Under the pieces are notes generated by a model, which was not told the DNA's origin, searched no databases, and saw only the letters and a program-made list of their open reading frames with translations. Position numbers and translations under genes: made by a program. Positions 1 to 63,627 of a DNA stretch of 63,627 nucleotides are shown here, piece after piece. Source of the stretch: Pyrinomonadaceae bacterium (GTDB lineage Bacteria; Acidobacteriota; Blastocatellia; Pyrinomonadales; Pyrinomonadaceae); the NCBI GenBank assembly GCA_035646955.1, contig DASROI010000030.1, positions 1 to 63,627 on the forward strand, given 5' to 3'. Each line of letters starts with the position of its first letter. Within the stretch, counting starts at the first letter, position 1.

Positions 1-498
1 AATAATTCGATATGCATCCATCAAGCTATAGGTAACGACCCTGGCAACAGGCGAAGTAATGACTATTTTCTCCAAATCGAGACTCGCGGAAGCAGTCATT
101 CTGGTGACAAGTTCCGACTGTTGCTGCACGAACGTCTGTAGAATCGCCGGGTCAATGGTGCTGTTGGTTGGTTCTATCTGTTTTGGGGCTTTCAGTTTTC
201 TGGTTGTCGAGGGCTCTAACGATTTGATTAATAGTTTCCCGAATAACTTCGGCAAGAGAGGCAAACGCTCCCACGTCCTGTTGGCTTTGCGTCCGCTGAT
301 CACGGACTCAATGATCGGAAGGAAGGAAATTCCTGATGCCACCAGGTGATCGAAACATTGCGCAACACTCCAGCGCCCGGCTCCTGGCTTCCAATTCAAT
401 TGCTCGTAACTCAACGAGCCAAACGTTGACATGGTGCGCGATGAAATTTGTTGAGCTTCGGTAATCAGTTCCGGTAACAACGCCGTCGCGTATTGCAT
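1..498 (-). CDS. DinB-family protein, partial (N-terminal 166 aa; C-terminus lies beyond window edge)
   Basis: Absent from the supplied ORF track because no stop codon lies inside the window. Manual minus-strand translation from the ATG at 498 stays open to position 1: MQYATALLPELITEAQQISSRTMSTFGSLSYEQLNWKPGAGRWSVAQCFDHLVASG... NWKPxxxxWSxxQxxxHL is a DinB_2-type signature. The start lies 12 nt downstream of the ggt stop. Confidence 0.7.
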   Translation of the reverse strand, partial: MQYATALLPELITEAQQISSRTMSTFGSLSYEQLNWKPGAGRWSVAQCFDHLVASGISFLPIIESVISGRKANRTWERLPLLPKLFGKLLIKSLEPSTTRKLKAPKQIEPTNSTIDPAILQTFVQQQSELVTRMTASASLDLEKIVITSPVARVVTYSLMDAYRII

Positions 499-510
499 AA
501 ATCTTAATCT

Positions 511-2205
511 CTAATATCCAAGCGCCAGACCATCTTTCCGAGGGTCTGATGCACCCATTAGTGTTCCGCTTTGCGGGTCGATCATAATTGCCTGTCCGCC
601 ACCCATCGAGGAACGCATGGATCCGGGAGGCTTACCTCGCACAAGCCCTTTTCGAATGAGGCTGTCGATTACCGAGCTGCCAAGTTCATCCTCGAGCAAT
701 ACACTCTTCCCTTCTGTAAAGCGATATCGGGGTGCATCGATCGCCTCCTGAAGCCCCAGCTTCCTATCAATGAGACTTGAGAGTACTTGTATATGACCCT
801 GCGCTTGAATGGCGCCGCCCATCACGCCGAAGGATAGGAACAGTTTGTCGTCTCGAAAAACCATCGCAGGAATTAAAGTGTGAAATGGTCTTTTACCGGG
901 TTCGAGTCGATTCAGATGAGTTGGGTCGAGTGAAAAGCCATTGCCGCGATTCTGCAAAACGATCCCCGTATCACCGGCGACTACTCCTGAGCCAAACAGA
1001 TCAAACAGGCTGTTGATAAAGGAAACTGCATTTCCGTCATGGTCGACAACCGTGAAGTAAGTTGTATCGGATCCCAGATTGACTCCGGCAGGTGGATTGT
1101 CCAATGCCTTGTCCGGATCTATTAGTGCTCGACGTTTGGCTGCATAGTCTTTAGAAAGCAACTCATTCACTGGTACTTTTGCAAATGCCGGATCAGCGAT
1201 GTAGGTATTCCGATCAGCAAACGCGAGTTTTGTAGCTTCGATCAGCGCGTGGTAGTAGCGGTCGGGACTCATAGAAGCAAGGTCGAGGCCCTCAAGTATA
1301 TTGAGAGCAATCAATGCTGTAATTCCCTGCCCGTTTGGCGGCATCTCGAAGACAGTGTAGCCCCGGTAATTGGTTGAGATAGGCTGCACCCATTCAGCCT
1401 TCTGCGTCGCAAGATCGTCCATCGTGATCAGACAGCCATTCTGTTTGCAGTAATCAGCAATCGCCCTCCCGACGGGACCTTTGTAGAACGCATCGCGTCC
1501 GCCCGAGGCCAGTGTTCGCAGAGTTTGGGCGAGATTGGGCTGCCGAAAAATCTCACCAGCGACGGGTGGCCGACCGTTCACGAGATAGTTGTCAGTTGCC
1601 GAGCTATTCCGCTTCAGCTTGTCGACTTCCGCGGCCCAGTCTTCGGCAGTTTTCTCCATTACGGGAAAACCGTTTTCCGCGTAATCAATGGCTGGACTCA
1701 ATAAGTCGGCGAACTTCTTTCTTCCGTACTTTTCGTGCAGAGTGACCCAACCATCAAAGGCTCCAGGTACCGTGATGGTATCCATTCCATCTTGCGGCAT
1801 TCGAGTCAGATTCTTCTGTTTAAAATAGTCGATGGTCATTGCTCCTGGAGCTCGACCACTCGCATTCAGGCCTTTTAATTCCCTGGTCTTGGCCCAATAG
1901 ACCATGGCGAACATGTCTCCCCCAATTCCCGTCATCATCGGCTCGGTAACGTTGAGCATTGCTGCCATTGCAATAGCCGCATCCACCGCGTTACCGCCAC
2001 TCTTAAGAACATCCAATCCCACTGCTGACGCCAGCGGTTGACTACTGGCCACCATTCCATGTGACGCGCGCACGACTGAACGACTTGCGCGAGATGTCGA
2101 TCGATTCTGCGCAGCAACGGGCAGGTTTATTACAAGTATGGTGTTAATCAGGATAAGAGCACTGAACAGACTCACACCTGTCTGAAAAGAGTTGGCAGTC
2201 ATCAT
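511..2205 (-). CDS. ggt: gamma-glutamyltranspeptidase, secreted
   Basis: 564 aa with a hydrophobic N-terminus. Family signatures are TGIGGDMF, the autoprocessing region GSDTTYFTVVD, SFINSLF and MGGAIQAQ. Confidence 0.93.
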   Translation of the reverse strand: MMTANSFQTGVSLFSALILINTILVINLPVAAQNRSTSRASRSVVRASHGMVASSQPLASAVGLDVLKSGGNAVDAAIAMAAMLNVTEPMMTGIGGDMFAMVYWAKTRELKGLNASGRAPGAMTIDYFKQKNLTRMPQDGMDTITVPGAFDGWVTLHEKYGRKKFADLLSPAIDYAENGFPVMEKTAEDWAAEVDKLKRNSSATDNYLVNGRPPVAGEIFRQPNLAQTLRTLASGGRDAFYKGPVGRAIADYCKQNGCLITMDDLATQKAEWVQPISTNYRGYTVFEMPPNGQGITALIALNILEGLDLASMSPDRYYHALIEATKLAFADRNTYIADPAFAKVPVNELLSKDYAAKRRALIDPDKALDNPPAGVNLGSDTTYFTVVDHDGNAVSFINSLFDLFGSGVVAGDTGIVLQNRGNGFSLDPTHLNRLEPGKRPFHTLIPAMVFRDDKLFLSFGVMGGAIQAQGHIQVLSSLIDRKLGLQEAIDAPRYRFTEGKSVLLEDELGSSVIDSLIRKGLVRGKPPGSMRSSMGGGQAIMIDPQSGTLMGASDPRKDGLALGY

Positions 2206-2279
2206 AGGTTGTTTTGCTTATTCAATGGACCAAGTACACAAATTATTAATTGACCATCAGTCAATTCATAATTATCACT

Positions 2280-2723
2280 TTATTGCCCCAAACGCTCGTG
2301 AGGATAAGCCACCACCATTTGTCGGCCACGCTCCAAAATCTCCGGTGGGAACGGAGAAGCCTTTCGAGTCTTCAAGTCAATATGAACTCCCGTCAGTACA
2401 GTGATGGCACAGACTTCGCCCGTCTCCTCGTTACTCATCTCATGAAAGAAACGGACAACTCGCTCTCGAATCTCCAGAATCCCGGAACGTACCGCAACAA
2501 TGTCGCCAGCCGAGAGTTCACGCTTATAAGAGGTGTTCTGCTGAACCGCCACGATTCCCTGCGACTGGTCGCGCAAGACGGAAGGCGTCAGCCCGATCGA
2601 TGCAAGCAAATTCCAGGTCGCTTCATCAAACTTGCCCACATACCACATGACGTTCATGTGATTCATATGATCACAATGCCATGGATAGACCGTGCCCCGG
2701 TAAGTGATCGGTAGTTCGCTCAC
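2280..2723 (-). CDS. acyl-CoA thioesterase, hotdog fold (4HBT/YbgC-like)
   Basis: 147 aa. The N-terminal YPWHCDHMNHMNVMWYVGKFDEATW matches the catalytic-Asp region of 4HBT thioesterases. Confidence 0.8.
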   Translation of the reverse strand: MSELPITYRGTVYPWHCDHMNHMNVMWYVGKFDEATWNLLASIGLTPSVLRDQSQGIVAVQQNTSYKRELSAGDIVAVRSGILEIRERVVRFFHEMSNEETGEVCAITVLTGVHIDLKTRKASPFPPEILERGRQMVVAYPHERLGQ

Positions 2724-2748
2724 TTAAAACCTCCGCCCAGATCATTCG

Positions 2749-4680
2749 CTATGTCACTTGAAAGACAATCAGAGTTTGGTCATCTTGCCGATTTACGCCT
2801 TCGCAATGCAATGAGAGGGCTTCGGAGAGAGCGGCTTTAATTCCCTCTGGACTATTTTCTTCACAACTGTCCAGCGAACTCTCAACACCCTCGTAGCCAA
2901 ACTCATCACCCTCTTTATTCAATGCCTCGAGTACACCATCGGTCGGGAATAACAGCACGTCACCGGGTACACAGTCTATCTGAAGTTGATCATAATCACG
3001 TCCCGGCAATAGACCCAGAGGTGTTCCAACTACTTCGATGATCGACATCTTTCCGTTGCGATAAAGAATGGGCCGCGGCAAACCGGAGTTAGCTATAAAC
3101 AGCTTTCGATTCTCGTTATCCCACACTGTATACGTCAAAGCTACAAAGTGAGAATCCAAAGGGCGCTCCATTAAGGCATCATTCAAACGCTTTAACATTT
3201 CTCCGGGAAAGAGCTCGTGCTCCATCAACTGCCGCAAGATGCCAGTAGTTAGCGCCGCATAGAGGGCGGCGGCCGCTCCTTTGCCGCTCACGTCACCCAA
3301 GATTCCTACATGTAGTGATGATTTCGAGTAATAGGAGAACTCATAAATGTCGCCGCCGATGATTCTTGCCGGACTGGAGAATGTGGCGACTACGGCGTTC
3401 GTCATCGGCATCAATTTATCCGACAACAAGCGCTTCTGCAGTTGACGTGCAAATCTTAGATCCTGGTCCAACTGTCTCTCATGAGCACTAACCCGGGCGT
3501 ATAACATTGCGTTATCCAGAGCAATCGCCAATTGAGACGCCAGGATCACCATCGCCTGAACGTGATTCTCAGTGAAGTAGTGAGGCGTTGTGTTCTCGAT
3601 GTCGAGCACACCAATCAACTGGTCCTTTACGATAAGTGGAACACTCAGTTCTGAGCGGGTCTCCTCGTGAAACTTGATATAGCGGGGGTCGACCGTGACG
3701 TCGCCTACGACAACTGCCTGTCGGGTGCGGGCTGCATAACCAATCACGCCTCGATCGATCGAGATCGGCGGCTTGGTGATTACGTCCATGCCGGTAAATG
3801 AGAACACTGGCTCCAAATTCTTTCCTTCGGAATCAAGTAGCAAGACGGAGAACGAGTCGTACTCGATGAGCTGGTACAGCAACTCGCCGATCCGTTTTAG
3901 CAGCTCATCGCGATTCAGCAGCGAGCTTAATTCGCGACTAATGCCATTAAGAATCTCCAGACTCCGCGCCTGAGATACAGCTGATTCTTTTGCTTTCCGC
4001 AACTCTTCTTCACGAGCTTTTCGCTGCGAGATATCTCGCAAGAAAGCGCCGAAGAAGTTGCCAGCTTCAGTGCAAATGGGGCCGCTGATAGTTACTTCCA
4101 CAGGAAACTCGTGACCCTCACGATGCCGCGCAGCCATTTCCAGGCGATGATTGACTACAGGCCCTTCGCCGCATTCGCTAAAGGTTCGCAGACAGCGTTG
4201 CAAGTCAGGATAAAAAGCTGCTGGAATGACCGTGTCCCAGAGAGTCTTTCGGAGGGCTTGTCGTTTCGTCCACCCAAAAATCGCCGTCGCTTGAGCATTC
4301 CAATTTAGAATTCGTCCATCAACGTCTACGCCAACAAAAGCGTCCGGAGCAGTTTCAACTACGAGTTCAGCCCGAGCCTCAGCGTCGGCGAGCCGTTTGA
4401 CCACTCGCAGGACCTTCTGTTTTTGTTCGTGTAATTGTCTCTCGGTTAAGGTTTGTTCAGATGGAGTTGGACCACTCCATGGACGCACCGTTGAGGTCAT
4501 TGTCTGAACCACGCGCTCGCTAGCGTCATGGAGATCTTCGGGCGGGGGCTCTGTAACCTTTTCATTGCGGGAGAAGTCGATCTCGATCGTGTCGGCAGAT
4601 TCATCACTGCGAAAAGGCGAAGCTCCGCTTAATGGGCGAGTAAAGCGTCGGCCATCCTTAAGGTGATTACTGCCGGACAT
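2749..4680 (-). CDS. PAS-GAF-PP2C (SpoIIE/RsbU-type) serine phosphatase
   Basis: 643 aa. PAS-like segment: APDAFVGVDVDGRILNWNAQATAIFGW. GAF: IGYAARTRQAVVVGDV..VPLIVKDQLIGVLDIEN. SpoIIE/PP2C: GGDIYEF, GDVSGKG, NSGLPRP, TDGVLEA, DDQTLIV. Confidence 0.88.
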   Translation of the reverse strand: MSGSNHLKDGRRFTRPLSGASPFRSDESADTIEIDFSRNEKVTEPPPEDLHDASERVVQTMTSTVRPWSGPTPSEQTLTERQLHEQKQKVLRVVKRLADAEARAELVVETAPDAFVGVDVDGRILNWNAQATAIFGWTKRQALRKTLWDTVIPAAFYPDLQRCLRTFSECGEGPVVNHRLEMAARHREGHEFPVEVTISGPICTEAGNFFGAFLRDISQRKAREEELRKAKESAVSQARSLEILNGISRELSSLLNRDELLKRIGELLYQLIEYDSFSVLLLDSEGKNLEPVFSFTGMDVITKPPISIDRGVIGYAARTRQAVVVGDVTVDPRYIKFHEETRSELSVPLIVKDQLIGVLDIENTTPHYFTENHVQAMVILASQLAIALDNAMLYARVSAHERQLDQDLRFARQLQKRLLSDKLMPMTNAVVATFSSPARIIGGDIYEFSYYSKSSLHVGILGDVSGKGAAAALYAALTTGILRQLMEHELFPGEMLKRLNDALMERPLDSHFVALTYTVWDNENRKLFIANSGLPRPILYRNGKMSIIEVVGTPLGLLPGRDYDQLQIDCVPGDVLLFPTDGVLEALNKEGDEFGYEGVESSLDSCEENSPEGIKAALSEALSLHCEGVNRQDDQTLIVFQVT

Positions 4681-4811
4681 CTTCTGTTCCCTCTTTCGCG
4701 GCCCGCTGCAGCAGCGGTGAGAGGCGAATAATCCGCTAAGACTTAAATTGGAAACTAACTCGACCTTCCCTGCGGTTATCCCTCACTCATAGGTTTTTTG
4801 TGCCATCCAAA

Positions 4812-7310
4812 TTAAGAACGAGCCGTAGCTGGCCCAGTCTCGTCAATGAACGCCGTGAGATCTTTGACTACTGACGCTGGTCTTTCCCAGTGTGGCGCGT
4901 GACCGGTATCCCGATACCCTTGTGCAAACTTTGTATCCAGTGTGGTTACCAGTAATTTCTGTTCGGCCTCAGGAAAAATCGCATCCTTATCGCCCCACAA
5001 AACGAGTACCGGCATCTTCAATTTAGTGAGTTCTACAACTGCATCATCAGCTAACATACCTTCCAATAATTGCCTCCAGGTACTCAGAGAGAGCTTTCCA
5101 CTCTCTGAGATTACCTGCTCCATGAACGCTTCCGGCAACGGAGTAAAAACGGTGCTGTCTTGAAAGTCTTTGATGAAGCTATAGGGAACTGTTTCTTTAA
5201 AACTGTTCAAGTCGCGCCTAAGCGACTTTACTGACTCGTTTCTCAACGTGGTGCTCGAACCCATCAACACCAGGCGTTGAACTCGATCAGGAGCCATTGC
5301 GGCAACATGCTGCCCCACGAAACTACCCATTGAGTGGCCGACTATAGTCGCGCGCTTAATACCTTTAGCGTCCATAAAAGCGACCACATCGCGAGCGAGA
5401 TCGTACAAGGCATAACCGGTTGCCGGCTGGTCAGACTTCCCGTGCCCTCGCTGATCGAGAACGTAAACTCGATAGTTACGATCGAGTAGCGGCAAGATTC
5501 GGCTGAAGGAAAACCACGAGTCAGAGTACCCATGTAGCATGATTATCGGTTCGCCGGTTTCATTTCCCTGCACCGCATAGTGCAATCGAACTCCTGTCTT
5601 GAGGCTGACCGTTGCGAAAGTGGGTACGACAGCTTCCGAGTTCGACATTCCGCTGTTAGGCGTCGTAATTCCGGCTAACCCTGCCACCGTGAGCTTTGTG
5701 TCAGCAGCAGCCCAGGCCCGTTCAAACTCAACCTGGACCAGCCGGCTGGAATTCAACTGATTTTGAGCCCTGAGACTTTCAGCTAGTCCAAACAGACCGC
5801 GACCGTTGCGTGGATGCTTGGCAATCTCAGCGCGAAATACTCTCTCCGCAGCAGGCGCCTCTCCGTTCAAAAGCAACACGGCACCGTATAACTCTCGCAC
5901 GGGGAGATCCCAATCAGCTGGTTCGTTGTACGCGACTGCATCTTCCGCGATCACCGCCTTACTAAACAGATCCGCCGCCCCCTTCTTGTCACCACGAACA
6001 AAAGCAATCTTGCCGGCGAGCATATTGTCTGCAACTCTAAGAACGTCATGTGCGAGACTATTGCCCACGGGAGCATCGGCAGGGATAGTATTAATCACCG
6101 ACTGCAGTGACTTGTATTCTGTTTCGGCATCGGCCGCCTGCTTCATTCCCGCGAAAGCCATACCCCGACCGAAGTGCCAGTATGCGGTTGTAATTTTCAA
6201 GGCCGCATCAGGTTTTGCAACCTTCAGCATCTCGTCCCAGCGCCCAAAGCGAACCAGCGACACGGTTGAGTAGGGCAAGAACATTTCAAGCATGGGCATC
6301 GCCTTCACATGAGGAAGCACACTTGCTTCTAGTTCACGCGCGGCCTTAATTGAATCTTCGTAGCGCCCCTTCATCGCATTTGCTGCGGCGAGAAAATGGA
6401 TGTTGTGGTTGTAATACATCATGGTGTAAACACCCTGGTTTCCACCGTTTGCTATGTATTCCCGATCCGCAACAATCGCATCAGTGTTCGACTGGGCCGC
6501 TTCAATGTAATCTCCGGTCCGGATGTAGATATGCGATGGCATATGGACCAGGTGCCCGGCTTTCGGCGCCAACTTTCCGAGCCGAGCTGCACTCGGCAAC
6601 GCACGCTCGGCATTTTGCGAAGCTTCGACAGCGTGTATGTAATAGTGGTTTGCGCCGGTATGATTCGGGTTGCGTTTTAAAACCCCTTCAAGCACCGAGA
6701 CGATTTCGAGAGTTCCTTCGGCCGGCTTGCCATCAAGTGTCCAAAGTTTCCAGGGACGCAGATTCATCATGCTTTCAGCATATAGAGTTGTCGCATCAAG
6801 ATCGTCAGGATATTTCTGGACCAACTCGCCCATCGCATTTTTATAGTCGGTCGCAAGTTTCTGCCGATCGACTTGCAAATCAGCGGAGTATCGCCTGGCC
6901 AGCGCATTTATGTAGGCTTGTTCGTTCTCCGAAGCTTTTGGCGCAAGAGCAATTGCCTTCTGGAGATTCGCGTATGCTTCCAGGAGTTGAGGACCTTCAA
7001 CTTGAAGGTTGTAATTAGAGCCTTGTGCCAGCGCAGCACCCCAGTAGGCCATGGCGAGCTGAGGATCCAGCTCGGCGGAACGCTTGAACGACCGCACTGC
7101 CTCGTCATGGTTGAAGGCGAAAACATATGCTAAGCCCTGATTGAAAAACCTCTGGGCCTCAGGATTGTTAGTGGATACCGGGTGGTTCACATCACCCAAC
7201 CCTGCCGCTAGCAATACTGGCGGCTGAGTCTCTGCGTTCGGCGCGTGACTGTGTTGACCAAAAGCGGACGCATGTAAAACCAGCACTAGGGTTACAACGA
7301 TGTACTTCAT
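4812..7310 (-). CDS. secreted TPR-like domain fused to a C-terminal alpha/beta-hydrolase
   Basis: The ORF is open to 7475, but the ATG at 7310 yields a signal peptide, MKYIVVTLVLVLHASAFGQ. The N-terminal ~560 aa form a TPR-like helical domain containing HLVHMPSHIY. The C-terminus carries HGYSDSW, the nucleophile elbow GHSMGS, GDKDA and GHAPHWE. Confidence 0.8.
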   Translation of the reverse strand: MKYIVVTLVLVLHASAFGQHSHAPNAETQPPVLLAAGLGDVNHPVSTNNPEAQRFFNQGLAYVFAFNHDEAVRSFKRSAELDPQLAMAYWGAALAQGSNYNLQVEGPQLLEAYANLQKAIALAPKASENEQAYINALARRYSADLQVDRQKLATDYKNAMGELVQKYPDDLDATTLYAESMMNLRPWKLWTLDGKPAEGTLEIVSVLEGVLKRNPNHTGANHYYIHAVEASQNAERALPSAARLGKLAPKAGHLVHMPSHIYIRTGDYIEAAQSNTDAIVADREYIANGGNQGVYTMMYYNHNIHFLAAANAMKGRYEDSIKAARELEASVLPHVKAMPMLEMFLPYSTVSLVRFGRWDEMLKVAKPDAALKITTAYWHFGRGMAFAGMKQAADAETEYKSLQSVINTIPADAPVGNSLAHDVLRVADNMLAGKIAFVRGDKKGAADLFSKAVIAEDAVAYNEPADWDLPVRELYGAVLLLNGEAPAAERVFRAEIAKHPRNGRGLFGLAESLRAQNQLNSSRLVQVEFERAWAAADTKLTVAGLAGITTPNSGMSNSEAVVPTFATVSLKTGVRLHYAVQGNETGEPIIMLHGYSDSWFSFSRILPLLDRNYRVYVLDQRGHGKSDQPATGYALYDLARDVVAFMDAKGIKRATIVGHSMGSFVGQHVAAMAPDRVQRLVLMGSSTTLRNESVKSLRRDLNSFKETVPYSFIKDFQDSTVFTPLPEAFMEQVISESGKLSLSTWRQLLEGMLADDAVVELTKLKMPVLVLWGDKDAIFPEAEQKLLVTTLDTKFAQGYRDTGHAPHWERPASVVKDLTAFIDETGPATARS

Positions 7311-7521
7311 ATTCGCTCTCCTAACTGACGTCAAAAACAGAGTCCGGCACAATGTGTCACAAGAGCTAACGCGTAAATTGACTGAAAAAAGGGCCGGTCC
7401 CCGCAATACCTGACAAGAACAATCATCCACAGATTTTCGCTGATTCTGCAGATTTCTTCTGAGAAAGCACGCCACTCGAGTTTTCTAAGAAAAACTCTGT
7501 GTAATCGTCGTCATCGGTGGA

Positions 7522-8094
7522 TTACTCCGCGGCACCGTACTTTAGATGGGCCACCTTCGCCTGTCCCTTCGCATAGACTGTGACAATAAACAAATCGTCG
7601 TACGTCTTCTCATCGATCGTTTTGATTGTTCCACCGCCCAGCGCCTTGATCAAATCCGGAATCGAGTTAGTGTGCCCAACAAGGAGCACACTTTGACCCG
7701 TATGCTGTAGAAGCTTTGCAGCACTTTCGTTAGTTGATTCATCGGAGATCCGCCTCGGATTAGCAGGATCAGATTTAAGAACGAACGGTGTGGTGGTAGC
7801 ACCTGACTGTTTTGCCACCAGCTCGCCAGTCAGTTTTGTGCGTTGAAATTGAGAAGTATAGACAGCCTTAATATCGGAAGCCGACAAGAGTCGGGTAAGT
7901 TCTGCAGCTCGGCGGATTCCCTTTTCACTCAAAGGTGGATCCTGTCGAGGCTCATCAGCCTTCTCGGCGTGACGAATAATAAATATCGTTATCGGTGAAA
8001 ACTGCTCCTGCGCCACGACTCGGTCGGCACCGGCCACGGAGGCGCTAAGAAAACCAAGCATCAGCAAAACCAGGCGAAACGAAAACTTATCCAT
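7522..8094 (-). CDS. histidine phosphatase superfamily protein (SixA/PGAM-like), secreted
   Basis: 190 aa with a signal peptide. It has the catalytic IFIIRHAEK motif and LLVGHTNSIP. Confidence 0.8.
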   Translation of the reverse strand: MDKFSFRLVLLMLGFLSASVAGADRVVAQEQFSPITIFIIRHAEKADEPRQDPPLSEKGIRRAAELTRLLSASDIKAVYTSQFQRTKLTGELVAKQSGATTTPFVLKSDPANPRRISDESTNESAAKLLQHTGQSVLLVGHTNSIPDLIKALGGGTIKTIDEKTYDDLFIVTVYAKGQAKVAHLKYGAAE

Positions 8095-8110
8095 CAGTTA
8101 TTCCTCTCGT

Positions 8111-8704
8111 CTAACGTTTTAAGGCTAGCGCTGCCCCTAACACAGTCAGGGACATCACAAGTATCAAACCAACAAAACCAATGGCTTTGTCTACGCTCTT
8201 AAATCCTGTCCATTGCAAGTAATGGATCTTATAGAGTAGATCGATCCATGCGGTGTCGGTGCCTTGTTGCTGCAGCGTTAAGGTGGTCCAATCAAGACTT
8301 ACTTGTACGCCTGTGCTGGTTCGAGCAGTCGAGTCCGAGATACTAACAATCTCGCCATAACGGCTAGGATTCGCACTAAAGGCGTCTTTAAGAAGCAATC
8401 TTATTTCGGCTTCAGACGGTTTTGCTCTGGGCTGCTTTGTAACTGGATCGAGTTGCTGCCAATCTGCTTGCGTTCGGACCAACAAGTGATCTCCCAGGAC
8501 AGTTCTTAAATATCTCAACTCGCTCCACGCCGGATCGACAGTCAAAGTCGGCGAGCTGGCCAGACTATATGTCTTTACTTTTAGAATCTCATAAGCACCC
8601 ACGTAGCCAGGTTTTATGAAGAAGACGAAGCCAGTCAGAGCCCAACCGAAAAAAGGCAGGATAAGGATCACCCCAATGACTCTGTGAATCTTTCGTGTCT
8701 TCAC
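8111..8704 (-). CDS. PepSY-like two-TM membrane protein
   Basis: 197 aa. KIHRVIGVILILPFFGWALTGF at the N-terminus and a C-terminal TM helix resemble PepSY-associated TM proteins. The family call is from memory. Confidence 0.55.
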   Translation of the reverse strand: MKTRKIHRVIGVILILPFFGWALTGFVFFIKPGYVGAYEILKVKTYSLASSPTLTVDPAWSELRYLRTVLGDHLLVRTQADWQQLDPVTKQPRAKPSEAEIRLLLKDAFSANPSRYGEIVSISDSTARTSTGVQVSLDWTTLTLQQQGTDTAWIDLLYKIHYLQWTGFKSVDKAIGFVGLILVMSLTVLGAALALKR

Positions 8705-8707
8705 TAA

Positions 8708-9235
8708 TTATTTCGGAGAGTAATTAGCAGGCCAGTTCGGTGGTGCTTCGGGCCATTGTTCGTCGGGACTCGCGGGCTCCGCTTGATCTGATCCAAGCCG
8801 CTCAGGATTCACCTCGGCAACCACAAAGTTCTCCGGCGGCACTGGCGTTCCAGCCATTCGGCGAAGCATTGCGAGTTGACCGGCGTGTGTCATAGCGTCT
8901 GAAAATGGACCTTGCAACAAACGCTCTTCGGTGATCTCTCCTTGAAGTTGATCTCCATTTTTGATGTGACTGGCTAGAAGTTCCAACATTTCATGAAAAC
9001 GTTGAATCTCATCGTCAAACGTTGGTAGGGGTTCTGGCCAGTAGTTTCCGCCGATGAAGAAAGTGCGCGAATACCCAAGCACACTCGTCATATGTCTCAC
9101 CAGTTCAGCTGGAGTACGCACATCTCTCATCACGCGAAAATCGCCAAACCCGGGAGGAGCACCGCGTAATGCTTTCTGAGTGCGATAGGCAAGAGCCGCC
9201 AAAAAGTGGACCAACAAACTTCGCTTTTCCGTCAT
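8708..9235 (-). CDS. DinB-family protein
   Basis: 175 aa with a helical-bundle pattern: LVHFLAALAYRTQKAL, HMTSVLG, MTHAGQLAMLRR. There is a 3-nt gap to the downstream gene. Confidence 0.7.
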   Translation of the reverse strand: MTEKRSLLVHFLAALAYRTQKALRGAPPGFGDFRVMRDVRTPAELVRHMTSVLGYSRTFFIGGNYWPEPLPTFDDEIQRFHEMLELLASHIKNGDQLQGEITEERLLQGPFSDAMTHAGQLAMLRRMAGTPVPPENFVVAEVNPERLGSDQAEPASPDEQWPEAPPNWPANYSPK

Positions 9236-9250
9236 GGTTACACGATAGCG

Positions 9251-9799
9251 CTAGATAGCCAGGGTTTTGTACATCCTCACCAGCGGTAGTTTAATCGCCT
9301 GTCCGAGTTCGAGCTCGAAAGGCTCGGCCTGGCGGTATCCACACGCCTCGTATAGCGCAATGCCTGGTAAAGTCGACATCAGTTCAAGAGAGCTGAAGCC
9401 GTGGGCCGCAGCATCCGATTCACAGTGCGCGAGCATTGCTCGTCCAATTCCATGACGAGCGAAGTCGGGATGAACAAAGAAGGCTCGAATCCGTGCTGGC
9501 TCCACGCGGGGATCTAACATTTCGGAATTACGATTCTCAAACTGATCACCGCCGTACAAATTCCTTCTCCGGCTCCAACCGCCACAGCCAGCCAATTGGC
9601 CGGAGTCTGTTTCGGCTACAAAGTAACTTTCATCGTCGATCAGATCCGTATCCACTCCGAACACCTCAGAGACCGCAGCTTCAATCTGCGAGTCGTCATA
9701 GTGAGCCCGGCTTAGACCTCGCGCGGACGCTGCGATCAAATTCTGTATCGCAGAACGATCCGACAATGCTGCTTTTCGAATCGAATAGTTCATGACCAA
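9251..9799 (-). CDS. GNAT-family N-acetyltransferase
   Basis: 182 aa with acetyl-CoA motif A, FFVHPDFARHGIGRAML. Confidence 0.85.
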   Translation of the reverse strand: MVMNYSIRKAALSDRSAIQNLIAASARGLSRAHYDDSQIEAAVSEVFGVDTDLIDDESYFVAETDSGQLAGCGGWSRRRNLYGGDQFENRNSEMLDPRVEPARIRAFFVHPDFARHGIGRAMLAHCESDAAAHGFSSLELMSTLPGIALYEACGYRQAEPFELELGQAIKLPLVRMYKTLAI

Positions 9800-9977
9800 T
9801 GTACGAACATTTAGTTGCTTCTTAACAGTACGAAACCACGAGCGAAGGGATAGGATGAATCATCTCTTGCTTAAATTCTGCTGAGCGTGGGGCGTTGAGT
9901 ATCCATCCGGTCGCTTCGTTCCCGGTACGAGACTCATTTATCGACACTGATCAGGATAGACTTTTTGTGCACAACCC

Positions 9978-10616
9978 TCACTCTTGCACTCGCTTTGACG
10001 CGAACGCGAAATTAAGCAGAATCCACTGCGCTATTGTCAATACAACACCTTGCTGGTCCTTTAAATCACCAGGTCCGCCTGATCGCAAAAGATAAAACTG
10101 AACAGGCATGACGGCGAAGACGAGGACCATCAGAATGGTGTTTCGTCCCGTCCACGGCGGCATGACTTGCGTAGTGCGTTCGCGAAGATCCCTGACTATC
10201 CAAACAATGGCTAATAGAGTCAATACGAACCAAAACAACGGCGCGATCCAGGTGAGTGACACGTCTAATCCCATGGTGTCGCCTTTAAATCGGTAGTCAT
10301 CCGGAAACTTGACGGCGTTGTAGATTGCATTAACCAGGGAAGAGCCAAGCCAAAGCAGCAACAACCAATGAAACGGTTGTCGGGCACCCCGCCAGCCGAA
10401 ATAAATGATCGCAAGCGCGATGAGCGCCTGGGCTACTACGAACCAGTAATCACCGGCAACACCGTGTCCGCCAAAGTCCTTACCGAGAAAAGAACTGCCC
10501 CATTCGTAACTTGGACCATCCATCACCCCTCGAATCAACGGTAACCAAACGGCAAGCATTGTGACTGCGGTGAAAATCAGGATGACCTTTAGGAGTTGAT
10601 CCGGGCGTGTTTTCAT
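9978..10616 (-). CDS. integral membrane protein of unknown function
   Basis: 212 aa with about six hydrophobic helices. Its start overlaps the stop of the upstream glycosyltransferase by 4 nt. Confidence 0.6.
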   Translation of the reverse strand: MKTRPDQLLKVILIFTAVTMLAVWLPLIRGVMDGPSYEWGSSFLGKDFGGHGVAGDYWFVVAQALIALAIIYFGWRGARQPFHWLLLLWLGSSLVNAIYNAVKFPDDYRFKGDTMGLDVSLTWIAPLFWFVLTLLAIVWIVRDLRERTTQVMPPWTGRNTILMVLVFAVMPVQFYLLRSGGPGDLKDQQGVVLTIAQWILLNFAFASKRVQE

Positions 10617-11749
10617 GCCAACCCCTCCAACGTCTCGACTATTTCTCGCGCCGCGTTGGGCCGTCCCATTGCCCGGGCGTTCCTGCGCATAGCTGAAAAT
10701 CGCTTTGGATCGGAGAGCAACTTATCTAACTTATAAGCAAGCGTTGGTAAATTATTACAGCGGATACCGACAGCGGCCTCGAGCAGGTGGTCCGAATTCC
10801 GTTCCTCCTGACCGGGTATGGGATTCACGATCACAAACGCGAGTCCCTTAGCGAGCGCTTCTGAAGTAGTAAGCCCACCCGGCTTGCCGATCACAATGTC
10901 AGACGCAGACATAAATTCATCCATCTCGGTAGTGTAGCCGACAGGCTTCAACACTACGGTTGAATCGCGTTTTGACTTCGCCGATCTTTCCAAACGCAGC
11001 TTAAGCTCCTCGTTGCGACCACAAATCGCTACCACCTGGACCGGATGGCTCAACGGCGACAAAGAATCAATTACCGCTTCGACTGATCCAACTCCGAATC
11101 CTCCGGCGGATAGAAGAATCGTAGTTCGGCCGGGGTCCAACCCGTGCTTTAGACGCATCTCCTTCTGATCCTTTTTCTGAGCGAAGACCGGGTCGATAGG
11201 AATGCCGGTGACGGTGATCTTGTTTGCGGGAATTCCCAGCGCCTCGAGATATACGCGAGCTTCGTCGACTGCCACAAAGTACCGCTCGTAATGGTGGACC
11301 AACCACATTGCGTGGACATCAAAATCCGTAACCACGATTGCCTGGCGACTATTCAATCGCTCTTTCGCTTTCAACCAGGAAACGATTTCCGCCGGTAAGA
11401 AATGCGTGCAGACAATTATGTCTGGATGATACTCGCGCAGGAGTTTTACAAAAGGACGCGTATTCAACTTGTCGAGCGCTAGTCTTCTCCGCTCGTTTTT
11501 CCAGGGTCTATCGAGTTTGTCATAGATCCAGCCAGGGACTTCGGGGAGTTTGTTTACCAGATCAATATAGGCTTTGGAATACAGATGCCGGAACACCTTA
11601 TTCGTGTAATCGAGAGTATCGATATGTCTAATTTCGCTTTCGACACCCAGGTCTGAACTGAATTGTTTGAATGCTTTTTCGAGTGCCTGTGCCGCCCTCA
11701 CATGGCCAGCTCCAGCCGAAACAGACAGCAGTAGAATTCTTTTCAGCAT
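10613..11749 (-). CDS. GT28-family glycosyltransferase (MGDG synthase / diacylglycerol glycosyltransferase-like)
   Basis: 378 aa. ILLLSVSAGAGHVRAAQAL at the N-terminus and GKPGGLTTSEALAKGLAFVIVNPIPGQEERN near the C-terminus are typical of the UgtP/MGDG-synthase family. Confidence 0.85.
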   Translation of the reverse strand: MLKRILLLSVSAGAGHVRAAQALEKAFKQFSSDLGVESEIRHIDTLDYTNKVFRHLYSKAYIDLVNKLPEVPGWIYDKLDRPWKNERRRLALDKLNTRPFVKLLREYHPDIIVCTHFLPAEIVSWLKAKERLNSRQAIVVTDFDVHAMWLVHHYERYFVAVDEARVYLEALGIPANKITVTGIPIDPVFAQKKDQKEMRLKHGLDPGRTTILLSAGGFGVGSVEAVIDSLSPLSHPVQVVAICGRNEELKLRLERSAKSKRDSTVVLKPVGYTTEMDEFMSASDIVIGKPGGLTTSEALAKGLAFVIVNPIPGQEERNSDHLLEAAVGIRCNNLPTLAYKLDKLLSDPKRFSAMRRNARAMGRPNAAREIVETLEGLA

Positions 11750-11759
11750 ATATAAAGGG

Positions 11760-12551
11760 TTAAAAGAGAGACCTTATCCAGCCCCCATCCACCTGAATTG
11801 ACGTGCCGGTGATGTAACTGGCGCGTTCTGAAACAAGGAAAGCGGCTAAAGCAGCAAATTCTCGCGGCTCACCCAGTCTCTTCATCGGAATTTGGTTTTC
11901 CCAACTCGCCTTGAAAGCTCCGGGACTTGTCTGGTCCTTTTCTGCCATCATCTGGGCCAACTCTTCAACTCTCTCTGTTCGCGTGTAACCGGGCAAGATG
12001 TTATTAACCGTAATGCCTTCAGCCGCGACCTCGTTAGCAAGTGTACGGGCGAAACCGGTTACGGCCGACCGCAAACTGTTCGAGAGCATTAGATTATCTA
12101 CCGGCTGCTTTACTGCAATCGACGTAATGTTGAGAATCCGGCCCCAGTGCCTCGCTTTCATCGAAGGCAACACACCACGAACGAGTTCAACGACGCTGAA
12201 AAGAGTCAAACGAACCGCAGATTCCCACTCCGCAGGACTTAAGTATTCGAAACGCCCTGCAGGTGGTCCACCCGCATTTGTCACAAGAATATCGATACTT
12301 CCAAACTCACTAATTCCGGAATCTACGACCCGCCTTACATCTCCGGGTAATGACACATCAGCGGCAACTGAAATGACTCTTGCTCCAGTCGTTTCACGAA
12401 TGAAAGAAGCTGTTTGGTCCAGGTGAGTCGCGTCTCGCGCGCACATGATGAGTGAGGCGCCTTCGGCCCCGAGTTCTTCGGCCACGGCACGACCAAGTCC
12501 GCGACTCGATGCGGTAACTAAGGCAATTTTGTTTTTGAGTCCGAGATCCAT
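11760..12551 (-). CDS. SDR-family oxidoreductase (divergent, BKR-like)
   Basis: 263 aa with Rossmann motif ALVTASSRGLGRA and NAGG. SNSLR sits where the canonical YxxxK is expected, so this is an atypical SDR. Confidence 0.85.
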   Translation of the reverse strand: MDLGLKNKIALVTASSRGLGRAVAEELGAEGASLIMCARDATHLDQTASFIRETTGARVISVAADVSLPGDVRRVVDSGISEFGSIDILVTNAGGPPAGRFEYLSPAEWESAVRLTLFSVVELVRGVLPSMKARHWGRILNITSIAVKQPVDNLMLSNSLRSAVTGFARTLANEVAAEGITVNNILPGYTRTERVEELAQMMAEKDQTSPGAFKASWENQIPMKRLGEPREFAALAAFLVSERASYITGTSIQVDGGWIRSLF

Positions 12552-12560
12552 CGGCCCAGG

Positions 12561-12935
12561 TTATTTCTGCCGCAGGTAATCGTCCGTCTTGTCGAGCCAG
12601 TCCTGTCGTGGCGGACTGAAAATGTCAACGTCAAGGGTGTCTTCAAGCGCGAGCGCTTTGTGATGAACAAAAGAAGGGATGTGCAGAACGTCTCCCTTCA
12701 TAACATCTATCACTTCCGATTCGTCCTCTCCTATCCAGAATCGCAGACCACCTTCAAGGATATAGGTTACCTGTTCATTCTCGTGATTGTGATGCGGAAC
12801 TATAGAACCCTTTTTCAAATAGACGTGTGTAAGCATGATGCGATCGCCAGTTATCAGGCGTCGTTCCAGGGTGTCTGAGACTTGCTCTTTTGGCATGTCT
12901 GCCCAGCGATAGAACGTAACTGTTCGTTGGTCCAT
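12561..12935 (-). CDS. cupin-domain protein
   Basis: The ORF is open to 13016, but the ATG at 12935 is preceded by GGAG with 5-nt spacing (gcaGGAGaaataATG). Cupin motifs: HHNHENEQVTYILEG and GDVLHIPSFVHH. Confidence 0.8.
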   Translation of the reverse strand: MDQRTVTFYRWADMPKEQVSDTLERRLITGDRIMLTHVYLKKGSIVPHHNHENEQVTYILEGGLRFWIGEDESEVIDVMKGDVLHIPSFVHHKALALEDTLDVDIFSPPRQDWLDKTDDYLRQK

Positions 12936-13047
12936 TATTTCTCCTGCGATGTTTGAGTGCTTATTTGAACGCCCGTCGATTATGACGCGGTCGGCCGCGG
13001 AGAGGTAAATTAACAAGACAACGTGAAGATTACCAGACTTTTGGAGT

Positions 13048-13071
13048 GCGGCGGCCTGGCGCCGCTTTGTT
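13048..13071 (+). repeat. GC-rich hairpin element, copy 1 (GCGGCG-loop-CGCCGC followed by TTTGTT)
   Basis: The plus strand reads TTGGAGTGCGGCGGCCTGGCGCCGCTTTG. It is an inverted copy of the element at 13178-13210 (24/29 identical, with compensatory stem changes). There is no plus-strand gene upstream. Confidence 0.6.
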
Positions 13072-13110
13072 ACCCTGAACGCCGCTATTGGAAACTGAAA
13101 CTGCAGAAGA

Positions 13111-13151
13111 AGGCCCGCCGCAAATTTGTGCTCGGCGACGGGCCTGTTTTT
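13111..13151 (+). terminator. terminator-like hairpin on the plus strand with no upstream plus-strand gene
   Basis: AGGCCCG (13111-13117) pairs with CGGGCCT (13139-13145) and is followed by GTTTTT. It lies between the two inverted hairpin copies. Confidence 0.35.
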
Positions 13152-13180
13152 AACGAGACTCGACTTCGTAGAGTTGAGTG

Positions 13181-13202
13181 AAAAGCGCCGCCGGACCGGC
13201 GC
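13181..13202 (-). terminator. intrinsic terminator of the arsR-SRPBCC operon (hairpin element copy 2)
   Basis: The minus strand reads GCGCCGgtccggCGGCGC followed by TTTT, starting 11 nt after the SRPBCC stop codon. Confidence 0.6.
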
Positions 13203-13212
13203 ACTCCAAGGT

Positions 13213-13674
13213 TTACATCTTTGCGGGGAGGGCTCGGCCGGTTTCGAGTAGAGTCTTCAGACCGGAGATCACCGCGGGCCACCCGAACGAAACACTTTGC
13301 AACATCTCCTGATCATCACCGAACTCTTCGTGCGTAACAGTTAACCGCACCGATTTCTCGAGCGCTTCCAATAGGTAGGTTACGCGCGAGTGTTTCGCCT
13401 CGTTGGCTTCATCGACGGGACGCGCCCAGCTTACGACTAGTTTGTGTGGCGGGTCAGATTCCAACACCTTGCCGACAATGTGCACCTTATCCTGGTCGCC
13501 TTTTAAGATATGTTGCCACTTTGATCCAACCGACCAATCCGAGACGTTTTCATGGTTGAACCAGTAGCGTCTAGTCAATTCCGGATCACTTAACGCATTC
13601 CACACCTTTTCGGGAGTCGATTCGATATAACTAACATAAACGAATTTTGGTTTGTCCATCTCAATTCTCCTCAA
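13213..13674 (-). CDS. SRPBCC/AHSA1-family (START-like fold) protein
   Basis: 153 aa. YVSYIESTPEKVWNALSDPELTRRYWF is typical of Aha1-like SRPBCC proteins. It overlaps the upstream arsR by 14 nt, a very common gene pair. Confidence 0.8.
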   Translation of the reverse strand: MRRIEMDKPKFVYVSYIESTPEKVWNALSDPELTRRYWFNHENVSDWSVGSKWQHILKGDQDKVHIVGKVLESDPPHKLVVSWARPVDEANEAKHSRVTYLLEALEKSVRLTVTHEEFGDDQEMLQSVSFGWPAVISGLKTLLETGRALPAKM

Positions 13675-13981
13675 GAGCTTTCTTCAGATCGGCAAGCGCG
13701 CGAACCTGTTGGCGCTCGTACTTGCCTACCCACCGATCAAAGATCTCGGTAATGGGCATTGGGTTTAAATAGTGGAGCTTTTCGCGTCCACGCCATACGG
13801 TCACAACCAGATTCGCATCCTCAAGCAGCACCAGATGTTTGGTTACGGCTTGTCGGGTCATGTCGAGGTGCGCGCAGAGTTCTCCCAGAGTTTGACCGTT
13901 CTCTGCGTGCAGCAGATCGAGCAAACGCCGGCGACTTGGATCAGCAAGCGCCTTGAACACTTTGTCCGTATCAGTGACCAT
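13661..13981 (-). CDS. ArsR/SmtB-family transcriptional regulator
   Basis: 106 aa with KALADPSRRRLLDLL and the HTH segment ELCAHLDMTRQAVTKHLVLLEDANLV. Confidence 0.9.
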   Translation of the reverse strand: MVTDTDKVFKALADPSRRRLLDLLHAENGQTLGELCAHLDMTRQAVTKHLVLLEDANLVVTVWRGREKLHYLNPMPITEIFDRWVGKYERQQVRALADLKKALEEN

Positions 13982-13986
13982 TTCTT

Positions 13987-14016
13987 ATTATGCAACCAAA
14001 TGGTTGCATAATGCAA
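13987..14016 (-). promoter_or_regulatory. perfect 12-2-12 palindromic operator overlapping a candidate -35/-10 promoter of arsR
   Basis: ATTATGCAACCA-AA-TGGTTGCATAAT occupies 13987-14012. On the minus strand, TTGCAT-18 nt-CATAAT ends 5 nt before the arsR ATG. Confidence 0.55.
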
Positions 14017-14055
14017 GGGATATTTTTGAGACTACAAACCAAGCCCGATCACCAT

Positions 14056-14083
14056 AAAAAAGGCCTGCCGGTTAAGGCAGGCC
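14056..14083 (-). terminator. intrinsic terminator downstream of the ECF sigma gene
   Basis: An 8-bp perfect stem (GGCCTGCC/GGCAGGCC) with a 6-nt loop is followed on the minus strand by T6. Confidence 0.65.
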
Positions 14084-14106
14084 AAACTGATTATTTCAAG
14101 TTTAAA

Positions 14107-14739
14107 TTAATTTCGTCGCCCGGCGCGTTGCGACTTCAAGATTTTGCGCAACTTCATCCGCGCTTTATGTAACTGCGATTTCGAAGTGCCAACCGCCACA
14201 TTCAGCATCCTGGCAATCTCTTCGTGTTCGTGTCCTTCGACGTCGTGCAATACGAACACTGTTCGATAACCCGCCGGCAATTGCTTCAGCGCATTGTCCA
14301 GAGCAATTCGATCCAACACCGGCATCGCATTGGGATTCTCGGTCCCGCGAACTACCTGAACGGGCGTATCACCTTCTTCAGTTGTCCGCTCGAGTTTGAC
14401 GCTCTTCTTTCGAAAGTGCATCAAACACTGGTTCACCGTCAGCCGGTGTAACCAGGTTGTGAACGCTGACTCGCCTCTGAAACTTCCAATCTTGCGGAAG
14501 AGTTGTATGAAAGCTTCCTGCGCAAGATCTTCGGCCTCGGCGGCGTTTTGAGTCATGCGAAGACATAATGAATACACGCGGCGATTGTGTCGCTCATACA
14601 GCTGTTCGAAGGCTGCCATGTCGCCCTGGCCGGCCGCGATCGCTAACGCATGATCTGAAAGTGGCGCCGGTTTCGCAGTCGACTTCGCCGCAACATTTGT
14701 CGGCCATACTGGGAAGACTTCGGTATTTGTCATGGCCAC
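14107..14739 (-). CDS. ECF-type RNA polymerase sigma factor
   Basis: 210 aa. Region 2: [44 protein letters not shown]. Region 4: [41 protein letters not shown]. Confidence 0.9.
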
Positions 14740-14834
14740 TCTTAGTGCAAGCTAGGGGCCACGCCAAAACCCCTAAAAATGGACGATTTCAGTGGTGATC
14801 AACAGAATTTATCCACGAAAGAGGGTGTAAGGAA

Positions 14835-14860
14835 GACGAAAGCGTGTAGCGTTTTGTTCC
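14835..14860 (-). promoter_or_regulatory. candidate ECF-type promoter (GGAAC-N17-CGTC)
   Basis: The minus strand reads tttGGAACaaaacgctacacgctttCGTCtt, about 95 nt upstream of the ECF sigma start. It matches the AAC...CGT pattern shared by many ECF-dependent promoters. Confidence 0.4.
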
Positions 14861-14928
14861 AAACGACATTTGACGCCCGTCGCCGCATATTTGGCGAATA
14901 CGACGACAGGCGCCAGGTCGGCTTTGGA

Positions 14929-15879
14929 CTATGGTTTTGCTGAGGATGTCGCTGCTGGACGCGCAGACATTCCCCGGTTCATCAGCATGCGAACTTCAAC
15001 CCGACGGTTCTGTGCCCGTCCGGATGCCGTCGTATTGTCCGCCACAGATTCTGTCTTCCCGTAACCCATGGGTGTCACAAATCTGCGAAGCGGAATCTTG
15101 TGAGTGACTGCCAGGTATTGAACTACAGCATCCGCACGATCACGACTCAGCCTGAAGTTCTTGGCATCACCACCGGTCGAGTCGGTAAACCCGGCTACCT
15201 CGATCATAAACGCTCGCTGTCCGGTGATTCTTCCGGCGAGCCCATCGAGCGTTTGCTTAGCTTCGGGAGACAGCACCGCGCTGTTGGTCCTAAAAGTGAC
15301 AGAAACGCTTTCCTGCATGTCATAGTCGTCTAAAGACGATATGCGCTCATTGGCATTGGCTGCTTCTGTGCGAGCTTCGGCTGCAACTGCGTATAACTCG
15401 TCAATCTGGCCCGCGATTCTCTGCTGATTCGCCTCCACCGGATTTACCCGTGTATCCGTAGTGATTGCCGCTCGCATATCGGACTCGTTAAATCTGATCT
15501 TCTCTGCGACTAACTGGCCTTGCGGGTCACCTTTTCCTTCAACCTCAACGATCAAGCCGCGAAGGATGTCGGTAACAGCGTAATCCTTACCACGTTTAAA
15601 GAAACCGCCATAGGTCTTGATGCTGGTGCGATCTGTAAGTAAAACCTGGTAATCGGTTCTTGTTCGATCTCTGATCGTAAAAGTATCAGCGTCGCGAGAT
15701 ATTACGACCCCTTTGAATTTCATTTTTGCGCCGCTTGGCACCGAACGAGCTGTCGTACTGGTCGCCTGTGGAGCAGTTGTTTGGGGCGAGGTCACTTGCC
15801 CGAAAACCAGGGAACTCATGGATAGAACTACAAAGACACAACAAGCTGTAGCCAGAGAACGGAATTTGCCGGTGATCAT
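14929..15879 (-). CDS. OmpA-family protein (signal peptide, beta-rich N-domain, coiled coil, C-terminal peptidoglycan-binding domain)
   Basis: 316 aa. The OmpA_C motifs are VAGFTDSTGGDAKNFRLSRDRADAVVQYL and NRRVEVRM. Confidence 0.85.
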   Translation of the reverse strand: MITGKFRSLATACCVFVVLSMSSLVFGQVTSPQTTAPQATSTTARSVPSGAKMKFKGVVISRDADTFTIRDRTRTDYQVLLTDRTSIKTYGGFFKRGKDYAVTDILRGLIVEVEGKGDPQGQLVAEKIRFNESDMRAAITTDTRVNPVEANQQRIAGQIDELYAVAAEARTEAANANERISSLDDYDMQESVSVTFRTNSAVLSPEAKQTLDGLAGRITGQRAFMIEVAGFTDSTGGDAKNFRLSRDRADAVVQYLAVTHKIPLRRFVTPMGYGKTESVADNTTASGRAQNRRVEVRMLMNRGMSARPAATSSAKP

Positions 15880-16085
15880 AGATTAGCTCCTTCAAACAGT
15901 ATTCAGGCGACTTCCAAGAGTCGGTCTCTGAAGTTTGGCGTCGGGTGATTTATTGAGTGGGGGCTTCAAAATCCTACTGAAACAGATGCCAAAAATAAAG
16001 GAGATTCGTTGCGCTAAGATTGTGATTTAACTTCATTTGTTGTGAAGAAATTCAGACACAACCACGAGCTGGATGGAAGTTGTTC

Positions 16086-17315
16086 TCAGAACAGTCTTTG
16101 CTGGCGAGGAACGATTTTTTTCTTACGGTCGCTCAAGTCGTCGAAGACCGAACGTCCATTCAAAGATGGTGAGATTCTTCGCTCATATTCCAGGATCTTT
16201 TCAAAGTCGGCCGAAGGTTTCAGCCGATCCTCGACAGCATTGACGAAGCGATCGAGCCGCCGGAATCCATCCAGTTTTTCCCGACCCTCAACGTTTGACG
16301 AGTCGAGCGCTGTTTTCAAGAACCTGATCGACTCGTCGTATGTCTTCAAAGGCACGGGAAACGGATGTCGATCTTTTCCGCCGTGAGCGAATGAGAATCG
16401 CGCCGGATCCGAAAATCGATTAGGTGTTCCATGAACAACTTCTGCAACGAGCGCAAGTGATTGGAGCGTTCGTGGTCCAAGACTCTCAGTTAAGAGCAGC
16501 TCCGCAAAATCACGCAGGTCTCGTTCGTACGCAACAGCCAGGACAGCTCCCAATCGTTTCAGATCTATATTCGCCGACCGCACCTCGTGATGTGATGGCA
16601 TCACGAGGTGACGGGCAACATCAAGCGCCTCCTCGGGACCCTCTCTTACAAGACTGAGCATCGCATCCTGGGCCGGTGCGGCATGTCGATCCACCAGGTT
16701 CATAATCTGGCCCTGGTTCTCGCCGACAATTCCAGTGTGAGGATCAGATACAAAATCTTTCACCGAAGCGGAATGCCAATGATATCGACGCGCCATTCCG
16801 GTCTCGTCGTTCAGGCCCTGTTGGACCACCGACCACTCGCCATCTCTCGTCAGGATGAAGTTATGTAGATAAATCTGAAAACCATCAGCGACAGCATTAT
16901 TGTCTACCCGCGCGGTCAAGCGGCTGGTGCGGACCAGGTTGTTACCGTCAAAGCCTTTTCGCTCAGCGATTGCCATCAGCTCCGCTGGAGTGTTGCGCGA
17001 ATATTTCCCCCTGCCACCACAGATATAGATTCCAAGCTCCTCAGAACGAGGCGTTAGACCACGTTTCAATGCTCCCATGACTGACGTTGTAATTCCTGAC
17101 GAATGCCAATCCATACCCATTACAGCTCCAAAAGCCTGGAACCAGAATGGATCGCTCAAGCGCGAGAGAAAAGCGGATGTCCCGTAGTCGCGAACGATGG
17201 TCTCAGTAATTGCCGTGCCGAGCGCAGTCATCCTTTGGGCCAACCACTGCGGCACGCGTCCGCCGTGTAGAGGTAGATCGGCAACTCCTGATCGCTTCAT
17301 GGCAGCTCGAATCAA
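16086..17315 (-). CDS. DUF763-family protein
   Basis: 409 aa. MKRSGVADLPLHGGRVPQWL and MGMDWHSSGITTSV match my recollection of DUF763. Confidence 0.75.
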   Translation of the reverse strand: MIRAAMKRSGVADLPLHGGRVPQWLAQRMTALGTAITETIVRDYGTSAFLSRLSDPFWFQAFGAVMGMDWHSSGITTSVMGALKRGLTPRSEELGIYICGGRGKYSRNTPAELMAIAERKGFDGNNLVRTSRLTARVDNNAVADGFQIYLHNFILTRDGEWSVVQQGLNDETGMARRYHWHSASVKDFVSDPHTGIVGENQGQIMNLVDRHAAPAQDAMLSLVREGPEEALDVARHLVMPSHHEVRSANIDLKRLGAVLAVAYERDLRDFAELLLTESLGPRTLQSLALVAEVVHGTPNRFSDPARFSFAHGGKDRHPFPVPLKTYDESIRFLKTALDSSNVEGREKLDGFRRLDRFVNAVEDRLKPSADFEKILEYERRISPSLNGRSVFDDLSDRKKKIVPRQQRLF

Positions 17316-17590
17316 ATGCTCGGTTGGTTAAAGCGTTCAGCGGACCTCGCTCGCGCTTTTTCGGCTTCCACTGCTCGATCGCGTGGAGGAGCGGTGGTCA
17401 CAAGACTTTCCAGTAATTGAGTGGCAGCCTTTGCAACCTGATCAACTGCGAGATTGAACGCCTCTTCGTTGGCTTTGGATGGCCTGGTGAAGCCACTAAG
17501 TTTTCGGACAAACTGGATCGAAGAGGCGCGAATCTCTTCTTCGGTGGCCGGCGGTTTGAAGTTATGCAGGGTTTTGATATTTCTACACAT
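17312..17590 (-). CDS. DUF2277-family protein
   Basis: 92 aa. MCRNIKTLHNFKPPATEEEIRASSIQFVRKLSGFTRPSKANEEAF is the characteristic DUF2277 N-terminus. It overlaps the downstream DUF763 gene by 4 nt. Confidence 0.75.
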   Translation of the reverse strand: MCRNIKTLHNFKPPATEEEIRASSIQFVRKLSGFTRPSKANEEAFNLAVDQVAKAATQLLESLVTTAPPRDRAVEAEKARARSAERFNQPSI

Positions 17591-17676
17591 CAGTAATATT
17601 TCTTCTTTCGTAAACTCTGTCTTTACGTGGATGAACGGACTTCATCAGGTAGTTGCCTTTTGCGCAGGGTCAGTAC

Positions 17677-17756
17677 CGATTCGCGGCAGCGTCGGGTGTC
17701 TCGAGCTGATATGACTTGCCGATAACTGGCTACTCACCCGACGCTGCCGCGAATCG
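17677..17756. repeat. 22-bp perfect inverted repeat with a 36-nt spacer
   Basis: CGATTCGCGGCAGCGTCGGGTG (17677-17698) is the exact reverse complement of CACCCGACGCTGCCGCGAATCG (17735-17756). The second arm encodes the last 7 codons of the GNAT gene. Confidence 0.9.
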
Positions 17757-18318
17757 TTACAGCCCGGCGAAGTCTCACTTGTTTCCGATCTTCTGCGAGC
17801 AGTGCCCAACGTTCATGATCTCGCCAACGACCGCTGATCTTCAAGTATCGTCGTGAATAACCTTCCTGAGTAAAACCAGCTCTCCTCACCAGGGCTATCG
17901 ACGCCACATTTCCGGGTTGAATGTTTGCTTCGACTCGATGTAATTCTAACCTCTCAAAAGCATAGTTCAGTATCAATTGCAGAGCCTCCGTCATGTATCC
18001 GCGACTCGCATGTTGTTCTCCAATGTAATAGCCGAGGTACGCACTGCGAAATCCCTTCATAAAGATCTGGCTGAGGGTGATCGCGCCGACAATTGAGCCA
18101 TCCGCCGCCAAACAGATTAGAAAACTTCGGCAGTCATCTCGCCGCGAGAATTCCATGTACGTCTGGAATTCATCCTCTGTTTTGGGTGGCGAGACCAGAC
18201 CCCGATGCAGTCGACTGCTGGCCCGATTGAGCCTGAGCAGTTCGGCACTGTCCGACTCACGAGGTTGCCGTAGACGTAATCGAGTGCCATTGAGGACATT
18301 CTCATGTTTTGAAGTCAT
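17734..18318 (-). CDS. GNAT acetyltransferase, RimJ/RimL-like
   Basis: 194 aa with LRLRQPRESD, GYYIGEQHASRGYMTEAL and VEANIQPGNVASIALVRRAGF. Confidence 0.85.
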   Translation of the reverse strand: MTSKHENVLNGTRLRLRQPRESDSAELLRLNRASSRLHRGLVSPPKTEDEFQTYMEFSRRDDCRSFLICLAADGSIVGAITLSQIFMKGFRSAYLGYYIGEQHASRGYMTEALQLILNYAFERLELHRVEANIQPGNVASIALVRRAGFTQEGYSRRYLKISGRWRDHERWALLAEDRKQVRLRRAVTIRGSVG

Positions 18319-18324
18319 CTGTGG

Positions 18325-18774
18325 TCAGCTCTGACAAACCACGCTGGCATGCCTGGCAATTAGACGCCACTGTCCGCTGCGCTTCATCCAGATGTTTGTG
18401 TAACGACGGTGAATTGTCTTACCGGCGTCTGGTGAATCGCCCTTGGGCACTACAGTCTCCCTACCCATCACAATCACTGTGTTGCCATGGACAAGAATTT
18501 CTTCAGGTTCACGAACAAAAGACGAAAAAGTAAGGCGCTTGCTCCTAATCCGCGCAGCGTTGTCAATCTCGTTGAATGGATTATTGACTCTGAAGTCTTC
18601 TGTCCACAACCGGTCTACCGCAGCCAGGTCACCGCGTAACACAGCGTCGGCATGGGCCAGATCGAGTTTTCGTACGGCTTCCTGAATCGCAAGTTTTTGT
18701 TTGGGTGTCTGGCAAACCGCTGGAACAGCGCATCCCATTATCAATATGACAATGGCTCCAAGATGATGCCTCAT
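18325..18774 (-). CDS. NTF2-fold (SnoaL-like/DUF4440) protein, secreted
   Basis: 149 aa with a signal peptide. The DRLWTEDFRVNNP...YTNIWMKRSGQWRLIARHAS pattern is typical of DUF4440. Confidence 0.7.
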   Translation of the reverse strand: MRHHLGAIVILIMGCAVPAVCQTPKQKLAIQEAVRKLDLAHADAVLRGDLAAVDRLWTEDFRVNNPFNEIDNAARIRSKRLTFSSFVREPEEILVHGNTVIVMGRETVVPKGDSPDAGKTIHRRYTNIWMKRSGQWRLIARHASVVCQS

Positions 18775-19032
18775 AACTTAGACATTCCCTTCTGCCTAAA
18801 ATCGGAACTGGCCGGCAATTGAATTTCACTAATAAACTTCGCAATCGAAGTTACCATAACAAATAGTTCCCGATTGTTAACTGATAACGGACAACTGGCC
18901 AACTTTACGCTAGAATACGGCCGTTGCACCAAGTTTTGCCCGTCAGCGCAGTCGAGACCCGGACTGCGTTTTTAGCATGAGCACCAGATAACGAAGCTGA
19001 ACCCCTGAATTCAAAACTCGTATTGAGACTAC

Positions 19033-19884
19033 ATGACCGATTCTGAAGACTCGACAAGCAAGTTAAAAGACGAGGCAGCGAAAAGACGCCGGGAGGAAGC
19101 TCTACCCGAGCGCCTCTTGCGACGCGTACTGGAAGGAATGGGCGACATTGTCGATCGCAAATTCGGTCGCACGGTCGAGCCAAAGACGGGGCTAACAACC
19201 TCGAAACTAATCGAGCGCATGAAGAAGTTAATAGACGAGCGTGCTCGAGACGAAGGGTCGAAGGGTCGTATAGCGCCCCATCACCTGGTTCTGAAAGTCG
19301 AATGGGGTACTCACTCAGAAGCGCCACCTGAAATCTTGAACGATCTAAAGAATGAGGTTCTTGCTGCGGCAATTGACCACATCAACGACCATCGATACCG
19401 GACGCTTGCACCGATAAGTGTGGAGGCTGAGGTTGACATCTTTACGACCGGTATTTCGGTAGATCCTAACTTTGGCGAGTTTGAAGAGGACCTGCGACGA
19501 CAAGACGAAGAAAAGCGGGCGGCCAAAGCAGGCATCGTAATACCATCGGCAGCACCACCAATGCCCGATCTCCAGGTGATAGCCCGGATTAACCAGGCGA
19601 ATAGCTCGCGCGAAGTGGCTTTAAGCTTTAAGCCGGGCGGGAGACGACTTAATGTCGGTCGAGCCTCCGACAATGAATTGCGTATTATTGACGCGAGCGT
19701 TTCCAAGATTCATGCGGCACTTCTGATGACATCAGAGGGAACTCTGTTGGTGGCTGATACCGGCTCAACGAATGGAACTTTTATCAACGGTCGCCGGATA
19801 GCTTATGGCGAGTCTCGGCTTATCGAAGATGGGGACGTTGTAGGATTCGGTGACGTTGAAGTAAGACTCAGAAAGTCTGAGTAA
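19033..19884 (+). CDS. FHA-domain protein, FhaA-like (N-terminal DUF3662-type domain plus C-terminal FHA)
   Basis: 283 aa. FHA: GRASDNELRIIDASVSKIHAALLMTSEGTLLVADTGSTNGTFINGRRI. The N-terminal APHHLVLKVEWG...EVLAAAIDHINDHRY resembles the FhaA N-domain. Confidence 0.85.
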   Translation: MTDSEDSTSKLKDEAAKRRREEALPERLLRRVLEGMGDIVDRKFGRTVEPKTGLTTSKLIERMKKLIDERARDEGSKGRIAPHHLVLKVEWGTHSEAPPEILNDLKNEVLAAAIDHINDHRYRTLAPISVEAEVDIFTTGISVDPNFGEFEEDLRRQDEEKRAAKAGIVIPSAAPPMPDLQVIARINQANSSREVALSFKPGGRRLNVGRASDNELRIIDASVSKIHAALLMTSEGTLLVADTGSTNGTFINGRRIAYGESRLIEDGDVVGFGDVEVRLRKSE

Positions 19885-19932
19885 TCAGTTCTTACAGGCT
19901 TGACTAAGGAGATCCGCTCGAACAGAAACTAA

Positions 19933-21813
19933 ATGAACCCTGTTCTTACAGCCCTGTTATTGTTTCAATCTCCCTCCCCTTCTCCCACGCCTGTCGTCGA
20001 CGCGCTCGAAAGGATGCCGGCGCTCTTCACCATCATTTACGTCGCCGGATTTGGTTTCATAATCCTACTGCTGTTCCTCAGTTTACTTCGCAGCAGAAAG
20101 CGACCACCAGCAACGGCCGCAATACCAGCTGACTTACCAAAAGAAGTTAGAAAGCGACTTGGCTCTGCTTCAACTAATCGAGGACTTCGCGCCCTGCGTT
20201 GGCTGTTCATCCTTCTTGCATTTGGACTTTTTGGATTTCACATCTACTGGGCTCGCTACGCAGCCGAAGATAACGAGACGTTTCAACAGCTGAGTTACAA
20301 AGACCTGCGGATGCGCCGGCTGTCCGAATCGACGCTGCGCGGATGGATCCTTGATAGAAGCGGCCGGTTGGACCAACCTCTCGCTTATTACAAACGCGAC
20401 TCGACGGGTGAAATTCAGCGTGAGTACCCGATGGATAAAGCGATGGCCCACTTGTTTGGCTCTGACCGCGGAGATCCGGGCCTGGAGCGCGCGTTGTTCG
20501 GAACCCAAAGTGGAGCGCTTCCGGAAGCATGGGACGTGGTCCGGCGGCGTACTCAGGAGTTTAAAGGAAATCAGGATGTTCGACTCACGATCGATCGCAA
20601 CCTGCAACAGGCGGCGGTGGACCAGCTAAAAGGAAAACACGGTGCAGTTGTAGTGTTGAATCCTCAAACGGGTGAAGTACTTGCACTCTACAGCGAACCT
20701 TCATACAGCCTGAGTGAAGTGTCTGACGAGGCGACATGGATTCGATTGGAGTCGAACGAGAGGGACAAGCCACTTGTGAGTAGAGCGCTTGGAGCTTACT
20801 ACATTCCTGGTTCGACCTTTAAAACAGTAACCATGACGGCTGCCTTCCTTGCGGGCGAACAGGACACGGAGTTCACCTGCAGCGGAGGTGGTTATTACGC
20901 AGCACCGGGCGCCAACGTTATCTACGACGATGGCGGTGCGGGTGAAGTACACGGCCGGATCGGCATAGACCAAGCGTACGAGGTTTCGTGCAACCAGTAC
21001 TTCGCACAAATGGGCGTCAAACTTGGACCAGAACGGCTTAAGCGTGCCGCACAATTACTGGGAATCGGTACCTATGACACGCCGGTTGAAGCCCTACGAG
21101 GACGCAAACAACCGGAGATCTGGAATGGGAGCACCGACGCCGTCAAGCGAGCTCTGGCTCCTCGTGAAGCCACGATAGTAACTGGTAAACAAGTGACTCG
21201 CTACGACCTTGCTCTCATGGGTTATGGCCAGGGCTACGCCGGTCAGATGACGCCGCTGCAGATGTCGTTAGCCGCTGCCGCGATCGGAAATACTGAGGGC
21301 AAGCTGATGAAACCAAAGATTGAATACAAACTTCCTCCGCAAGTATTCAATCAGGTTATGCCTGCGGCGACAGCCGAAAAGCTACGTTCCATCATGGGAC
21401 TGGTAACCGGTGGTCCAAGCGGAACAGCCCGCGGAGTCTTTGCACCGGTTAAAGCGGCAGGAATAAATACGGGAGGTAAAACAGGAACCGCTCAAAAAGT
21501 TGTCCCGGTTTATGATCCAAAGACCGGCGAACCGAAGCGGCAACATAAAGTTGAACGTGATAATCGGGGCAACATCATCCGTGAATACGACGAGGTCGTG
21601 ATGGACGAGGAGCATCCGCGCATTGATGGTTGGTTTTTGTGCATCGCACCATTGGAAAAACCTCAGTTGGCCATTGCGGTGATTGTTGAGGGAGGCGGAT
21701 ATGGCTCCAGATCGGCAGCGCCAATTGCTGCCGCACTCGTCCTAAAGGCCCGGGACCTCGGTTATTTCAGCGGCGTAAAACCGGCAACACCGGCCAAGAA
21801 AACAGTTAAATGA
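19933..21813 (+). CDS. class B penicillin-binding protein (PBP2/PbpA-type transpeptidase)
   Basis: 626 aa. Active-site triad motifs are STFK (GSTFKTVT), SCN (EVSCNQYF) and KTG (GGKTGTAQ). There are two hydrophobic segments at the N-terminus. Confidence 0.9.
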   Translation: MNPVLTALLLFQSPSPSPTPVVDALERMPALFTIIYVAGFGFIILLLFLSLLRSRKRPPATAAIPADLPKEVRKRLGSASTNRGLRALRWLFILLAFGLFGFHIYWARYAAEDNETFQQLSYKDLRMRRLSESTLRGWILDRSGRLDQPLAYYKRDSTGEIQREYPMDKAMAHLFGSDRGDPGLERALFGTQSGALPEAWDVVRRRTQEFKGNQDVRLTIDRNLQQAAVDQLKGKHGAVVVLNPQTGEVLALYSEPSYSLSEVSDEATWIRLESNERDKPLVSRALGAYYIPGSTFKTVTMTAAFLAGEQDTEFTCSGGGYYAAPGANVIYDDGGAGEVHGRIGIDQAYEVSCNQYFAQMGVKLGPERLKRAAQLLGIGTYDTPVEALRGRKQPEIWNGSTDAVKRALAPREATIVTGKQVTRYDLALMGYGQGYAGQMTPLQMSLAAAAIGNTEGKLMKPKIEYKLPPQVFNQVMPAATAEKLRSIMGLVTGGPSGTARGVFAPVKAAGINTGGKTGTAQKVVPVYDPKTGEPKRQHKVERDNRGNIIREYDEVVMDEEHPRIDGWFLCIAPLEKPQLAIAVIVEGGGYGSRSAAPIAAALVLKARDLGYFSGVKPATPAKKTVK

Positions 21814-23504
21814 AGAATCGCGCGTCATCGCACCTACTCATAATCTTCATCATTATCGGCCTTGAAATAGTCGGCTATCTAGGCGTTCACCGCGCCGCCG
21901 CTTTAAGAGGATATGAGACCTCTGTGATTGGCGGAGTTCGCGACCTGTTGATGTTTATTCCGCTGATCATTCTTGTCCTCTGGCTTTCACGGAGCAAACA
22001 CTTCATTGGAAACTGGGTATTGTTTACGACGGCGATTCTGCTCTTCTCGTTCGGGATGCTGGTCCAATATCGCCTGTACAGTGATCCGGAATACAACGCG
22101 CGAAACAAGGCTGCCGCTCGCGAGGAAAAAATGCAGGCGCTCCGGACTCGCTACATCATGGAAAACTATGATCCCGTCAAGAAGCAGATGATGGGATTAC
22201 CCCCAACTCCGGCGCAACCAATCCAGGTAAGTCAGATTCCACAGAAGCCCTCGAATTACTCGCTGTGGAATGCATTGACATCAAGCTACACATGGATTCC
22301 GATCTTTTCATTCCTGGCGCTGGCAATAGCTTATTCGTTGTGTTCACGCGATGGATTCTTGCTTTGGCTGCAACGTAACAGTTTTATCATCGTGCTCTTC
22401 ACGCTCGTTCCACTTGCAGGAGCGGTCGTAACTTCGAGCGCAGGTAAAGCACTCGGAAACATGACGCCCTGGGAGCCGTCAAAGATTCCTTTTCTCATTG
22501 GCTTCGCTGGAATACTTACAGCTCGTTATAAAGATTTAGCTGAGACGTACTGGGGAATCCCAAGGGCAAAGGACATCATTCCGTTACTAGTGATGGCTGC
22601 CATGCCATTCGTCCCGTTCTTCGCGCTGAAAGACTTTGGACAGATGCTCATCTTCAGCGGTGCTTACACAACACTTTATCTCGTAGCCGTCCGCCGTTGG
22701 CCACAGCTTCTGTTATTCGTGGGATCGATCGTGGTGGTCATTTCAATCCTTGTAGTTGGCGCCTTACCTCGCGATATCCAGGAGAAAGTGCCGCTGCTGC
22801 CAACTCTCGCTCGTCCGATAAGTGCGGCTCTGCCCTCTCGTATTCAACAACGATTTCACCTCTGGCTCGATGGATTCGATCCACCTTCACCTGAAGTCTC
22901 ATGGTGGAAGAAAGACTATGAGGAAGCACTACAGAGCGATCCACGTCTGAAAGAGCTGGCGGAACAGAGTCCGGCGATGCAGAAAGCAGTCAACATCGAC
23001 ATTTGGTTTGATAAGCTGGCCTTTCAACCGGCCCAGGCCGTGTTTGGTATTGCCGCGGGTCGCACCAGTGGACGCGGATTTGGGTTAGGTTTCCCGGAAG
23101 TGATTCCGATCGCCGACTCTGACTACGTTTATGCCGCGATCGCCGAAGAGACGGGACTATTGGGTGGAGCCATGGTGATACTAGCGGTGATCATTTTCGT
23201 GATCGCTGGAGTTCGCACTTCACTCGAGTCGCGTGATATGTTTACCAAACTTTGCGCGGCTGGTCTCACAGCATTCGTAGGTTTTCAGGCCTTAGTCAAC
23301 ATTGGTGGCATTCTTCGCGCACTGCCGATGACAGGAATCACACTTCCCTTTGTCAGTCACGGCGGATTTAGTTTGATTACTAGTTTCGCAATGTTAGGTA
23401 TGTTGTTGGCATTCTCGAACCGAAATGCTCGTGACCGCGTGATCGCCGAAATACCGGCGGTTAAAAGCTCTTCTTCTCCCCTTAAGCTGGAGGCAGTGCA
23501 ATGA
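21810..23504 (+). CDS. SEDS-family peptidoglycan polymerase (RodA/FtsW)
   Basis: 564 aa, polytopic. Motifs: IADSDYVYAAIAEETGLLGG and LPMTGITLPFVSHGGFSL. Its start shares an ATGA overlap with the PBP stop. Confidence 0.9.
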   Translation: MKNRASSHLLIIFIIIGLEIVGYLGVHRAAALRGYETSVIGGVRDLLMFIPLIILVLWLSRSKHFIGNWVLFTTAILLFSFGMLVQYRLYSDPEYNARNKAAAREEKMQALRTRYIMENYDPVKKQMMGLPPTPAQPIQVSQIPQKPSNYSLWNALTSSYTWIPIFSFLALAIAYSLCSRDGFLLWLQRNSFIIVLFTLVPLAGAVVTSSAGKALGNMTPWEPSKIPFLIGFAGILTARYKDLAETYWGIPRAKDIIPLLVMAAMPFVPFFALKDFGQMLIFSGAYTTLYLVAVRRWPQLLLFVGSIVVVISILVVGALPRDIQEKVPLLPTLARPISAALPSRIQQRFHLWLDGFDPPSPEVSWWKKDYEEALQSDPRLKELAEQSPAMQKAVNIDIWFDKLAFQPAQAVFGIAAGRTSGRGFGLGFPEVIPIADSDYVYAAIAEETGLLGGAMVILAVIIFVIAGVRTSLESRDMFTKLCAAGLTAFVGFQALVNIGGILRALPMTGITLPFVSHGGFSLITSFAMLGMLLAFSNRNARDRVIAEIPAVKSSSSPLKLEAVQ

Positions 23505-24997
23505 CCGAAAACACAAAGGCCTTCACCATCCAGTCCTCGTCGCTTTCAGACCGAGGGTTGAATGAGCGTCGACCTTTAAATGAAGACGCTTACCTGGCGG
23601 ATGCCCAGCGATCGATTTTTGCAGTGGCTGACGGTGTAGGTGGTGCCGAAGCCGGCGAAGTTGCTTCGCAAACAGCTATCGAAGTGCTCGATGAGGCTTT
23701 CAGGCACCAAACTGAAGGTGCAGATATCGAAGATTTAATGGAGCTCGCGATCCAAAGAGCCAACGCGTCTATTCATCAATTGGCCCAGGAGCACCAGCGG
23801 TTCTCAATGATGGCGACGACAGTCGTCGCACTACATCTAAAGGATAACATCGCCACGTTTGGACATGTTGGCGACTCACGTCTTTACCGGCTAACTCCTG
23901 ATGGAGAGCTTCACCGCGAAACACAAGATCACTCAATCGTCGAAGAAGAAGTACGCGCCGGGAGAATGACGCCCGAACAAGCCGCAAACCACCCTAGTAA
24001 AAACGTGATCAGCAGGGCTCTCGGAGCAGAACCGGTGGTCGAAGTTGATATGAAGACGATGGAGGTGGAAGAAGGTACTCAGTTTCTATTGTGCACCGAC
24101 GGGATCACTCGGCACGTGTCTGACGGTGAGATTCGCCGCTTGCTGGTTATTCACGAAGACCTTGAAGCAGTTTGTAATGAACTAAAGGAGCGTTGTTATG
24201 AACGAGGCGCTGAGGACAATCTGACGGTAGTCGTCGTCAGGGTTGGACCATACATTTCTGCCGACCAACGCTCTGAAGATCTTGAGCCGACTATCTCTCC
24301 GGAAAGCGAAGCAATGTATGCACAGAAGGATGGCCATCAGACGATGATGGCTACTGCAAATCCTCCCGGATTAGTGCCGGCGTCGCGCATTGCCTTTCCA
24401 GGTCCACCTGCTGACGGCGCCGCCGTTCCGGTCGAAAGATTAAACGTCGCGCCGGAACAAGCCCACCAGAAAAGTAATGGTACGGCCAAGCTCTTTGGTG
24501 TAGTGGTTGTTCTCGCTCTCCTGGCTGCCGCTTTCGTAGCAGGAGCACGTTTGAAGGACCGCATCCCTCTTTTTGCTGAAGCAGCGAAACCTACTCCTAC
24601 TCCGACTCCCGTGCCGCAGGTAGAAGAGCCATTTGTCCAATTCGAACGGGCAAGAAGACAAGTGGACTTGGATCCGCGAGCCTGGCTGGCAAACGACGTC
24701 GGCAAGGAACTCTTGAAGTCATCCGTTCAAGGTCCCCTCGACTCCCCCAACCCTGAATTTCTCTATTTGTACGGTCGGGCAAACTTACTGACTGGAAACC
24801 CTGACGAAGCGTCAAAGGCTTTTGAAGCCGCGATCGCAAAGTCTGATCAAAATCCATCGCCGGCAAATGCCACAGTGAAGAAGGATGCAACACTCGCGAT
24901 TGCCGCAGTCAGTTTGAAGACCTTCCGAGAGCGACAAAAGGCACTCGCCCACTACGACGAATTAACAAAGCCACCAGCTAACGCCAACGCCCCCTAA
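23501..24997 (+). CDS. PP2C-family Ser/Thr phosphatase with TM helix and extracytoplasmic helical tail
   Basis: 498 aa with ADGVGGAEAGEVAS, GDSRLYRL, CTDGITRHV, EDNLTVVVV and TM helix LFGVVVVLALLAAAFVAGA. Its start shares an ATGA overlap with the rodA stop. Confidence 0.9.
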   Translation: MTENTKAFTIQSSSLSDRGLNERRPLNEDAYLADAQRSIFAVADGVGGAEAGEVASQTAIEVLDEAFRHQTEGADIEDLMELAIQRANASIHQLAQEHQRFSMMATTVVALHLKDNIATFGHVGDSRLYRLTPDGELHRETQDHSIVEEEVRAGRMTPEQAANHPSKNVISRALGAEPVVEVDMKTMEVEEGTQFLLCTDGITRHVSDGEIRRLLVIHEDLEAVCNELKERCYERGAEDNLTVVVVRVGPYISADQRSEDLEPTISPESEAMYAQKDGHQTMMATANPPGLVPASRIAFPGPPADGAAVPVERLNVAPEQAHQKSNGTAKLFGVVVVLALLAAAFVAGARLKDRIPLFAEAAKPTPTPTPVPQVEEPFVQFERARRQVDLDPRAWLANDVGKELLKSSVQGPLDSPNPEFLYLYGRANLLTGNPDEASKAFEAAIAKSDQNPSPANATVKKDATLAIAAVSLKTFRERQKALAHYDELTKPPANANAP

Positions 24998-25054
24998 AGA
25001 TCGTTCGCTGATCTGTTTTTTTTGCATCTAAGCGATGCAAAATCGGGGCGGACT

Positions 25055-26593
25055 ATGTCAGAACTTAAACTTCAACACAGCAGACTCGACGGCCGGTACG
25101 ACATCCTTGAATGTCTTGGCCGTGGCAGTTACGCCGAGATCTACGTCGCGACGGACAACGCTGCTGTTGAAGGAGCGCCGCGAACGGTCGTTATCAAGGC
25201 ACTGAATCTAAACCTGCAAGAAGAGACGGATGCTGAACTCGAACGGACCCTTGTCGCCAACTTCCAGAACGAGGCCGTTGCACTTGATCGAGTTCGCCAC
25301 CCGAATGTCATCAACCGGTTAGGTCATGGCACCGCAATCGATCTGGGCGGCACGACTTTCCACTACATCGTCCTTGAATATCTGCCGGGTGGTGATCTTG
25401 CCGCCCTCACTCGCGGACGACCTTTGAATATTCAGAAAGCTGTTTCATATCTTGAGCAGGTCTGTTCGGGTCTGGCACACGCCCACAAGTGCGGCGTAAT
25501 TCATCGCGACATCAAACCGCAGAACCTGTTACTTACGGAAGATAAGCAGACTGTCAAGATTGCGGACTTCGGAGTCGCCAGGATCGACGCCAGCGACGGC
25601 GCGATAACGCGGGTAGGAACCAATATCTACTCCGCGCCGGAACACAACCCACTCGTCCAAACAGGTCAACTCTATACTTCGGGGCTACCGTCGGTACGAG
25701 ATCACCTGACTCCCGCTGCCGACATCTACTCGCTTGCCAAGACAACCTACACTTTGCTTGCTGGGGAGTCGCCCAGGCGTTTTGCCCAACATTCAATTAC
25801 TGAACTGCCGCTCACGATGGCGCAGGCCGACTGGTCACAACCGGTTTTGCGCGTCCTCAGAAAAGCGACACAGAGTAGGCCAGAAGAGAGATATCAGACG
25901 GTTGAACAATTTTGGGACGACTTTGCTGAAGCTACTTTACCACCGACTAGACCTTTGAAGATGCCCGAGATTGAAAATGAGATGCGGCGGAAACCGAGCG
26001 CTGACTTGTCGATCGAACCAGACGAGTTTACAGAAGCAGCGCCACCTCGCCCTCATTTCGCCCAGCCGGAACGAGTGCCGGTGCTGGACGCAGAACCACA
26101 AAGACGTCCGCGTATTGTTGTGCCTATCCAGCTTGAAAATCGGCGCGAAATGGACCATTTGGCTCGTCGAGCTGAGACTCCGGCTGCTGCAAACAAAAGG
26201 AACCAACGGCAATCTCTTGATAGTGTTATGCCGCGCGGACGGACTCGTCGGGCGGTAGTCGCCGCAGGGTTAATTCTGGCTTTCTCGGGAATGTTGCTGG
26301 CGACGCACAAGTACGTAACGTCACATTGGAACCCGCTTAGCAGTGTTCCGCAGTTAAGCGACACTTTCATAATTGGCCGGGAAGGTGTTACAACGACTGA
26401 TGTTAATTTACGCCCTGTGGCAAATACGCAGAATGCTCCGATTGGCATGGCCGAGTTTGGGTCGAAGGTAAAAGTGCTCAGCGCTGACAATAACTGGTAC
26501 GAGGTCCAAGTGTTGGAACACGCTCGGCCCAAGTCCGATCCCTATTCATCCGATCGTGGCTGGGTCAATAAGCGCTTTGTAAAGTTTGATTGA
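25055..26593 (+). CDS. Hanks-type Ser/Thr protein kinase with TM helix and C-terminal SH3b-like domain
   Basis: The ORF track starts at the TTG at 25022; I prefer the ATG at 25055. Motifs: GRGSYAEIY, VVIKAL, HRDIKPQNLL, DFGVAR, SAPEH, and TM helix VVAAGLILAFSGMLLA. The C-terminal VNLRP...WYEVQV...GWVNKRFV resembles SH3b. Confidence 0.9.
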   Translation: MSELKLQHSRLDGRYDILECLGRGSYAEIYVATDNAAVEGAPRTVVIKALNLNLQEETDAELERTLVANFQNEAVALDRVRHPNVINRLGHGTAIDLGGTTFHYIVLEYLPGGDLAALTRGRPLNIQKAVSYLEQVCSGLAHAHKCGVIHRDIKPQNLLLTEDKQTVKIADFGVARIDASDGAITRVGTNIYSAPEHNPLVQTGQLYTSGLPSVRDHLTPAADIYSLAKTTYTLLAGESPRRFAQHSITELPLTMAQADWSQPVLRVLRKATQSRPEERYQTVEQFWDDFAEATLPPTRPLKMPEIENEMRRKPSADLSIEPDEFTEAAPPRPHFAQPERVPVLDAEPQRRPRIVVPIQLENRREMDHLARRAETPAAANKRNQRQSLDSVMPRGRTRRAVVAAGLILAFSGMLLATHKYVTSHWNPLSSVPQLSDTFIIGREGVTTTDVNLRPVANTQNAPIGMAEFGSKVKVLSADNNWYEVQVLEHARPKSDPYSSDRGWVNKRFVKFD

Positions 26594-26632
26594 GTGGGTA
26601 CAAATTAGAGTAACTCCACGTGGAGGCACGGC

Positions 26633-27490
26633 TTGGGACTGCTTGACTCGATAAGAAAATGGATAGATGGCGAAACTGGCGAAGATCTACTCGAGGCCGC
26701 TGGTGAGCACGCAAAGCCACGGCGGGTTTGGGAAGAGTTCTTAGTCAAGATCGCACGTGAGGTTGAGGCGGCCATGCAGCGGGAGATGTTCACTCCCCCG
26801 GGTGGTCCAACCTATATCCCTCGTGAGTACATTGTCTACTTGAGTTCGGAAGACGACAAAGATTGGCAAGGCGATAAGCGCCGTGGTTTGGAACAGGGTC
26901 TCTTTCATGTGTTGTCGGAACGCGCGCGAGAGTTAAGCGGGTCGACTCAATTGGCGGTTAAGTCGTTTGCGGTTGAATTAAGAGTTGATGGCACGCTCAA
27001 CAAAGGTGAGTTTCGCGTCCAGGCGGTATGGGATGAAACTGAGAGTGGACACACGATGGTCACACCTCGAGTCGATCCATCGCGTTCTGCCCAACCGTTC
27101 AACCCGAACGAGACTATCAGAGAGATTGCTACTGAGACCGGTGAAACTGAACAAACCGTCGTCCGGCCAAAGGCTCTCCCGCTTTTCTCTGTAGAGGTTT
27201 GGCGCAGCGGTGTTCGCGAGGCTGTAGTCCCCATCATGAAGAGTGAGATCACAATCGGTAGAGGATCGCGAAGTGTTTCAGTTGATCTACCGCTCAAAGG
27301 TGATCCTGAGGTCAGTCGAGTACACGCTGTATTGTCGCGCGATAACGAAGGTAGGTTCTGGCTGGTGGCGAAAGGACGTAACCCGACTACAGTTAATGGG
27401 CGTGAGTTACCGCGTGAGGAAGCGACTGAAGTTGCACCTGATCAGCGAATATCGATCTGCATGTTTGTCCTTCGGATTCAACCCGCATAG
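26633..27490 (+). CDS. FHA-domain protein, second FhaA-like copy
   Basis: 285 aa with a TTG start preceded by GGAGG at 7-nt spacing. FHA: GRGSRSVSVDLPLKGDPEVSRVHAVLSRDNEGRFWLVAKGRNPTTVNGREL. The N-terminal IPREYIVYLSSEDD...GLFHVLSERARE is of FhaA N-domain type. Confidence 0.85.
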   Translation: MGLLDSIRKWIDGETGEDLLEAAGEHAKPRRVWEEFLVKIAREVEAAMQREMFTPPGGPTYIPREYIVYLSSEDDKDWQGDKRRGLEQGLFHVLSERARELSGSTQLAVKSFAVELRVDGTLNKGEFRVQAVWDETESGHTMVTPRVDPSRSAQPFNPNETIREIATETGETEQTVVRPKALPLFSVEVWRSGVREAVVPIMKSEITIGRGSRSVSVDLPLKGDPEVSRVHAVLSRDNEGRFWLVAKGRNPTTVNGRELPREEATEVAPDQRISICMFVLRIQPA

Positions 27491-27496
27491 TCTGCC

Positions 27497-27515
27497 AGCT
27501 CATAGCGACTGAGCT
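27497..27515. terminator. weak hairpin in the 25-nt convergent gap (possible bidirectional terminator)
   Basis: AGCTCA-tagcgac-TGAGCT lies between the FHA stop (27490) and the HD-GYP stop (27516). There is no clear U-tract. Confidence 0.3.
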
Positions 27516-28778
27516 TCAACCAGCACTCTCGACTTTTACTTTCATCTCAGAGTCGAGGTCATCAATCAAATCTTTCAGAAGCAACGGAGCTTCGTCAGGA
27601 TTGATATAACCCTTGCCGAGCATCTTCATGATCCGGCGCTCTTTCGCTTCGCCGGTTACTTCCTTCAACATCGCCCTGGCAAAGGCGGTAACAACCTTAC
27701 CGTCAAATTGCTTTCCACTGTTTTGCCTGAGGTCGCGCACCACATCCGGAAACGAGCGACGCCTCCGGTAAGGACGATCCGTTGTCATCGCATCAAATGA
27801 ATCAGCGAGCGAAACGATCTTGGCGCCAAGCGGAATCTGTTCGTCCGTTAGACCATCGGGATAGCCCCGACCATCAAGGCGTTCATGGTGATACTTAGCC
27901 ATCAGCGGAATGTCTGCGTAAGGATGATTGATCGGCCTTAGAATTTCGTATCCAGCGGCAGGATGGCGATTCAACTCGCTCGACTGTTTGGCGTCGATTT
28001 GATAAGGCGCGTTGATTATGTCGCGTTCAACTATCAACTTGCCAACATCATGAAGGTATCCAGCTATCTGAATTCCCTCGACCTCTTCTTCGCTCCAACC
28101 CAACTCTCTCGCGATGATTTCACTGTAGCGCCCTACTCGTTCGGAGTGTCCCTGGGTGTACTTGTCTTTGATATCTATGGCAGCGGCAAACGCCTTCACG
28201 GTGTCGCGATAGATGGCCCTCAAGTCTTGGTAAAGGCGTAAATTCTCTTCTGCTCGTTGGGCCAATTGTTCCATAAGCCGGTGAGTATGAATCCCAACGC
28301 CTATATGACGGACCATAGCGTGAATCGTGTCGAAGTCTTCGGGCGAGAATCCTTCGCCGCTGGCTTTACCACCAAGCAGGACAAATCCGGTCGTCTCGTT
28401 GCGAACAATCATGGGAATCACGAGTTCGATTCCCTCCTCGGTAAGACGGTCACGGTGTCGCTTAATAAAACTATTACTTCCCTCGATGTCTTTGACGCTC
28501 AAAGCGCAGTTATCTTCGATCAGAAATGCCGCTCTTTCTGTCTCATCGATGGACAACTCTTTGGCCACCGCATCATCGAGACCCCAGATCGCAACGCACT
28601 GAAGTGAATCACTATGACCACACTCGACCACGGCGCCGCGGCGGAGTGCAAGCGTGCCCAGGAGCAAGTGCATCGAGGTGCGCACCATTGCTGCAAAGTC
28701 ACCGGTATTGGCGACTTCCTGGCCCAGATCTGCTAGCGCACCGAATGTATGGATCAGTTTTTGAGTCGATGGCTCCAT
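27516..28778 (-). CDS. GAF-HD-GYP protein (predicted c-di-GMP phosphodiesterase)
   Basis: 420 aa. N-terminal GAF: IPMIVRNETTGFVLLGG. HD-GYP: QGHSERV, YLHDVGK, HHERLDGRGYPDGL, DSFDAMTTDRPYR. Confidence 0.9.
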   Translation of the reverse strand: MEPSTQKLIHTFGALADLGQEVANTGDFAAMVRTSMHLLLGTLALRRGAVVECGHSDSLQCVAIWGLDDAVAKELSIDETERAAFLIEDNCALSVKDIEGSNSFIKRHRDRLTEEGIELVIPMIVRNETTGFVLLGGKASGEGFSPEDFDTIHAMVRHIGVGIHTHRLMEQLAQRAEENLRLYQDLRAIYRDTVKAFAAAIDIKDKYTQGHSERVGRYSEIIARELGWSEEEVEGIQIAGYLHDVGKLIVERDIINAPYQIDAKQSSELNRHPAAGYEILRPINHPYADIPLMAKYHHERLDGRGYPDGLTDEQIPLGAKIVSLADSFDAMTTDRPYRRRRSFPDVVRDLRQNSGKQFDGKVVTAFARAMLKEVTGEAKERRIMKMLGKGYINPDEAPLLLKDLIDDLDSEMKVKVESAG

Positions 28779-28782
28779 CTAA

Positions 28783-29250
28783 TCAATGGGCTACTGTTTT
28801 TGCGTCAAAACCTGAGAGATTCGAGAGGGCTTCTTGCTCGTTCTTTGCGAGCACTACGTGTCGGGTCAACCCTAACATTTCAAAGAGTTGAATGGTTTGA
28901 ATGTTTACATCGGAAAAAACTATGCGGGCGCCATTTTTCTCGGCGACGTTAATTATACCCAGGAGGATAGAGATACCAATGCTATTGACGAGTTTAGTGT
29001 CGCTGAAGTCAATCACGAGAGCACGACAACCAGAATCCAACTGACGGCGGCACTCGCGCTCAATCTTTTCGCCCGTTAGCTTGTTGAGGTAGTCACTGGC
29101 ATAAATCACGGCCGTAGTGCCAACACAATGCGAACGTACTGCACCACTTATTATCTCCACCAGACAGTCCTCTCTGCCCTGAAAATAAAATGATCGTTGT
29201 AAGACGTTGTAACTTTTGGATGTGATCTTCAAGTAGAGCGGAGACCACAT
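28783..29250 (-). CDS. STAS-domain protein (anti-sigma-factor antagonist, SpoIIAA/RsbV-like)
   Basis: 155 aa. ALVIDFSDTKLVNSIGISILLG aligns with the vlDlsxvxfiDSsGl motif, and the phosphorylatable Ser is conserved (N-S-I-G). The gene starts 10 nt after the upstream stop and ends 4 nt before the downstream start. Confidence 0.8.
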   Translation of the reverse strand: MWSPLYLKITSKSYNVLQRSFYFQGREDCLVEIISGAVRSHCVGTTAVIYASDYLNKLTGEKIERECRRQLDSGCRALVIDFSDTKLVNSIGISILLGIINVAEKNGARIVFSDVNIQTIQLFEMLGLTRHVVLAKNEQEALSNLSGFDAKTVAH

Positions 29251-29260
29251 CGAATCCCTG

Positions 29261-31534
29261 TTAAGAAGTGCGACTACGGAGGTACTTTGTCATTCGGAGG
29301 CTAGTACCTTCATCAACTCGTTCGAACTCGACTTCATCCATGAGTGTCCGGATCAGTCTAAGTCCCCAACCGCGTCGTTCTTCTGCGCCCTCGTCGGGTT
29401 CTGGCTTAGTCGTAATCGCGCCGTTAGTGCCGATATTGGTTGGCACAATGCCGCGGCTCGAAATTGTGACGACTAATCTATCACTTTCGACCCGAAAACG
29501 CTGATAAATTTTTCTTTCCGGGCTAAAACTGTGCTCCGCAGCGTTCAGACAAGCCTCCACGATCGCCGTTTTAATCTGATTGATCGCTTCGGAACCAAAG
29601 TCCAGCCTCCGGGCTACCTGCTCAACAGCGTTTGCCGCAATGAGTTCATTCTCGTCGCCCATTGGTACGATCATCACGAATTCATCGGTATCTTCAGGGA
29701 CGCTGGCAGGCTGATTTTCACCCAAAAGTGAGCTAAGTAGCTCAATTTGAGACAAACTCGAGCTGAAACCGTGACGGCGCTCAATTTCTTGGGCAGCCTC
29801 GTCCGAGAAACCCTCTCTTGAGATTAGCCACAGCTGAGAACGCCTGAAACTCAGCCGGCTCCCTACGGACTCCAACCGCTCCAGCCATAACTGAGCGACA
29901 TCCAGCGCCACCTCAAGCTTCGAGTCAATTTCCGCTACCAGCCAGATAACTTCATTAGCGTCGGTGTAGATTGCTTCGCCAAAAGAATGAGCGATGACGC
30001 ACCTGTCATCATCACAAACCTGGCGCATGTCGCTGTCAAACGCTACACAACTTGCAACGTGAATTGTCTGCGGCAGTTTTACGAACTCTGTCTCACTCTC
30101 AAGTTCTGCCGGTAGTTTTTCGCGGTCCAGCCCTCTGTACTTCTGGTTAAAGCCACCGTTGTTCAGCAGGACACTCGGTATACGCTGGCAATCAAATCGC
30201 GTCATCAGGTTACGCAGATCAAGACGGCCCATACGGCGATAATGACGAGCCATCGTATGAGGAGCGCGCTTTAGGGAATCAGTCAACGCATCGGCCGCAA
30301 CCAGGGCTCGCGACTCATTGTTGACGTCCAGCCTGTACCGTACTTTTAAATAGTCGTGCCATGGTTGTGGTCCAGAACCCGTCTCTATCGTGCCTTCGTT
30401 CCAGTTGATAAACTCCTGAACATGCAAGCGATGCAGGATGTCCTCGAGTTCTTCGGCATCAAGTCGAAGGTGTCTGCGCCAGGTTTCGAAGGAAGACGCC
30501 TGGTCCTGGCTGGCAATTGCTTCCCACAACAAACGGATCAAACCCTGGCGGGTATCGAGACGAGGCGCAGCTTCCTCGAGTAGATCGCTGAAGTGCCGAT
30601 GAAGATGGCCACCTAAGAGTTCGTCGACATAAAGCCGTTCACAATCAAGGTAAGAAATCAGTGCTACATTTCTTTCGCGCGCAGCTTGCAACACGGTGCT
30701 AATGAAGAAAGGACTTCCCGCAAACTGCTGGACCAGTAGATCTCTAACCTCGGTGCTTATTGCGACTCGTTGGCGACTTGCTACTTGCTCAACAAGTAAG
30801 CTCGCCTGTTCGGATTCAAGCTGTTCAAGGCGAAGGATATCCAGCTTTTCAAAATCGACTTCGGCCTGGTGAGCGGCGGAGAGAATTTGTCGCCTTAGAC
30901 CAGCAACAACGAATGAGAAACCGCCGCGAGCGAAGACGCGCATTACCTCCGTTCCCAACACGACAGCACCGTTCAGGTACTCAGCCAGCTGTGCTCCATC
31001 CAATATAACGAACGGCCGCCCTCTGGCTGCGGGCACACGTTGCGGGGCCCCAAGGCAGAATCGGACCAGGGCGCGATCATCGTTACTAAACCGCAACCGT
31101 CCATAAGAGCTAACCATCTGTTGGATCCACGGGAGGTCTGCAGGCGGAGCGAGATCCACCAGGTCGTCCAACGTTAGAGACGCATAACACAACGATGGTT
31201 CGTTACGACGGAAAGCAATGTACTGGTGTAGAAATGCGTTTAGAAACTCTATAGCAGTACTGACTGCGGTCGTGTCGTTTCTCGTGAAGGCAAAATATAT
31301 TGGAATAACTTCAGAACGAAGATTGAAGATCTGATCAAAGCTTTGACGCAGAAGTTCAGAAACTCCCGCGGAAGGAGCCATCAGCACGAGCAGACCGCGC
31401 TGGGACCTTTCAATGGCGGTTTGCTCGATCAGTTTTCTTAATTCGGTCGTGCGCCCGATGAAACCTTCCCGGGCAACCCGAGCCAGAATCCGGCTACTTG
31501 GTTCATTCGGGTTAGGCTTCATTTGAGCTCGCAC
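29261..31534 (-). CDS. 757-aa fusion: degenerate AAA_16/STAND-like NTPase N-domain, unassigned middle region, and C-terminal RsbW/SpoIIAB-type HATPase kinase domain
   Basis: The N-terminal FIGRTTELRKLIE...GLLVLMAPSAGVSELL aligns to FVGRxxEL...GExGIGKSxL, with the Walker A Lys replaced by Val. Walker-B-like: PFVILDGAQ. The C-terminal 140 aa carry EACLNAAEHS (N box), GWGLRLIR (G2) and DEGTSLRMTKYL. The start overlaps the upstream GGDEF gene by 23 nt. Confidence 0.75.
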   Translation of the reverse strand: MRAQMKPNPNEPSSRILARVAREGFIGRTTELRKLIEQTAIERSQRGLLVLMAPSAGVSELLRQSFDQIFNLRSEVIPIYFAFTRNDTTAVSTAIEFLNAFLHQYIAFRRNEPSLCYASLTLDDLVDLAPPADLPWIQQMVSSYGRLRFSNDDRALVRFCLGAPQRVPAARGRPFVILDGAQLAEYLNGAVVLGTEVMRVFARGGFSFVVAGLRRQILSAAHQAEVDFEKLDILRLEQLESEQASLLVEQVASRQRVAISTEVRDLLVQQFAGSPFFISTVLQAARERNVALISYLDCERLYVDELLGGHLHRHFSDLLEEAAPRLDTRQGLIRLLWEAIASQDQASSFETWRRHLRLDAEELEDILHRLHVQEFINWNEGTIETGSGPQPWHDYLKVRYRLDVNNESRALVAADALTDSLKRAPHTMARHYRRMGRLDLRNLMTRFDCQRIPSVLLNNGGFNQKYRGLDREKLPAELESETEFVKLPQTIHVASCVAFDSDMRQVCDDDRCVIAHSFGEAIYTDANEVIWLVAEIDSKLEVALDVAQLWLERLESVGSRLSFRRSQLWLISREGFSDEAAQEIERRHGFSSSLSQIELLSSLLGENQPASVPEDTDEFVMIVPMGDENELIAANAVEQVARRLDFGSEAINQIKTAIVEACLNAAEHSFSPERKIYQRFRVESDRLVVTISSRGIVPTNIGTNGAITTKPEPDEGAEERRGWGLRLIRTLMDEVEFERVDEGTSLRMTKYLRSRTS

Positions 31535-33224
31535 CTTCGACTAAGTCCTGGTAGAACTCAATGCGATCCTTTCCCAAACTCTTTGCTCGATAAAGCGCTC
31601 GGTCCGCTGCCGCAATAACCGTTTCGGCCGAGTTGACGAGTGACGAGAAACTCGACACTCCGATACTGATGGTAACGTGGCCCTGTGGTTGCGACTTGCC
31701 GTGGGGAAAGTGTGTAGTAGCAACACGCTGGCGAATACGGTCAGCGATCACAGCGGCTTCTGTCGCAGTTGTTTGCGGCAAAAGGATAGAAAACTCTTCG
31801 CCTCCGTAACGGGAGGCAACGTCCGCGGATCTGAGAGCCCCTTTTAGACAGTGTGCCGTGATTTGCAGAGCCAAATCTCCAGCTTGATGTCCATTGTTGT
31901 CGTTGTATGCTTTGAAATCGTCAATGTCGATCATCAAAAAGCACATCGGGTCTTCGTTACGCTTTGATCGATTGACTTCTTCCGTTAAGCGTTCTTCGAG
32001 ATATCTTCGATTCGGCAGACCCGTTAAAGGGTCTGTGATCGACATCAACTGGAAAGCAGTTGCGCGCTCTTGCCACTCGGCTTTTTCGAGGGCCAGTGCT
32101 ACCTGTGGTCGAATAATCTCCAGCAGACTAAGGTCGACCTCGTCATAGTTTCGACCGCCGACTTTATCGGCAATGTTCAAGACGCCAATTTTTCGCCCGC
32201 CTATCGTGATCGGAAAACTGATAAACGACTTCGTCTTGTAGCGACGCTCTGCGGGTGCAGGTGTAATGGCTGAACTCTCGACGTCATCGATGATCAACGC
32301 TTTTCCCGATTCAATGACCGAACCTGAAACACCCTCTCCAACTCGCATGTGCCCGACGGAACCCGGATCAACACTCATTCCAATGGCAGCTTTCAAAACA
32401 AGTTTGTCAGCACCCTCATCGAAGACCATCAAAGACGCGCGTTCTGAATTGAGTAACTCCCTGGAGTTGCTGATGATCGAGTAATAAGTCTTGGTTGGAT
32501 CGTCGGAGCTGATGCGTTGGAGAAACCGCTGGAGAGTATCTGTAAAGCGCGAACTATGTTCGAGTTCTCCCCTCAGGCGTTCAATCTCTAATTCCAGGCT
32601 CCGATCCGTAACTGCAGGAGCAGCGGTGTCGATGCGCGCTATTGCGTCAGTTGTTGGACCACTTGCGCCATTGGCCTGAACCAGAGAGTGGGTTGAAGGC
32701 CCAGGTGCTGCTCCATACCTGACAGCGCCCTTTCCTACTCGTTCAGCCAGGTCTCGCAATCGATGTCGTTCCGCAAAGATTGCATTCGAGAAAAAAGAGT
32801 CAGACTCGAGTTCTTTCAATTCACCGCTGCGATATCGCTCTACCAACAGTTGGTAATCAGCTCCGTTGACGAATGCTCTTCCACCAATTACCGCCAGCGC
32901 TCTGCCCTCGATTTGAACCGGTTGAGCAAAACACATGAGGCCTGCATGGCATTTGTATTCGATGGTTGAGTTTGCCTGGGTGGCTTTACGGTGAGCTTCC
33001 CCGCAAAAGGGATCACAACGTTTCTTGTGTGTATTAGAAGATTGAAAGGCTGAGCAGACAGAGTTGTTGTTGGACACAACGAGGGCTGGCGGCTGAGGGC
33101 CGCTCACCAAAAGCATCGACAGGCCGAAAGAATTTGCGAGACCGTCCTGGAGTTCTGGCCATCCAGTTGGGGCATCCTCACGGTTTTCCTGTCCCCTTGA
33201 GGAACTGGGGGAGTTATTTGACAT
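31512..33224 (-). CDS. PocR-like sensor, coiled coil, GAF and GGDEF diguanylate cyclase
   Basis: 570 aa. PocR-type Cys/His pattern: CSAFQSSNTHKKRCDPFC...YKCHAGLMCFAQPVQIEGRALAVIGG. GAF: FISFPITIGGRKIGVLNIAD. GGDEF: active site RYGGEEF with an RSAD I-site five residues upstream. Confidence 0.88.
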   Translation of the reverse strand: MSNNSPSSSRGQENREDAPTGWPELQDGLANSFGLSMLLVSGPQPPALVVSNNNSVCSAFQSSNTHKKRCDPFCGEAHRKATQANSTIEYKCHAGLMCFAQPVQIEGRALAVIGGRAFVNGADYQLLVERYRSGELKELESDSFFSNAIFAERHRLRDLAERVGKGAVRYGAAPGPSTHSLVQANGASGPTTDAIARIDTAAPAVTDRSLELEIERLRGELEHSSRFTDTLQRFLQRISSDDPTKTYYSIISNSRELLNSERASLMVFDEGADKLVLKAAIGMSVDPGSVGHMRVGEGVSGSVIESGKALIIDDVESSAITPAPAERRYKTKSFISFPITIGGRKIGVLNIADKVGGRNYDEVDLSLLEIIRPQVALALEKAEWQERATAFQLMSITDPLTGLPNRRYLEERLTEEVNRSKRNEDPMCFLMIDIDDFKAYNDNNGHQAGDLALQITAHCLKGALRSADVASRYGGEEFSILLPQTTATEAAVIADRIRQRVATTHFPHGKSQPQGHVTISIGVSSFSSLVNSAETVIAAADRALYRAKSLGKDRIEFYQDLVEGASSNEA

Positions 33225-33651
33225 CCAGCATTTCGGGCCTGCTGTTCCGTCGTTTGAGTCTGGCTCGCTCTGGGCAAGACTAAATCAGCAGCCGTCTCTC
33301 ATCTACCAAGTATAGGTTTCAAACGTATGTCCTACAACCACTTAGCGTCTCTTCCGGGGATTGCCGGCGCGCTTGGGGCATGACTATTGTGTTAAACGGC
33401 GAATAGCATTCGTCTTTCACTATGCTTGCCTGTTTTTCGTTAGAAACAAAGAATCGCTGTGAAGATCCTGCCAGAACTTTGAAGCGACTCCGACAAAATA
33501 GCAAGTGGAAGAAGTGACTCATCAAGACCCGTTACACGACCATGAGTTGAGCAACTTGCTGTCAACTCGGCTCACCCAGAAACGGAGAGTTACTATCAAC
33601 CACAATTTCAGCAGCCACGACAGTCGCTGCGGTCCTGGTTCTGTGAAGGGT

Positions 33652-34731
33652 TCACAATGCTCGGAGGCCGGGGGCGTCGTTGGGTGCGACGGTTTCAATA
33701 TCGGGCTGTTGCGGACTAATCCTGATGCAGGCGGCGAAATGATTGGGCTTAATCTCTACAAGTTCCGGAACTACCTCTTTGCATTTATCGATCGCATAAG
33801 GACAGCGTGTGTGAAACCGACAACCTGACGGTGGATTGATTGGCGAAGGAACATCGCCTTCGAGAACGATGCGTTGCCTTGATGCTTCGACAGCGGGATC
33901 GGGCACGGGTACGGCCGAGATGAGGGCTCGGGTGTAAGGCATCAGAGGCTCGTCGTAAATTGTCTTTGCATCGGCGACTTCAACCAGCTTTCCCAGGTAC
34001 ATCACTGCCACTCGATCCGAAACGTGCCTGACGGCGCGTAGGTCATGAGAGATGAAAAGATAGGTCAAATTCTTTTCGCGCCGAAGTCGTTCGAGCAAAT
34101 TCATGATCTGAGCTTGAATCGATACGTCAAGTGCGGATATTGGTTCATCAGCAACGATAAAATCCGGATCTACCGCCAGGGCCCGGGCTATTCCAATTCG
34201 CTGGCGTTGACCACCAGAAAACTCATGAGGATAGCGTTTGATAAATCGTTTGCTGAGACCAACTGTTTCCAGCAGCTCTTGAACTCGACGTTCACCATCT
34301 TTGCCGCGGGCCAAACCAAACGTATCAAGTGGTTCACCGACAATCTGGCCAATCGTCATCCGCGGATTCAGAGACGCATATGGATCCTGAAAGATCATCT
34401 GGAGATTCCTGCGCTGCTCCCGAAGATCACGCGAGTTTAACTTGGACAGATCCTTGTCGCGGTAAAAAATCTGTCCGGACGTTGGTTCAATCAACCTTAG
34501 GACTGCTCGACCAAGTGTCGACTTACCGCAACCTGACTCACCGACCAGTCCCAGGGTCTCTCCTTTGAGAATCTCTAGTGATACTCCATCAACGGCTTTC
34601 ACTACTCGTCTTGTCGAACCTGCACCAAGCAACTTGTCGAAGACGCCACCACCGCCCATGTCGAAATGCACTTTCAAATCTCGAATCGAGATCAGAGACG
34701 AACCGTTGGTTTCTGTATTCGTGGCATTCAT
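33652..34731 (-). CDS. peptide ABC transporter ATP-binding protein (OppF/DppF-type)
   Basis: 359 aa with [33 protein letters not shown] and a C-terminal oligopeptide-type extension, [11 protein letters not shown]. Confidence 0.9.
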
Positions 34732-34737
34732 TGTTGG

Positions 34738-35754
34738 CTAACTGGCTTGCGAGCTGCCTCCGGATTCTGCGAATACATCTCCTGCAAAATGACAGAGCGA
34801 GAAATGGTCGGCGTTCAGTTGTACAAAAGGTGGAAATTCTTGACGGCAAATTTCCTCAACGCGTTCACAGCGCGGAGCAAATGGACACCCGGGCTTTAAA
34901 TGTGCAACGTCTGGAGGCAGACCTGGAATCTGATAGAGCTTTCCCTGTTCGGCCGTCGGATCGGGCACCGAACGTAATAACCCCTTGGTGTAGGGATTCC
35001 CCGGCGTAGCGAATAATTCTCTGGTCCTGGCCTGCTCAAATATTTTGCCGGCATACATAACGATGACATGGTCCGTCATACCAGCAACGACACCCAAGTC
35101 GTGTGTTATCAGGATGACGCTGGTCCCGGTATCCTGTTTTAGTTTTTTAATGAGTTCGAGAATCTGTGCCTGGATTGTGACGTCAAGGGCGGTAGTAGGT
35201 TCATCGGCAATCAGGAGTTCCGGATGGCACGAGAGCGCCATCGCAATCATGACACGTTGGCGCATGCCTCCTGAGAACTCGTGCGGATAATCGTCGACGC
35301 GCATCCTCGCATCAGGAATTCCAACGGTTTCCAGCATTCGAATCGCATGCTCGTAGGCTTGGGCTCTCTTATGACCGAGATGCAGTTCAGTCATCTCCAT
35401 TAACTGCCTCGAGATTCTCATAAAGGGATTCAGCGAGGTCATAGGATCCTGGAAAATCATCGCGATACGCCGGCCTCTAATTTTTCGGACCGCATCCGAA
35501 GGCAACAACAAGATATCTTCACCGTTGAAGAGAACTTCGCCAGAAACGATTTTCCCGGGCGGATCAGGAATAAGCCGGAGAATCGAAAGATTGGTAACTG
35601 ATTTGCCCGAGCCCGATTCCCCGACGATACCAAGTGTCTCGCCGCGATGGAGTTGGAATGAGATTCCATCGACCGCCTTCACCAGGCCGTCGTCGGTATT
35701 AAAGTAGGTCCTTAGTTCGTTTACTTCGAGGAGTGTTCCGTTTTTTTGGGTCAT
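34738..35754 (-). CDS. peptide ABC transporter ATP-binding protein (OppD/DppD-type)
   Basis: 338 aa with [33 protein letters not shown] and GCPFAPRC. Confidence 0.9.
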
Positions 35755-35764
35755 TCGACAGAAG

Positions 35765-36829
35765 TTAAACAGTTCTCATTTGTGGATCGAGTGCGTCTCG
35801 TAAACCATCGCCCAGGAAGTTCAGGGAGAAAAGGGTGAGCGCCATGGTTACGCCCGGAAAGATAAGCTGCCATGGGAAAATAGCGATGTTCTGTACGCCA
35901 TCAGCGGCTAAGCTACCCCAGGAAGCAAGCGGAGCTTGAACACCGAATCCGAGATAAGAGAGAAAAGCCTCGGTCAGCATGATCTGAGGAATCGTCAGTG
36001 TGGCATAAACGATAACTGGTCCAAGTGTGTTCGGAACGAGATGACGAAATACGATCTTGGTATTCGAAACGCCGGTTGCGCGAGCAGCAAGAACAAACTC
36101 CTGGTTCTTAAGTGACAAAACCTGACCGCGTACAATTCGGGCCATCGTTAGCCACGAAACTGAACCAAGCGAAATGAACAACAGGATCAACTGGCCCCGC
36201 GCAGTTTGACTACGAAACATCGACAACAAGACGATAACGACGATCACGTACGGCAGTGAATAGAGAACATCTACAAATCGCATCATCACATCGTCGACCC
36301 GACCACCTGCATAGCCGGCGACCGCCCCGTAAGTTACTCCAATCAACAGCGAGACAAGGGTGGCAATGATACCGACGAAGAGTGAAATCTGGCCGCCTTG
36401 CATGACCCGAGCTAATTGATCTCGGCCCGCGTTGTCAGTCCCCATCGGGTGTGTCCACGAAAACTCCCCGTTTGGTCCAGTAAACGGAGGAAACGATTTG
36501 ACCAGCCTGGGGTCGTTAGAGGGGATATAGTCCGGTGTAAAACCCAACGTGCGCTTGATCACGGTTGGACCAGCAACCGAAATAATCGTTACAAGGACGA
36601 CCACGACCAGGCCAAAGACCGCCAGTTTATTTCTGAGAAGACGACGCCATGCATCTTGCCAAAGTGATGTACCGCGTACAAATTCATGCTGCGGTCCAGG
36701 ATCTACATCACCCTCGGCCACTGCCATTTCCTGTCCGACATGAAGCATGTCCGGATCCACTGGATTGAGCCTGGACTCAATGTGGTCTTCTGCTTCGGTT
36801 AGCTCTCTCTTTTCTGATTCGAGGTCCAT
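35765..36829 (-). CDS. peptide ABC transporter permease (OppC/DppC-type)
   Basis: 354 aa, polytopic, with the EAA-loop region LAARATGVSNTKIVFRHLVPN. Confidence 0.88.
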   Translation of the reverse strand: MDLESEKRELTEAEDHIESRLNPVDPDMLHVGQEMAVAEGDVDPGPQHEFVRGTSLWQDAWRRLLRNKLAVFGLVVVVLVTIISVAGPTVIKRTLGFTPDYIPSNDPRLVKSFPPFTGPNGEFSWTHPMGTDNAGRDQLARVMQGGQISLFVGIIATLVSLLIGVTYGAVAGYAGGRVDDVMMRFVDVLYSLPYVIVVIVLLSMFRSQTARGQLILLFISLGSVSWLTMARIVRGQVLSLKNQEFVLAARATGVSNTKIVFRHLVPNTLGPVIVYATLTIPQIMLTEAFLSYLGFGVQAPLASWGSLAADGVQNIAIFPWQLIFPGVTMALTLFSLNFLGDGLRDALDPQMRTV

Positions 36830-36840
36830 ACTCGTTGTTT

Positions 36841-37764
36841 CTAATATCTGACTCTTGGATCTAAAAACGCGTACGCGACGTCGACTACAAGATTCATCAA
36901 AAGCAGGGTAATGGCGATAAAAGCCACGATTCCAATAATCAGTGGCTCATCCCGATTAAGAGAGGCCTGAATAAAGTAATTTCCCAGCCCGGGTAGAGCG
37001 AAAATCCTCTCAACGACGACCGTCCCGGTCAGCAGAAATGCCAGGGCAGGACCAGTGTAAGAAACGACCGGCATTAAACCACCGCGGAGTGCGTGCCGGA
37101 CAACCACTTGCGTCTCACTCAAACCCTTTGCGCGAGCTGTGCGAATGTAATCCGAGCGCAAAACCTCGAGCATACCGGCTCTTGTTAAGCGCGCGATGTA
37201 GGCCATGTAGACCGCTGCAAGCGTAATTACCGGCAGTATCAGGTTCCGGCTGGGAAAGCCACCCCAACGAGAGGGCGGCAGCCAGTACAAACTCAGGGAG
37301 AAAACCAGTACCAGTATTGGACCAAGCACGAAGTTCGGTACCGAGATTCCAAGCATCGCCAGAGCCATCGAACTATGATCCCATTTTGAATTCTGTTTCA
37401 AAGCGGCGATGGAACCAGCCGTGATGCCAACAACGAGTGCGAGCACATAAGCGAGTAAACCTACGGCCGCCGAGATTGGCAGCGAGCGAAAGATAATTGA
37501 GTTGACCGATTGGCCCTCGTATTTCAGCGAGGTGCCGAAATCACGATGACCAATAATTGCCCACATCATTCTCCCGTACTGTTGATACCAGGGTTTATCC
37601 AGGCCGTACTTTTCGCGAATATTCTTCTCGATTGCAGCGGGCAGTTTTTTCTCGCCAGAATAAAAGTTACCAGGAGCAAGGCGCACCAGGGCCCACGTGA
37701 TCGTAATAACCACCAGGATTGTTGGAATTGTTATCAGAAGACGTCTGATTATGAATCGAACCAT
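36841..37764 (-). CDS. peptide ABC transporter permease (OppB/DppB-type)
   Basis: The ORF track starts at the GTG at 37791. The ATG at 37764 gives the typical MVRFIIRRLL N-terminus. EAA loop: ARAKGLSETQVVVRHALRGGLMP. Confidence 0.88.
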   Translation of the reverse strand: MVRFIIRRLLITIPTILVVITITWALVRLAPGNFYSGEKKLPAAIEKNIREKYGLDKPWYQQYGRMMWAIIGHRDFGTSLKYEGQSVNSIIFRSLPISAAVGLLAYVLALVVGITAGSIAALKQNSKWDHSSMALAMLGISVPNFVLGPILVLVFSLSLYWLPPSRWGGFPSRNLILPVITLAAVYMAYIARLTRAGMLEVLRSDYIRTARAKGLSETQVVVRHALRGGLMPVVSYTGPALAFLLTGTVVVERIFALPGLGNYFIQASLNRDEPLIIGIVAFIAITLLLMNLVVDVAYAFLDPRVRY

Positions 37765-37826
37765 ACGTTCCAGCCGGCGGATATCCGGCACATCAATTTA
37801 TCGAACAGTGCGTGCAAGCATCCAGC

Positions 37827-39806
37827 TTAACGTTGTGCCGACAGTTCCTCGTTGAGACTTGGCGCCGTCATGTCCCATTTAGCCCGGTCACGTTCGATGT
37901 ACACGTATTTCCAAGGGAACAGAGACCCGGGGTTTGGGTACATACCTTTCACATAGGGCTTCTTAACCCAGTTGACGGCAGACGTATCGATGGGGATGAC
38001 CGGCTGATTGTCGATCATGTATTTCTCTGCCTGGGCCAGCAGCTCGTATCGCTTTTTTGGATCGAGCATTCGATTTGCCTCATCAAGCATAGCCACATAT
38101 TTCGGATCCAACCATCCAGTGCCACTTTCGCCGCCAGTATAAAACAGACTCAAAAACGTAAATGGATCCATGTAATCGGCCGACCATGCGCTGCGCGAAA
38201 ACCCACTGTAATCAAGCTTCGATCGGGTCTCCAGAAATGTCTTCCACTCCATATTGCGCAGGCTGATGGTAACGCCGAGGTTTTGCTTCCACTGCGCCTG
38301 CATCCATTCGGCCATCGCCTTGTTCGATTCCTGGGTATTGTAAATGTATTCGACTTTATCAACCGGAAACTTCGGACACGAAAAGCTACCGTCCGAATTT
38401 TTCGTTACGGGAAAACCAGCCTCGCCGAGTAATTGCCGAGCACGTTCAGGATTAAACTGATCGCCTTTAGGTTGCGGATAACCCTGGAAAATTCCTTCAG
38501 GCGTAAAAGCCGTCAAAGGTTTAACGATTTTTCGCCACTTGGCCCAGGCTTCTTTGTCGATCGCAAAGTTGAAGGCCTTTCGTACGCGAACATCGTTCAT
38601 GGGCGGCCTCGTTACGTTGATCTGTAGAAAATCGATCGCTGCCTCTGAACCATCCATGTAATCTTTTTTGGTGCGCACTGTCTCGAGCCACGCATTCGGC
38701 ACCGTATGATTGAGGACCGCATCTACTTCGCCAACCTTATAAAGATTCATGATCGACGGATTGTCAGCCATCGGATAAAAGTGGATTTCGTCCAACTTAA
38801 CCGTCGCGGCGTCCCAATACATCGGATCTCGTTCAACCACCAGGGTATCGTACGGCTTCCATGTTTTTACCTTGAATGGACCACAAGTCACGATGTGGTT
38901 TGGCTCGGTCCAGCGATTTCCGTACTGCTCGACGGTCTTTCTGTTAACCAGGCGAAAAACCTGGTGGGCCAGGAGTCCGGTAAAGAAAGGAGCAGGTTGG
39001 ACCAACGAGATTCTCAGGGTGTAGTTATCGACCGCCTCTACGCCAATGTCTTCAGCCCGGACCGGTACGAACTCTTTTCCCGCCACGGCACTCTTCAATT
39101 TCGCATCTTGATTTAACCGGTCGTTGCGCTTTTTTTCATCTCCAGGCAAGACCAGGCGCAAGGGCGAATGCATTTCCTGGTGAAACCCTGAATCCGCCAC
39201 GGGTGTCGATCTTTGCGCGGTGGTTGGGTATTCGCTAGTGCCAGGAGCGATTGGCTTCAGGCTGACAGGCTCGTTGGCATCTTCGTTAGAAAAATCCTTT
39301 GCCAGGAGAAATTTGCCTGTCTGCTGATCCCGTACGAATACCATCCCGGAGTTATAGGCCTGGGCGTTCTTTATGTAGTAAGCAAGATAAGCATTGCGAG
39401 AAGCTAACTCTTTAGAGAGGGCACGCCTGAAGGTGTAAACAAAGTCATTCGCATCGATCGGATCACCATTGGACCAGCGCCCGTTATGACGCAAATGGAA
39501 AGTAAGCTCGGAAGAATCATTATTGACTTCCCATGTTTCTGCTAAAGCCGGGTTGGGAGCAAGCGTCTTACCGTCGTAGTCAACCAGTCCATCGTAGAGG
39601 GCCATATAGATACGAGCTTCTGGTTGACCAGTGCTTATAGCCGGATCGAGCGATTCGGGCTCGTCACCAGTCACATAACGGAGGATGTTACGTTCTGGTG
39701 GGACAGTCTTTCCGAAGAAGGTTTCGTTACGTGAGGTGTCGGTGCACGAGATCATTGTGCATACCGTTGCGACAAACAGAAAGATTGTGACGCAGACTCT
39801 ATTCAT
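37827..39806 (-). CDS. peptide ABC transporter substrate-binding lipoprotein (SBP family 5, OppA/DppA-type)
   Basis: The ORF track starts at the TTG at 39833. The ATG at 39806 gives a lipoprotein-like signal, MNRVCVTIFLFVATVCTMISC. The length and the LTFHLRHNGRWSNGDPIDANDFVYTF motif are typical of family 5 SBPs. Confidence 0.88.
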   Translation of the reverse strand: MNRVCVTIFLFVATVCTMISCTDTSRNETFFGKTVPPERNILRYVTGDEPESLDPAISTGQPEARIYMALYDGLVDYDGKTLAPNPALAETWEVNNDSSELTFHLRHNGRWSNGDPIDANDFVYTFRRALSKELASRNAYLAYYIKNAQAYNSGMVFVRDQQTGKFLLAKDFSNEDANEPVSLKPIAPGTSEYPTTAQRSTPVADSGFHQEMHSPLRLVLPGDEKKRNDRLNQDAKLKSAVAGKEFVPVRAEDIGVEAVDNYTLRISLVQPAPFFTGLLAHQVFRLVNRKTVEQYGNRWTEPNHIVTCGPFKVKTWKPYDTLVVERDPMYWDAATVKLDEIHFYPMADNPSIMNLYKVGEVDAVLNHTVPNAWLETVRTKKDYMDGSEAAIDFLQINVTRPPMNDVRVRKAFNFAIDKEAWAKWRKIVKPLTAFTPEGIFQGYPQPKGDQFNPERARQLLGEAGFPVTKNSDGSFSCPKFPVDKVEYIYNTQESNKAMAEWMQAQWKQNLGVTISLRNMEWKTFLETRSKLDYSGFSRSAWSADYMDPFTFLSLFYTGGESGTGWLDPKYVAMLDEANRMLDPKKRYELLAQAEKYMIDNQPVIPIDTSAVNWVKKPYVKGMYPNPGSLFPWKYVYIERDRAKWDMTAPSLNEELSAQR

Positions 39807-40018
39807 GTTGCTCAGCAGAATCACTCCACTCAAAGCCCGGGGATCTGGGCCGCTAGCACGGTTAATAAAGCAGCGAGCTTGAGTACCCGCCTTGTGAGGA
39901 ACTGGGGAGAGACTCCAGGAACGGTGAAAGACGGGTGAAAATTACCATGCAAAGAAAGCGCAAAGCAAGAAATTACTAGTGCTTTCTACTATGAGCTTTG
40001 TGAGCGTACTCTCAGCAA

Positions 40019-40672
40019 TCACTCCTTAACCGCATAGCCGAGTCCATCGCCGATCGGTAAAACTTCGGCAAGCAGGCGAGGATGATTCACAAAGTACGCA
40101 TTGAACTCTCGGAGGGCTACGGTTGAAGCATCACTATCATTAGCCGCATTTTCAACTGCAACTTTCCCACCCCATAGAAGGTTGTCGACAATAATCACTC
40201 CTCCAGGTCTTAACATTGGAATGCCGAGGTCGAGATATTGCTTATATTCTTCTTTGACCGCATCGATATACAGAAGATCGAAATTGTCCTCGATGCCCGG
40301 CATAACGTCGAGGGCTTTGCCTCTTTCAATCTTAACCTGGCCCATAAGGTTTGCTCGATCGAGAAAACCTGAGGCAGCGCTGATCATTTCCTCATTTGGT
40401 TCAATCGTGACCACCAGGCCGCGCTCTCCCATCCCTCGAGCAAGATGGACCACCGAATAGCCAATCGCCATTCCAATCTCGAGGGCCTTGCGAGCCTGGG
40501 TGGTACGAGCCGTTATCTCCAGGAATCTGGCAACTTCACGGTCAGCAATCGGAACATGATGCTCCGCAGCGTACTTTTCCATCTCGGCCAGTAAGGGATC
40601 GTTGTTGGTTAAAAGACTATCGAGGTATTCCGCTTGTTCGCGTTGAATAATTGCGTCAACCCTTGCTTTCAT
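40019..40672 (-). CDS. class I SAM-dependent O-methyltransferase (family 3, caffeoyl-CoA OMT/YrrM-like)
   Basis: 217 aa with ALEIGMAIGYSVVHLA, FDLLYIDAVKEEY and GGVIIVDNLLWGG. Confidence 0.85.
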   Translation of the reverse strand: MKARVDAIIQREQAEYLDSLLTNNDPLLAEMEKYAAEHHVPIADREVARFLEITARTTQARKALEIGMAIGYSVVHLARGMGERGLVVTIEPNEEMISAASGFLDRANLMGQVKIERGKALDVMPGIEDNFDLLYIDAVKEEYKQYLDLGIPMLRPGGVIIVDNLLWGGKVAVENAANDSDASTVALREFNAYFVNHPRLLAEVLPIGDGLGYAVKE

Positions 40673-40689
40673 TTTTCCTCCAGAAAATT

Positions 40690-40715
40690 GTAGGGGCGGC
40701 CCTTCATGGCCGCCC
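40690..40715 (-). terminator. GTAG-headed GC-rich palindrome, likely also the terminator of the NtrC-type gene
   Basis: GTAGGGGCGGCCcttcatGGCCGCCC has an 8-bp perfect stem. On the minus strand the hairpin is followed by CTACAATTTTCT. It shares the GTAGGGGCG head with the pair at 45463-45550. Confidence 0.5.
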
Positions 40716-40774
40716 GCTCCTGATCAGATTGCTAAGACTTCTTATTGAGGGTAGCCTACCACGCCACCAGCATA

Positions 40775-42235
40775 TCAACTGTCGGAATTATCTGGCGGGG
40801 CGCCGCCCACCGAAACGTACCGGCGACCGAGGCCGAGCTGACGTAGTTTATGCTGAAGCGACTGGCGATGCATGTCGAGAATCTCAGCGGCACGGGTCAC
40901 ATTTCCCTGCGTATACTCAAGGCATCGCGTTATATACCGCCTTTCAAACTCTCGACGGTCCTCACGAAAATCGGCGGTAAAGGGCACTCGCACTCCATCA
41001 TTTTCACCGGACCCTTCACCATCGGCTGGTACGGAGCTACGCATGCCGGCTGTGATTTCATCAGGAAGGTCGCTGACTCTAATCTCGTCGCCTTCAGCCA
41101 TGATAACAGCGCGGTCGATAGTGTTTCTTAACTCGCGTACATTTCCCGGCCAATTGTATTCAACCAGTCGTTTAAGAGTTCCCTGCCCCAGCGATCTTTG
41201 GGGCAACTCGTATCTTTCCGCCGCGAGCCGTACAAATGTTTCGGCCAGCATAGGGATATCTTCGCGCCTGTCTCGAAGTGGTGCGATGTCAACGGTTACA
41301 ACGCGCAAACGGTAGAATAGGTCAGCCCTAAAGTTACCGTTTGCTATCTCTTGTTCTAATGGACGGTGAGTAGCGCTGACGATGCGAACATCAACGGGGA
41401 TGGAATCATTGCCACCGAGTCTCTCGATCCGTCGTTCCTCAAGAGCTCGAAGAAGTTTTGCCTGGACGTTCGAGCTCATGTCCCCGATTTCGTCAAGGAA
41501 AAGTGTGCCTCCGTCGGCCTGTTCAAACTTCCCTTCACGCCTTGCCGCCGCGCCAGTAAAGGCGCCCTTTTCATGACCAAATAACTCTGACTCTATTAGC
41601 TCGGAGGGTAACGCGGCACAATTAACAGCCACGAATGAAGCGTTGCGACGGGCACTGTTTCGCTCGTGGATCTCGCGGGCAACCAGTTCTTTACCAGTTC
41701 CCGATTCACCGCGAACGAGCACGGTCGCGTCAGTTTCCGAAACCTTGTCAATCATCGCCCGCACGCGCTGCATTGCATCGGAATTCCCGATCAGCGAACC
41801 CCTTTGATTGCGTTCAACTTCAATTCGACGTCGCAGTGAAAAGTTTTCCCGCCGGAGTTGAACAGTTTCAGCAGCATTCTTCACAACCAATCGAAGGTCA
41901 TCGAGTTCGAAAGGCTTTGACAGGTAATCGTAAGCACCTGCCTTGACTGCTTCAACCGCCATCCGCTCGGAACCATGGGCCGTAACTATTATGACAAGTG
42001 GTCCATTGCCATTGGAGGCTTTGATCTCTTTCAGGAATTCGAGACCGCTCATTCCCGGTAAATTTACGTCAAGCAACAACAGGTCGGCGTCCTGTTGCTT
42101 AAGAAGCGCGCGTGCGGCTTCAGCTGAACCAGCCTCTGAAATGTTGTAACCAAAGGTAGTGAGGGCGCGGCGCATGCCGTAACGCGAGGCCTCTTCGTCA
42201 TCAACAATCATTAGTCGCAAAGTATCTTTTCTCAC
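40775..42235 (-). CDS. sigma-54-dependent response regulator (NtrC family enhancer-binding protein)
   Basis: 486 aa. Receiver: MIVDDEE, LLLLDVNLPGMSG. AAA+ sigma-54 activation domain: VLVRGESGTGKELVA, GAFTGA, GGTLFLDEIGDM. It has a C-terminal Fis-type HTH. The start is the GTG at 42235 (alternative ATG at 42211). Confidence 0.92.
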   Translation of the reverse strand: MRKDTLRLMIVDDEEASRYGMRRALTTFGYNISEAGSAEAARALLKQQDADLLLLDVNLPGMSGLEFLKEIKASNGNGPLVIIVTAHGSERMAVEAVKAGAYDYLSKPFELDDLRLVVKNAAETVQLRRENFSLRRRIEVERNQRGSLIGNSDAMQRVRAMIDKVSETDATVLVRGESGTGKELVAREIHERNSARRNASFVAVNCAALPSELIESELFGHEKGAFTGAAARREGKFEQADGGTLFLDEIGDMSSNVQAKLLRALEERRIERLGGNDSIPVDVRIVSATHRPLEQEIANGNFRADLFYRLRVVTVDIAPLRDRREDIPMLAETFVRLAAERYELPQRSLGQGTLKRLVEYNWPGNVRELRNTIDRAVIMAEGDEIRVSDLPDEITAGMRSSVPADGEGSGENDGVRVPFTADFREDRREFERRYITRCLEYTQGNVTRAAEILDMHRQSLQHKLRQLGLGRRYVSVGGAPPDNSDS

Positions 42236-42273
42236 TTCCGGGTAAGTTTAAGACCTGAAACCACAAATCCCCT

Positions 42274-42289
42274 AGCGCATCTCGTGCCA
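42274..42289 (-). promoter_or_regulatory. candidate sigma-54 (-24/-12) promoter upstream of the NtrC-type gene
   Basis: The minus strand reads TGGCACGAGATGCGCT against the consensus TGGCACG-N4-TTGCW. The invariant GG and GC are at the correct spacing, about 40 nt upstream of the GTG start. Confidence 0.4.
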
Positions 42290-42363
42290 CACTTTGGAAG
42301 TGCCCCGGCCCGGCGGCGCTTTGTCATCCCCACTCTCCTTCCCCGAGTCATCCCCTCCTCCAT

Positions 42364-42393
42364 AAAAAAAGGACGAGCAAACAGTGCTCGTCC
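42364..42393 (-). terminator. intrinsic terminator after the secreted-protein gene
   Basis: A 9-bp perfect stem (GGACGAGCA/TGCTCGTCC) with a 5-nt loop is followed on the minus strand by T7. Confidence 0.7.
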
Positions 42394-42446
42394 CTCGAAC
42401 TGCGCCAGCCCAAGCGCATTGGTATGCCAACCCCTTAATCAACCAC

Positions 42447-43100
42447 TCACCGCTGCGTACGCTTCGCAGATACCACCAGAATAATCGCATCACCCGACGG
42501 TCCAACATTCAGCGTACCCACAATAACCGGCTCACCTTCTCGCATGCTGATATCGGTCGCCAACCCCGTGTTCTCGTAATTGAAAACGGGAGCCGCGGAC
42601 GTCGATGCCACTGCCGCTCCGGTCTGAATCGGTATTCTCGCACCAAAGTTGAATCCGTTCATTTGAACTATCTGTTGGCCTTCGCTGTTGCGCGTAAGTT
42701 TCACATTGCGAACTTTGAACTGGCTGAAGCTTGGCGTAGCAGGCATGCTCGGCGATGAGTTTGCCAACGGGCCACCAATCCAGCTGAGCTCAAACCGACT
42801 TTCATTTTGCACTCTATTTATGAGAGTTGCCGCGAGCCGATAGTTCTTGAAAGGCAAAGTGGCTCGCAATTGCTTGATCACTGAATCTAATGACGCCGGT
42901 AACCGTGGATCCTCCACTTGCTGGTTGGTACCGACAATCAAGTACATCTGCGTATCTAGATTGATCTCGCTACTAGCATTGTCCTGCTGGTTAGTAGCTG
43001 CCGAGGCAGTTGCCTGGGCGCGAACACCGGCCGCACTAAAAGAAATTAGAATAAGACAGGCAACAAACGCGACGAACTTCAATAGTCTTTTGGAATTCAT
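42447..43100 (-). CDS. secreted protein of unknown function (217 aa)
   Basis: The ORF is open to 43184. The ATG at 43100 is preceded by GGAG and gives a signal peptide, MNSKRLLKFVAFVACLILISFSAAGVRAQA. I could not assign a family. Confidence 0.65.
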   Translation of the reverse strand: MNSKRLLKFVAFVACLILISFSAAGVRAQATASAATNQQDNASSEINLDTQMYLIVGTNQQVEDPRLPASLDSVIKQLRATLPFKNYRLAATLINRVQNESRFELSWIGGPLANSSPSMPATPSFSQFKVRNVKLTRNSEGQQIVQMNGFNFGARIPIQTGAAVASTSAAPVFNYENTGLATDISMREGEPVIVGTLNVGPSGDAIILVVSAKRTQR

Positions 43101-43353
43101 CAGGCTCAGCTCTCCTTCAAACGTAATCAGGGGACATTGGACCACATCCACTCGTTGTGGAGTTGCGGTAATAACTGGCAGCACACACGCCTGGCAAGCT
43201 TCAAAGTTCCCGATCCTGACTCAAATGCGCTTTTCACAGAAGGCGACATGCCTACTGTACCGCGAGCGAAGCGACCGGATGCTCACTGTCAACCTAAGCT
43301 TCGAGCCTCGGTGAATTTTCCGTTGAGTCGACCGTGCTGTCGCTTCGTTCCCC

Positions 43354-45456
43354 TTACTTCGCCATTGAGGCCACGAAGCTTGGCTGATCCGTTAACGGAA
43401 CACGTAGTTGAAATGATGCACCTGCACTCTCCTCGAGAGGCAATAAGACTGCACTACCACCGACTTCCTGAAGACGCTTTCTGACAATAGCTAATCCCAG
43501 ACCGGTACCGCGTTGACGAGTCGTAAAGAAAGGCTCCCAGATTTGATCGCGCAGACTTTCCGGGATACCGGACCCCGAGTCCTGGACGTTAATCAGCAGA
43601 TGTCCATCAACGGTAGATGCCGAAAGCATGATCCGTCCACCACGAGGAGTGGCCTGAAGCGAGTTCAAAAGGAGATTAGAGAGTGCATCGCGCAGAGCCG
43701 ATACTGATTTTCCGGTTAACTGCACATCAACCTTTACCTCGTAACTCAGTACAGTTCCCTGCTCGAGTGCGTTTACGCGAAAAAGATCGATGAGCGAACG
43801 AAAAAGCTCATCCGCGTTAAGTGGCTGCTCAGCCGGCGTCTCTCTTCGAGCAAAGCTCAGCAGCTGGGTAACACTTTGACTGAGGCGATCGGTCTCGCCG
43901 ACGATCAAACTAAGATCGCGGCCATAATCCTTACTCAGTGTTTCATCTTCCCTCATCACCTGGGCGATTGATTTGATTGCTGACAACGGGTTCTTGACCT
44001 CGTGCGCAACCGTGGCGGCCATTCGACCAAGCGCGGCGAGACGTTCACGTTCAGCAAGTTCACGCTCCAATCGCAGGTTCTCGTCCAGCAGGCGCCAGTC
44101 ATCAATCGCGATTGCCACCTGGTCGGCGAGGACTTCAATAATGGAACGCGCATCGTAAGTCATCCCGCTTGGACCAGCATCAACAGCCAACAGGCCGGCA
44201 ACTTTTTCCTCGCGTCGCATCGGATATGCAAGGGTGAAACCCTTTGCAGACAAAAGCTCATCATCTTCCACAGGTAACCATCCGCTCAAACGAGATTTTT
44301 CAAGCACCTGGCTCACCCAGGCATATGGCGCCAACTCGTCACCGTTAGTCGAGACTGGCCCAATCTCACCATCAACAAATATTTTGAGCTGCCGTATTCC
44401 GAGCGCATCAGTTGCTCGCTCTTCCACGAACAACAGAAGTTCCGAGATGTCCTTGTAGTGACCGCGGTATGAGCCAATTCTTGAAACAATCTCCTTGTAC
44501 AAGACTGCTTCTCTTTCAAACAGTCGATGGAAGCGCCGCGCAAGCCAACCACGTAGCGGCGCAGCAAATAGAGCCAACGCCAGAATTAACAAGGCTTCAA
44601 CCAGGCCCGGCCTGACTCCATACCGTTGGGTCAACCAATCCCCAATGGTCCGAATACCGAAGACGTAAACCGTCAACACAACCGTCGCGAACGTGACCAC
44701 GATGAGGCTCTCTTCGATGATCAGTTCCAGGTAACGATAGCGATAGATGTAATAGGCAAGGAGTGCTGAAGGCAGTAATGAGCCAAGGTTAGCGAGCGTC
44801 CTGAAGTAAGGACCTACAACTGTTCCTTCGCCGAGTCCAAACCCGAGTGCTGCAAAGATAAACACTCCGACACCCACAAAGGATGCGGCGAGCGTTTTCA
44901 TGATTTTTCGCTCGCTGGGATTTGAGGTATCGCGAGCGATCATCAACTCTGTTATGGCAATCAATCCGAGTACGTAGGCAATCCAGAATGAGAATGGAAT
45001 GACAAACATACCCAGCTTGGTGAGCATTGGCGCGTAATCGCCCGACCACAAACGCGGAATCGCGATAAGGAGAAAAACCGTCGGCAAGTAACAAAAATAA
45101 ACGCGTACTCGTTCACTTCGATTCAGAGGACGATCGTGAGCATTTGCCCAGAGATGGAGATGAACGTGGAGCAAAAACGAGTAAGCAAACGTGATACTAA
45201 CAACCGCGACCGTATCGGCAATTCTTAACAGGGTGGTCCAGCGGTCGAGGCCAAGATCAAATAGACCATGAAGCGTAATCAGCAGATTACTTGTGTGCCA
45301 GCCGCCCATGGTTACGGCGAGCAGGGCCAGCAATCGCTCAAGTGAGGAGAGTTTTTCGCGGTGTGAAACTAATTGAACGGCGAGCCAGAGCGGCAGCAGC
45401 GCCCCGACGCCATAACCAACGACTTGAAGGATTTCGAGTGGATCAAGTGGGAACAT
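43354..45456 (-). CDS. sensor histidine kinase with ~8-TM N-terminal domain and GAF-like linker
   Basis: 700 aa. H box: ATVAHEVKNPLSAIKS. N box: LSNLLLNSLQA. G1: VQDSGSGIP. G2: GTGLGLAIV. Confidence 0.9.
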   Translation of the reverse strand: MFPLDPLEILQVVGYGVGALLPLWLAVQLVSHREKLSSLERLLALLAVTMGGWHTSNLLITLHGLFDLGLDRWTTLLRIADTVAVVSITFAYSFLLHVHLHLWANAHDRPLNRSERVRVYFCYLPTVFLLIAIPRLWSGDYAPMLTKLGMFVIPFSFWIAYVLGLIAITELMIARDTSNPSERKIMKTLAASFVGVGVFIFAALGFGLGEGTVVGPYFRTLANLGSLLPSALLAYYIYRYRYLELIIEESLIVVTFATVVLTVYVFGIRTIGDWLTQRYGVRPGLVEALLILALALFAAPLRGWLARRFHRLFEREAVLYKEIVSRIGSYRGHYKDISELLLFVEERATDALGIRQLKIFVDGEIGPVSTNGDELAPYAWVSQVLEKSRLSGWLPVEDDELLSAKGFTLAYPMRREEKVAGLLAVDAGPSGMTYDARSIIEVLADQVAIAIDDWRLLDENLRLERELAERERLAALGRMAATVAHEVKNPLSAIKSIAQVMREDETLSKDYGRDLSLIVGETDRLSQSVTQLLSFARRETPAEQPLNADELFRSLIDLFRVNALEQGTVLSYEVKVDVQLTGKSVSALRDALSNLLLNSLQATPRGGRIMLSASTVDGHLLINVQDSGSGIPESLRDQIWEPFFTTRQRGTGLGLAIVRKRLQEVGGSAVLLPLEESAGASFQLRVPLTDQPSFVASMAK

Positions 45457-45462
45457 CGAACC

Positions 45463-45550
45463 GTAGGGGCGTCACTCTCCGTGGGCGCCCCTTGTCGCCA
45501 GACTGAGGCTCCGTTTCGGCAACGGGCGTCCACGGAGTTGACGCCCCTAC
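45463..45550. repeat. REPIN-like inverted doublet of GTAG-headed palindromic elements
   Basis: GTAGGGGCGTCACTCTCCGTGGGCGCCCCT (45463-45492) closely matches the reverse complement of GGGCGTCCACGGAGTTGACGCCCCTAC (45524-45550). Each copy is itself a hairpin. Together they fill most of the 96-nt gap between the OmpA stop and the kinase start. Confidence 0.75.
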
Positions 45551-45552
45551 AT

Positions 45553-47124
45553 TCAATTTGCGGCAGTACTGCGGGCTACCGGCGATGTAAAAGTGATCTC
45601 AATTCGACGATTCTTCGTTCGGCCGGCGACAGTGGTATTAGGCGCAACAGGATTTGAGGCACCCATACCATTCGCTTGAATCTTTCCTGGATCTACGCCA
45701 GCAGTCTGAAAGCGATCAGACAAAACACGAGCCCGTTCCTGTGTCAGTTGCTGCAACGAGACTTCGTCTCCTTTGCTGTCCGTATAGGCCTCGATCAGAA
45801 TTTGATAGTCTGGATTGCTTGCTAGTAGCGCGGCAAGTGGCTCCAATTTGGCCGAGGCCGAGGAGGCCAGGGTTGCGTTTCGAGCCCCGGCCCACATGGT
45901 TTCAGGCAACACCAGACGAAAGCCGGTAGCAGTCTCTTTAAGTGTTCCGAACTTCGAGAGTGTTTGCTTGAGATTCGCTTCGGAAGCGCGACGCTCCTGC
46001 GCTCGTCGTTCTGACTCGACGCGAGCTGTCTCCGCCTGTTTTTCACCTTCCAGGCGAGCCAATTTTAGTTTTGCCGATTCACTTTCCGATCGCAGTGACT
46101 GCAATTCGTCACGCAACTGCGCAATCTCGACTCGTTTTTCGCGGAGTTGATCATTAGCAGTACCGGCGTCTCTCTCTGCTAATTCACGAGCGCGCTGTTC
46201 TTTTTCAAGTGCAGCCCTCAGCTGGGCCACTTCGCGCTGAGATTCGTCGGCTGTCTTTTCCGCCGAGCGCACTGCTTCATCTCTTCGTCTGATTTCATCG
46301 CGCTGTAACCTCGCTGCTTTGCGTGCGTACGCCACTTCTTCAGCGTGAGCACCGGCTGAAGTAGCTGAGCGGGCTTCCATATCAATTTCAGAGACCGGTT
46401 GATTCAAGCGCCATTTCTTCTCCGCTGACTGTAGTTGGTCCTCAGCAATTTGTAATTCATCTGGCGCCTCTTGTGACGCGCCCGCGTACTTGGCGAGGTT
46501 GACTGCTTGTCGCGCTCCCAGTAATGAGACTGGCGTCAGCCTGTAATCAGCATCGGCAATCTCGGGCACGCGCGCATTTCGAAAATAATCACTTGAATTG
46601 CCGATGTATCTAACGTCTGCAGTGGCGATTTGACTTCCATTGGGTTGGGTAGGTGGTAAGTTCTCCATGACCACCATCCGACTTGGAACCTTCATCAAGA
46701 AATGTGGTTCCGCAGTCAAAATCAACGCAAATGTTTGAAGCGGCGTCGTAACATCCAACTTCGAGTCGACAAACGAACTGCCACTCCGTTTGATCTCACC
46801 CAGGTTATCGACGTGTCCATCTGGTGAGATGGCCCACAAGACGTACGTGGTGTAAATGCCACCTAGTTCGGAGGCCCTTGGAAGATCGTCAATGTGCAGT
46901 TCGACCCTGGTTCCACGGCGACCAGCTCGCTTGACCTTAGCTTCGCCCTTTAGACGGGGAAGCAGCGTGGTGCCTCGAAACTTTACAGTCACGGTTTCAT
47001 CGAGGGGATAAGTGATTGCAACAGTCTTTCTTTCGAGATCACTTTGAGCGAAGCCAAATGCCGACCACACCAAACAGATGACCGCTACCAGAGCGAGTTT
47101 TCGATGAGACAGTCTTAAACTCAT
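45553..47124 (-). CDS. OmpA-family protein with long central coiled coil
   Basis: 523 aa with a signal peptide and a ~130-aa Glu/Arg/Ala-rich coiled coil. C-terminal OmpA domain: IEAYTDSKGDEVSLQQLTQERARVLSDRF..NRRIEITF. Confidence 0.85.
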   Translation of the reverse strand: MSLRLSHRKLALVAVICLVWSAFGFAQSDLERKTVAITYPLDETVTVKFRGTTLLPRLKGEAKVKRAGRRGTRVELHIDDLPRASELGGIYTTYVLWAISPDGHVDNLGEIKRSGSSFVDSKLDVTTPLQTFALILTAEPHFLMKVPSRMVVMENLPPTQPNGSQIATADVRYIGNSSDYFRNARVPEIADADYRLTPVSLLGARQAVNLAKYAGASQEAPDELQIAEDQLQSAEKKWRLNQPVSEIDMEARSATSAGAHAEEVAYARKAARLQRDEIRRRDEAVRSAEKTADESQREVAQLRAALEKEQRARELAERDAGTANDQLREKRVEIAQLRDELQSLRSESESAKLKLARLEGEKQAETARVESERRAQERRASEANLKQTLSKFGTLKETATGFRLVLPETMWAGARNATLASSASAKLEPLAALLASNPDYQILIEAYTDSKGDEVSLQQLTQERARVLSDRFQTAGVDPGKIQANGMGASNPVAPNTTVAGRTKNRRIEITFTSPVARSTAAN

Positions 47125-47293
47125 AACAAACCTACTCCTGATATTCCTTCAATTTCATTATTACTGCAGTTCGGGGAGGTTATTTAGAACAACGCTCAAT
47201 GTCTTGATGCAATAGACGAAGGCATTGTTGCCGAAGGATTTAAGCAGGTCAAGTGAATGTTTCGGGTTAAGCCAGCTTTAGCCTTTGATGTTT

Positions 47294-47479
47294 GCCTTTC
47301 ATTCTCCCCAAGCTTTAGATTGGAGTCGCGAGTCCGCCCTAGCTCTCACCAACCGTTTTAACAGTTTTCGCGAATTCACCTTACATCACCGATCTTGCTA
47401 TAAAGGGGGAAACGTTGAAACGGTTTCACCCAGGCAATAGTGATGACCCCAGCTGAAGCATGGGGGGCGAATGAGAGGC
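47294..47479. repeat. long imperfect nested inverted repeat (potential ~185-nt hairpin)
   Basis: The outer arms (47294-47318, GCCTTTCATTCTCCCCAAGCTTTAG, and 47453-47479) pair over about 23 positions. The inner arms are AACCGTTTTAAC (47351-47362) and GTTGAAACGGTT (47414-47425), which pair at 11/12 positions. Confidence 0.6.
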
Positions 47480-47500
47480 CTTACTCCAAGGTGAAGCCCG

Positions 47501-47674
47501 CTAAGACTTATTAGACAGTGAGCGTTGGTATTTAGTCTTCCGGTAGGCTGCGATCTGAATCACCAGGAAGGCAAAGCCTGCGAGCAAAAGCATATGGACC
47601 CAGCCACGCTTGTGGACCAAAAACGCCAACACAAACCACAGCGCAATCAATCCTGAGCTAAGCCACCAGAGCAT
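47501..47674 (-). CDS. small two-TM membrane protein, lmo0937/DUF5670-like (57 aa; below ORF-track cutoff)
   Basis: Manual translation gives MLWWLSSGLIALWFVLAFLVHKRGWVHMLLLAGFAFLVIQIAAYRKTKYQRSLSNKS. It resembles the MLWxxxxxLxxLWxxG...G..H.LL pattern of that family (from memory). It lies 34 nt downstream of the OmpR-type gene, with no obvious SD. Confidence 0.5.
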   Translation of the reverse strand: MLWWLSSGLIALWFVLAFLVHKRGWVHMLLLAGFAFLVIQIAAYRKTKYQRSLSNKS

Positions 47675-47708
47675 AAGGTCTTTATAAAAAGGAGCAGGGT
47701 AATCAAAG

Positions 47709-48440
47709 TCAGGGTGATTCGTTCAACTTATAACCAACTCCCCGAACGGTGAGCACATAACGAGGATTTTTGGGGTCAGTCTCCAGTTTCTTTCTTAGTC
47801 GATTGATATGAGGATCAATATTCCGCTGATAACCTTCGTAGTCAGTGCTCCAAACCCGATCGAGCAGTGCGTTTCGCGACCATGCTCTCCCAGGCTCGGA
47901 AGCGAGTAACTCGAGAATCTGAAATTCGAGCGGGGTAAGATCAATGCGCGAACCCTCTCGCAAAACTTCATGACGGCGCTTGTCAATAATCAAGTCGCCA
48001 ACTTCGATCCGTTCCTCATCGATGGATTCGGTGGTAACAACACCACCCCTCCGAAGTAACGCTTCAACTCGGTACTCAAGTTCTCGAGGACTGAAAGGCT
48101 TCGCAAGGTAATCATCAGCTCCGGCCTCGAAGCCGGCGACCTTGTCGGCAAGTGCGTCGTGAGCCGTTAAAAAGAGAGTGGGCGTTTGGACCCCGCGGTC
48201 ACGGACACGCTTTAGCAACTCGAGTCCAGACATACCTGGCATGGAGACGTCGAAGATAAAACAATCGAACCGGTTGGCCATCGCTGCTTCCAGCGCCGCC
48301 AATCCGCTCTCTTTTTCGTCCACCTGAAAGCCAAGCCGGCGAAAATACTCCGCCAGGAGCAGACGCATATCCGTATCATCGTCTGCAATGAGAAGGCGCT
48401 TGCCCGCGTACTTACTGTTTAATTGTGCCTGCTGTGCCAA
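47709..48440 (-). CDS. OmpR-family response regulator (no adjacent kinase)
   Basis: 243 aa with a TTG start. Receiver: LLIADDDTDMR, FIFDVSMPGMSGLE. Winged helix: LTPLEFQILELLASEPGRAWSRNALLDRVW, VRGVGYKL. Confidence 0.9.
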   Translation of the reverse strand: MAQQAQLNSKYAGKRLLIADDDTDMRLLLAEYFRRLGFQVDEKESGLAALEAAMANRFDCFIFDVSMPGMSGLELLKRVRDRGVQTPTLFLTAHDALADKVAGFEAGADDYLAKPFSPRELEYRVEALLRRGGVVTTESIDEERIEVGDLIIDKRRHEVLREGSRIDLTPLEFQILELLASEPGRAWSRNALLDRVWSTDYEGYQRNIDPHINRLRKKLETDPKNPRYVLTVRGVGYKLNESP

Positions 48441-48681
48441 ATCTTGATCCTGCCGGGGATAGGGATCTACGAACCAGTACCCGAATTGTCCAGAGATTAT
48501 AACTCACGCCACAAATAGCCAACCGGAAACATACAGCGCATACTAACATGCGAAACAGAAGGACAGGGAAATGTGTCAGCCTTGACGCAATTAAGTAGGG
48601 GTAAGTATATTTTCTCCTTAGACTTTGGGCCGACTTCTACCCTTCCTTATAGCAACTGAACAGAGCCCTTCGCAACCAGAG

Positions 48682-50490
48682 ATGAGTGATCTTCGGCGCC
48701 TGCTAAAGTATTTAAGACCTCACTGGCCAGTTTTCACGCTCGCGACGATGTCGATGCTCATGGTCGGAATTCTCGAGAGCGCGATTGGCGCATTGATTGT
48801 TCCCATCTTTGATCAGGCGTTTGTTCAGAACGGCGGCCACCGAACTTCAACCCTGTTTGGACTGCAACGAATCATTCCGGAAGCTCCATTCGACGCGTTG
48901 AAGATGATCTCGATTTTGCTAATTGTCTTCACCCTGGCCAAGGGCGTTGCCGAATACCTCTCTACTTATTTGATGGCCCGCATTGGTCAATCCGCCGTCC
49001 TGAAACTCCGGCAGGACTTGTACAACCATGTACTGGCCCAATCAGCTACATTCTTCGAACGCCACCGCACAAACTATCTAGTCTCGCGATTAGTTTCCAG
49101 CGCAGCCGCTATCGAGACAGCGGTAACCAGCACTATCCGCGATATGCTTCGCGAAAGTTTTACATTGATCGCTTTTTTAACAGCCTCCTTTTATTACAGC
49201 TGGAGACTTACGCTCGGGTCACTCGCCATAGCGCCGATCATAGTTGTGCTGACTGCGAAGTTTGGCAAATCACTGCGCAACCTCGCGAGGGAGAGTTTCG
49301 AAGGTAGCAAGCGGTTGACCGATACCGCACAGGAAGCGCTCGCGAATCAGGGCATCGTCAAAGCGTATCGAGCAGAGAAAAGAGAGGCCAGCCGCTTCAC
49401 GATTGTGGCTCAAAGTATTGTCCGTGCAAACCTTCGTAGTGCCAGCATCGCCGGGATCTCGCCGCCGACAATCGAAATAATAGGAATTCTGTTTGCCGTT
49501 TTCCTGCTCTTTTTCGGACAGCGCGAAATTATCGCAGGTCGAATGAACCAGGCTCAGTTCCTGGCGTACATTTTCTTTCTGTTTCGCAGCTATGACCCGA
49601 TCCGCAAACTCTCAAGACTGCAAAACAGCATGGAACAAGCATTCGCGGCTGCTAATCACGTGTGGGAAGTGATGGACGAACACTCGGCTTTGAAGGAAAA
49701 ACCAGATGCTCGAGAATTAAAGCCGCTTAAGAAAGAGATCGTCTTAGACAATGTCTTTTTCGGTTACGACAACGAGTCACGCGCCGTGTTGCGCGGTGTC
49801 AAGCTGAACATTCCTGCTGGAGCAATGGTTGCACTCGTCGGCGAATCAGGGGGCGGCAAATCAACGCTCACAAAGTTATTGCCGAGGTTCCATGATCCAT
49901 CCTCCGGCTCGGTTCTCTGGGATGGAACTGACCTGCGAGACGTCACGCTTTCGAGTTTGAGGTCTCAAATTGCTCTCGTAACCCAGGAAACGGTGCTTTT
50001 CAACGATACCGTTCGGCATAATATCGCCTACGGGAAACCTGAAGCGAGTGACGCCGAAATTGAGGAGGCCGCGCGGATTGCCTTCGCACACGACTTCGTC
50101 AAAGAGATGCCGGATGGCTATAACACCATAGTTGGTGAGCGAGGCATCTTTCTGTCTGGAGGGCAGCGTCAGCGACTTGCAATCGCACGTGCGATCCTTG
50201 TTAATGCCCCGGTTCTGATTTTGGACGAGGCCACCTCAGCGCTTGACGCCGAGTCCGAAAGGCTAGTTCAAAGAGCAATCAGCAACCTGGTCCGAGATCG
50301 AACGACGATCGTTATAGCTCATCGCCTCTCGACGGTGAGACGCGCCGACCTCATTGTTGTGATGGCTGCCGGCAAAATTATTGAAATGGGCACTCATTCT
50401 GAACTTCTTAATCAGAACGGTAAGTATCGGAAGTTGTACGAACTTCAATTTGCAGATGAAGAGGAAATGCTGGCTGGTGTGCAAGAGTAA
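48682..50490 (+). CDS. ABC exporter, fused TMD-NBD (MsbA-like)
   Basis: The ORF track starts at the TTG at 48625; the ATG at 48682 (MSDLRRLLKYLRPHW) is the typical start. It has a six-TM domain, GESGGGKST, LSGGQRQRLAIARA and LILDEATSALD. Confidence 0.88.
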   Translation: MSDLRRLLKYLRPHWPVFTLATMSMLMVGILESAIGALIVPIFDQAFVQNGGHRTSTLFGLQRIIPEAPFDALKMISILLIVFTLAKGVAEYLSTYLMARIGQSAVLKLRQDLYNHVLAQSATFFERHRTNYLVSRLVSSAAAIETAVTSTIRDMLRESFTLIAFLTASFYYSWRLTLGSLAIAPIIVVLTAKFGKSLRNLARESFEGSKRLTDTAQEALANQGIVKAYRAEKREASRFTIVAQSIVRANLRSASIAGISPPTIEIIGILFAVFLLFFGQREIIAGRMNQAQFLAYIFFLFRSYDPIRKLSRLQNSMEQAFAAANHVWEVMDEHSALKEKPDARELKPLKKEIVLDNVFFGYDNESRAVLRGVKLNIPAGAMVALVGESGGGKSTLTKLLPRFHDPSSGSVLWDGTDLRDVTLSSLRSQIALVTQETVLFNDTVRHNIAYGKPEASDAEIEEAARIAFAHDFVKEMPDGYNTIVGERGIFLSGGQRQRLAIARAILVNAPVLILDEATSALDAESERLVQRAISNLVRDRTTIVIAHRLSTVRRADLIVVMAAGKIIEMGTHSELLNQNGKYRKLYELQFADEEEMLAGVQE

Positions 50491-50518
50491 ACCCGACCTG
50501 CAACTTTAAAGTAACGTT

Positions 50519-51397
50519 ATGAAATCAATGACCGGCTATGGCAGAGGGACAGTATCCGCAGACGACTTCTCCGTGTCTGTTGATCTCAAGACCGTCAACA
50601 ATCGTTTCCTCGACATTCACTTGCGTGTCGGCACCGAGTGGTCTTCACTTGAAGCCATAATCAAACGTCGAGTGAGTTCACGATTGTCGCGTGGCAGAGT
50701 CGACGTCGCAGTCAGCGTCGAACGCACGACGCAAACGGCCTACGAACTAAACCGACCGTTGATTGCGGGCTATGTTGCCGCGCTCCGACAAATGCAACAA
50801 GACTTTGGTATCGGTGGCGACATCGACATCAACGTACTCGCCCGAATTCCGGGCGCACTGCAGCCGGCGAAGAGTGGTCCGGATGAACGTATTGGTACAG
50901 CGCTGGAACAAGCTTTGGACGAGGGACTCGATGAGCTCGAGAAAATGCGCCAACAAGAAGGCGAGGCGCTACGCGTGGAGTTGCGTGAGCGCGTCGAGCG
51001 AATCGAAAGCCTGGTACCCACAATCGAGAGTGCTGCTGCTGGACTGGCAGATGCGTATCGGCAGCGACTCCAAAAACGAATTGCAGAGTTACTGAATCGC
51101 GGTGGACAGGTAGTTGAAATCGATCCGGCAAGATTGGCCCAGGAAGTTGCTTATCTTGCCGATCGCAGTGATGTGAGCGAAGAGATGGTTCGGCTTCGAA
51201 GTCATCTTTCCCAGTTCCAGGAAGCACTGGACGCGCAGGGAGAAACCGGTAAAATGCTCGACTTCTTATTACAGGAGCTGAACCGCGAAGCGAACACAAC
51301 CCTGTCAAAATCAACAGACTTGACGATTAAGGAAGCCGGCCTGGCAATCAAGGCGGAGGTCGAAAAACTGCGAGAACAGGTTCAGAATGTCGAGTAG
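50519..51397 (+). CDS. yicC: YicC-family protein
   Basis: 292 aa with N-terminal MKSMTGYGRG and C-terminal DVSEEMVRLRSHL...LLQELNREANTTLSKS. Confidence 0.88.
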   Translation: MKSMTGYGRGTVSADDFSVSVDLKTVNNRFLDIHLRVGTEWSSLEAIIKRRVSSRLSRGRVDVAVSVERTTQTAYELNRPLIAGYVAALRQMQQDFGIGGDIDINVLARIPGALQPAKSGPDERIGTALEQALDEGLDELEKMRQQEGEALRVELRERVERIESLVPTIESAAAGLADAYRQRLQKRIAELLNRGGQVVEIDPARLAQEVAYLADRSDVSEEMVRLRSHLSQFQEALDAQGETGKMLDFLLQELNREANTTLSKSTDLTIKEAGLAIKAEVEKLREQVQNVE

Positions 51398-52070
51398 AGT
51401 GACTGAGGTAGTCTCGCAAACAACAAACTCGGGTCGAGCTCCCCGAGGAACACTCTTCGTGGTGAGCTCGCCGTCGGGTGGCGGAAAAGGAAGCATCATT
51501 CGAAGGCTGCTTGACGTTGTGCGAGTGCCGAATCTAAGTTACTCTGTTTCCTACACTACTCGCGCGCCTCGTAACGGTGAAGTTGAAGGCCGCGAGTATT
51601 TCTTTGTAAATAGGAATAGTTTCGAAGAAATGGTCGCGGCCGGTGAGTTTTTGGAATGGGCCAATGTCCACGGGAACTTATACGGAACGGCAAAGCGACA
51701 AGTACTCGAAGAGACAGCAAATGGCGTTGACATAATCCTCGAGGTCGACGTCCAGGGCGCTGCCAGTGTTCGCAAGCTGCTGGTTGATTCCATTAGCGTT
51801 TTTATACTGCCGCCGTCTTACGAAGTGCTTCGCGAGCGATTGATAGCGCGCGGCACCGACTCGCCGCAGGAACTTGAGGTTCGGCTGCGTAATGCCCCTC
51901 AGGAACTCAGTCAATACACCGCGTTCGACTACGTCATCCTGAACGACCGCCTCGATCGCGCTGCTGCTCAACTTGCATCGATTATCGATGCGGAGCGAGC
52001 ACGCTGTGTCCGACAAGAGACTTTGGTTAACGCCGTTATCGAAGAATTTAAAGCAAGCGATCTAAAGTGA
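51387..52070 (+). CDS. gmk: guanylate kinase
   Basis: 227 aa with P-loop SSPSGGGKGS, YSVSYTTRAPRNGEVEGREYFFV and ILEVDVQGA. It sits in the conserved yicC-gmk-rpoZ order. Confidence 0.9.
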   Translation: MSSRVTEVVSQTTNSGRAPRGTLFVVSSPSGGGKGSIIRRLLDVVRVPNLSYSVSYTTRAPRNGEVEGREYFFVNRNSFEEMVAAGEFLEWANVHGNLYGTAKRQVLEETANGVDIILEVDVQGAASVRKLLVDSISVFILPPSYEVLRERLIARGTDSPQELEVRLRNAPQELSQYTAFDYVILNDRLDRAAAQLASIIDAERARCVRQETLVNAVIEEFKASDLK

Positions 52071-52095
52071 TCGATAGAAATTGAAAGGGATTAGC

Positions 52096-52344
52096 ATGCC
52101 GACATCGACTGAGCTGGAAAAAACTGAAGTGGAGACCCGCGAAACGCCAGAGGTAGACTCAAAATATCGATTGATAATTCTCGCGGCAAAACGTAGTAAG
52201 CAATTGCAGCGAGGCGCCCAACCTCGTATCGAAATTGATCCTCAAAAACATAAGCCGACCCGAATCGCTTTGGAAGAAGTTATTCGTGGTCGAGTCCATT
52301 TCACCATTAAACCTGACGGCCGTGGCCAGTCACCATCTGAATAG
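52096..52344 (+). CDS. rpoZ: DNA-directed RNA polymerase subunit omega
   Basis: The ORF track starts at the TTG at 52081; I prefer the ATG at 52096. DSKYRLIILAAKRSKQLQRGA is the RpoZ signature. Confidence 0.85.
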   Translation: MPTSTELEKTEVETRETPEVDSKYRLIILAAKRSKQLQRGAQPRIEIDPQKHKPTRIALEEVIRGRVHFTIKPDGRGQSPSE

Positions 52345-52350
52345 GATCGC

Positions 52351-54060
52351 CTACATCCCTTTATAATCCGGTCCCCCGCCACCCTCCGGTGTCACCCAGT
52401 TAATAATCTGGTAGGGATCCATGATGTCGCACGTCTTGCAGTGGACGCAGTTTGAAAAGTTTATCTGCAGGCGCTTTTTGCCTGTGACGCCATCGTCCAC
52501 CATCTCATAAACAGCGGCCGGGCAGAATCTTTGGCAGGGATTTCCAAACTCTTCGGCACACCTTGTCGAACAGATGTTTGTGTCCAATACATGTAGGTGC
52601 GCAGGCTGATCCTCGTCGTGCCCAACCGCAGCGTGATAGACATCCGTAACTTTGTTGAACGTAAGCATTCCGTCGAACTTGAGTCCATCGTAACGCTGCT
52701 CTAAACGGTCACCCCGATAACCGAACGATGATAGTTTCTTCATCACCAGGTGACCGGCATGAGCTTTTTCACGATCAAGAATTCCCCAGGCTCGACCGCC
52801 GGTAAAAAACTGAAGACCCGCATTTACTATTCCCGGCCACCTGCCCAGTTTAAATCCCGCATGGAAATTCCGGACCTTGCGCAACTCGGGAATAATCCAA
52901 CTGTCCTGCAATCCCTGCTCATAACTCTTGAGTTGCAACGCCGAGTAGTCCTGGGCTAGCAGCGCTTGAAAGATAGATTCCGCAGCGATCATTCCGCTCT
53001 TGATTGCCGAGTGAATACCTTTTAAGCGTTGCGAATTTAAAAGCCCGGCAGAGTCGCCCGTAATTAAAACTCCATCAGCAAATGTCCGCGGCATCGCAAA
53101 ATAACCACCGGCGGCGATCGTCTTGGCGCCATACCGAATCATCTTGCCCCCGTCGAGTAGTTTGGCGATATAGGGATGTGTCTTGTATTTCTGGAACTCG
53201 GCATGCGGATCCAGTAATGGATCCTTGTAATCAAGTCCAGTTACGTAACCGATGTTAAGAATGCGATTCTGCATTCCATAGATCCAGCCACCACCATAGG
53301 TCTGCGAGTCAGACGGAAAACCCAGAGTGTGAGTTACCCGGCCAGTCGGGTATCGATCATCGGGCAACTCCCAGAGCTCTTTGACTCCGAGGCTGTAAAC
53401 CTGTGGCTCCTTACCCTCGTCAAGACCAAGTCGGCCGATCAGCATCTTGGTAAGTGAACCGCGCGGTCCTTCACCCAAAACTGTAACCTTGGCTCGGAGG
53501 TCCACACCTGGTTCGTAATTAGCTTTCTGCTTCCCTTCCTTATCAATTCCTTTGTCACCGGTTCGTACGCCAACCACTCGATCGGAATCATCAAACAAGA
53601 GTTCAGCACCTGGAAACTCTGGAAAGATATTTACACCAGCCTCTTCGCACTTCTCACCAAGCCACGCAGTAAGACGGTTCAGCGAGACAATATAGTAGCC
53701 ATGGTTTTTCAAAGGAGGCGGAGTTATCGGAGACCGAATGGCGTGCTTTGCGGTCAGGTAAAAGAAAAAGTCTTCATTGACTGTCGACTCGAGCGGCGCG
53801 CCCTGTTCAACAAAATCGGGGATGAGTTCCTTGAGCGCCCGCGGATCCATTACAGCGCCGGAAAGGATATGAGCGCCAACCGTCGCACCTTTTTCTATCA
53901 CGGCAATCTCGACGTCCCCCAATGGTGGTCCAGGGTTTGAACCGCTCGCGACGGCTTGGTTGTGCTCTTTGATTAATTTGTTGAGGTGGAACGCGCCGCT
54001 CAAGTTAGCGGGACCAGCGCCGACAAATACCACATCAAACTCTAAAGTTTCACGTTCCAT
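52351..54060 (-). CDS. electron-transfer flavoprotein:ubiquinone oxidoreductase (ETF-QO)
   Basis: 569 aa with FAD motif FDVVFVGAGPANLSGA and the C-terminal 4Fe-4S region CPAAVYE...NCVHCKTCDI. Confidence 0.9.
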   Translation of the reverse strand: MERETLEFDVVFVGAGPANLSGAFHLNKLIKEHNQAVASGSNPGPPLGDVEIAVIEKGATVGAHILSGAVMDPRALKELIPDFVEQGAPLESTVNEDFFFYLTAKHAIRSPITPPPLKNHGYYIVSLNRLTAWLGEKCEEAGVNIFPEFPGAELLFDDSDRVVGVRTGDKGIDKEGKQKANYEPGVDLRAKVTVLGEGPRGSLTKMLIGRLGLDEGKEPQVYSLGVKELWELPDDRYPTGRVTHTLGFPSDSQTYGGGWIYGMQNRILNIGYVTGLDYKDPLLDPHAEFQKYKTHPYIAKLLDGGKMIRYGAKTIAAGGYFAMPRTFADGVLITGDSAGLLNSQRLKGIHSAIKSGMIAAESIFQALLAQDYSALQLKSYEQGLQDSWIIPELRKVRNFHAGFKLGRWPGIVNAGLQFFTGGRAWGILDREKAHAGHLVMKKLSSFGYRGDRLEQRYDGLKFDGMLTFNKVTDVYHAAVGHDEDQPAHLHVLDTNICSTRCAEEFGNPCQRFCPAAVYEMVDDGVTGKKRLQINFSNCVHCKTCDIMDPYQIINWVTPEGGGGPDYKGM

Positions 54061-54288
54061 TGCTCATGAGTTCCTGGGATGAGAGTAAAAATGAATGGTC
54101 ATTCAGTTTGGAGTATAGCAAAACGAAGCAAAGGCGCTAAACGCAGAATACTGAAGCTTCTATCGATCGTCATTTGGTTGCGCTGTGTCTTCGGGGTTGC
54201 AAACAACGGATAAAGATTACAGTGCGCTGGTTTTACCGAAATTCTTTGCAGCGATGAACGCATCCGTGGTGTAAACTTTCGCATCGTC

Positions 54289-55062
54289 ATGAAAATTTTG
54301 CTGCGGATCGGAATCGGAACATTGATCATTTTCGGGATTGCCGCGATCTGCATCTTCGCGTTCCGCTCAAAAGGCAAGGAGGAGACAGTTCGGAGTTCTC
54401 ATCTGCCTCAAATGATGATTTGGGCGTGGGAACGTCCTGAAGATTTAAAGTTCATTGATCCAGCAACTGTGGGAGTTGCCTATCTAGCCAAAACCCTTTC
54501 CCTCTCAGGACAAAAGGTCGTCACCCGTCCTCGATTGCAACCGCTCGAGCTGCCTCAAGGGACCGGCGTAGTTGCAGTCGTTCGAATCGAGTCAAACCGC
54601 CTTGACACTCCATCTCTGAAAGATGAGCAACTCAACCAGGTAATCGGCGAAATAACAAAACTGAAAGCTTCCAGTATTTCCTCGATTCAGATCGATTTTG
54701 ACGCCACTAAGTCTGAACGTACGTTCTATCGCAAACTCATTCTCGAACTAAGTAAACAGATCTCCCCGATGCCGCTTTCTATTACGGCACTCGCATCATG
54801 GTGTAGCGGCGACCAATGGTTGCAGGACCTGCCAATTGCTGAAGCCGTCCCCATGCTCTTTCGGATGGGGGTCGAGCGTGGTGCGTTCGCGTCGCGCCTG
54901 GCCAATGGTGCCTCGACGTTCACGGCTCCTTGCGACCGAGCCGCGGGAGTCTCAACCGATGAATTGATCTCTCCACCAAAGGTAGACCGGCTCTACGTCT
55001 TCAGTCCAAGACCCTGGACGCCAGCATCCCTCAAAAAAGCAATGGAGGATTTCAAACGATGA
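54289..55062 (+). CDS. membrane-anchored protein of unknown function (tentatively DUF3142-like)
   Basis: 257 aa with an N-terminal TM helix. MIWAWERPEDL and IQIDFDATKSERTFYRKLILEL...LSITALASWC resemble my recollection of DUF3142. Confidence 0.55.
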   Translation: MKILLRIGIGTLIIFGIAAICIFAFRSKGKEETVRSSHLPQMMIWAWERPEDLKFIDPATVGVAYLAKTLSLSGQKVVTRPRLQPLELPQGTGVVAVVRIESNRLDTPSLKDEQLNQVIGEITKLKASSISSIQIDFDATKSERTFYRKLILELSKQISPMPLSITALASWCSGDQWLQDLPIAEAVPMLFRMGVERGAFASRLANGASTFTAPCDRAAGVSTDELISPPKVDRLYVFSPRPWTPASLKKAMEDFKR

Positions 55063-57329
55063 CCCCTTCGCTGAGACGTTTCATAGGAAGTGTCTTGCTT
55101 CTGGCTCTGGTGTGCAACACGACAGCTTTTGCCTGTGGTCCATTCTCCCTCGAAGCCATCTTTGTTCATACAGTGCATCCGAGTTACCCACTCGAGAGAT
55201 TCGCGCGGGGCCAAATCGGCGTCGTGCAACCTACCTATGCGCGCTCATATCTCTACGTTGCTTACCGCTACCTAAACGGCTCATCTTTCTCCGAGGCAGA
55301 ACAAAACGCACTTACGGAGTTTTGGAAAGACCGGCTCGAGTATCGCTGGAACCCGGGAGAGGAAGACTGGATCAAGTCATGGGCCACCGCGAGAGAGAAA
55401 GTGGCCGGACTGACCGAAACTCCCAAGATTGATGTGTACCGTAGCCGTGAGAAGCCGAACGAGTATGAAACATTTCTTAACTGTCAAAAAGATGCTTTCG
55501 ATACCGCGATTTCTACTCTAAATGAACGAATCGCAAAGTATGGCGGCGACAGTCCGGTTGTGCGTGAGTGGGTGGTCGCACAGGACCAGGTTTTTGCTAA
55601 CTGCTCTCAAGGAGCTCAGATTCCCGCCACTCTTACAGCAACTTCAGACCAACTAGCAATTGCAGATCGCAATTATCAAATCGCAGCCGCACAGTTCTAT
55701 GCCGGGCTTTTTGATGAGGCTAAGGCCGGCTTTGAAGCCATTCAGCGCGACCAAACATCACCGTGGAAGTCGAAGGCGTCCTATCTTGTCGCTCGAACCT
55801 TAATTAGAAAGGCCAGTCTTGGTCCAGGTGAAACAAAGGAGAAAGACCTGGCGCAAGCCGAAGTCAAACTCAAGCAAATCCTGAACGATCGTAGTCAGAC
55901 AGACCTTCACGGCGCTGCGGCGAGACTAATGGACCTCGTTAAGATTCGTCTGCATCCGGCAGAACGATTACATGAACTCGCCAAATTACTTGTAGCAGCC
56001 GATCAAAATCAGCGCTTGCAGCAAAGCCTCTGGGACTATACAGCTCTGTTAGATCAGTACCTCGAAACAGAGGATGCGACAAAACTGGAAACCGTATCCG
56101 GAATAATGCAGGCGGATGACCTCTCTGATTGGATTGCCACTATACAAATTGCCGGAGACAAAACAAAAGCGCATGCAATGGCTCGTTGGCAAGCGACTCA
56201 CTCTACTGCATGGTTGATCGCGGCTCTTTCCAAAGCCACCGGCACAACTGAAAATAGCAATGATTTGATTGCTGCCGCGCAGAAGATTCCTGCCAGCTCA
56301 CCAGCTTTTGCCTCAGCCCGTTTTCATGCAGTTCGGCTTTTGCTTGAATCAGGAAAGTCGCTGGAAGCTCGGCAGCTCGTAGAACAGGCGCTCAAAGACA
56401 ATGCAAGAGAACTGGACCAGTCTGCGATGAACCTGCTAATAGGCCAAAGGTTGAGAATGGCAACAAACTTGAGCGAGTTTCTGAGCGCTGCTCCACGCAT
56501 GCCTTCCGCCTTGAGCTGGAACGATGATGGTCGGGAAGTTCCCGCTGAAATAGCGCCTGAAGAAAATAAAGAAGTGATTGGCAAACCGTTCTTCGACGAC
56601 GACGCTGCTCGAATCATCAATCGAGAATTACCACTCGAGCTCTTACAGCAAGCCACACTCGCAACGGAACTTCCTGTAAATCTTCGCCGGGATGTCGCGC
56701 AAGCGACGTTCATAAGAGCAGTCCTGCTCAATGACTTAAAGACTGCGGACGCTGTGGTTCCTACTCTTAGAACTCTGTTCCCGGCTATTAGTCCTCTGCT
56801 CGATGAATTTGCGAATGAAAGTCTGCCCGATGCCAAAAAGTTCGCTGCAATCTATTTATGGTTAAAGACTCCCGGAATGGAGCCAGTGGTGGATGAAGGC
56901 ATTGGGAGAGAAACGCCAATTACCGAACGTGATACCTACCGGGACAACTGGTGGTGCTCTGCGTCGTACAACAATGTACCCAACGCGGACGAAACCACGA
57001 AAGAAAGCAAACCATTCACTTCGCAGACCGATGGCGCACCTCAATTTCTCAGTCAACAACTCTTAGCCACCGGAGCAAAACAGTTTCAAACAATCTCAAG
57101 CGGAGGTAGTGCGCCGAATTACCTTTGCCAACAAGTAATCGACTGGGCCAATAAGAATCCGGCCGACCCAAGAGTGCCGGAAGCACTGCACCTCGCGGTT
57201 ACGACCACGCGACGCGGATGCACTGACGCGAACTCTGGTCGTTGGTCCAAGGCGGCTTTTGATCTGCTGCATCGCAAGTATGGAAGCACAACTTGGGCAA
57301 AGAAAACGCCCTACTGGTTTAAGGACTAA
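55059..57329 (+). CDS. large secreted helical protein of unknown function (756 aa)
   Basis: Signal peptide: FIGSVLLLALVCNTTAFA/CGPF. It is mostly alpha-helical and TPR-like, with scattered Cys residues. It shares an ATGA overlap with the upstream gene. No family recognised. Confidence 0.6.
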   Translation: MTPSLRRFIGSVLLLALVCNTTAFACGPFSLEAIFVHTVHPSYPLERFARGQIGVVQPTYARSYLYVAYRYLNGSSFSEAEQNALTEFWKDRLEYRWNPGEEDWIKSWATAREKVAGLTETPKIDVYRSREKPNEYETFLNCQKDAFDTAISTLNERIAKYGGDSPVVREWVVAQDQVFANCSQGAQIPATLTATSDQLAIADRNYQIAAAQFYAGLFDEAKAGFEAIQRDQTSPWKSKASYLVARTLIRKASLGPGETKEKDLAQAEVKLKQILNDRSQTDLHGAAARLMDLVKIRLHPAERLHELAKLLVAADQNQRLQQSLWDYTALLDQYLETEDATKLETVSGIMQADDLSDWIATIQIAGDKTKAHAMARWQATHSTAWLIAALSKATGTTENSNDLIAAAQKIPASSPAFASARFHAVRLLLESGKSLEARQLVEQALKDNARELDQSAMNLLIGQRLRMATNLSEFLSAAPRMPSALSWNDDGREVPAEIAPEENKEVIGKPFFDDDAARIINRELPLELLQQATLATELPVNLRRDVAQATFIRAVLLNDLKTADAVVPTLRTLFPAISPLLDEFANESLPDAKKFAAIYLWLKTPGMEPVVDEGIGRETPITERDTYRDNWWCSASYNNVPNADETTKESKPFTSQTDGAPQFLSQQLLATGAKQFQTISSGGSAPNYLCQQVIDWANKNPADPRVPEALHLAVTTTRRGCTDANSGRWSKAAFDLLHRKYGSTTWAKKTPYWFKD

Positions 57330-57338
57330 ACGGGAATC

Positions 57339-59396
57339 ATGACACAATCTACAAATCGACTTATCAACGAAACCAGCCCCTACCTGCTACAGCACGCTCA
57401 CAATCCGGTTGATTGGTTTCCCTGGGGAAATGAAGCGTTTGCCAAAGCTCGCGAAACAAACAAGCCGGTCCTATTGAGCATTGGATACTCAGCGTGTCAC
57501 TGGTGTCACGTCATGGCCCATGAGTCGTTCGAAAATGAAGAGATTGCGAAGTTAATGAATGAACTGTTCGTCAACATAAAGGTCGATCGTGAGGAGCGGC
57601 CGGACCTCGACAGCATCTACATGAATGCCGTTCAAATGATGACTCATCACGGCGGTTGGCCTATGACAGTCTTTTTGACACCTGACGCCATTCCCTTTTA
57701 CGGAGGGACATATTTTCCACCACAGGATCGTTACAACATGCCGGGCTTTCCACGGGTTCTGATTGGCGTTGCCGAAGCGTACCGCGTGCGACCAACTGAC
57801 ATTGCTGAAACTTCCACCAGCCTTTTGGCCGAACTCAGAAAGATGAGTGCGAAAAGTGGCGAAGACCAGCCAATCGAGAATGAACTGCTTGATGCCGCGT
57901 ACCTGGGAATTATTCGAAACTACGACTCAACAAATGGTGGATTTGGGGGTGCACCGAAGTTTCCGCCAGCGATGTCATTGGAATTTCTTTTGAGAACACA
58001 CGCGCGGACCGGCAATCCGGATGCGCTCGAAATGATCACCAATACCGCTGAGAAGATGGCCCACGGCGGGATCTACGATCATCTCGCTGGTGGGTTCCAT
58101 CGCTACTCGACCGACGCCAAATGGTTGGTCCCTCACTTCGAGAAGATGCTCTACGACAACGCGCTCCTATCACGCTTCTATTTGCATTACTTCCAACTCA
58201 CCAAGTCTGATTTGGCGCGGACGACTGCAACGGGAGTACTTGATTACGTCTTGCAGGAAATGACAAGTCCCGACGGCGGCTTCTATTCAACCCAGGATGC
58301 GGACTCAGAAGGTCACGAAGGCAAATTCTTCGTTTGGGATCGAGCGGAGATTATTAATGCGCTTGGAGAGAAAGATGGTGATTTTTTTTGCGAGTACTTC
58401 AACGTCACCGAGGATGGAAATTTTGAGGGCAAAAACATATTAAATGTGACCGCAGCGGTCGATGAATTCGGTCGCCTGGCGAAGATCTCTGAACATGAGT
58501 TGAGTGCAATCATAGAACGTGGCAAAACGACGTTACTGGAATTGCGAAATCGACGAATAAAACCTGATCGGGACGAAAAGATTCTGACCGCCTGGAATGG
58601 CTTAATGCTAGCGAGTTTTAGCGAGGCCGGCGCGATCTTGGGGCGAGATGACTACACAAACGCTGCTCGCCAGAACGCGGATTTTCTAATGGGCCAACTT
58701 TGGCGAGACGGACGTCTTTTGCGAACCTTTAAGGACGGTGTAACAAAATTAAATGCCTACCTGGAAGACTATGCGTTTCTCGCGGAAGGACTGCTAACTC
58801 TTTACGAAACAACTGGTGAGTTAAAGTGGCTGAAGAGTTGTATCGATATCACCGAAACGATGGTGGAACAGTTCTGGGACGACAAGGAAGGGGGCTTTTA
58901 TTTCACCGGTAAAGATCACGAAGACCTGATTGTCAGGACCAAGGACTATTTTGATAACGCAACACCAGCGGGAAATTCAGTGGCTGCGAGTGTTCTCTTA
59001 AGATTGAGCGTTCTCTTGGATAAAGAGGGCTATCGCAACCTAGGTATTGCGGTGCTGAGAGAGGTTGCTTATTCCGCTCGTCGTTATCCTTCAGGCTTTG
59101 GCTATGCGCTCTCCGTCGCCGAGTTCTTGCTTGCGAGCAAAAAAGAGGTCGCCCTGATCGCAAAGAATGAGGAGATATTGAAGGAGTTTATTGGCGCTAC
59201 ATGGCGCGAGTTTGTTCCTAACAAGGTTGTCGCGGGTTCGTTGGAAACAGAACTCAATAACACACCTGTTCGTCTACTGGAAAACCGGATCGTTGCTGAA
59301 GGTTCCGCGGTCACAGCCTACGTTTGTGAGAACTACACCTGCAAAATTCCCGCAACCGAGCTGAGCACATTTATGGACCAATTACTCGAAAAGTGA
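57339..59396 (+). CDS. thioredoxin-domain protein, DUF255/YyaL (SSP411-like, (alpha/alpha)6-barrel C-domain)
   Basis: 685 aa with [25 protein letters not shown] and [13 protein letters not shown]. It starts 9 nt after the upstream stop. Confidence 0.9.
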
Positions 59397-59418
59397 ATTT
59401 GGTTCCCATGAGTTAGTA

Positions 59419-59446
59419 CCGGCCCGCGGTTGGGCCGGGTTACTTT
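59419..59446 (+). terminator. probable intrinsic terminator after the YyaL-type gene
   Basis: CCGGCCC-gcggtt-GGGCCGG (7-bp stem) is followed by GTTACTTT, which is only a weak U-tract. Confidence 0.45.
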
Positions 59447-59530
59447 CGAATTGCTATTAATGGACAAAATAGAAAATGGGAAATGACCCCATCCGCCCCC
59501 CAGGAGTTTTCCCACATCACCACCTCGCTC

Positions 59531-59560
59531 TTGACGCCAACATCCTGATACAGCTATAGT
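59531..59560 (+). promoter_or_regulatory. sigma-70-type promoter TTGACG-18 nt-TATAGT
   Basis: The near-consensus hexamers lie about 180 nt upstream of the HD-GYP-GAF-GGDEF gene. Confidence 0.55.
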
Positions 59561-59566
59561 TAAACC

Positions 59567-59707
59567 TGTGCCAAACAGTGTTGGGCACACTTACCTGCGA
59601 AGGTTAGTGCGGCTAAACCCTCGCAAACCCAAGTCAAAAGCCAGTTAAGTGGCGCTAACGTGCCCGTTAGAACCTTCCCCCCGCACTCTTAATTCAGCGG
59701 AAGAGTG
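59567..59707 (+). promoter_or_regulatory. structured 5-prime leader (four consecutive hairpins) of the HD-GYP-GAF-GGDEF gene
   Basis: Hairpins: 59567-59589 (TGTGCCAA/TTGGGCACA), 59596-59625 (TGCGAAGG/CCCTCGCA with inner TTAG/CTAA), 59655-59670 (CTAACG-tgcc-CGTTAG) and 59684-59707 (CACTCTT/AAGAGTG). Confidence 0.35.
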
Positions 59708-59742
59708 GTCAAGCAGTTTGGTCCGCTACCTCCAGGAAGGAT

Positions 59743-62295
59743 GTGAGCCCCAGGATGTCTTCCCTCAGTCGGAATAGCACGGTTGTATTGCTATGCGCTG
59801 CGCCTGTTTGTCTAGTCATACTGGTTTGGGGCGCGATCAGCACTCTCAGCCTGCCCTGGTCTACTCCAGCAGGCATCTTCTCTTTTGTCGGTATCGCCCT
59901 GCTCACGATGATCTCGGCCGGATTCTCCGTCGCTGTTACCGACTCAAACCGGCACAAATGGTCACATAAATCTGTCGCCGACGCGTTTGTTCTACTGGCA
60001 ATCATTACCTACTCAGGTTCGGCCAGCGGGAATGCTGGTCCATCGGTGATTCTCGCAGGTATCACCGCCGTCGCCGCTTCTTACGGCGTTTACAGTCGAC
60101 GAGCAATAATAGGCGTTACGTCTGTGTCAGTGATATCGACGCTGCTGATCGCTTCGATTTATGACATCGTAGTGGATCTCGTTGCCGGCAAATCAAATCT
60201 GGCTGGCGCCAGCGGAATCCAGTTCAAGACTTTTCTCTTCCCTCTTTTACTTCTGGCGACACTCCAATACTTTCTGAGTACGGTGGTAACGGCGTGGTTC
60301 CTGAGTTTAGAGGCGGGAACCTTCAGGTTGTTACCTTCACCTGAAAGCATTGTTTGGACGGGTGCAGCTCAGCTAGCTTCACTTGCTTCAGCAGTACTAA
60401 TTTATTCAGCCATTCAAACGGCCGACGCTCTTTATGCTTTTACCGGCGTATTGACTTCAGCCGTCGTCTATTTGCTCTACCACTTCAATGAGAAGCGGCT
60501 CGACGAAGTGAGACGAGCAGAAGCAGAACGACGCAGACATGCCGAAGAGATGGCCACGATTCACATGAACACGATTGAATCGCTGGCCATTGCAATCGAC
60601 GCCAAAGACCAGACTACTCACGGGCACGTGCGGCGTACCCAGATCTATGCCGAACAGATGGGCAAATTGCTGCGTGTGTCGCAACTGGAAGTCCAGGCCT
60701 TGCTTGCCGGCGCGCTACTTCACGACATCGGGAAACTGGCCGTGCCGGAATACATCCTGAATAAGCCGGGCAAGCTAACTGAAGCAGAATTCGCGAAGAT
60801 GAAAATTCACCCGACCGTGGGTGGAGATATTCTGAAGCGCGTAAACTTTCCCTATCCAGTGGAAGATATTGTTCGCTATCACCATGAGAAGTGGGACGGA
60901 AGTGGCTATCCCAAAGGCCTTAAGGGCGAAGCGATTCCGTTAACTGCAAGGATCATTTCGGTCGTCGACTTTTATGACGCTACGCGCTGCGATCGTCCTT
61001 ACCGCAAGGGAATGAAGCGCGAAGACTCGCTCGGTCTGTTGCGAGGCATGATTGGAACTGCATTCGATCCAAAAGTGGTCCAGGTGTTCATCGATCACGT
61101 GGAAGAGTTTGACCGGCTGATCAAAGCTGAGGACATCCAGGAACAGGTGCCATCTGAAATACCAGAGCTTGATCTCGAGACTAAGACTCGTCCGGATGCT
61201 GGTCTGGCTTCTGATGTAATGGGCACTCAGGAAGAACGGACAGATGGATTTCGGTCCATCAGCGACGCCCAGCGTGAAGTTTTTGCCTTACACGAAATCG
61301 CTCAAACTATCGGGTCTTCACTCAACCTCAGTGATACGGTCGCGCTGGTCAGTAATAAATTGAGAGCGATCGTCCCGTTCGATAGTTGCGTAATCTTTGT
61401 GGTGGACGAACGTTCGGGCAAAGCAGTTGCAGCGCACGCGGCCGGTGATCATCACGACATATTCTCTCGACGCAAAATCGAGATAGGTGAAGGTATCACT
61501 GGTTGGGTTGTCGCTAATTGCCGGTCTATGTGCAACGCATCGGCTGAGCTGGACCTCGTTGGCGTGCCTGACAGCGTTGCCAAACAATACCGGGGGATAC
61601 TCGTTTCACCATTGCTGCGTGAAGACGGGGCCTTTGGCGCCATCGCGCTTTACTCGAAAGCACGCACCTCTTACACGACTGAACATGTCCGCTTATTAGA
61701 GTCGGTGTGCCAACACGCATCAAGCGCTCTTAACAATGCGTTGACGTACGAAAAAACCAAAGAGAGCGCATTGGTTGACCCACTCACTGATCTTCCAAAC
61801 GCACGTGGGTTCTACATGATGCTCGAACAGAAGATTGCCGAGTGCCAGCGATTGAAACGTGAATCGCTCGCCGTAATAAGCATGGACATTGATGAATTCA
61901 AGGTCATCAACGACAAGTACGGTCACTCAACCGGCGACCGTTTACTGGCAAGTATCGCGGGAGCAATCCGACACGAGCTGAGGCAGATGGACATTCTCAC
62001 TCGTTACGCTGGCGATGAATTCGTCGCAATTATGCCAATGGCCTCGAACAACATGGCCCAGTCGGTGGGTGAGCGAATGAGAAACACTGTCGAGGACCAG
62101 CTATTCTCTGTCCGACCCGGAACTATGATCGGAGTAGGATTGAGTATGGGAGTGGCTTGTTTCCCGGAAGATGGAGAGACAAGCGAGGAACTGCTCACGG
62201 CCGCTGCTCGCAAGATGCAGAAGGACAAGCACAGGCGCAAGAGCGTCTTGACGCTGGCGTGTGCTGGTGTAAGCTCAATTGACGCCATCACCTAG
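59743..62295 (+). CDS. multi-TM sensor fused to HD-GYP, GAF and GGDEF(AGDEF) domains
   Basis: 850 aa with ~7 N-terminal TM helices. HD-GYP: HGHVRRT, LLHDIGK, HHEKWDGSGYPKGL, DATRCDRPYR. GAF: ITGWVVANCRS. GGDEF domain: RYAGDEF, with an RQMD I-site. Confidence 0.88.
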   Translation: MSPRMSSLSRNSTVVLLCAAPVCLVILVWGAISTLSLPWSTPAGIFSFVGIALLTMISAGFSVAVTDSNRHKWSHKSVADAFVLLAIITYSGSASGNAGPSVILAGITAVAASYGVYSRRAIIGVTSVSVISTLLIASIYDIVVDLVAGKSNLAGASGIQFKTFLFPLLLLATLQYFLSTVVTAWFLSLEAGTFRLLPSPESIVWTGAAQLASLASAVLIYSAIQTADALYAFTGVLTSAVVYLLYHFNEKRLDEVRRAEAERRRHAEEMATIHMNTIESLAIAIDAKDQTTHGHVRRTQIYAEQMGKLLRVSQLEVQALLAGALLHDIGKLAVPEYILNKPGKLTEAEFAKMKIHPTVGGDILKRVNFPYPVEDIVRYHHEKWDGSGYPKGLKGEAIPLTARIISVVDFYDATRCDRPYRKGMKREDSLGLLRGMIGTAFDPKVVQVFIDHVEEFDRLIKAEDIQEQVPSEIPELDLETKTRPDAGLASDVMGTQEERTDGFRSISDAQREVFALHEIAQTIGSSLNLSDTVALVSNKLRAIVPFDSCVIFVVDERSGKAVAAHAAGDHHDIFSRRKIEIGEGITGWVVANCRSMCNASAELDLVGVPDSVAKQYRGILVSPLLREDGAFGAIALYSKARTSYTTEHVRLLESVCQHASSALNNALTYEKTKESALVDPLTDLPNARGFYMMLEQKIAECQRLKRESLAVISMDIDEFKVINDKYGHSTGDRLLASIAGAIRHELRQMDILTRYAGDEFVAIMPMASNNMAQSVGERMRNTVEDQLFSVRPGTMIGVGLSMGVACFPEDGETSEELLTAAARKMQKDKHRRKSVLTLACAGVSSIDAIT

Positions 62296-62356
62296 TCTGC
62301 TCGTCTAATTGACCTCAGAGCTTTAAACTAAAACCAGAACCTTTTAGTGCGCGCTT

Positions 62357-62386
62357 TTGCACGCCTTTGTTAATCTCGCGTATAAT
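62357..62386 (+). promoter_or_regulatory. sigma-70-type promoter TTGCAC-18 nt-TATAAT upstream of pdhA
   Basis: The hexamers are at 62357-62362 and 62381-62386, about 100 nt upstream of the pdhA ATG. Confidence 0.5.
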
Positions 62387-62484
62387 TCCTCGCTTAGCTT
62401 GAATCCGTTAGAAACGCGATCTTTCATATAGCGCCCGCTTAAGATGCGGGCATTGTTAGTGCGCAGGTCTGAATTCTGCTTATC

Positions 62485-63609
62485 ATGAGTAAACAAACCC
62501 AATCGCCCTCGGCAGGCGGAGCTGAAGATAGAGCTTCCACCTCAGTCATTGACCCACCCGACCAGAACACACGTCAACAACTGAGTCGTGAACGAGACGC
62601 TGCGAAAAAGAAACAAAAAGAGCGCCTTAGCCAGCTTGATCAGGAGTCGTTGATTGAGCTCTATCGCCAGATGTTGCTGATCCGACGCTTTGAAGAGAAG
62701 GCGGCTGAAGCCTATGTGGCCGGAAAGATCGGCGGATTCTGCCACCTCTACATCGGCCAGGAAGCGGTCGGAGTTGGCGCTATCTCGGCACTTCGACAGG
62801 ACGACTATGTCCTGGGAAGTTATCGCGAACACGGTCAGGCGCTTGCCAAGGGGATGCCCGCCAAAGCGATCATGGCTGAACTATTCGGCAAGGTCACCGG
62901 TTGTTCAAAAGGCAAAGGCGGTTCAATGCACATGTTCGATAAGGAGCTTGGATTCCTTGGCGGACATGCAATTGTCGGTGGACAGATTCCGTTAGCAACG
63001 GGCACCGCATTCGCTTCGAAGTATCAAGGAAAAGACCAGGTCACCGTTTGCTTCTTCGGAGAGGCTGCCGTGAACCAGGGAGCGTTTCACGAGTCGCTAA
63101 ACATGGCCCAACTCTGGAAGATTCCCTGCATCTACATCTGCGAAAACAATCAGTACGGCATGGGAACTTCGCTCGAACGGGCGATGTCGCTCCGCGATAT
63201 TGCGCAAAAAGCCTGCGCGTATGAGATGGCTTCCGAGTTTGTGGACGGTATGGACGTGCTCGCGGTCCGTGAAGCAACGATGCGTGCGGTCGAGCGCGGT
63301 CGAAAAGAGTCGTTACCTACCTTGTTAGAGGTCAGGACCTATCGCTTTATGGGTCACTCGATGTCAGACCCGGGAAATTACCGAACCAGAGCTGAAATCG
63401 AGAAGTACCAGGAGCGCGATCCGATCAAGTTATTCTCGGCAAGCTTGCTCGAAGAAGGAATAGTGGATCAGGCAAAACTGGACCAGATGGATAAAGACAT
63501 TCGAGCGGAAGTTGAAGAGTCCGTGAAGTTTGCCGACGAGAGTCCCGAACCACCGCCTGAAGATCTCTACACTGACGTTTACGCGAATCCAATCAATTTT
63601 GAAAAATAG
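62485..63609 (+). CDS. pdhA: pyruvate dehydrogenase E1 component, alpha subunit
   Basis: 374 aa with FCHLYIGQEA and the TPP-binding region FFGEAAVNQGAFHESLNMAQLWKIPCIYICENNQYGMGT, plus YRFMGHSMSDP. It has a ~50-aa low-complexity N-terminal extension. Confidence 0.9.
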   Translation: MSKQTQSPSAGGAEDRASTSVIDPPDQNTRQQLSRERDAAKKKQKERLSQLDQESLIELYRQMLLIRRFEEKAAEAYVAGKIGGFCHLYIGQEAVGVGAISALRQDDYVLGSYREHGQALAKGMPAKAIMAELFGKVTGCSKGKGGSMHMFDKELGFLGGHAIVGGQIPLATGTAFASKYQGKDQVTVCFFGEAAVNQGAFHESLNMAQLWKIPCIYICENNQYGMGTSLERAMSLRDIAQKACAYEMASEFVDGMDVLAVREATMRAVERGRKESLPTLLEVRTYRFMGHSMSDPGNYRTRAEIEKYQERDPIKLFSASLLEEGIVDQAKLDQMDKDIRAEVEESVKFADESPEPPPEDLYTDVYANPINFEK

Positions 63610-63627
63610 AATAGATAGATACTGAAT

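Follow-up and report, generated by a model that had tools for sequence, protein, structure and literature searches.

Results

We find in a Pyrinomonadaceae soil acidobacterium a four-gene unit that, on balance, appears to be a self-contained module for the control of c-di-GMP, in which a partner-switching pair would act on two co-encoded enzymes and not on a sigma factor. The unit lies on the minus strand of the stretch of DNA that was analysed (63,627 nt, hereafter the window), and Pfam identifies its products in 5' to 3' order as a PocR-GAF-GGDEF cyclase, an RsbW-type fusion protein, a STAS protein and a GAF-HD-GYP phosphodiesterase. The original prediction placed the four open reading frames at 33224-31512, 31534-29261, 29250-28783 and 28778-27516, and all were recovered there, two of the starts being revised thereafter. 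Its domain calls (PocR, GAF, GGDEF, HATPase_c_2, STAS and HD/HD_5) were all matched, and since these matches far exceed the Pfam thresholds the four genes are not a chance pattern. The catalytic and phospho-site motifs that it described as intact, i.e., RSAD, GGEEF, HDVGK, HHERLDGRGYP and VNSIGIS, were likewise all found.

The revised starts change the spacing of the genes. About 120 orthologues of the fusion protein, 746-778 aa in length and mostly 752-754, align from the Met at 31522, and the protein (29261-31522, minus strand, start ATG 31522) is therefore 753 rather than 757 aa long, overlapping the cyclase gene by 11 nt instead of the 23 nt predicted; the AlphaFold2 model and Foldseek were also used in its assignment. 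STAS homology across 72 relatives opens at a conserved GTG behind a GGAGG-like Shine-Dalgarno sequence, placing the STAS start at GTG 29160, 100 nt past the kinase stop, where a gap of 10 nt had been proposed. Within this spacer (29161-29260, minus strand; Shine-Dalgarno GAGAGG at 29169-29174) conservation is limited to the Shine-Dalgarno sequence and the GTG in an alignment of 53 loci. The median length of the spacer is 89 nt in 136 loci, that of the cyclase to kinase junction is 8.5 nt, with 33% overlapping, and that between the STAS stop and the HD-GYP start is 6.5 nt. A spacer of ~90-100 nt thus divides the unit into two tight pairs, cyclase-kinase and STAS-HD-GYP. The 427 nt 5' of the cyclase gene (33225-33651, minus strand) are presumed by position alone to be the promoter region; a consensus promoter scan of this region gave no match, and no Rfam family matched there, hence no c-di-GMP riboswitch.

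The gene order is kept in relatives, as expected of a functional unit by the original prediction. Synteny of all four was found in 80 species genomes and in 80 metagenome loci, in some clades with unrelated flanks. Counting partners only at loci with enough flank, the fusion gene has the cyclase gene upstream in 123 of 123 loci and the STAS gene downstream in 108 of 116, linking kinase, STAS and GGDEF cyclase genetically, and HD-GYP follows in 86 of 91; among the loci counted are those of clades that stand at 27-33% identity and have unrelated genes on either side. The cassette is flanked in clade A by DUF4384, a PEGA/FGE-type kinase and a sigma54 regulator, and in its most distant member (27% identity) by a secretin and TPR proteins. 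In clade B the surrounding Opp transporter and FHA/kinase/PP2C/FtsW genes are conserved too, so that synteny there alone would not prove linkage. A shorter, Nitrospirota-type form consists of the trio kinase, STAS and GAF-HD-GYP alone. Its genes overlap by 4 nt in L165 and L168, and in L167 and L169 they do so at a single junction; the flanks differ in each of these four loci. The four cassette proteins diverge in parallel across loci. Functional linkage of the four genes is strongly supported by this comparison because they co-occur also in distant clades amid unrelated flanks and because of the Nitrospirota trio.

The two enzymes are not symmetric around STAS, whose gene is tightly coupled to that of HD-GYP, the cyclase gene being tightly coupled to that of the kinase. 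Ten loci carry the cyclase-kinase pair without STAS, and nine of them also lack HD-GYP where the flank suffices. STAS therefore cannot be indispensable to the relationship between cyclase and kinase, which persists where STAS and HD-GYP are lost. From these distributions the ancestral partner was apparently HD-GYP.

The diguanylate cyclase (31512-33224, minus strand; 570 aa; NCBIfam GGDEF domain 1.8e-52) is composed of PocR (32823-33155; Pfam 8.9e-14), GAF (32085-32498; GAF_2 6.5e-16) and GGDEF (31566-32039; 6.7e-49) domains. Its product-inhibition and active sites are both present (RSADVASRYGGEEF), the I-site RSAD at 31821-31832 being followed five residues on by GGEEF at 31791-31805. RxxD is conserved together with GGEEF in clade B and with AGDEF in clade A. 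Assignment as a SiaD equivalog was rejected because the protein scores 170 bits against the NF038266 cut-off of 290, with the GGDEF domain alone covered. At the other end of the unit the c-di-GMP phosphodiesterase (27516-28778, minus strand; 420 aa) has a GAF domain at 28290-28694 (GAF_3, weak) and an HD-GYP domain at 27693-28190 (HD_5 4.4e-32, HD 2.5e-19). The HD..GK and HHE..DG.GYP motifs of HD-GYP phosphodiesterases lie within the HD_5 domain as HDVGK (28038-28052) and HHERLDGRGYP (27858-27890), and both are kept in 45 of 48 HD-GYP open reading frames from relatives, the other three frames, as recovered, being without one or both.

The STAS protein (28783-29160, minus strand; 125 aa; PF01740 5.8e-11) is a single-domain antagonist of the anti-sigma-antagonist type with Ser/Thr at the SpoIIAA/RsbV phospho-site; NCBIfam models TIGR00377 and TIGR02886 match under their cut-offs. 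The predicted phospho-acceptor is Ser60 in LVNSIGIS (codon 28981-28983). No deviation from L[VI]NS[IV]G[IV]S occurs in clades A and B, and the site stays the same while the kinases diverge down to ~30%, apart from a replacement of Ser by Thr in one distant lineage; a Nitrospirota locus has NS there and a Dissulfurispiraceae locus NT, and Thr is found in L166. An invariant acceptor with a Ser to Thr exchange is the pattern expected of a genuine phospho-site.

In the fusion protein Pfam recognises HATPase_c_2 at the C-terminus and leaves the remaining ~630 aa without assignment. The AlphaFold2 model has a mean pLDDT of 83.8, with ~90 over aa 10-430, and resolves the N-terminal ~600 aa into a STAND/Orc1-Cdc6-like NTPase, a winged-helix region and a restriction-endonuclease-like insert. 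The P-loop NTPase-like domain (aa 20-235; 30818-31465, minus strand) resembles in Foldseek the PAB2304 ATPase_2 structure 2qen (E 1.4e-7), Orc1/Cdc6, CED-4 and NLR NB-ARC, and distant family members give weak Pfam matches to AAA_16, ATPase_2, AAA_22 and nSTAND1. It is followed by a helical and winged-helix region (aa 240-430; 30233-30805, minus strand), defined by the secondary structure of the model. This is the STAND order of domains, and the Foldseek alignments of the N-terminus with Orc1/Cdc6, CED-4 and NRC extend over ~400-430 columns. Neither nucleotide-binding motif has its functional form (GxxxxGK[ST], hhhhD[DE]): Walker A is degenerate (A49-P-S-A-G-V54-S-E, 31355-31378), Val replacing Lys, and the Walker B-like VILDG (30989-31009) ends in D-G, the second acidic residue being gone. 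The P-loop region is strongly conserved despite loss of the Walker A Lys. At 50% identity and E<=1e-3 the family falls into 486 clusters, and among the 150 clusters listed 86 are at least 690 aa long, the longest 842 aa; of these 86 representatives 10 have an intact GK[ST], as does the short family, intact Walker motifs being confined to clade A and the short family. The inserted alpha/beta domain (aa 440-600; 29723-30205, minus strand; conserved motif AEIDSKLE at 29912-29935), modelled separately at a pLDDT of 90.3, bears a weak PD-(D/E)xK likeness, with MspJI, NucS/EndoMS, AF1548 and AspBHI as best Foldseek matches (E 0.02-0.06), and is missing from the short Nitrospirota form in a coverage map. 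An Avs-like anti-phage STAND system was rejected, as no known defence protein model matched in PADLOC, where the cyclase, the fusion protein and STAS had no match and the fourth protein generic HD-domain matches alone.

The C-terminal RsbW/SpoIIAB-type domain (aa 613-750; 29273-29686, minus strand; PF13581 9.6e-20) matches 6m36, B. subtilis RsbW taken from the RsbV/RsbW complex, at 2.3e-9 in a PDB search and with a TM of 0.93 and an rmsd of ~2 Å in Foldseek. NCBIfam equivalog models score far under their cut-offs, at 59 versus 145 bits for RsbW and 35 versus 115 bits for SpoIIAB/SpoIIAA. The N-box (E656..N660..H664, 29531-29557) and G2 (RRGWGL, 29360-29377) are present, and the GHKL motif set is incomplete at G1 (I-S-S-R-G, 29450-29464), where Ser689 takes the position of the RsbW/SpoIIAB Asp. 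This Asp contacts adenine in GHKL ATPases. It was not found in any family member examined, its place being taken elsewhere by Asn, Ser, Cys, Thr, Pro, His, Lys, Ala or Glu. Most of the family has a near-invariant N-box E..N..H and G2 RRGWG, suggesting that it still binds nucleotide and Mg; in a subclade represented by P0225 and P0236 the N-box Asn/His and the G2 Gly are lost as well, and Walker A is intact. Given the missing G1 Asp and the losses in this subclade, kinase activity may be absent or atypical. Of the giant NTPase-like RsbW-type kinase first described, the fold thus stands on the AlphaFold2 and Foldseek results, with the Walker A Lys and G1 Asp lost; "RsbW-type kinase" is a fold assignment and the activity is predicted from it.

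The unit had been said to be without a sigma factor and a PP2C phosphatase, and domain annotation bears this out. Neither was found as part of the cassette in nine Pfam-annotated neighbourhoods from two phyla, and no sigma factor lies near the unit in the window. The phosphatase that had been named as nearest, at 2749-4680, is indeed of the RsbU type (PAS-GAF-SpoIIE), but a PstP-like PP2C-family phosphatase (PP2C_2 and TPR; 23501-24997, plus strand) lies nearer, 2.5 kb from the unit, as part of an adjoining FHA/kinase/FtsW operon. Neither phosphatase accompanies the cassette in other clades. A Hanks kinase/PP2C operon directly adjoins it in clade B, and such neighbours are missing from clade A, L164 and the Nitrospirota loci.

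Discussion

Partner switches controlling cyclases are already known. In SiaABCD of P. aeruginosa the small protein, when unphosphorylated, both binds the cyclase and activates it (PMC8457831; PMC7647112), and direct binding by STAS-type proteins likewise controls the diguanylate cyclase in HsbA-HsbD (PMC5085249) and in BgrV-BgrR and SiaC-SiaD (PMC8457831). Like the present unit, SiaABCD encodes a kinase and a small phospho-acceptor together with a diguanylate cyclase and has no sigma factor. It differs in having its own PP2C (SiaA) and no phosphodiesterase, in SiaC, a Thr-phosphorylated STAS-like DUF1987 protein where the present unit has a canonical STAS with Ser, and in SiaB, a small stand-alone kinase where the present domain, which has no G1 Asp, forms one protein with a ~600-aa STAND scaffold. 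The SiaD score and the presence of STAS rather than DUF1987 speak against orthology to SiaD, SiaB or SiaC. In HptB-HsbR-HsbA-HsbD of P. aeruginosa and BgrSTUWV-BgrR of Sinorhizobium meliloti the STAS phospho-state decides cyclase engagement (PMC5085249; PMC8457831), and yet these systems keep a PP2C/kinase regulator (HsbR), also feed sigma/anti-sigma targets, have their cyclase gene nearby but outside any fixed four-gene cassette, and possess neither the HD-GYP partner nor the STAND fusion of the present unit.

Other components have relatives of their own. The C-terminal fold, STAS Ser position, N-box and G2 are shared with RsbW-RsbV-sigmaB and SpoIIAB-SpoIIAA-sigmaF of Bacillus, whereas the present unit encodes no sigma factor, its kinase domain forms the C-terminal end of a 753-aa protein and the G1 Asp is replaced. 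The N-terminal ~400 aa are alike to STAND/ATPase_2 NTPases (PF01637; Pyrococcus PAB2304, Orc1/Cdc6, CED-4/Apaf-1, NLR NB-ARC; Foldseek E 1e-7 to 1e-5), from which they differ in that the window's clade lost the Walker A Lys (Val54) and the second Walker B acid and that the effector is an RsbW domain; we found no description of a STAND scaffold combined with an RsbW effector. The phosphodiesterase has the domain order and the intact HD and GYP motifs of PmGH-type GAF-HD-GYP proteins, an architecture included in an HD-GYP census that discusses regulation by fused sensor domains alone and nowhere mentions STAS, RsbW or anti-sigma (bioRxiv 10.1101/2021.11.05.467447). The literature searched contained no case of STAS regulation of an HD-GYP enzyme, and full-text searching together with the census gave no description of the whole arrangement, in keeping with the original prediction.

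Inferring each step from gene order and motifs, we propose that the RsbW domain of the 753-aa protein would bind STAS and phosphorylate Ser60, and that the STAND scaffold, probably a pseudo-NTPase in the window's clade, would together with the winged-helix region and the nuclease-fold insert time this phosphorylation through ligand- or oligomerisation-dependent changes. STAS in one phospho-state would bind the GAF-HD-GYP phosphodiesterase and alter its activity, a link that may be the ancestral wiring and the sole one in Nitrospirota, and the STAS-free RsbW domain would engage the PocR-GAF-GGDEF cyclase as an anti-sigma factor does a sigma factor. The STAS phospho-state may in this way arbitrate between the two enzymes, a single switch pushing c-di-GMP synthesis and breakdown oppositely. 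PocR and the two unrelated GAF domains would provide independent small-molecule or redox inputs, and STAS-P would be dephosphorylated by a phosphatase encoded outside the unit.

That the four genes merely share an inherited order and no function is very improbable. Conserved flanks in clade B could be taken to point that way, but the notion is already contradicted on comparative grounds by a cassette kept amid wholly different flanks in clade A, L164 and the Nitrospirota triads, by junctions that overlap or are very short and by a fusion family never without its upstream cyclase. It is possible, though doubtful, that the RsbW domain is a pseudokinase that binds without phosphorylating, conformational change or oligomerisation of the STAND region driving the switch, and that the STAS Ser/Thr is phosphorylated by an unlinked (e.g., Hanks-type) kinase or kept for binding; the c-di-GMP enzymes could still be the output. 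The G1 Asp absent from all family members examined and the further losses in P0225/P0236, with Walker A intact, are consistent with this, whereas the near-invariant N-box and G2 in most of the family and an acceptor that varies as a real phospho-site would argue for phosphorylation. Likewise, the lack of a cognate PP2C and the Hanks kinase/PP2C operon beside the cassette in clade B would suit an outside kinase, but such neighbours are absent in clade A, L164 and the Nitrospirota loci.

RsbW-type domains are classical sigma-factor binders, and c-di-GMP acts on RsiG-sigma-WhiG in Streptomyces. A c-di-GMP-dependent anti-sigma complex is also mentioned in PMC13232838. The enzymes might accordingly be the input, setting a local c-di-GMP/GTP pool that is sensed by the STAND-RsbW protein in its Asp-less nucleotide pocket, degenerate P-loop or nuclease-fold insert, the pair controlling a sigma factor or other target elsewhere. 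We consider this unlikely: a systematically replaced adenine-contacting Asp next to a retained Mg-binding N-box and G2 would fit a changed ligand, and the P-loop region is strongly conserved without its Lys, but no known c-di-GMP-binding motif was found in the fusion protein, no sigma factor is linked in the nine annotated neighbourhoods from two phyla, and the tight STAS-HD-GYP coupling is more easily read as a physical complex.

Under the reading that we favour, with the enzymes as output, the unit looks like an apparently undescribed way to control c-di-GMP, in which a switch pair would stand between the maker and the breaker of the second messenger in a unit that encodes no sigma factor.

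Results

The four-gene cassette and its boundaries

The four minus-strand ORFs lie exactly where the original prediction placed them (27516-33224), and Pfam assigns PocR, GAF and GGDEF domains to the 570-aa protein, a C-terminal HATPase_c_2 as the sole domain of the 757-aa ORF, STAS to the third ORF and HD_5/HD with a weak GAF_3 match to the fourth. The motifs that had been read by eye were all found (RSAD, with GGEEF five residues on; HDVGK; HHERLDGRGYP; LVNSIGIS), and neither a sigma factor nor a PP2C was detected within the unit. The observation is real, and its coordinates need minor correction. The Met at 31522 is where about 120 orthologues of the 757-aa protein, mostly 752-754 aa long, start to align, which makes this fusion protein, the putative kinase, 753 aa long (29261-31522) and reduces the proposed 23-nt overlap with the cyclase gene to 11 nt. 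Conservation of the STAS frame in 72 relatives starts no earlier than a GTG that has a GGAGG-type ribosome-binding site upstream; as this start (GTG 29160, yielding 125 aa) lies 100 nt past the kinase stop codon, the 10-nt gap initially proposed is an artefact of choosing the longest ORF, whereas the 4-nt gap between the STAS and HD-GYP genes holds.

An Rfam scan of 26000-35000 (E<=0.1) detected neither a c-di-GMP riboswitch nor any other known RNA. Scanning for consensus promoters and terminators was uninformative, returning one promoter-like site, inside the STAS gene, and 12 terminator-like matches against 6.9 ± 2.9 expected, an unconvincing enrichment. From their spacing we infer that the four genes are co-transcribed.

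The RsbU-type phosphatase said to be nearest to the unit does exist as a PAS-GAF-SpoIIE protein (2749-4680, minus strand, about 24 kb from the cassette) and is a candidate phosphatase of the phosphorylated STAS protein, but a PstP-like PP2C with TPR repeats (23501-24997) is closer. The latter belongs to a plus-strand, actinobacterial-style cell-wall signalling operon (19933-27490) encoding a PBP transpeptidase, FtsW/RodA, the PP2C+TPR protein, a Hanks kinase with SH3 and an FhaA_N+FHA protein; it is convergent with the cassette, 25 nt separating the stop codons, and adjoins it throughout clade B, the broader clade to which this contig belongs, and not in other clades. Elsewhere in the window, a 756-aa ORF (55059-57329, plus strand) located between a 257-aa ORF and a DUF255/thioredoxin-like protein has no Pfam match at E<=1e-4, and the minus strand encodes a sigma54-dependent response regulator (40775-42235) and a HisKA/HATPase_c histidine kinase (43354-45456). 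A sigma54 regulator neighbours the cassette also at L092 of the distant clade A and at L164, possibly by coincidence.

A family of STAND-RsbW fusion proteins with atypical nucleotide sites

The nearest proteins are annotated as Pyrinomonadaceae (Acidobacteriota). When the first 621 aa of the fusion protein were compared with 1.84 billion cluster representatives at E<=1e-3, 486 clusters (50% identity) were recovered; among the 150 matches listed, 86 have a length of 690 aa or more, reaching 842 aa, and the remaining shorter sequences are probably partial. As a HATPase_c_2 domain forms the C-terminus of all full-length members examined, the fusion represents a family rather than a one-off.

In the AlphaFold2 model (42-sequence alignment, mean pLDDT 83.8) a P-loop domain (aa 20-235) is followed by a helical and winged-helix region (aa 240-430), an alpha/beta middle domain (aa 440-600) and the HATPase_c_2 domain (aa 613-750). 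By Foldseek, the first ~400 aa resemble the ATPase_2 protein PAB2304 (2qen), Orc1/Cdc6, CED-4 and the NB-ARC of plant NLRs, and the last domain resembles RsbW of B. subtilis and also SpoIIAB (TM 0.93, rmsd ~2 Å). Distant family members match AAA_16, ATPase_2, AAA_22 and nSTAND1 weakly in Pfam. Searches of PDB sequences, with the single sequence and with a profile, returned RsbW and SpoIIAB only and no solved relative of the N-terminal region, and PADLOC defence models were negative. The middle domain, modelled alone with a pLDDT of 90, contains a conserved (D/E)-S-K-L-E motif and shows weak likeness to PD-(D/E)xK nucleases (MspJI, NucS, AF1548; Foldseek E 0.02-0.06), so that a nuclease fold may be taken as a lead.

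Both nucleotide sites are unusual. The Walker A lysine is replaced by Val54 and is missing in all 81 close orthologues and in 76 of the 86 diverse representatives, whereas a distant acidobacterial-type clade, clade A, and a short family described below retain an intact Walker A (GK[ST]). The N-box (E656, N660, H664) and the G2 loop (RRGWGL) of the kinase domain are nearly invariant. The Asp of the G1 DxG motif touches the amino group of adenine in GHKL ATPases and is found in RsbW and SpoIIAB when these are aligned; here it is Ser689, and every member examined has Asn, Ser, Cys, Thr, Pro, His, Lys, Ala or Glu in its place. Two representatives, P0225 (765 aa) and P0236 (842 aa), have an intact Walker A and a HATPase_c_2 domain devoid of the N-box Asn/His and of the G2 glycines; by these residues their subclade reads unambiguously as a pseudokinase version.

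The gene order is conserved where the flanks are not

By tblastn, the cyclase, fusion protein, STAS and HD-GYP genes occur in this order and orientation in 80 species genomes. As the same genomes also keep the Opp transporter and the FHA/kinase/PP2C genes on the flanks, a wider search was needed to establish linkage, and a profile built from the Walker-A-intact clade brought in 80 metagenome loci. The four-gene order is the same in that clade (L084-L104) and in clade B, and yet the flanks of clade A are unrelated, comprising DUF4384 proteins, a PEGA/FGE-sulfatase kinase and a sigma54 response regulator. P0258, which at 27% identity is the most distant of the full-length members, is encoded in a cassette with all four genes, bordered by a secretin/TPR region on one side and a metallo-beta-lactamase-fold gene on the other. 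A Hanks kinase that seemed to neighbour the cassette in clade A proved to be an artefact of kinase-domain clustering, the real neighbour being the other, PEGA/FGE-sulfatase kinase beside the sigma54 regulator, which places the FHA/kinase/PP2C operon outside the module.

Counting only loci with enough flank, the cyclase gene is upstream of the fusion gene in 123/123 loci, and downstream of it are STAS in 108/116 and HD-GYP in 86/91. The module is fixed over at least 160 sampled loci, and 328 reference species genomes matched. Its junctions form two tight pairs with a spacer between them: cyclase-kinase (median 8.5 nt, one third overlapping) and STAS-HD-GYP (median 6.5 nt), separated by a kinase-STAS junction with a median of 89 nt. 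The ribosome-binding site in this spacer is conserved and the rest is not; the 100-nt spacer of the window could hold an internal promoter or attenuator. A GC-rich hairpin with a T-run is present in the ~90-nt spacer of L002, L003, L005 and L006 and absent from the window, and it is conceivable that it acts as a partial terminator setting the kinase:STAS ratio. At L069 (6459-7013) and L071 (5510-6061) an extra ORF of ~185 aa lies between the kinase and STAS genes.

Ten loci (L060, L062, L065, L082/L083, L104, L122, L142, L145 and L146) retain cyclase and kinase and have lost STAS; nine of the ten likewise show no HD-GYP gene where flank suffices, that of L122, L145 and L146 being too short to score it. 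Behind the cyclase-kinase pair of L082/L083 lie an unrelated ORF of 141-158 aa and a PemK toxin pair; considered as a divergent STAS protein, the ORF showed no similarity.

A three-gene core outside Acidobacteriota

A search with P0258 recovered relatives of 545-570 aa from Nitrospirota and Dissulfurispiraceae, in which ATPase_2/AAA_16 and HATPase_c_2 are joined without the middle domain and the GKT Walker A is intact. Downstream of this short form, four of the five loci examined have STAS and GAF-HD-GYP in this order, several of the junctions overlapping by 4 nt, and in the fifth an HDOD protein takes the place of HD-GYP. The neighbours of the four triads differ from locus to locus and none has a GGDEF gene upstream. 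As these triads lack both the GGDEF gene and the middle domain, the conserved core is STAND-RsbW / STAS / HD-GYP, and the PocR-GAF-GGDEF gene and the putative nuclease-fold insert are additions in the acidobacterial-type form of 710-780 aa. At L165 (Nitrospirota, GCA_040752355.1) the triad is immediately preceded by a PTP/dual-specificity phosphatase gene (5681-6787), possibly a stand-in for the missing PP2C, and immediately followed by an EAL protein (10353-11471).

The partner proteins retain their functional residues. The STAS motif L[VI]NS[IV]G[IV]S is invariant over clades whose kinases share ~30% identity; Nitrospirota have NS at this point and Dissulfurispiraceae NT, a Ser/Thr swap at an otherwise fixed position that is the pattern expected from a genuine phospho-acceptor. 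The cyclase keeps RxxD and GGEEF (AGDEF in clade A), and both HD-GYP motifs are kept in 45 of the 48 recovered phosphodiesterase ORFs, the other three being without one or both. The divergence of the four proteins runs parallel from locus to locus. Similarity between the two GAF domains, considered as paralogues sensing one ligand, was undetectable. The PocR domain (aa 24-134 of the protein encoded at 31512-33224) has a conserved Cys/His set (C..C...C..H and KCHAG..C), which suggests, at the level of sequence, a metal or redox cofactor and not a simple organic ligand.

Discussion

We regard the functional linkage of the four genes as established at the comparative-genomic level; this part of the original prediction stands, and its mechanism, in which the phospho-state of STAS would arbitrate between synthase and hydrolase, is one that we continue to infer. 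A partner switch with c-di-GMP enzymes as its targets would be the most economical mechanism. We propose that STAS is bound by the RsbW domain, which probably also phosphorylates its Ser60, that one form of STAS would bind and regulate HD-GYP, the likely ancestral pairing and the one with the tightest gene junction, and that the free RsbW domain would act on the cyclase encoded just upstream, a pairing that outlives the loss of STAS and HD-GYP. Inputs may reach the switch from the STAND scaffold, the PocR domain and the two unrelated GAF domains.

As the G1 Asp is missing, the P-loop is degenerate and a linked phosphatase is absent, there is room for two other readings: the RsbW domain may be a pseudokinase that only binds its partner, or the enzymes may serve as inputs to a nucleotide-sensing, anti-sigma-like protein whose target is distal. 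The Asp-less GHKL pocket is a concrete oddity open to testing. More tentatively, and in our view improbable as a whole, the module could be an unrecognised class of partner switch spanning two phyla, in which the trading of Asp for Asn/Ser lets the RsbW pocket take a guanine nucleotide (GTP, c-di-GMP or pGpG) as substrate or signal instead of ATP; together with the near-invariant STAS, it might then exert direct reciprocal control over HD-GYP and, in Acidobacteriota, over the cyclase, as a closed and possibly bistable c-di-GMP toggle without a sigma factor or a dedicated PP2C.

Partner switching is the textbook mode of sigma-factor control, and to our knowledge it has been rewired to c-di-GMP synthesis in three cases only: SiaABCD, HptB-HsbR-HsbA-HsbD of P. 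aeruginosa and BgrSTUWV-BgrR of Sinorhizobium meliloti. STAS-type proteins regulate cyclases by binding in HsbA-HsbD (PMC5085249) and in BgrV-BgrR and SiaC-SiaD (PMC8457831). Our full-text literature search found no precedent for STAS regulation of HD-GYP or for a STAND-RsbW fusion, and a census of HD-GYP domains (bioRxiv 10.1101/2021.11.05.467447) nowhere mentions STAS, RsbW or anti-sigma. The module differs from the known c-di-GMP partner switches in its HD-GYP partner, STAND fusion, atypical GHKL pocket and self-contained gene set. If the proposed wiring is true, STAS would be the first protein-protein regulator of HD-GYP enzymes, one switch would act on both synthesis and degradation, and an RsbW effector domain would join the STAND repertoire. 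It would also open a way into the c-di-GMP signalling of Acidobacteriota, a soil phylum that is dominant and yet poorly studied.

Follow-up and report, generated by a model that had tools for sequence, protein, structure and literature searches.

The STAND–RsbW fusion gene in the window (the whole 63,627-nt stretch of Pyrinomonadaceae DNA analysed here) is best explained as the core gene of a c-di-GMP control cassette whose four genes are conserved and encode, in order, a PocR-GAF-GGDEF cyclase, the fusion protein, a STAS protein and a GAF-HD-GYP phosphodiesterase (Table 1). Our preferred reading, to which we give a probability of roughly 0.55, is that c-di-GMP is tuned by a partner-switching module which takes its input from a STAND pseudo-switch. 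From the N-terminus the protein runs through a STAND-type pseudo-NTPase, a helical domain, a winged helix and an alpha/beta domain to an RsbW-like GHKL domain. Much is known of STAND/NLR-type switches and of RsbW-STAS partner switches taken separately, and their fusion is a new wiring; our search of the searchable literature returned no description of the fusion or of the four-gene cassette. Acidobacteriota (Blastocatellia/Pyrinomonadaceae) are abundant in soil and their signalling is almost unstudied. In this lineage the cassette suggests that c-di-GMP is controlled by a route not yet described.

Table 1. Positions in the window of the cassette genes and of the domains and motifs of the fusion protein
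Feature	Position	Strand	Remarks
STAND–RsbW fusion gene	29261..31522	minus	753 aa from ATG at 31522; 757 aa from GTG at 31534
Nucleotide-binding domain, P-loop NTPase fold, residues ~20-232	30827..31465	minus	AF2, Foldseek, Pfam in relatives
Walker A remnant LMAPSAGVSE, residues 47-56	31355..31384	minus	P50, G53, S55, E56 conserved
Walker B remnant VILDGA, residues 171-176	30995..31012	minus	D175 kept, second acid is Gly
R210-R211 (GLRR), STAND-type sensor-I arginine	30890..30895	minus	end of strand after Walker B
Helical domain, residues 237-283, and winged helix, residues 291-381	30380..30814	minus	wing hairpin 372-381; AF2, Foldseek
Two long linker helices, residues 386-431	30230..30367	minus	highly conserved LKRAPxTMARHYR motif
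Alpha/beta domain, residues 436-600	29723..30217	minus	confident AF2 model
RsbW/SpoIIAB-like GHKL (HATPase_c_2) domain, residues 613-753	29264..29686	minus	
N-box EACLNAAEH	29531-29557	minus	in RsbW-like domain
Deviant G1 box SSRG	29450-29461	minus	in RsbW-like domain; G2 box is RRGWGL
PocR-GAF-GGDEF diguanylate cyclase, upstream gene	31512..33224	minus	GGEEF active site, RxxD I-site
STAS (anti-sigma-antagonist-type) gene, downstream	28783..29160	minus	~125 aa from GTG at 29160; mechanical ORF to 29250
GAF-HD-GYP c-di-GMP phosphodiesterase, last operon gene	27516..28778	minus	HD and GYP motifs intact

A conserved four-gene c-di-GMP cassette

The cassette was recovered in full in 69 of 86 close loci, most of the others being truncated contigs, and the cyclase gene precedes the fusion gene in 78 of the 79 close loci where this could be tested. 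A sister clade whose fusion protein keeps the Walker A lysine (hereafter the Lys-intact clade) also has the cyclase upstream and carries the identical four-gene order in a different chromosomal neighbourhood, which indicates that the cassette travels as a unit. Judged by their GGEEF and RxxD motifs and their HD and GYP motifs, respectively, the cyclase and the phosphodiesterase look catalytically competent. The STAS gene (Pfam E = 5.8e-11) lies 3' of the fusion and begins ~100 nt past its stop codon if the GTG at 29160 is the start, as in STAS orthologues. Its product carries a serine, in the motif VNSIG, which is invariant in 80 orthologues, and in alignments N-S-I-G corresponds to the phospho-Ser site of SpoIIAA/RsbV. 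The partner-switching role proposed in the preliminary description is thus reasonable, as a STAS gene with an invariant phosphorylatable serine lies directly downstream of the kinase-like domain.

We infer, as follows, how the proteins of the cassette interact, that the fusion acts as a kinase and in which direction regulation runs. The RsbW-like domain would bind the STAS protein and probably phosphorylate its conserved serine, and free or unphosphorylated STAS protein would bind and modulate the neighbouring cyclase and/or phosphodiesterase, by analogy with SiaC-SiaD, HsbA-HsbD and BgrV-BgrR. The N-terminal 600 residues (nucleotide-binding, helical, winged-helix and sensor-like alpha/beta domains) may gate or scaffold the kinase domain, and the pseudo-NTPase could be the sensory or oligomerisation input suggested in the preliminary description. 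With its Walker A lysine and the second of the Walker B acids gone in this lineage, the switch would no longer cycle by NTP hydrolysis, and would most likely act as a fixed or ligand-held, non-hydrolysing scaffold whose pocket is still under selection. The STAS route is not the sole output, because in a related, P0160-like clade the cyclase and fusion genes are retained but have no STAS or HD-GYP gene beside them.

In the SiaABC/SiaD, HptB-HsbR-HsbA/HsbD and BgrSTUWV/BgrR systems, diguanylate cyclases are controlled by partner switches via a STAS or STAS-like protein, and it is the unphosphorylated switch protein that binds the cyclase (PMC8457831). As in these systems of P. aeruginosa (SiaABCD and HptB-HsbR-HsbA/HsbD) and S. 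meliloti (BgrSTUWV/BgrR), the cassette encodes an RsbW-type kinase module, a STAS-type Ser/Thr switch and a GGDEF cyclase together. It differs from them in that the kinase domain is the C-terminus of a 753-aa STAND-type protein with a replaced G1-box Asp, an HD-GYP phosphodiesterase is included, and the PP2C phosphatase present in all three is missing. A PP2C gene was sought within the four-gene cassette of every clade examined and none was found, which counts against the preferred reading. The PP2C gene at 23501-24997 was rejected as the cassette phosphatase, as it is part of an FHA/PknB/FtsW cluster and no PP2C gene was detected in the flanks of the cassette in the Lys-intact clade. A PAS-GAF-SpoIIE phosphatase gene is present at 2749-4680, ~25 kb off, and nothing ties it to the cassette. 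A promoter and terminator scan of the operon returned nothing informative.

An RsbW-like domain behind a degenerate STAND-type NTPase

The C-terminal ~140 aa, read as SpoIIAB/RsbW-like in the preliminary description, were identified as such by Pfam (HATPase_c_2, E = 9.6e-20), by a sequence match to RsbW in the PDB (6m36, E = 2.3e-9) and by Foldseek (E = 2.5e-5). E656, N660 and H664 of the N-box and the G2 box RRGWGL are near-invariant: among 89 full-length family representatives, E656 is kept in all, N660 in 86 and G718/G720 in 86-87. With RsbW and SpoIIAB (PDB 6m36, 1til, 1l0o) the domain shares the HATPase_c_2 fold, an N-box of the form E-x-x-x-N-A-x-x-H, a G2/ATP lid of the form R-x-G-x-G and an adjacent STAS antagonist. 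RsbW and SpoIIAB are stand-alone proteins of ~140-160 aa whose G1 box is DxGxG and whose operon also encodes the cognate sigma factor; the fusion differs from them on each count, as the domain sits behind 600 residues, its G1 box reads S-S-R-G-I-V, no sigma gene accompanies it and the equivalog cut-offs of the RsbW and SpoIIAB models are not reached. The deviant G1 box aligns with ADEGDS of RsbW and RDEGVG of SpoIIAB. At the position of the adenine-binding Asp the 89 representatives have Asn in 72, Ser in 17 and Asp in none. With Ser at this position in the fusion protein and Asn in most of its relatives, a departure that the preliminary description does not mention, the domain cannot be taken for granted as an ordinary ATP-dependent kinase.

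At the other end of the protein, residues ~20-430 are, on the predicted structure, a STAND / Orc-Cdc6-type nucleotide-binding domain followed by a helical domain and a winged helix. Direct assignment of this region by sequence failed: a Pfam search with residues 1-606, run both as one query and split in three, gave at E <= 10 nothing but AAA_35 (E = 0.084), and the family could be assigned only via the Lys-intact relatives. These pass the Pfam gathering thresholds for AAA_16 (41.7 and 35.8 bits, cut-off 32.6) and ATPase_2 (37.8 bits, cut-off 33.2), some homologues have a precomputed PF13191 match, and at the P-loop columns deep relatives read GAPRVGKSE, GQPQVGKTE and similar. The stretch FIGRTTEL...MAPSAGVSELL of the fusion protein is thus homologous to FxGRxxEL...GxxxxGK[ST]E of AAA_16-type NTPases, in line with the AAA_16/STAND-like module originally proposed. 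An AF2 model of residues 1-606 built with 110 sequences (pLDDT 90.9, pTM 0.77) superseded a poor first model of the full-length protein from 30 close sequences (pLDDT 62, pTM 0.34), which gave only weak AAA+ matches in Foldseek. The later model places strands at residues 43-48, 72-78, 169-175, 203-209 and 227-232, with a loop after the first strand and a helix at 55-68. Its best Foldseek match is PABY2304 of P. abyssi (2qen, E = 2e-7, TM(target) 0.62), and further matches (E ~1e-6 to 1e-4) are to the plant NLRs NRC4 and NRC3, Cdc6/Orc1, CED-4 and Apaf-1. The structure search suggested in the preliminary description, together with the Pfam matches of the relatives, thus gave a P-loop fold for the N-terminus, and the refuting outcome named there (an N-terminal region unrelated to P-loop NTPases) did not occur.

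The nucleotide-binding site itself is degenerate, much as first described. In the Walker A remnant M-A-P-S-A-G-V-S Met stands in place of the first Gly and Val in place of the Lys, and in the Walker B remnant VILDGA the second acid has become Gly. The loss of the lysine is no one-off decay, since it is absent in all 85 close orthologues (Val in 80, Cys in 2, Leu in 2, Ile in 1) and in 79 of the 89 representatives, the remaining 10 having kept it. D175 is near-invariant (88/89), the second acidic residue is Asp in 37/89, and R211 is kept in 82/89 as well as in 85/85 close orthologues. Across 110 sequences P50, G53, E56-Q60, D175 and R210/R211 are invariant, and the degenerate STAND pocket is, on these alignments, conserved and not decaying. 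An intact GxxxxGK[ST] is found in the Lys-intact sister clade (Lys in 38 of 39 loci), which shares the operon; the dead P-loop is thus derived from a working switch and is not the ancestral character of the family. The hundreds of dead-P-loop orthologues and the Lys-intact sister clade, all in the same operon, constitute a natural experiment on whether such a domain serves as a ligand-held scaffold or as a true switch without NTP hydrolysis.

Alternative readings of the fusion protein

A different reading of the same degenerate sites, which we consider doubtful, is that the fusion protein is a pseudo-enzyme twice over, with neither the P-loop nor the GHKL domain turning over nucleotides. It would then serve as an adaptor without catalysis: the STAS protein and/or the cyclase would be kept bound until a ligand occupies the STAND pocket or the alpha/beta domain, with no phosphorylation cycle at all. 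The loss of the Walker A lysine and of the second Walker B acid would fit this, as would the absence of the G1-box Asp in 89/89 representatives, the lack of a cassette phosphatase gene in any clade and the retention of cyclase and fusion next to no STAS gene in the P0160-like clade. However, near-invariance of the N-box Glu/Asn/His and the G2 box, which are catalytic and Mg/phosphate-binding, would be unexpected in a pure binding module, and the STAS serine is invariant. Moreover, an Asn in the G1 box does not stand in the way of kinase activity in VanS or of GTP use by a B. anthracis sporulation kinase. As in the fusion, these two lack the adenine-binding Asp of DxGxG and its second Gly, and the domain can nevertheless be a kinase (10.1101/2022.12.12.520123). 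Both of these are histidine kinases, whereas the fusion has an RsbW-type Ser kinase domain and, in its own lineage, Ser and not Asn.

The preliminary description had called the C-terminal domain an anti-sigma kinase, of which the RsbW-type domain stands and the anti-sigma output is probably wrong, as no sigma gene is present in the operon, where the conserved partner genes code for a GGDEF cyclase and an HD-GYP phosphodiesterase. In its classical form this output would have the RsbW-like domain sequester a sigma factor encoded elsewhere, with the STAS protein as antagonist and the c-di-GMP enzymes merely co-transcribed, which we regard as unlikely. It is true that, among solved structures, the anti-sigma factors RsbW and SpoIIAB come closest and that the best NCBIfam matches are to the models of the same two proteins, but these matches are far under the equivalog cut-offs (58.9 bits vs 145 for RsbW, 50.7 vs 135 for SpoIIAB). 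No sigma factor gene was found in the operon in ~170 loci, and the invariant neighbours are instead the cyclase and the phosphodiesterase. The one sigma gene seen in the window is of the ECF type, a class that RsbW-type factors are not known to target, and lies 14 kb away.

More speculative still is a reading in which the degenerate pockets have been re-purposed for guanine nucleotides, in the STAND domain, whose Lys-less pocket is strongly conserved (P50, G53, S55, E56, D175, R210/R211), and/or in the GHKL domain, where Asn or Ser replaces the adenine-binding Asp. In that case GTP or c-di-GMP would be sensed directly by the fusion, or GTP would be its phosphodonor, and it would feed back via the STAS protein on the cyclase and the phosphodiesterase; if so, the cassette would be a self-contained c-di-GMP homeostat on an NLR-like chassis. 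In any case the Asn/Ser G1 box raises the question of which nucleotide is the phosphodonor for an RsbW-type kinase of this kind.

Residues 237-600 and the resemblance to NLR-like defence proteins

The ~350 residues between the two recognisable modules had been described as impossible to assign, which now applies to their last part: the AF2 model resolves a helical domain, a winged helix and two long linker helices over residues 237-431, and leaves residues 436-600 as a separate alpha/beta domain with no sequence match in Pfam or the PDB. The helical domain carries a GxP-like motif, G269-S-P271 within QQFAGSPFFIS, which is moderately conserved (G269 in 53 and P271 in 48 of the 89 representatives). 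A weak Pfam hint of AAA_35 covers residues 231-317. The alpha/beta domain, with the motifs W-x-AAE-I-D-S-K-L-E, W-x-x-R-L-E and WLI-x-x-EGFS, sits where STAND proteins carry their sensor domain; in the Lys-intact clade it has L531/N533. A profile of residues 434-604 had no match among PDB sequences at E <= 10, and a Pfam search with the same region of 36 diverse members gave scattered chance matches only.

Compared with the STAND NTPases (PABY2304, 2qen; the NB-ARC proteins Apaf-1, CED-4 and plant NLRs; Cdc6/Orc1), the fusion has the same succession of nucleotide-binding, helical and winged-helix domains, the N-terminal FxGRxxEL helix, the sensor Arg after the fourth strand and the GxP-like motif. 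It departs from them in the loss of the Walker A Lys and first Gly and of the second Walker B acid, in having a small alpha/beta domain and not repeats as its C-terminal "sensor", and in that its effector is a C-terminal GHKL kinase-like domain.

The similarity of fold to the NBD-HD-WHD modules of NLRs, Apaf-1 and CED-4, together with the preliminary hint of a PD-(D/E)xK fold around the D...DSK pattern, would allow the protein to be a STAND NTPase with a nuclease effector at residues 436-600, acting in anti-phage immunity. Residues 467-568 do follow the element order alpha-beta-beta-beta-alpha-beta in the AF2 model, with a conserved D/E-S-K, which is compatible with PD-(D/E)xK folds as far as order alone goes. 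We nevertheless consider a defence role very improbable. The pattern is partly conserved, K535 being found in 81/89 representatives but the candidate first acid D521 being Asp in only 28/89, and no profile or sequence search linked the domain to any nuclease in Pfam or the PDB, which leaves the nuclease hint unsupported. The P-loop is dead, PADLOC defence models gave no match to the fusion, STAS or cyclase proteins, and the gene lies in a signalling operon that is syntenic and vertically conserved within Pyrinomonadaceae, and not in a defence island.

Integrity and distribution of the fusion gene

The open reading frame runs uninterrupted over 29261..31534 on the minus strand. The length of 757 aa given at first holds if translation begins at the GTG; the start is likely the downstream ATG, from which the 753-aa product is identical to the database protein P0001, and this ATG and the stop codon of the upstream GGDEF gene form an 11-nt overlap. 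That the frame is two genes merged by a sequencing or assembly error (a case the preliminary description had allowed for), or a decaying pseudogene, deserves next to no weight and is refuted by the recurrence of the ~710-780 aa fusion architecture in 479 clusters at 50% identity, by at least 569 matching stretches in species-representative genomes and 439 confirmed stretches in metagenomes, and by strong conservation over the entire length of the protein. A 756-aa open reading frame at 55059-57329, considered as a possible paralogue within the window, is unrelated to the fusion protein. A taxonomic survey of the architecture had also been proposed; among 30 cluster look-ups the relatives named are Acidobacteriota only, and in the genome scan the closest 80 of the at least 569 loci all belong to Blastocatellia.

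A conserved four-gene cassette encodes a STAND-RsbW fusion

The open-reading frame at 29261..31534 on the minus strand is real: its mechanical start is a GTG giving 757 aa, whilst an ATG four codons downstream (31522) yields a 753-aa protein identical to database entry P0001 and has an 11-nt overlap with the upstream gene's stop codon. Residues are numbered from this ATG. All strings quoted in the preliminary description (FIGRTTELRKLIE, LMAPSAGVSELL, VILDGA, VIWLVAEIDSK, EACLNAAEHS and GWGLRLIR) occur in the protein. Full-length homologues number in the hundreds, which refutes the possibility raised there that two genes had been joined by error and effectively rules out an assembly artefact. 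Databases name the protein only as “ATP-binding protein” or “serine/threonine-protein kinase RsbW”.

The fusion gene is the second of four closely packed genes (Table), a context that the preliminary description had not noted. The mechanical STAS frame (28783-29250, minus) encodes 155 aa compared with 118-126 aa in orthologues; translation probably starts at a GTG at 29160, which would leave ~100 nt between the fusion and STAS genes. The N-S-I-G motif of the STAS protein aligns with the phospho-Ser of SpoIIAA/RsbV and is invariant in 80 orthologues. All four genes were present in 69 of 86 related loci, the exceptions being mostly contig ends. A sister clade from soil metagenomes, in which the Walker A lysine is kept (Lys-intact clade), has the identical four-gene order in a different chromosomal neighbourhood, with neither the Opp transporter nor the FhaA/PknB cluster, and we therefore regard the cassette as a unit. 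Upstream of the cassette this clade carries a divergent PknB-like gene (L087-L142, e.g. L087 5965-8331). In a further group of related fusions, the Lys-less P0160-like clade with Asn at the G1-box position, the cyclase and fusion genes are kept at an Opp-flanked site (L084, L085, L167 and L168; gene at 7001-~9200) and the adjacent STAS and HD-GYP genes are absent; locus L169 has neither neighbour, lacking the cyclase as well. A Fic-domain gene follows the fusion gene in L085, in place of STAS/HD-GYP. Neither a PP2C gene nor a sigma factor gene was found in the cassette of any clade.

Table. Features of the window and of the fusion protein
Feature	Position	Strand	Remarks
PocR-GAF-GGDEF diguanylate cyclase (gene 1)	31512-33224	minus	GGEEF active site, RxxD I-site
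STAND-RsbW fusion (gene 2)	29261-31522	minus	
STAS protein, ~125 aa (gene 3)	28783-29160	minus	Ser in VNSIG
GAF-HD-GYP phosphodiesterase (gene 4)	27516-28778	minus	intact HD and GYP motifs
Fusion alpha/beta domain, residues 436-600	29723-30217	minus	
Strands of alpha/beta domain	residues 485-491, 508-514, 524-532, 562-568, 586-589		AlphaFold2 model
Helices of alpha/beta domain	residues 540-556, 574-582, 590-599		AlphaFold2 model
FHA / PBP transpeptidase / FtsW / PP2C / PknB-SH3 / FhaA cluster	19033-27490	plus	opposite strand to cassette
ECF-type sigma factor	14107-14739	minus	Sigma70_r2 + r4_2
PAS-GAF-SpoIIE (PP2C) protein	2749-4680	minus	643 aa
ORF unrelated to fusion	55059-57329	plus	756 aa
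HD-GYP, GAF, GGDEF hybrid	59743-62295	plus	850 aa

Organism-named relatives of the fusion are all Acidobacteriota (Pyrinomonadaceae, Blastocatellia or Chloracidobacterium), and at least 569 matching stretches were confirmed in species-representative genomes, the closest 80 of which were listed. A literature search found no paper on a STAND/AAA_16-HATPase_c_2 fusion or on the four-gene cassette, which represents a widespread, conserved and undescribed signalling unit in a poorly studied phylum.

The C-terminal domain is RsbW-like with an altered G1 box

Pfam assigns residues ~613-753 to HATPase_c_2 (E = 9.6e-20), and their sequence matches B. subtilis RsbW (PDB 6m36, E = 2.3e-9) and SpoIIAB (1til, 1l0o); the likeness is also seen by fold, bearing out the RsbW-type domain first read from the sequence. 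The NCBIfam equivalog models score far under their cut-offs (RsbW, 58.9 bits vs 145; SpoIIAB, 50.7 vs 135), so the domain resembles RsbW without being its orthologue. In a set of 89 full-length, diverse relatives, three N-box residues (E656, N660 and H664) and the ATP lid/G2 box (RRGWGL) hardly vary. The G1-box Asp of RsbW (ADEGDS) and SpoIIAB (RDEGVG) is replaced by Ser in the fusion (SSRGIV), and the same relatives have Asn (72), Ser (17) and never Asp at this position. To our knowledge Ser has no precedent here, and the GHKL pocket is unusual. By analogy with other kinases, catalysis may persist without this Asp: VanS, with Asn at this position and the second Gly absent too, is an active kinase that binds ATP weakly, and in ThkA the G1-box Asn hydrogen-bonds to adenine (10.1101/2022.12.12.520123). 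A GTP-dependent sporulation kinase of B. anthracis, in which Asp is likewise changed to Asn, is described there (Scaramozzino 2009, cited in 10.1101/2022.12.12.520123).

The N-terminal STAND module has a conserved, Lys-less P-loop

A direct Pfam search of the N-terminal 600 residues gave no usable match. When 1.84 billion cluster representatives were searched exhaustively with phmmer for relatives of residues 1-606, 479 clusters matched at E ≤ 1e-3 (342 at E ≤ 1e-10); their representatives are mostly 710-780 aa and hence of the same architecture. Lys-intact members match Pfam AAA_16 (41.7 and 35.8 bits, cut-off 32.6), ATPase_2 (37.8 bits, cut-off 33.2, covering 1-223 of 225), AAA_22 and nSTAND1, and precomputed AAA_16, nSTAND1 or NPHP3_N matches exist for several of the closer homologues. 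An AlphaFold2 model of residues 1-606 (pLDDT 90.9, pTM 0.77, 110-sequence alignment) has as its top PDB match PABY2304, a Walker-type ATPase of P. abyssi (2qen; E = 2e-7; TM 0.62 on the target, 401 columns), the other best matches being plant NLR resistosomes, archaeal Cdc6/Orc1, CED-4 and Apaf-1, followed by RuvB and clamp-loader subunits. These matches to the predicted structure identify residues ~20-430 as a STAND/Orc-Cdc6-class nucleotide-binding domain, helical domain and winged helix. Consistent with this are an FxGRxxEL helix at the N terminus, an Arg pair (GLRR) conserved after the fourth strand (R211 in 82/89) and a GxP-like motif, QQFAGSPFFIS. Pfam matches of Lys-intact relatives, fold and motifs thus agree with the AAA_16/STAND call of the preliminary description.

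The dead Walker A also proposed there is confirmed: it reads M-A-P-S-A-G-V-S, with Met for the first Gly and Val for Lys, and Walker B reads VILDGA. The lysine column holds Ala, Ser, Thr, Leu, Val, Cys or Ile in 79 of 89 full-length representatives and Lys in 10 (e.g. GAPRVGKSE, GQPQVGKTE, GSRGIGKSE). In all 85 close orthologous loci Lys is absent (V80, C2, L2, I1); the loss is no decayed one-off. P50, G53, E56, L57, L58, R59, Q60, D175, R210 and R211 are invariant, and S55 almost so, across 110 sequences with identities as low as 34%. Such conservation marks the Lys-less P-loop of this lineage as a selected, derived state, in a family that appears to retain live members: GxxxxGK[ST] is present in 38 of 39 Lys-intact loci. 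The family therefore provides a built-in comparison of live and dead P-loops. Walker B in the Lys-intact clade is mostly hhhDN, not hhhDD (31/39), which suggests, tentatively, that hydrolysis has long been slow or absent in the family. Within this otherwise Lys-intact clade L093 (321-2591) has GAPRAGATE at Walker A, an independent loss, so that the lysine has been lost at least twice.

Two long helices with a strongly conserved LKRAPxTMARHYR motif (residues 386-431) lead to a compact alpha/beta domain in the model (Table), occupying the sensor-domain position of STAND proteins. The D...DSK pattern noticed here earlier holds in part, as K535 is kept in 81/89 full-length representatives and S534 in 75/89, with D521 being Asp in just 28/89. 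The accompanying hint of a PD-(D/E)xK fold gained no support from searches: 36 diverse members gave no Pfam match over this domain, PDB sequences gave none at E ≤ 10, and the one feature pointing to a restriction-endonuclease-like core is a compatible order of secondary-structure elements. The Lys-less clades share W-x-AAE-[IV]-[DE]-SKLE...FWCDRLE in this domain, where the 39 Lys-intact loci without exception read WLIALINSKEP (L531 and N533), a difference that co-varies with P-loop state.

A predicted partner switch for c-di-GMP turnover

Shown here are the identities of the domains, the states of their motifs and the conservation of the operon; each component is of a familiar kind, but the combination is new. 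The fusion departs from RsbW in defining features (G1 box, sigma partner, equivalog score) and from catalytic STAND NTPases likewise (Walker A, Walker B), and clearly descends from both. The function of fusion and cassette is predicted from sequence. In SiaABC/SiaD, HptB-HsbR-HsbA/HsbD and BgrSTUWV/BgrR, a diguanylate cyclase is controlled by a kinase of the RsbW type together with a switch protein that is STAS or STAS-like; SiaC of SiaABCD, when unphosphorylated, binds SiaD and activates it, which phosphorylation by SiaB prevents (PMC8457831). The interactions, catalysis and direction of control that we infer for the cassette follow these analogies. The C-terminal domain would bind, and probably phosphorylate, the STAS protein, which would then partner the flanking cyclase and/or phosphodiesterase and so set the c-di-GMP level. 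The STAND module would be the regulatory chassis, presumably a nucleotide-dependent switch in the Lys-intact clade and a non-hydrolysing scaffold, possibly ligand-held, in the lineage of the window. We give this reading a probability of about 0.55. It supports the interpretation in the preliminary description in part: the domain calls hold and partner switching is plausible, the likely output being c-di-GMP turnover in place of a sigma factor.

An adaptor composed of two pseudo-enzymes, with no phosphorylation cycle, is an unlikely alternative that would suit the missing G1-box Asp and the lack of a phosphatase in the cassette, but the N-box, G2 box and STAS Ser are invariant. Slightly less likely still is an anti-sigma factor of the classical type whose sigma gene lies elsewhere, as the operon has no sigma gene in any locus. 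An NLR-like defence protein with a nuclease is very improbable given the dead P-loop, the lack of PADLOC and nuclease matches and the vertically conserved signalling-operon context.

Other genes in the window

The FHA-FhaA cluster adjoins the cassette, is syntenic with it in Pyrinomonadaceae and is absent beside the Lys-intact cassette. The ECF gene, 14 kb from the cassette, is the only sigma gene among scanned window ORFs ≥ 150 aa. The PAS-GAF-SpoIIE protein, an RsbU-type partner-switching phosphatase ~25 kb from the cassette, might act on the STAS protein, to which it is unlinked. The 756-aa ORF, of similar size to the fusion, is unrelated to it and has no Pfam match. A second c-di-GMP turnover gene encodes a single hybrid chain that combines HD-GYP, GAF and GGDEF domains.
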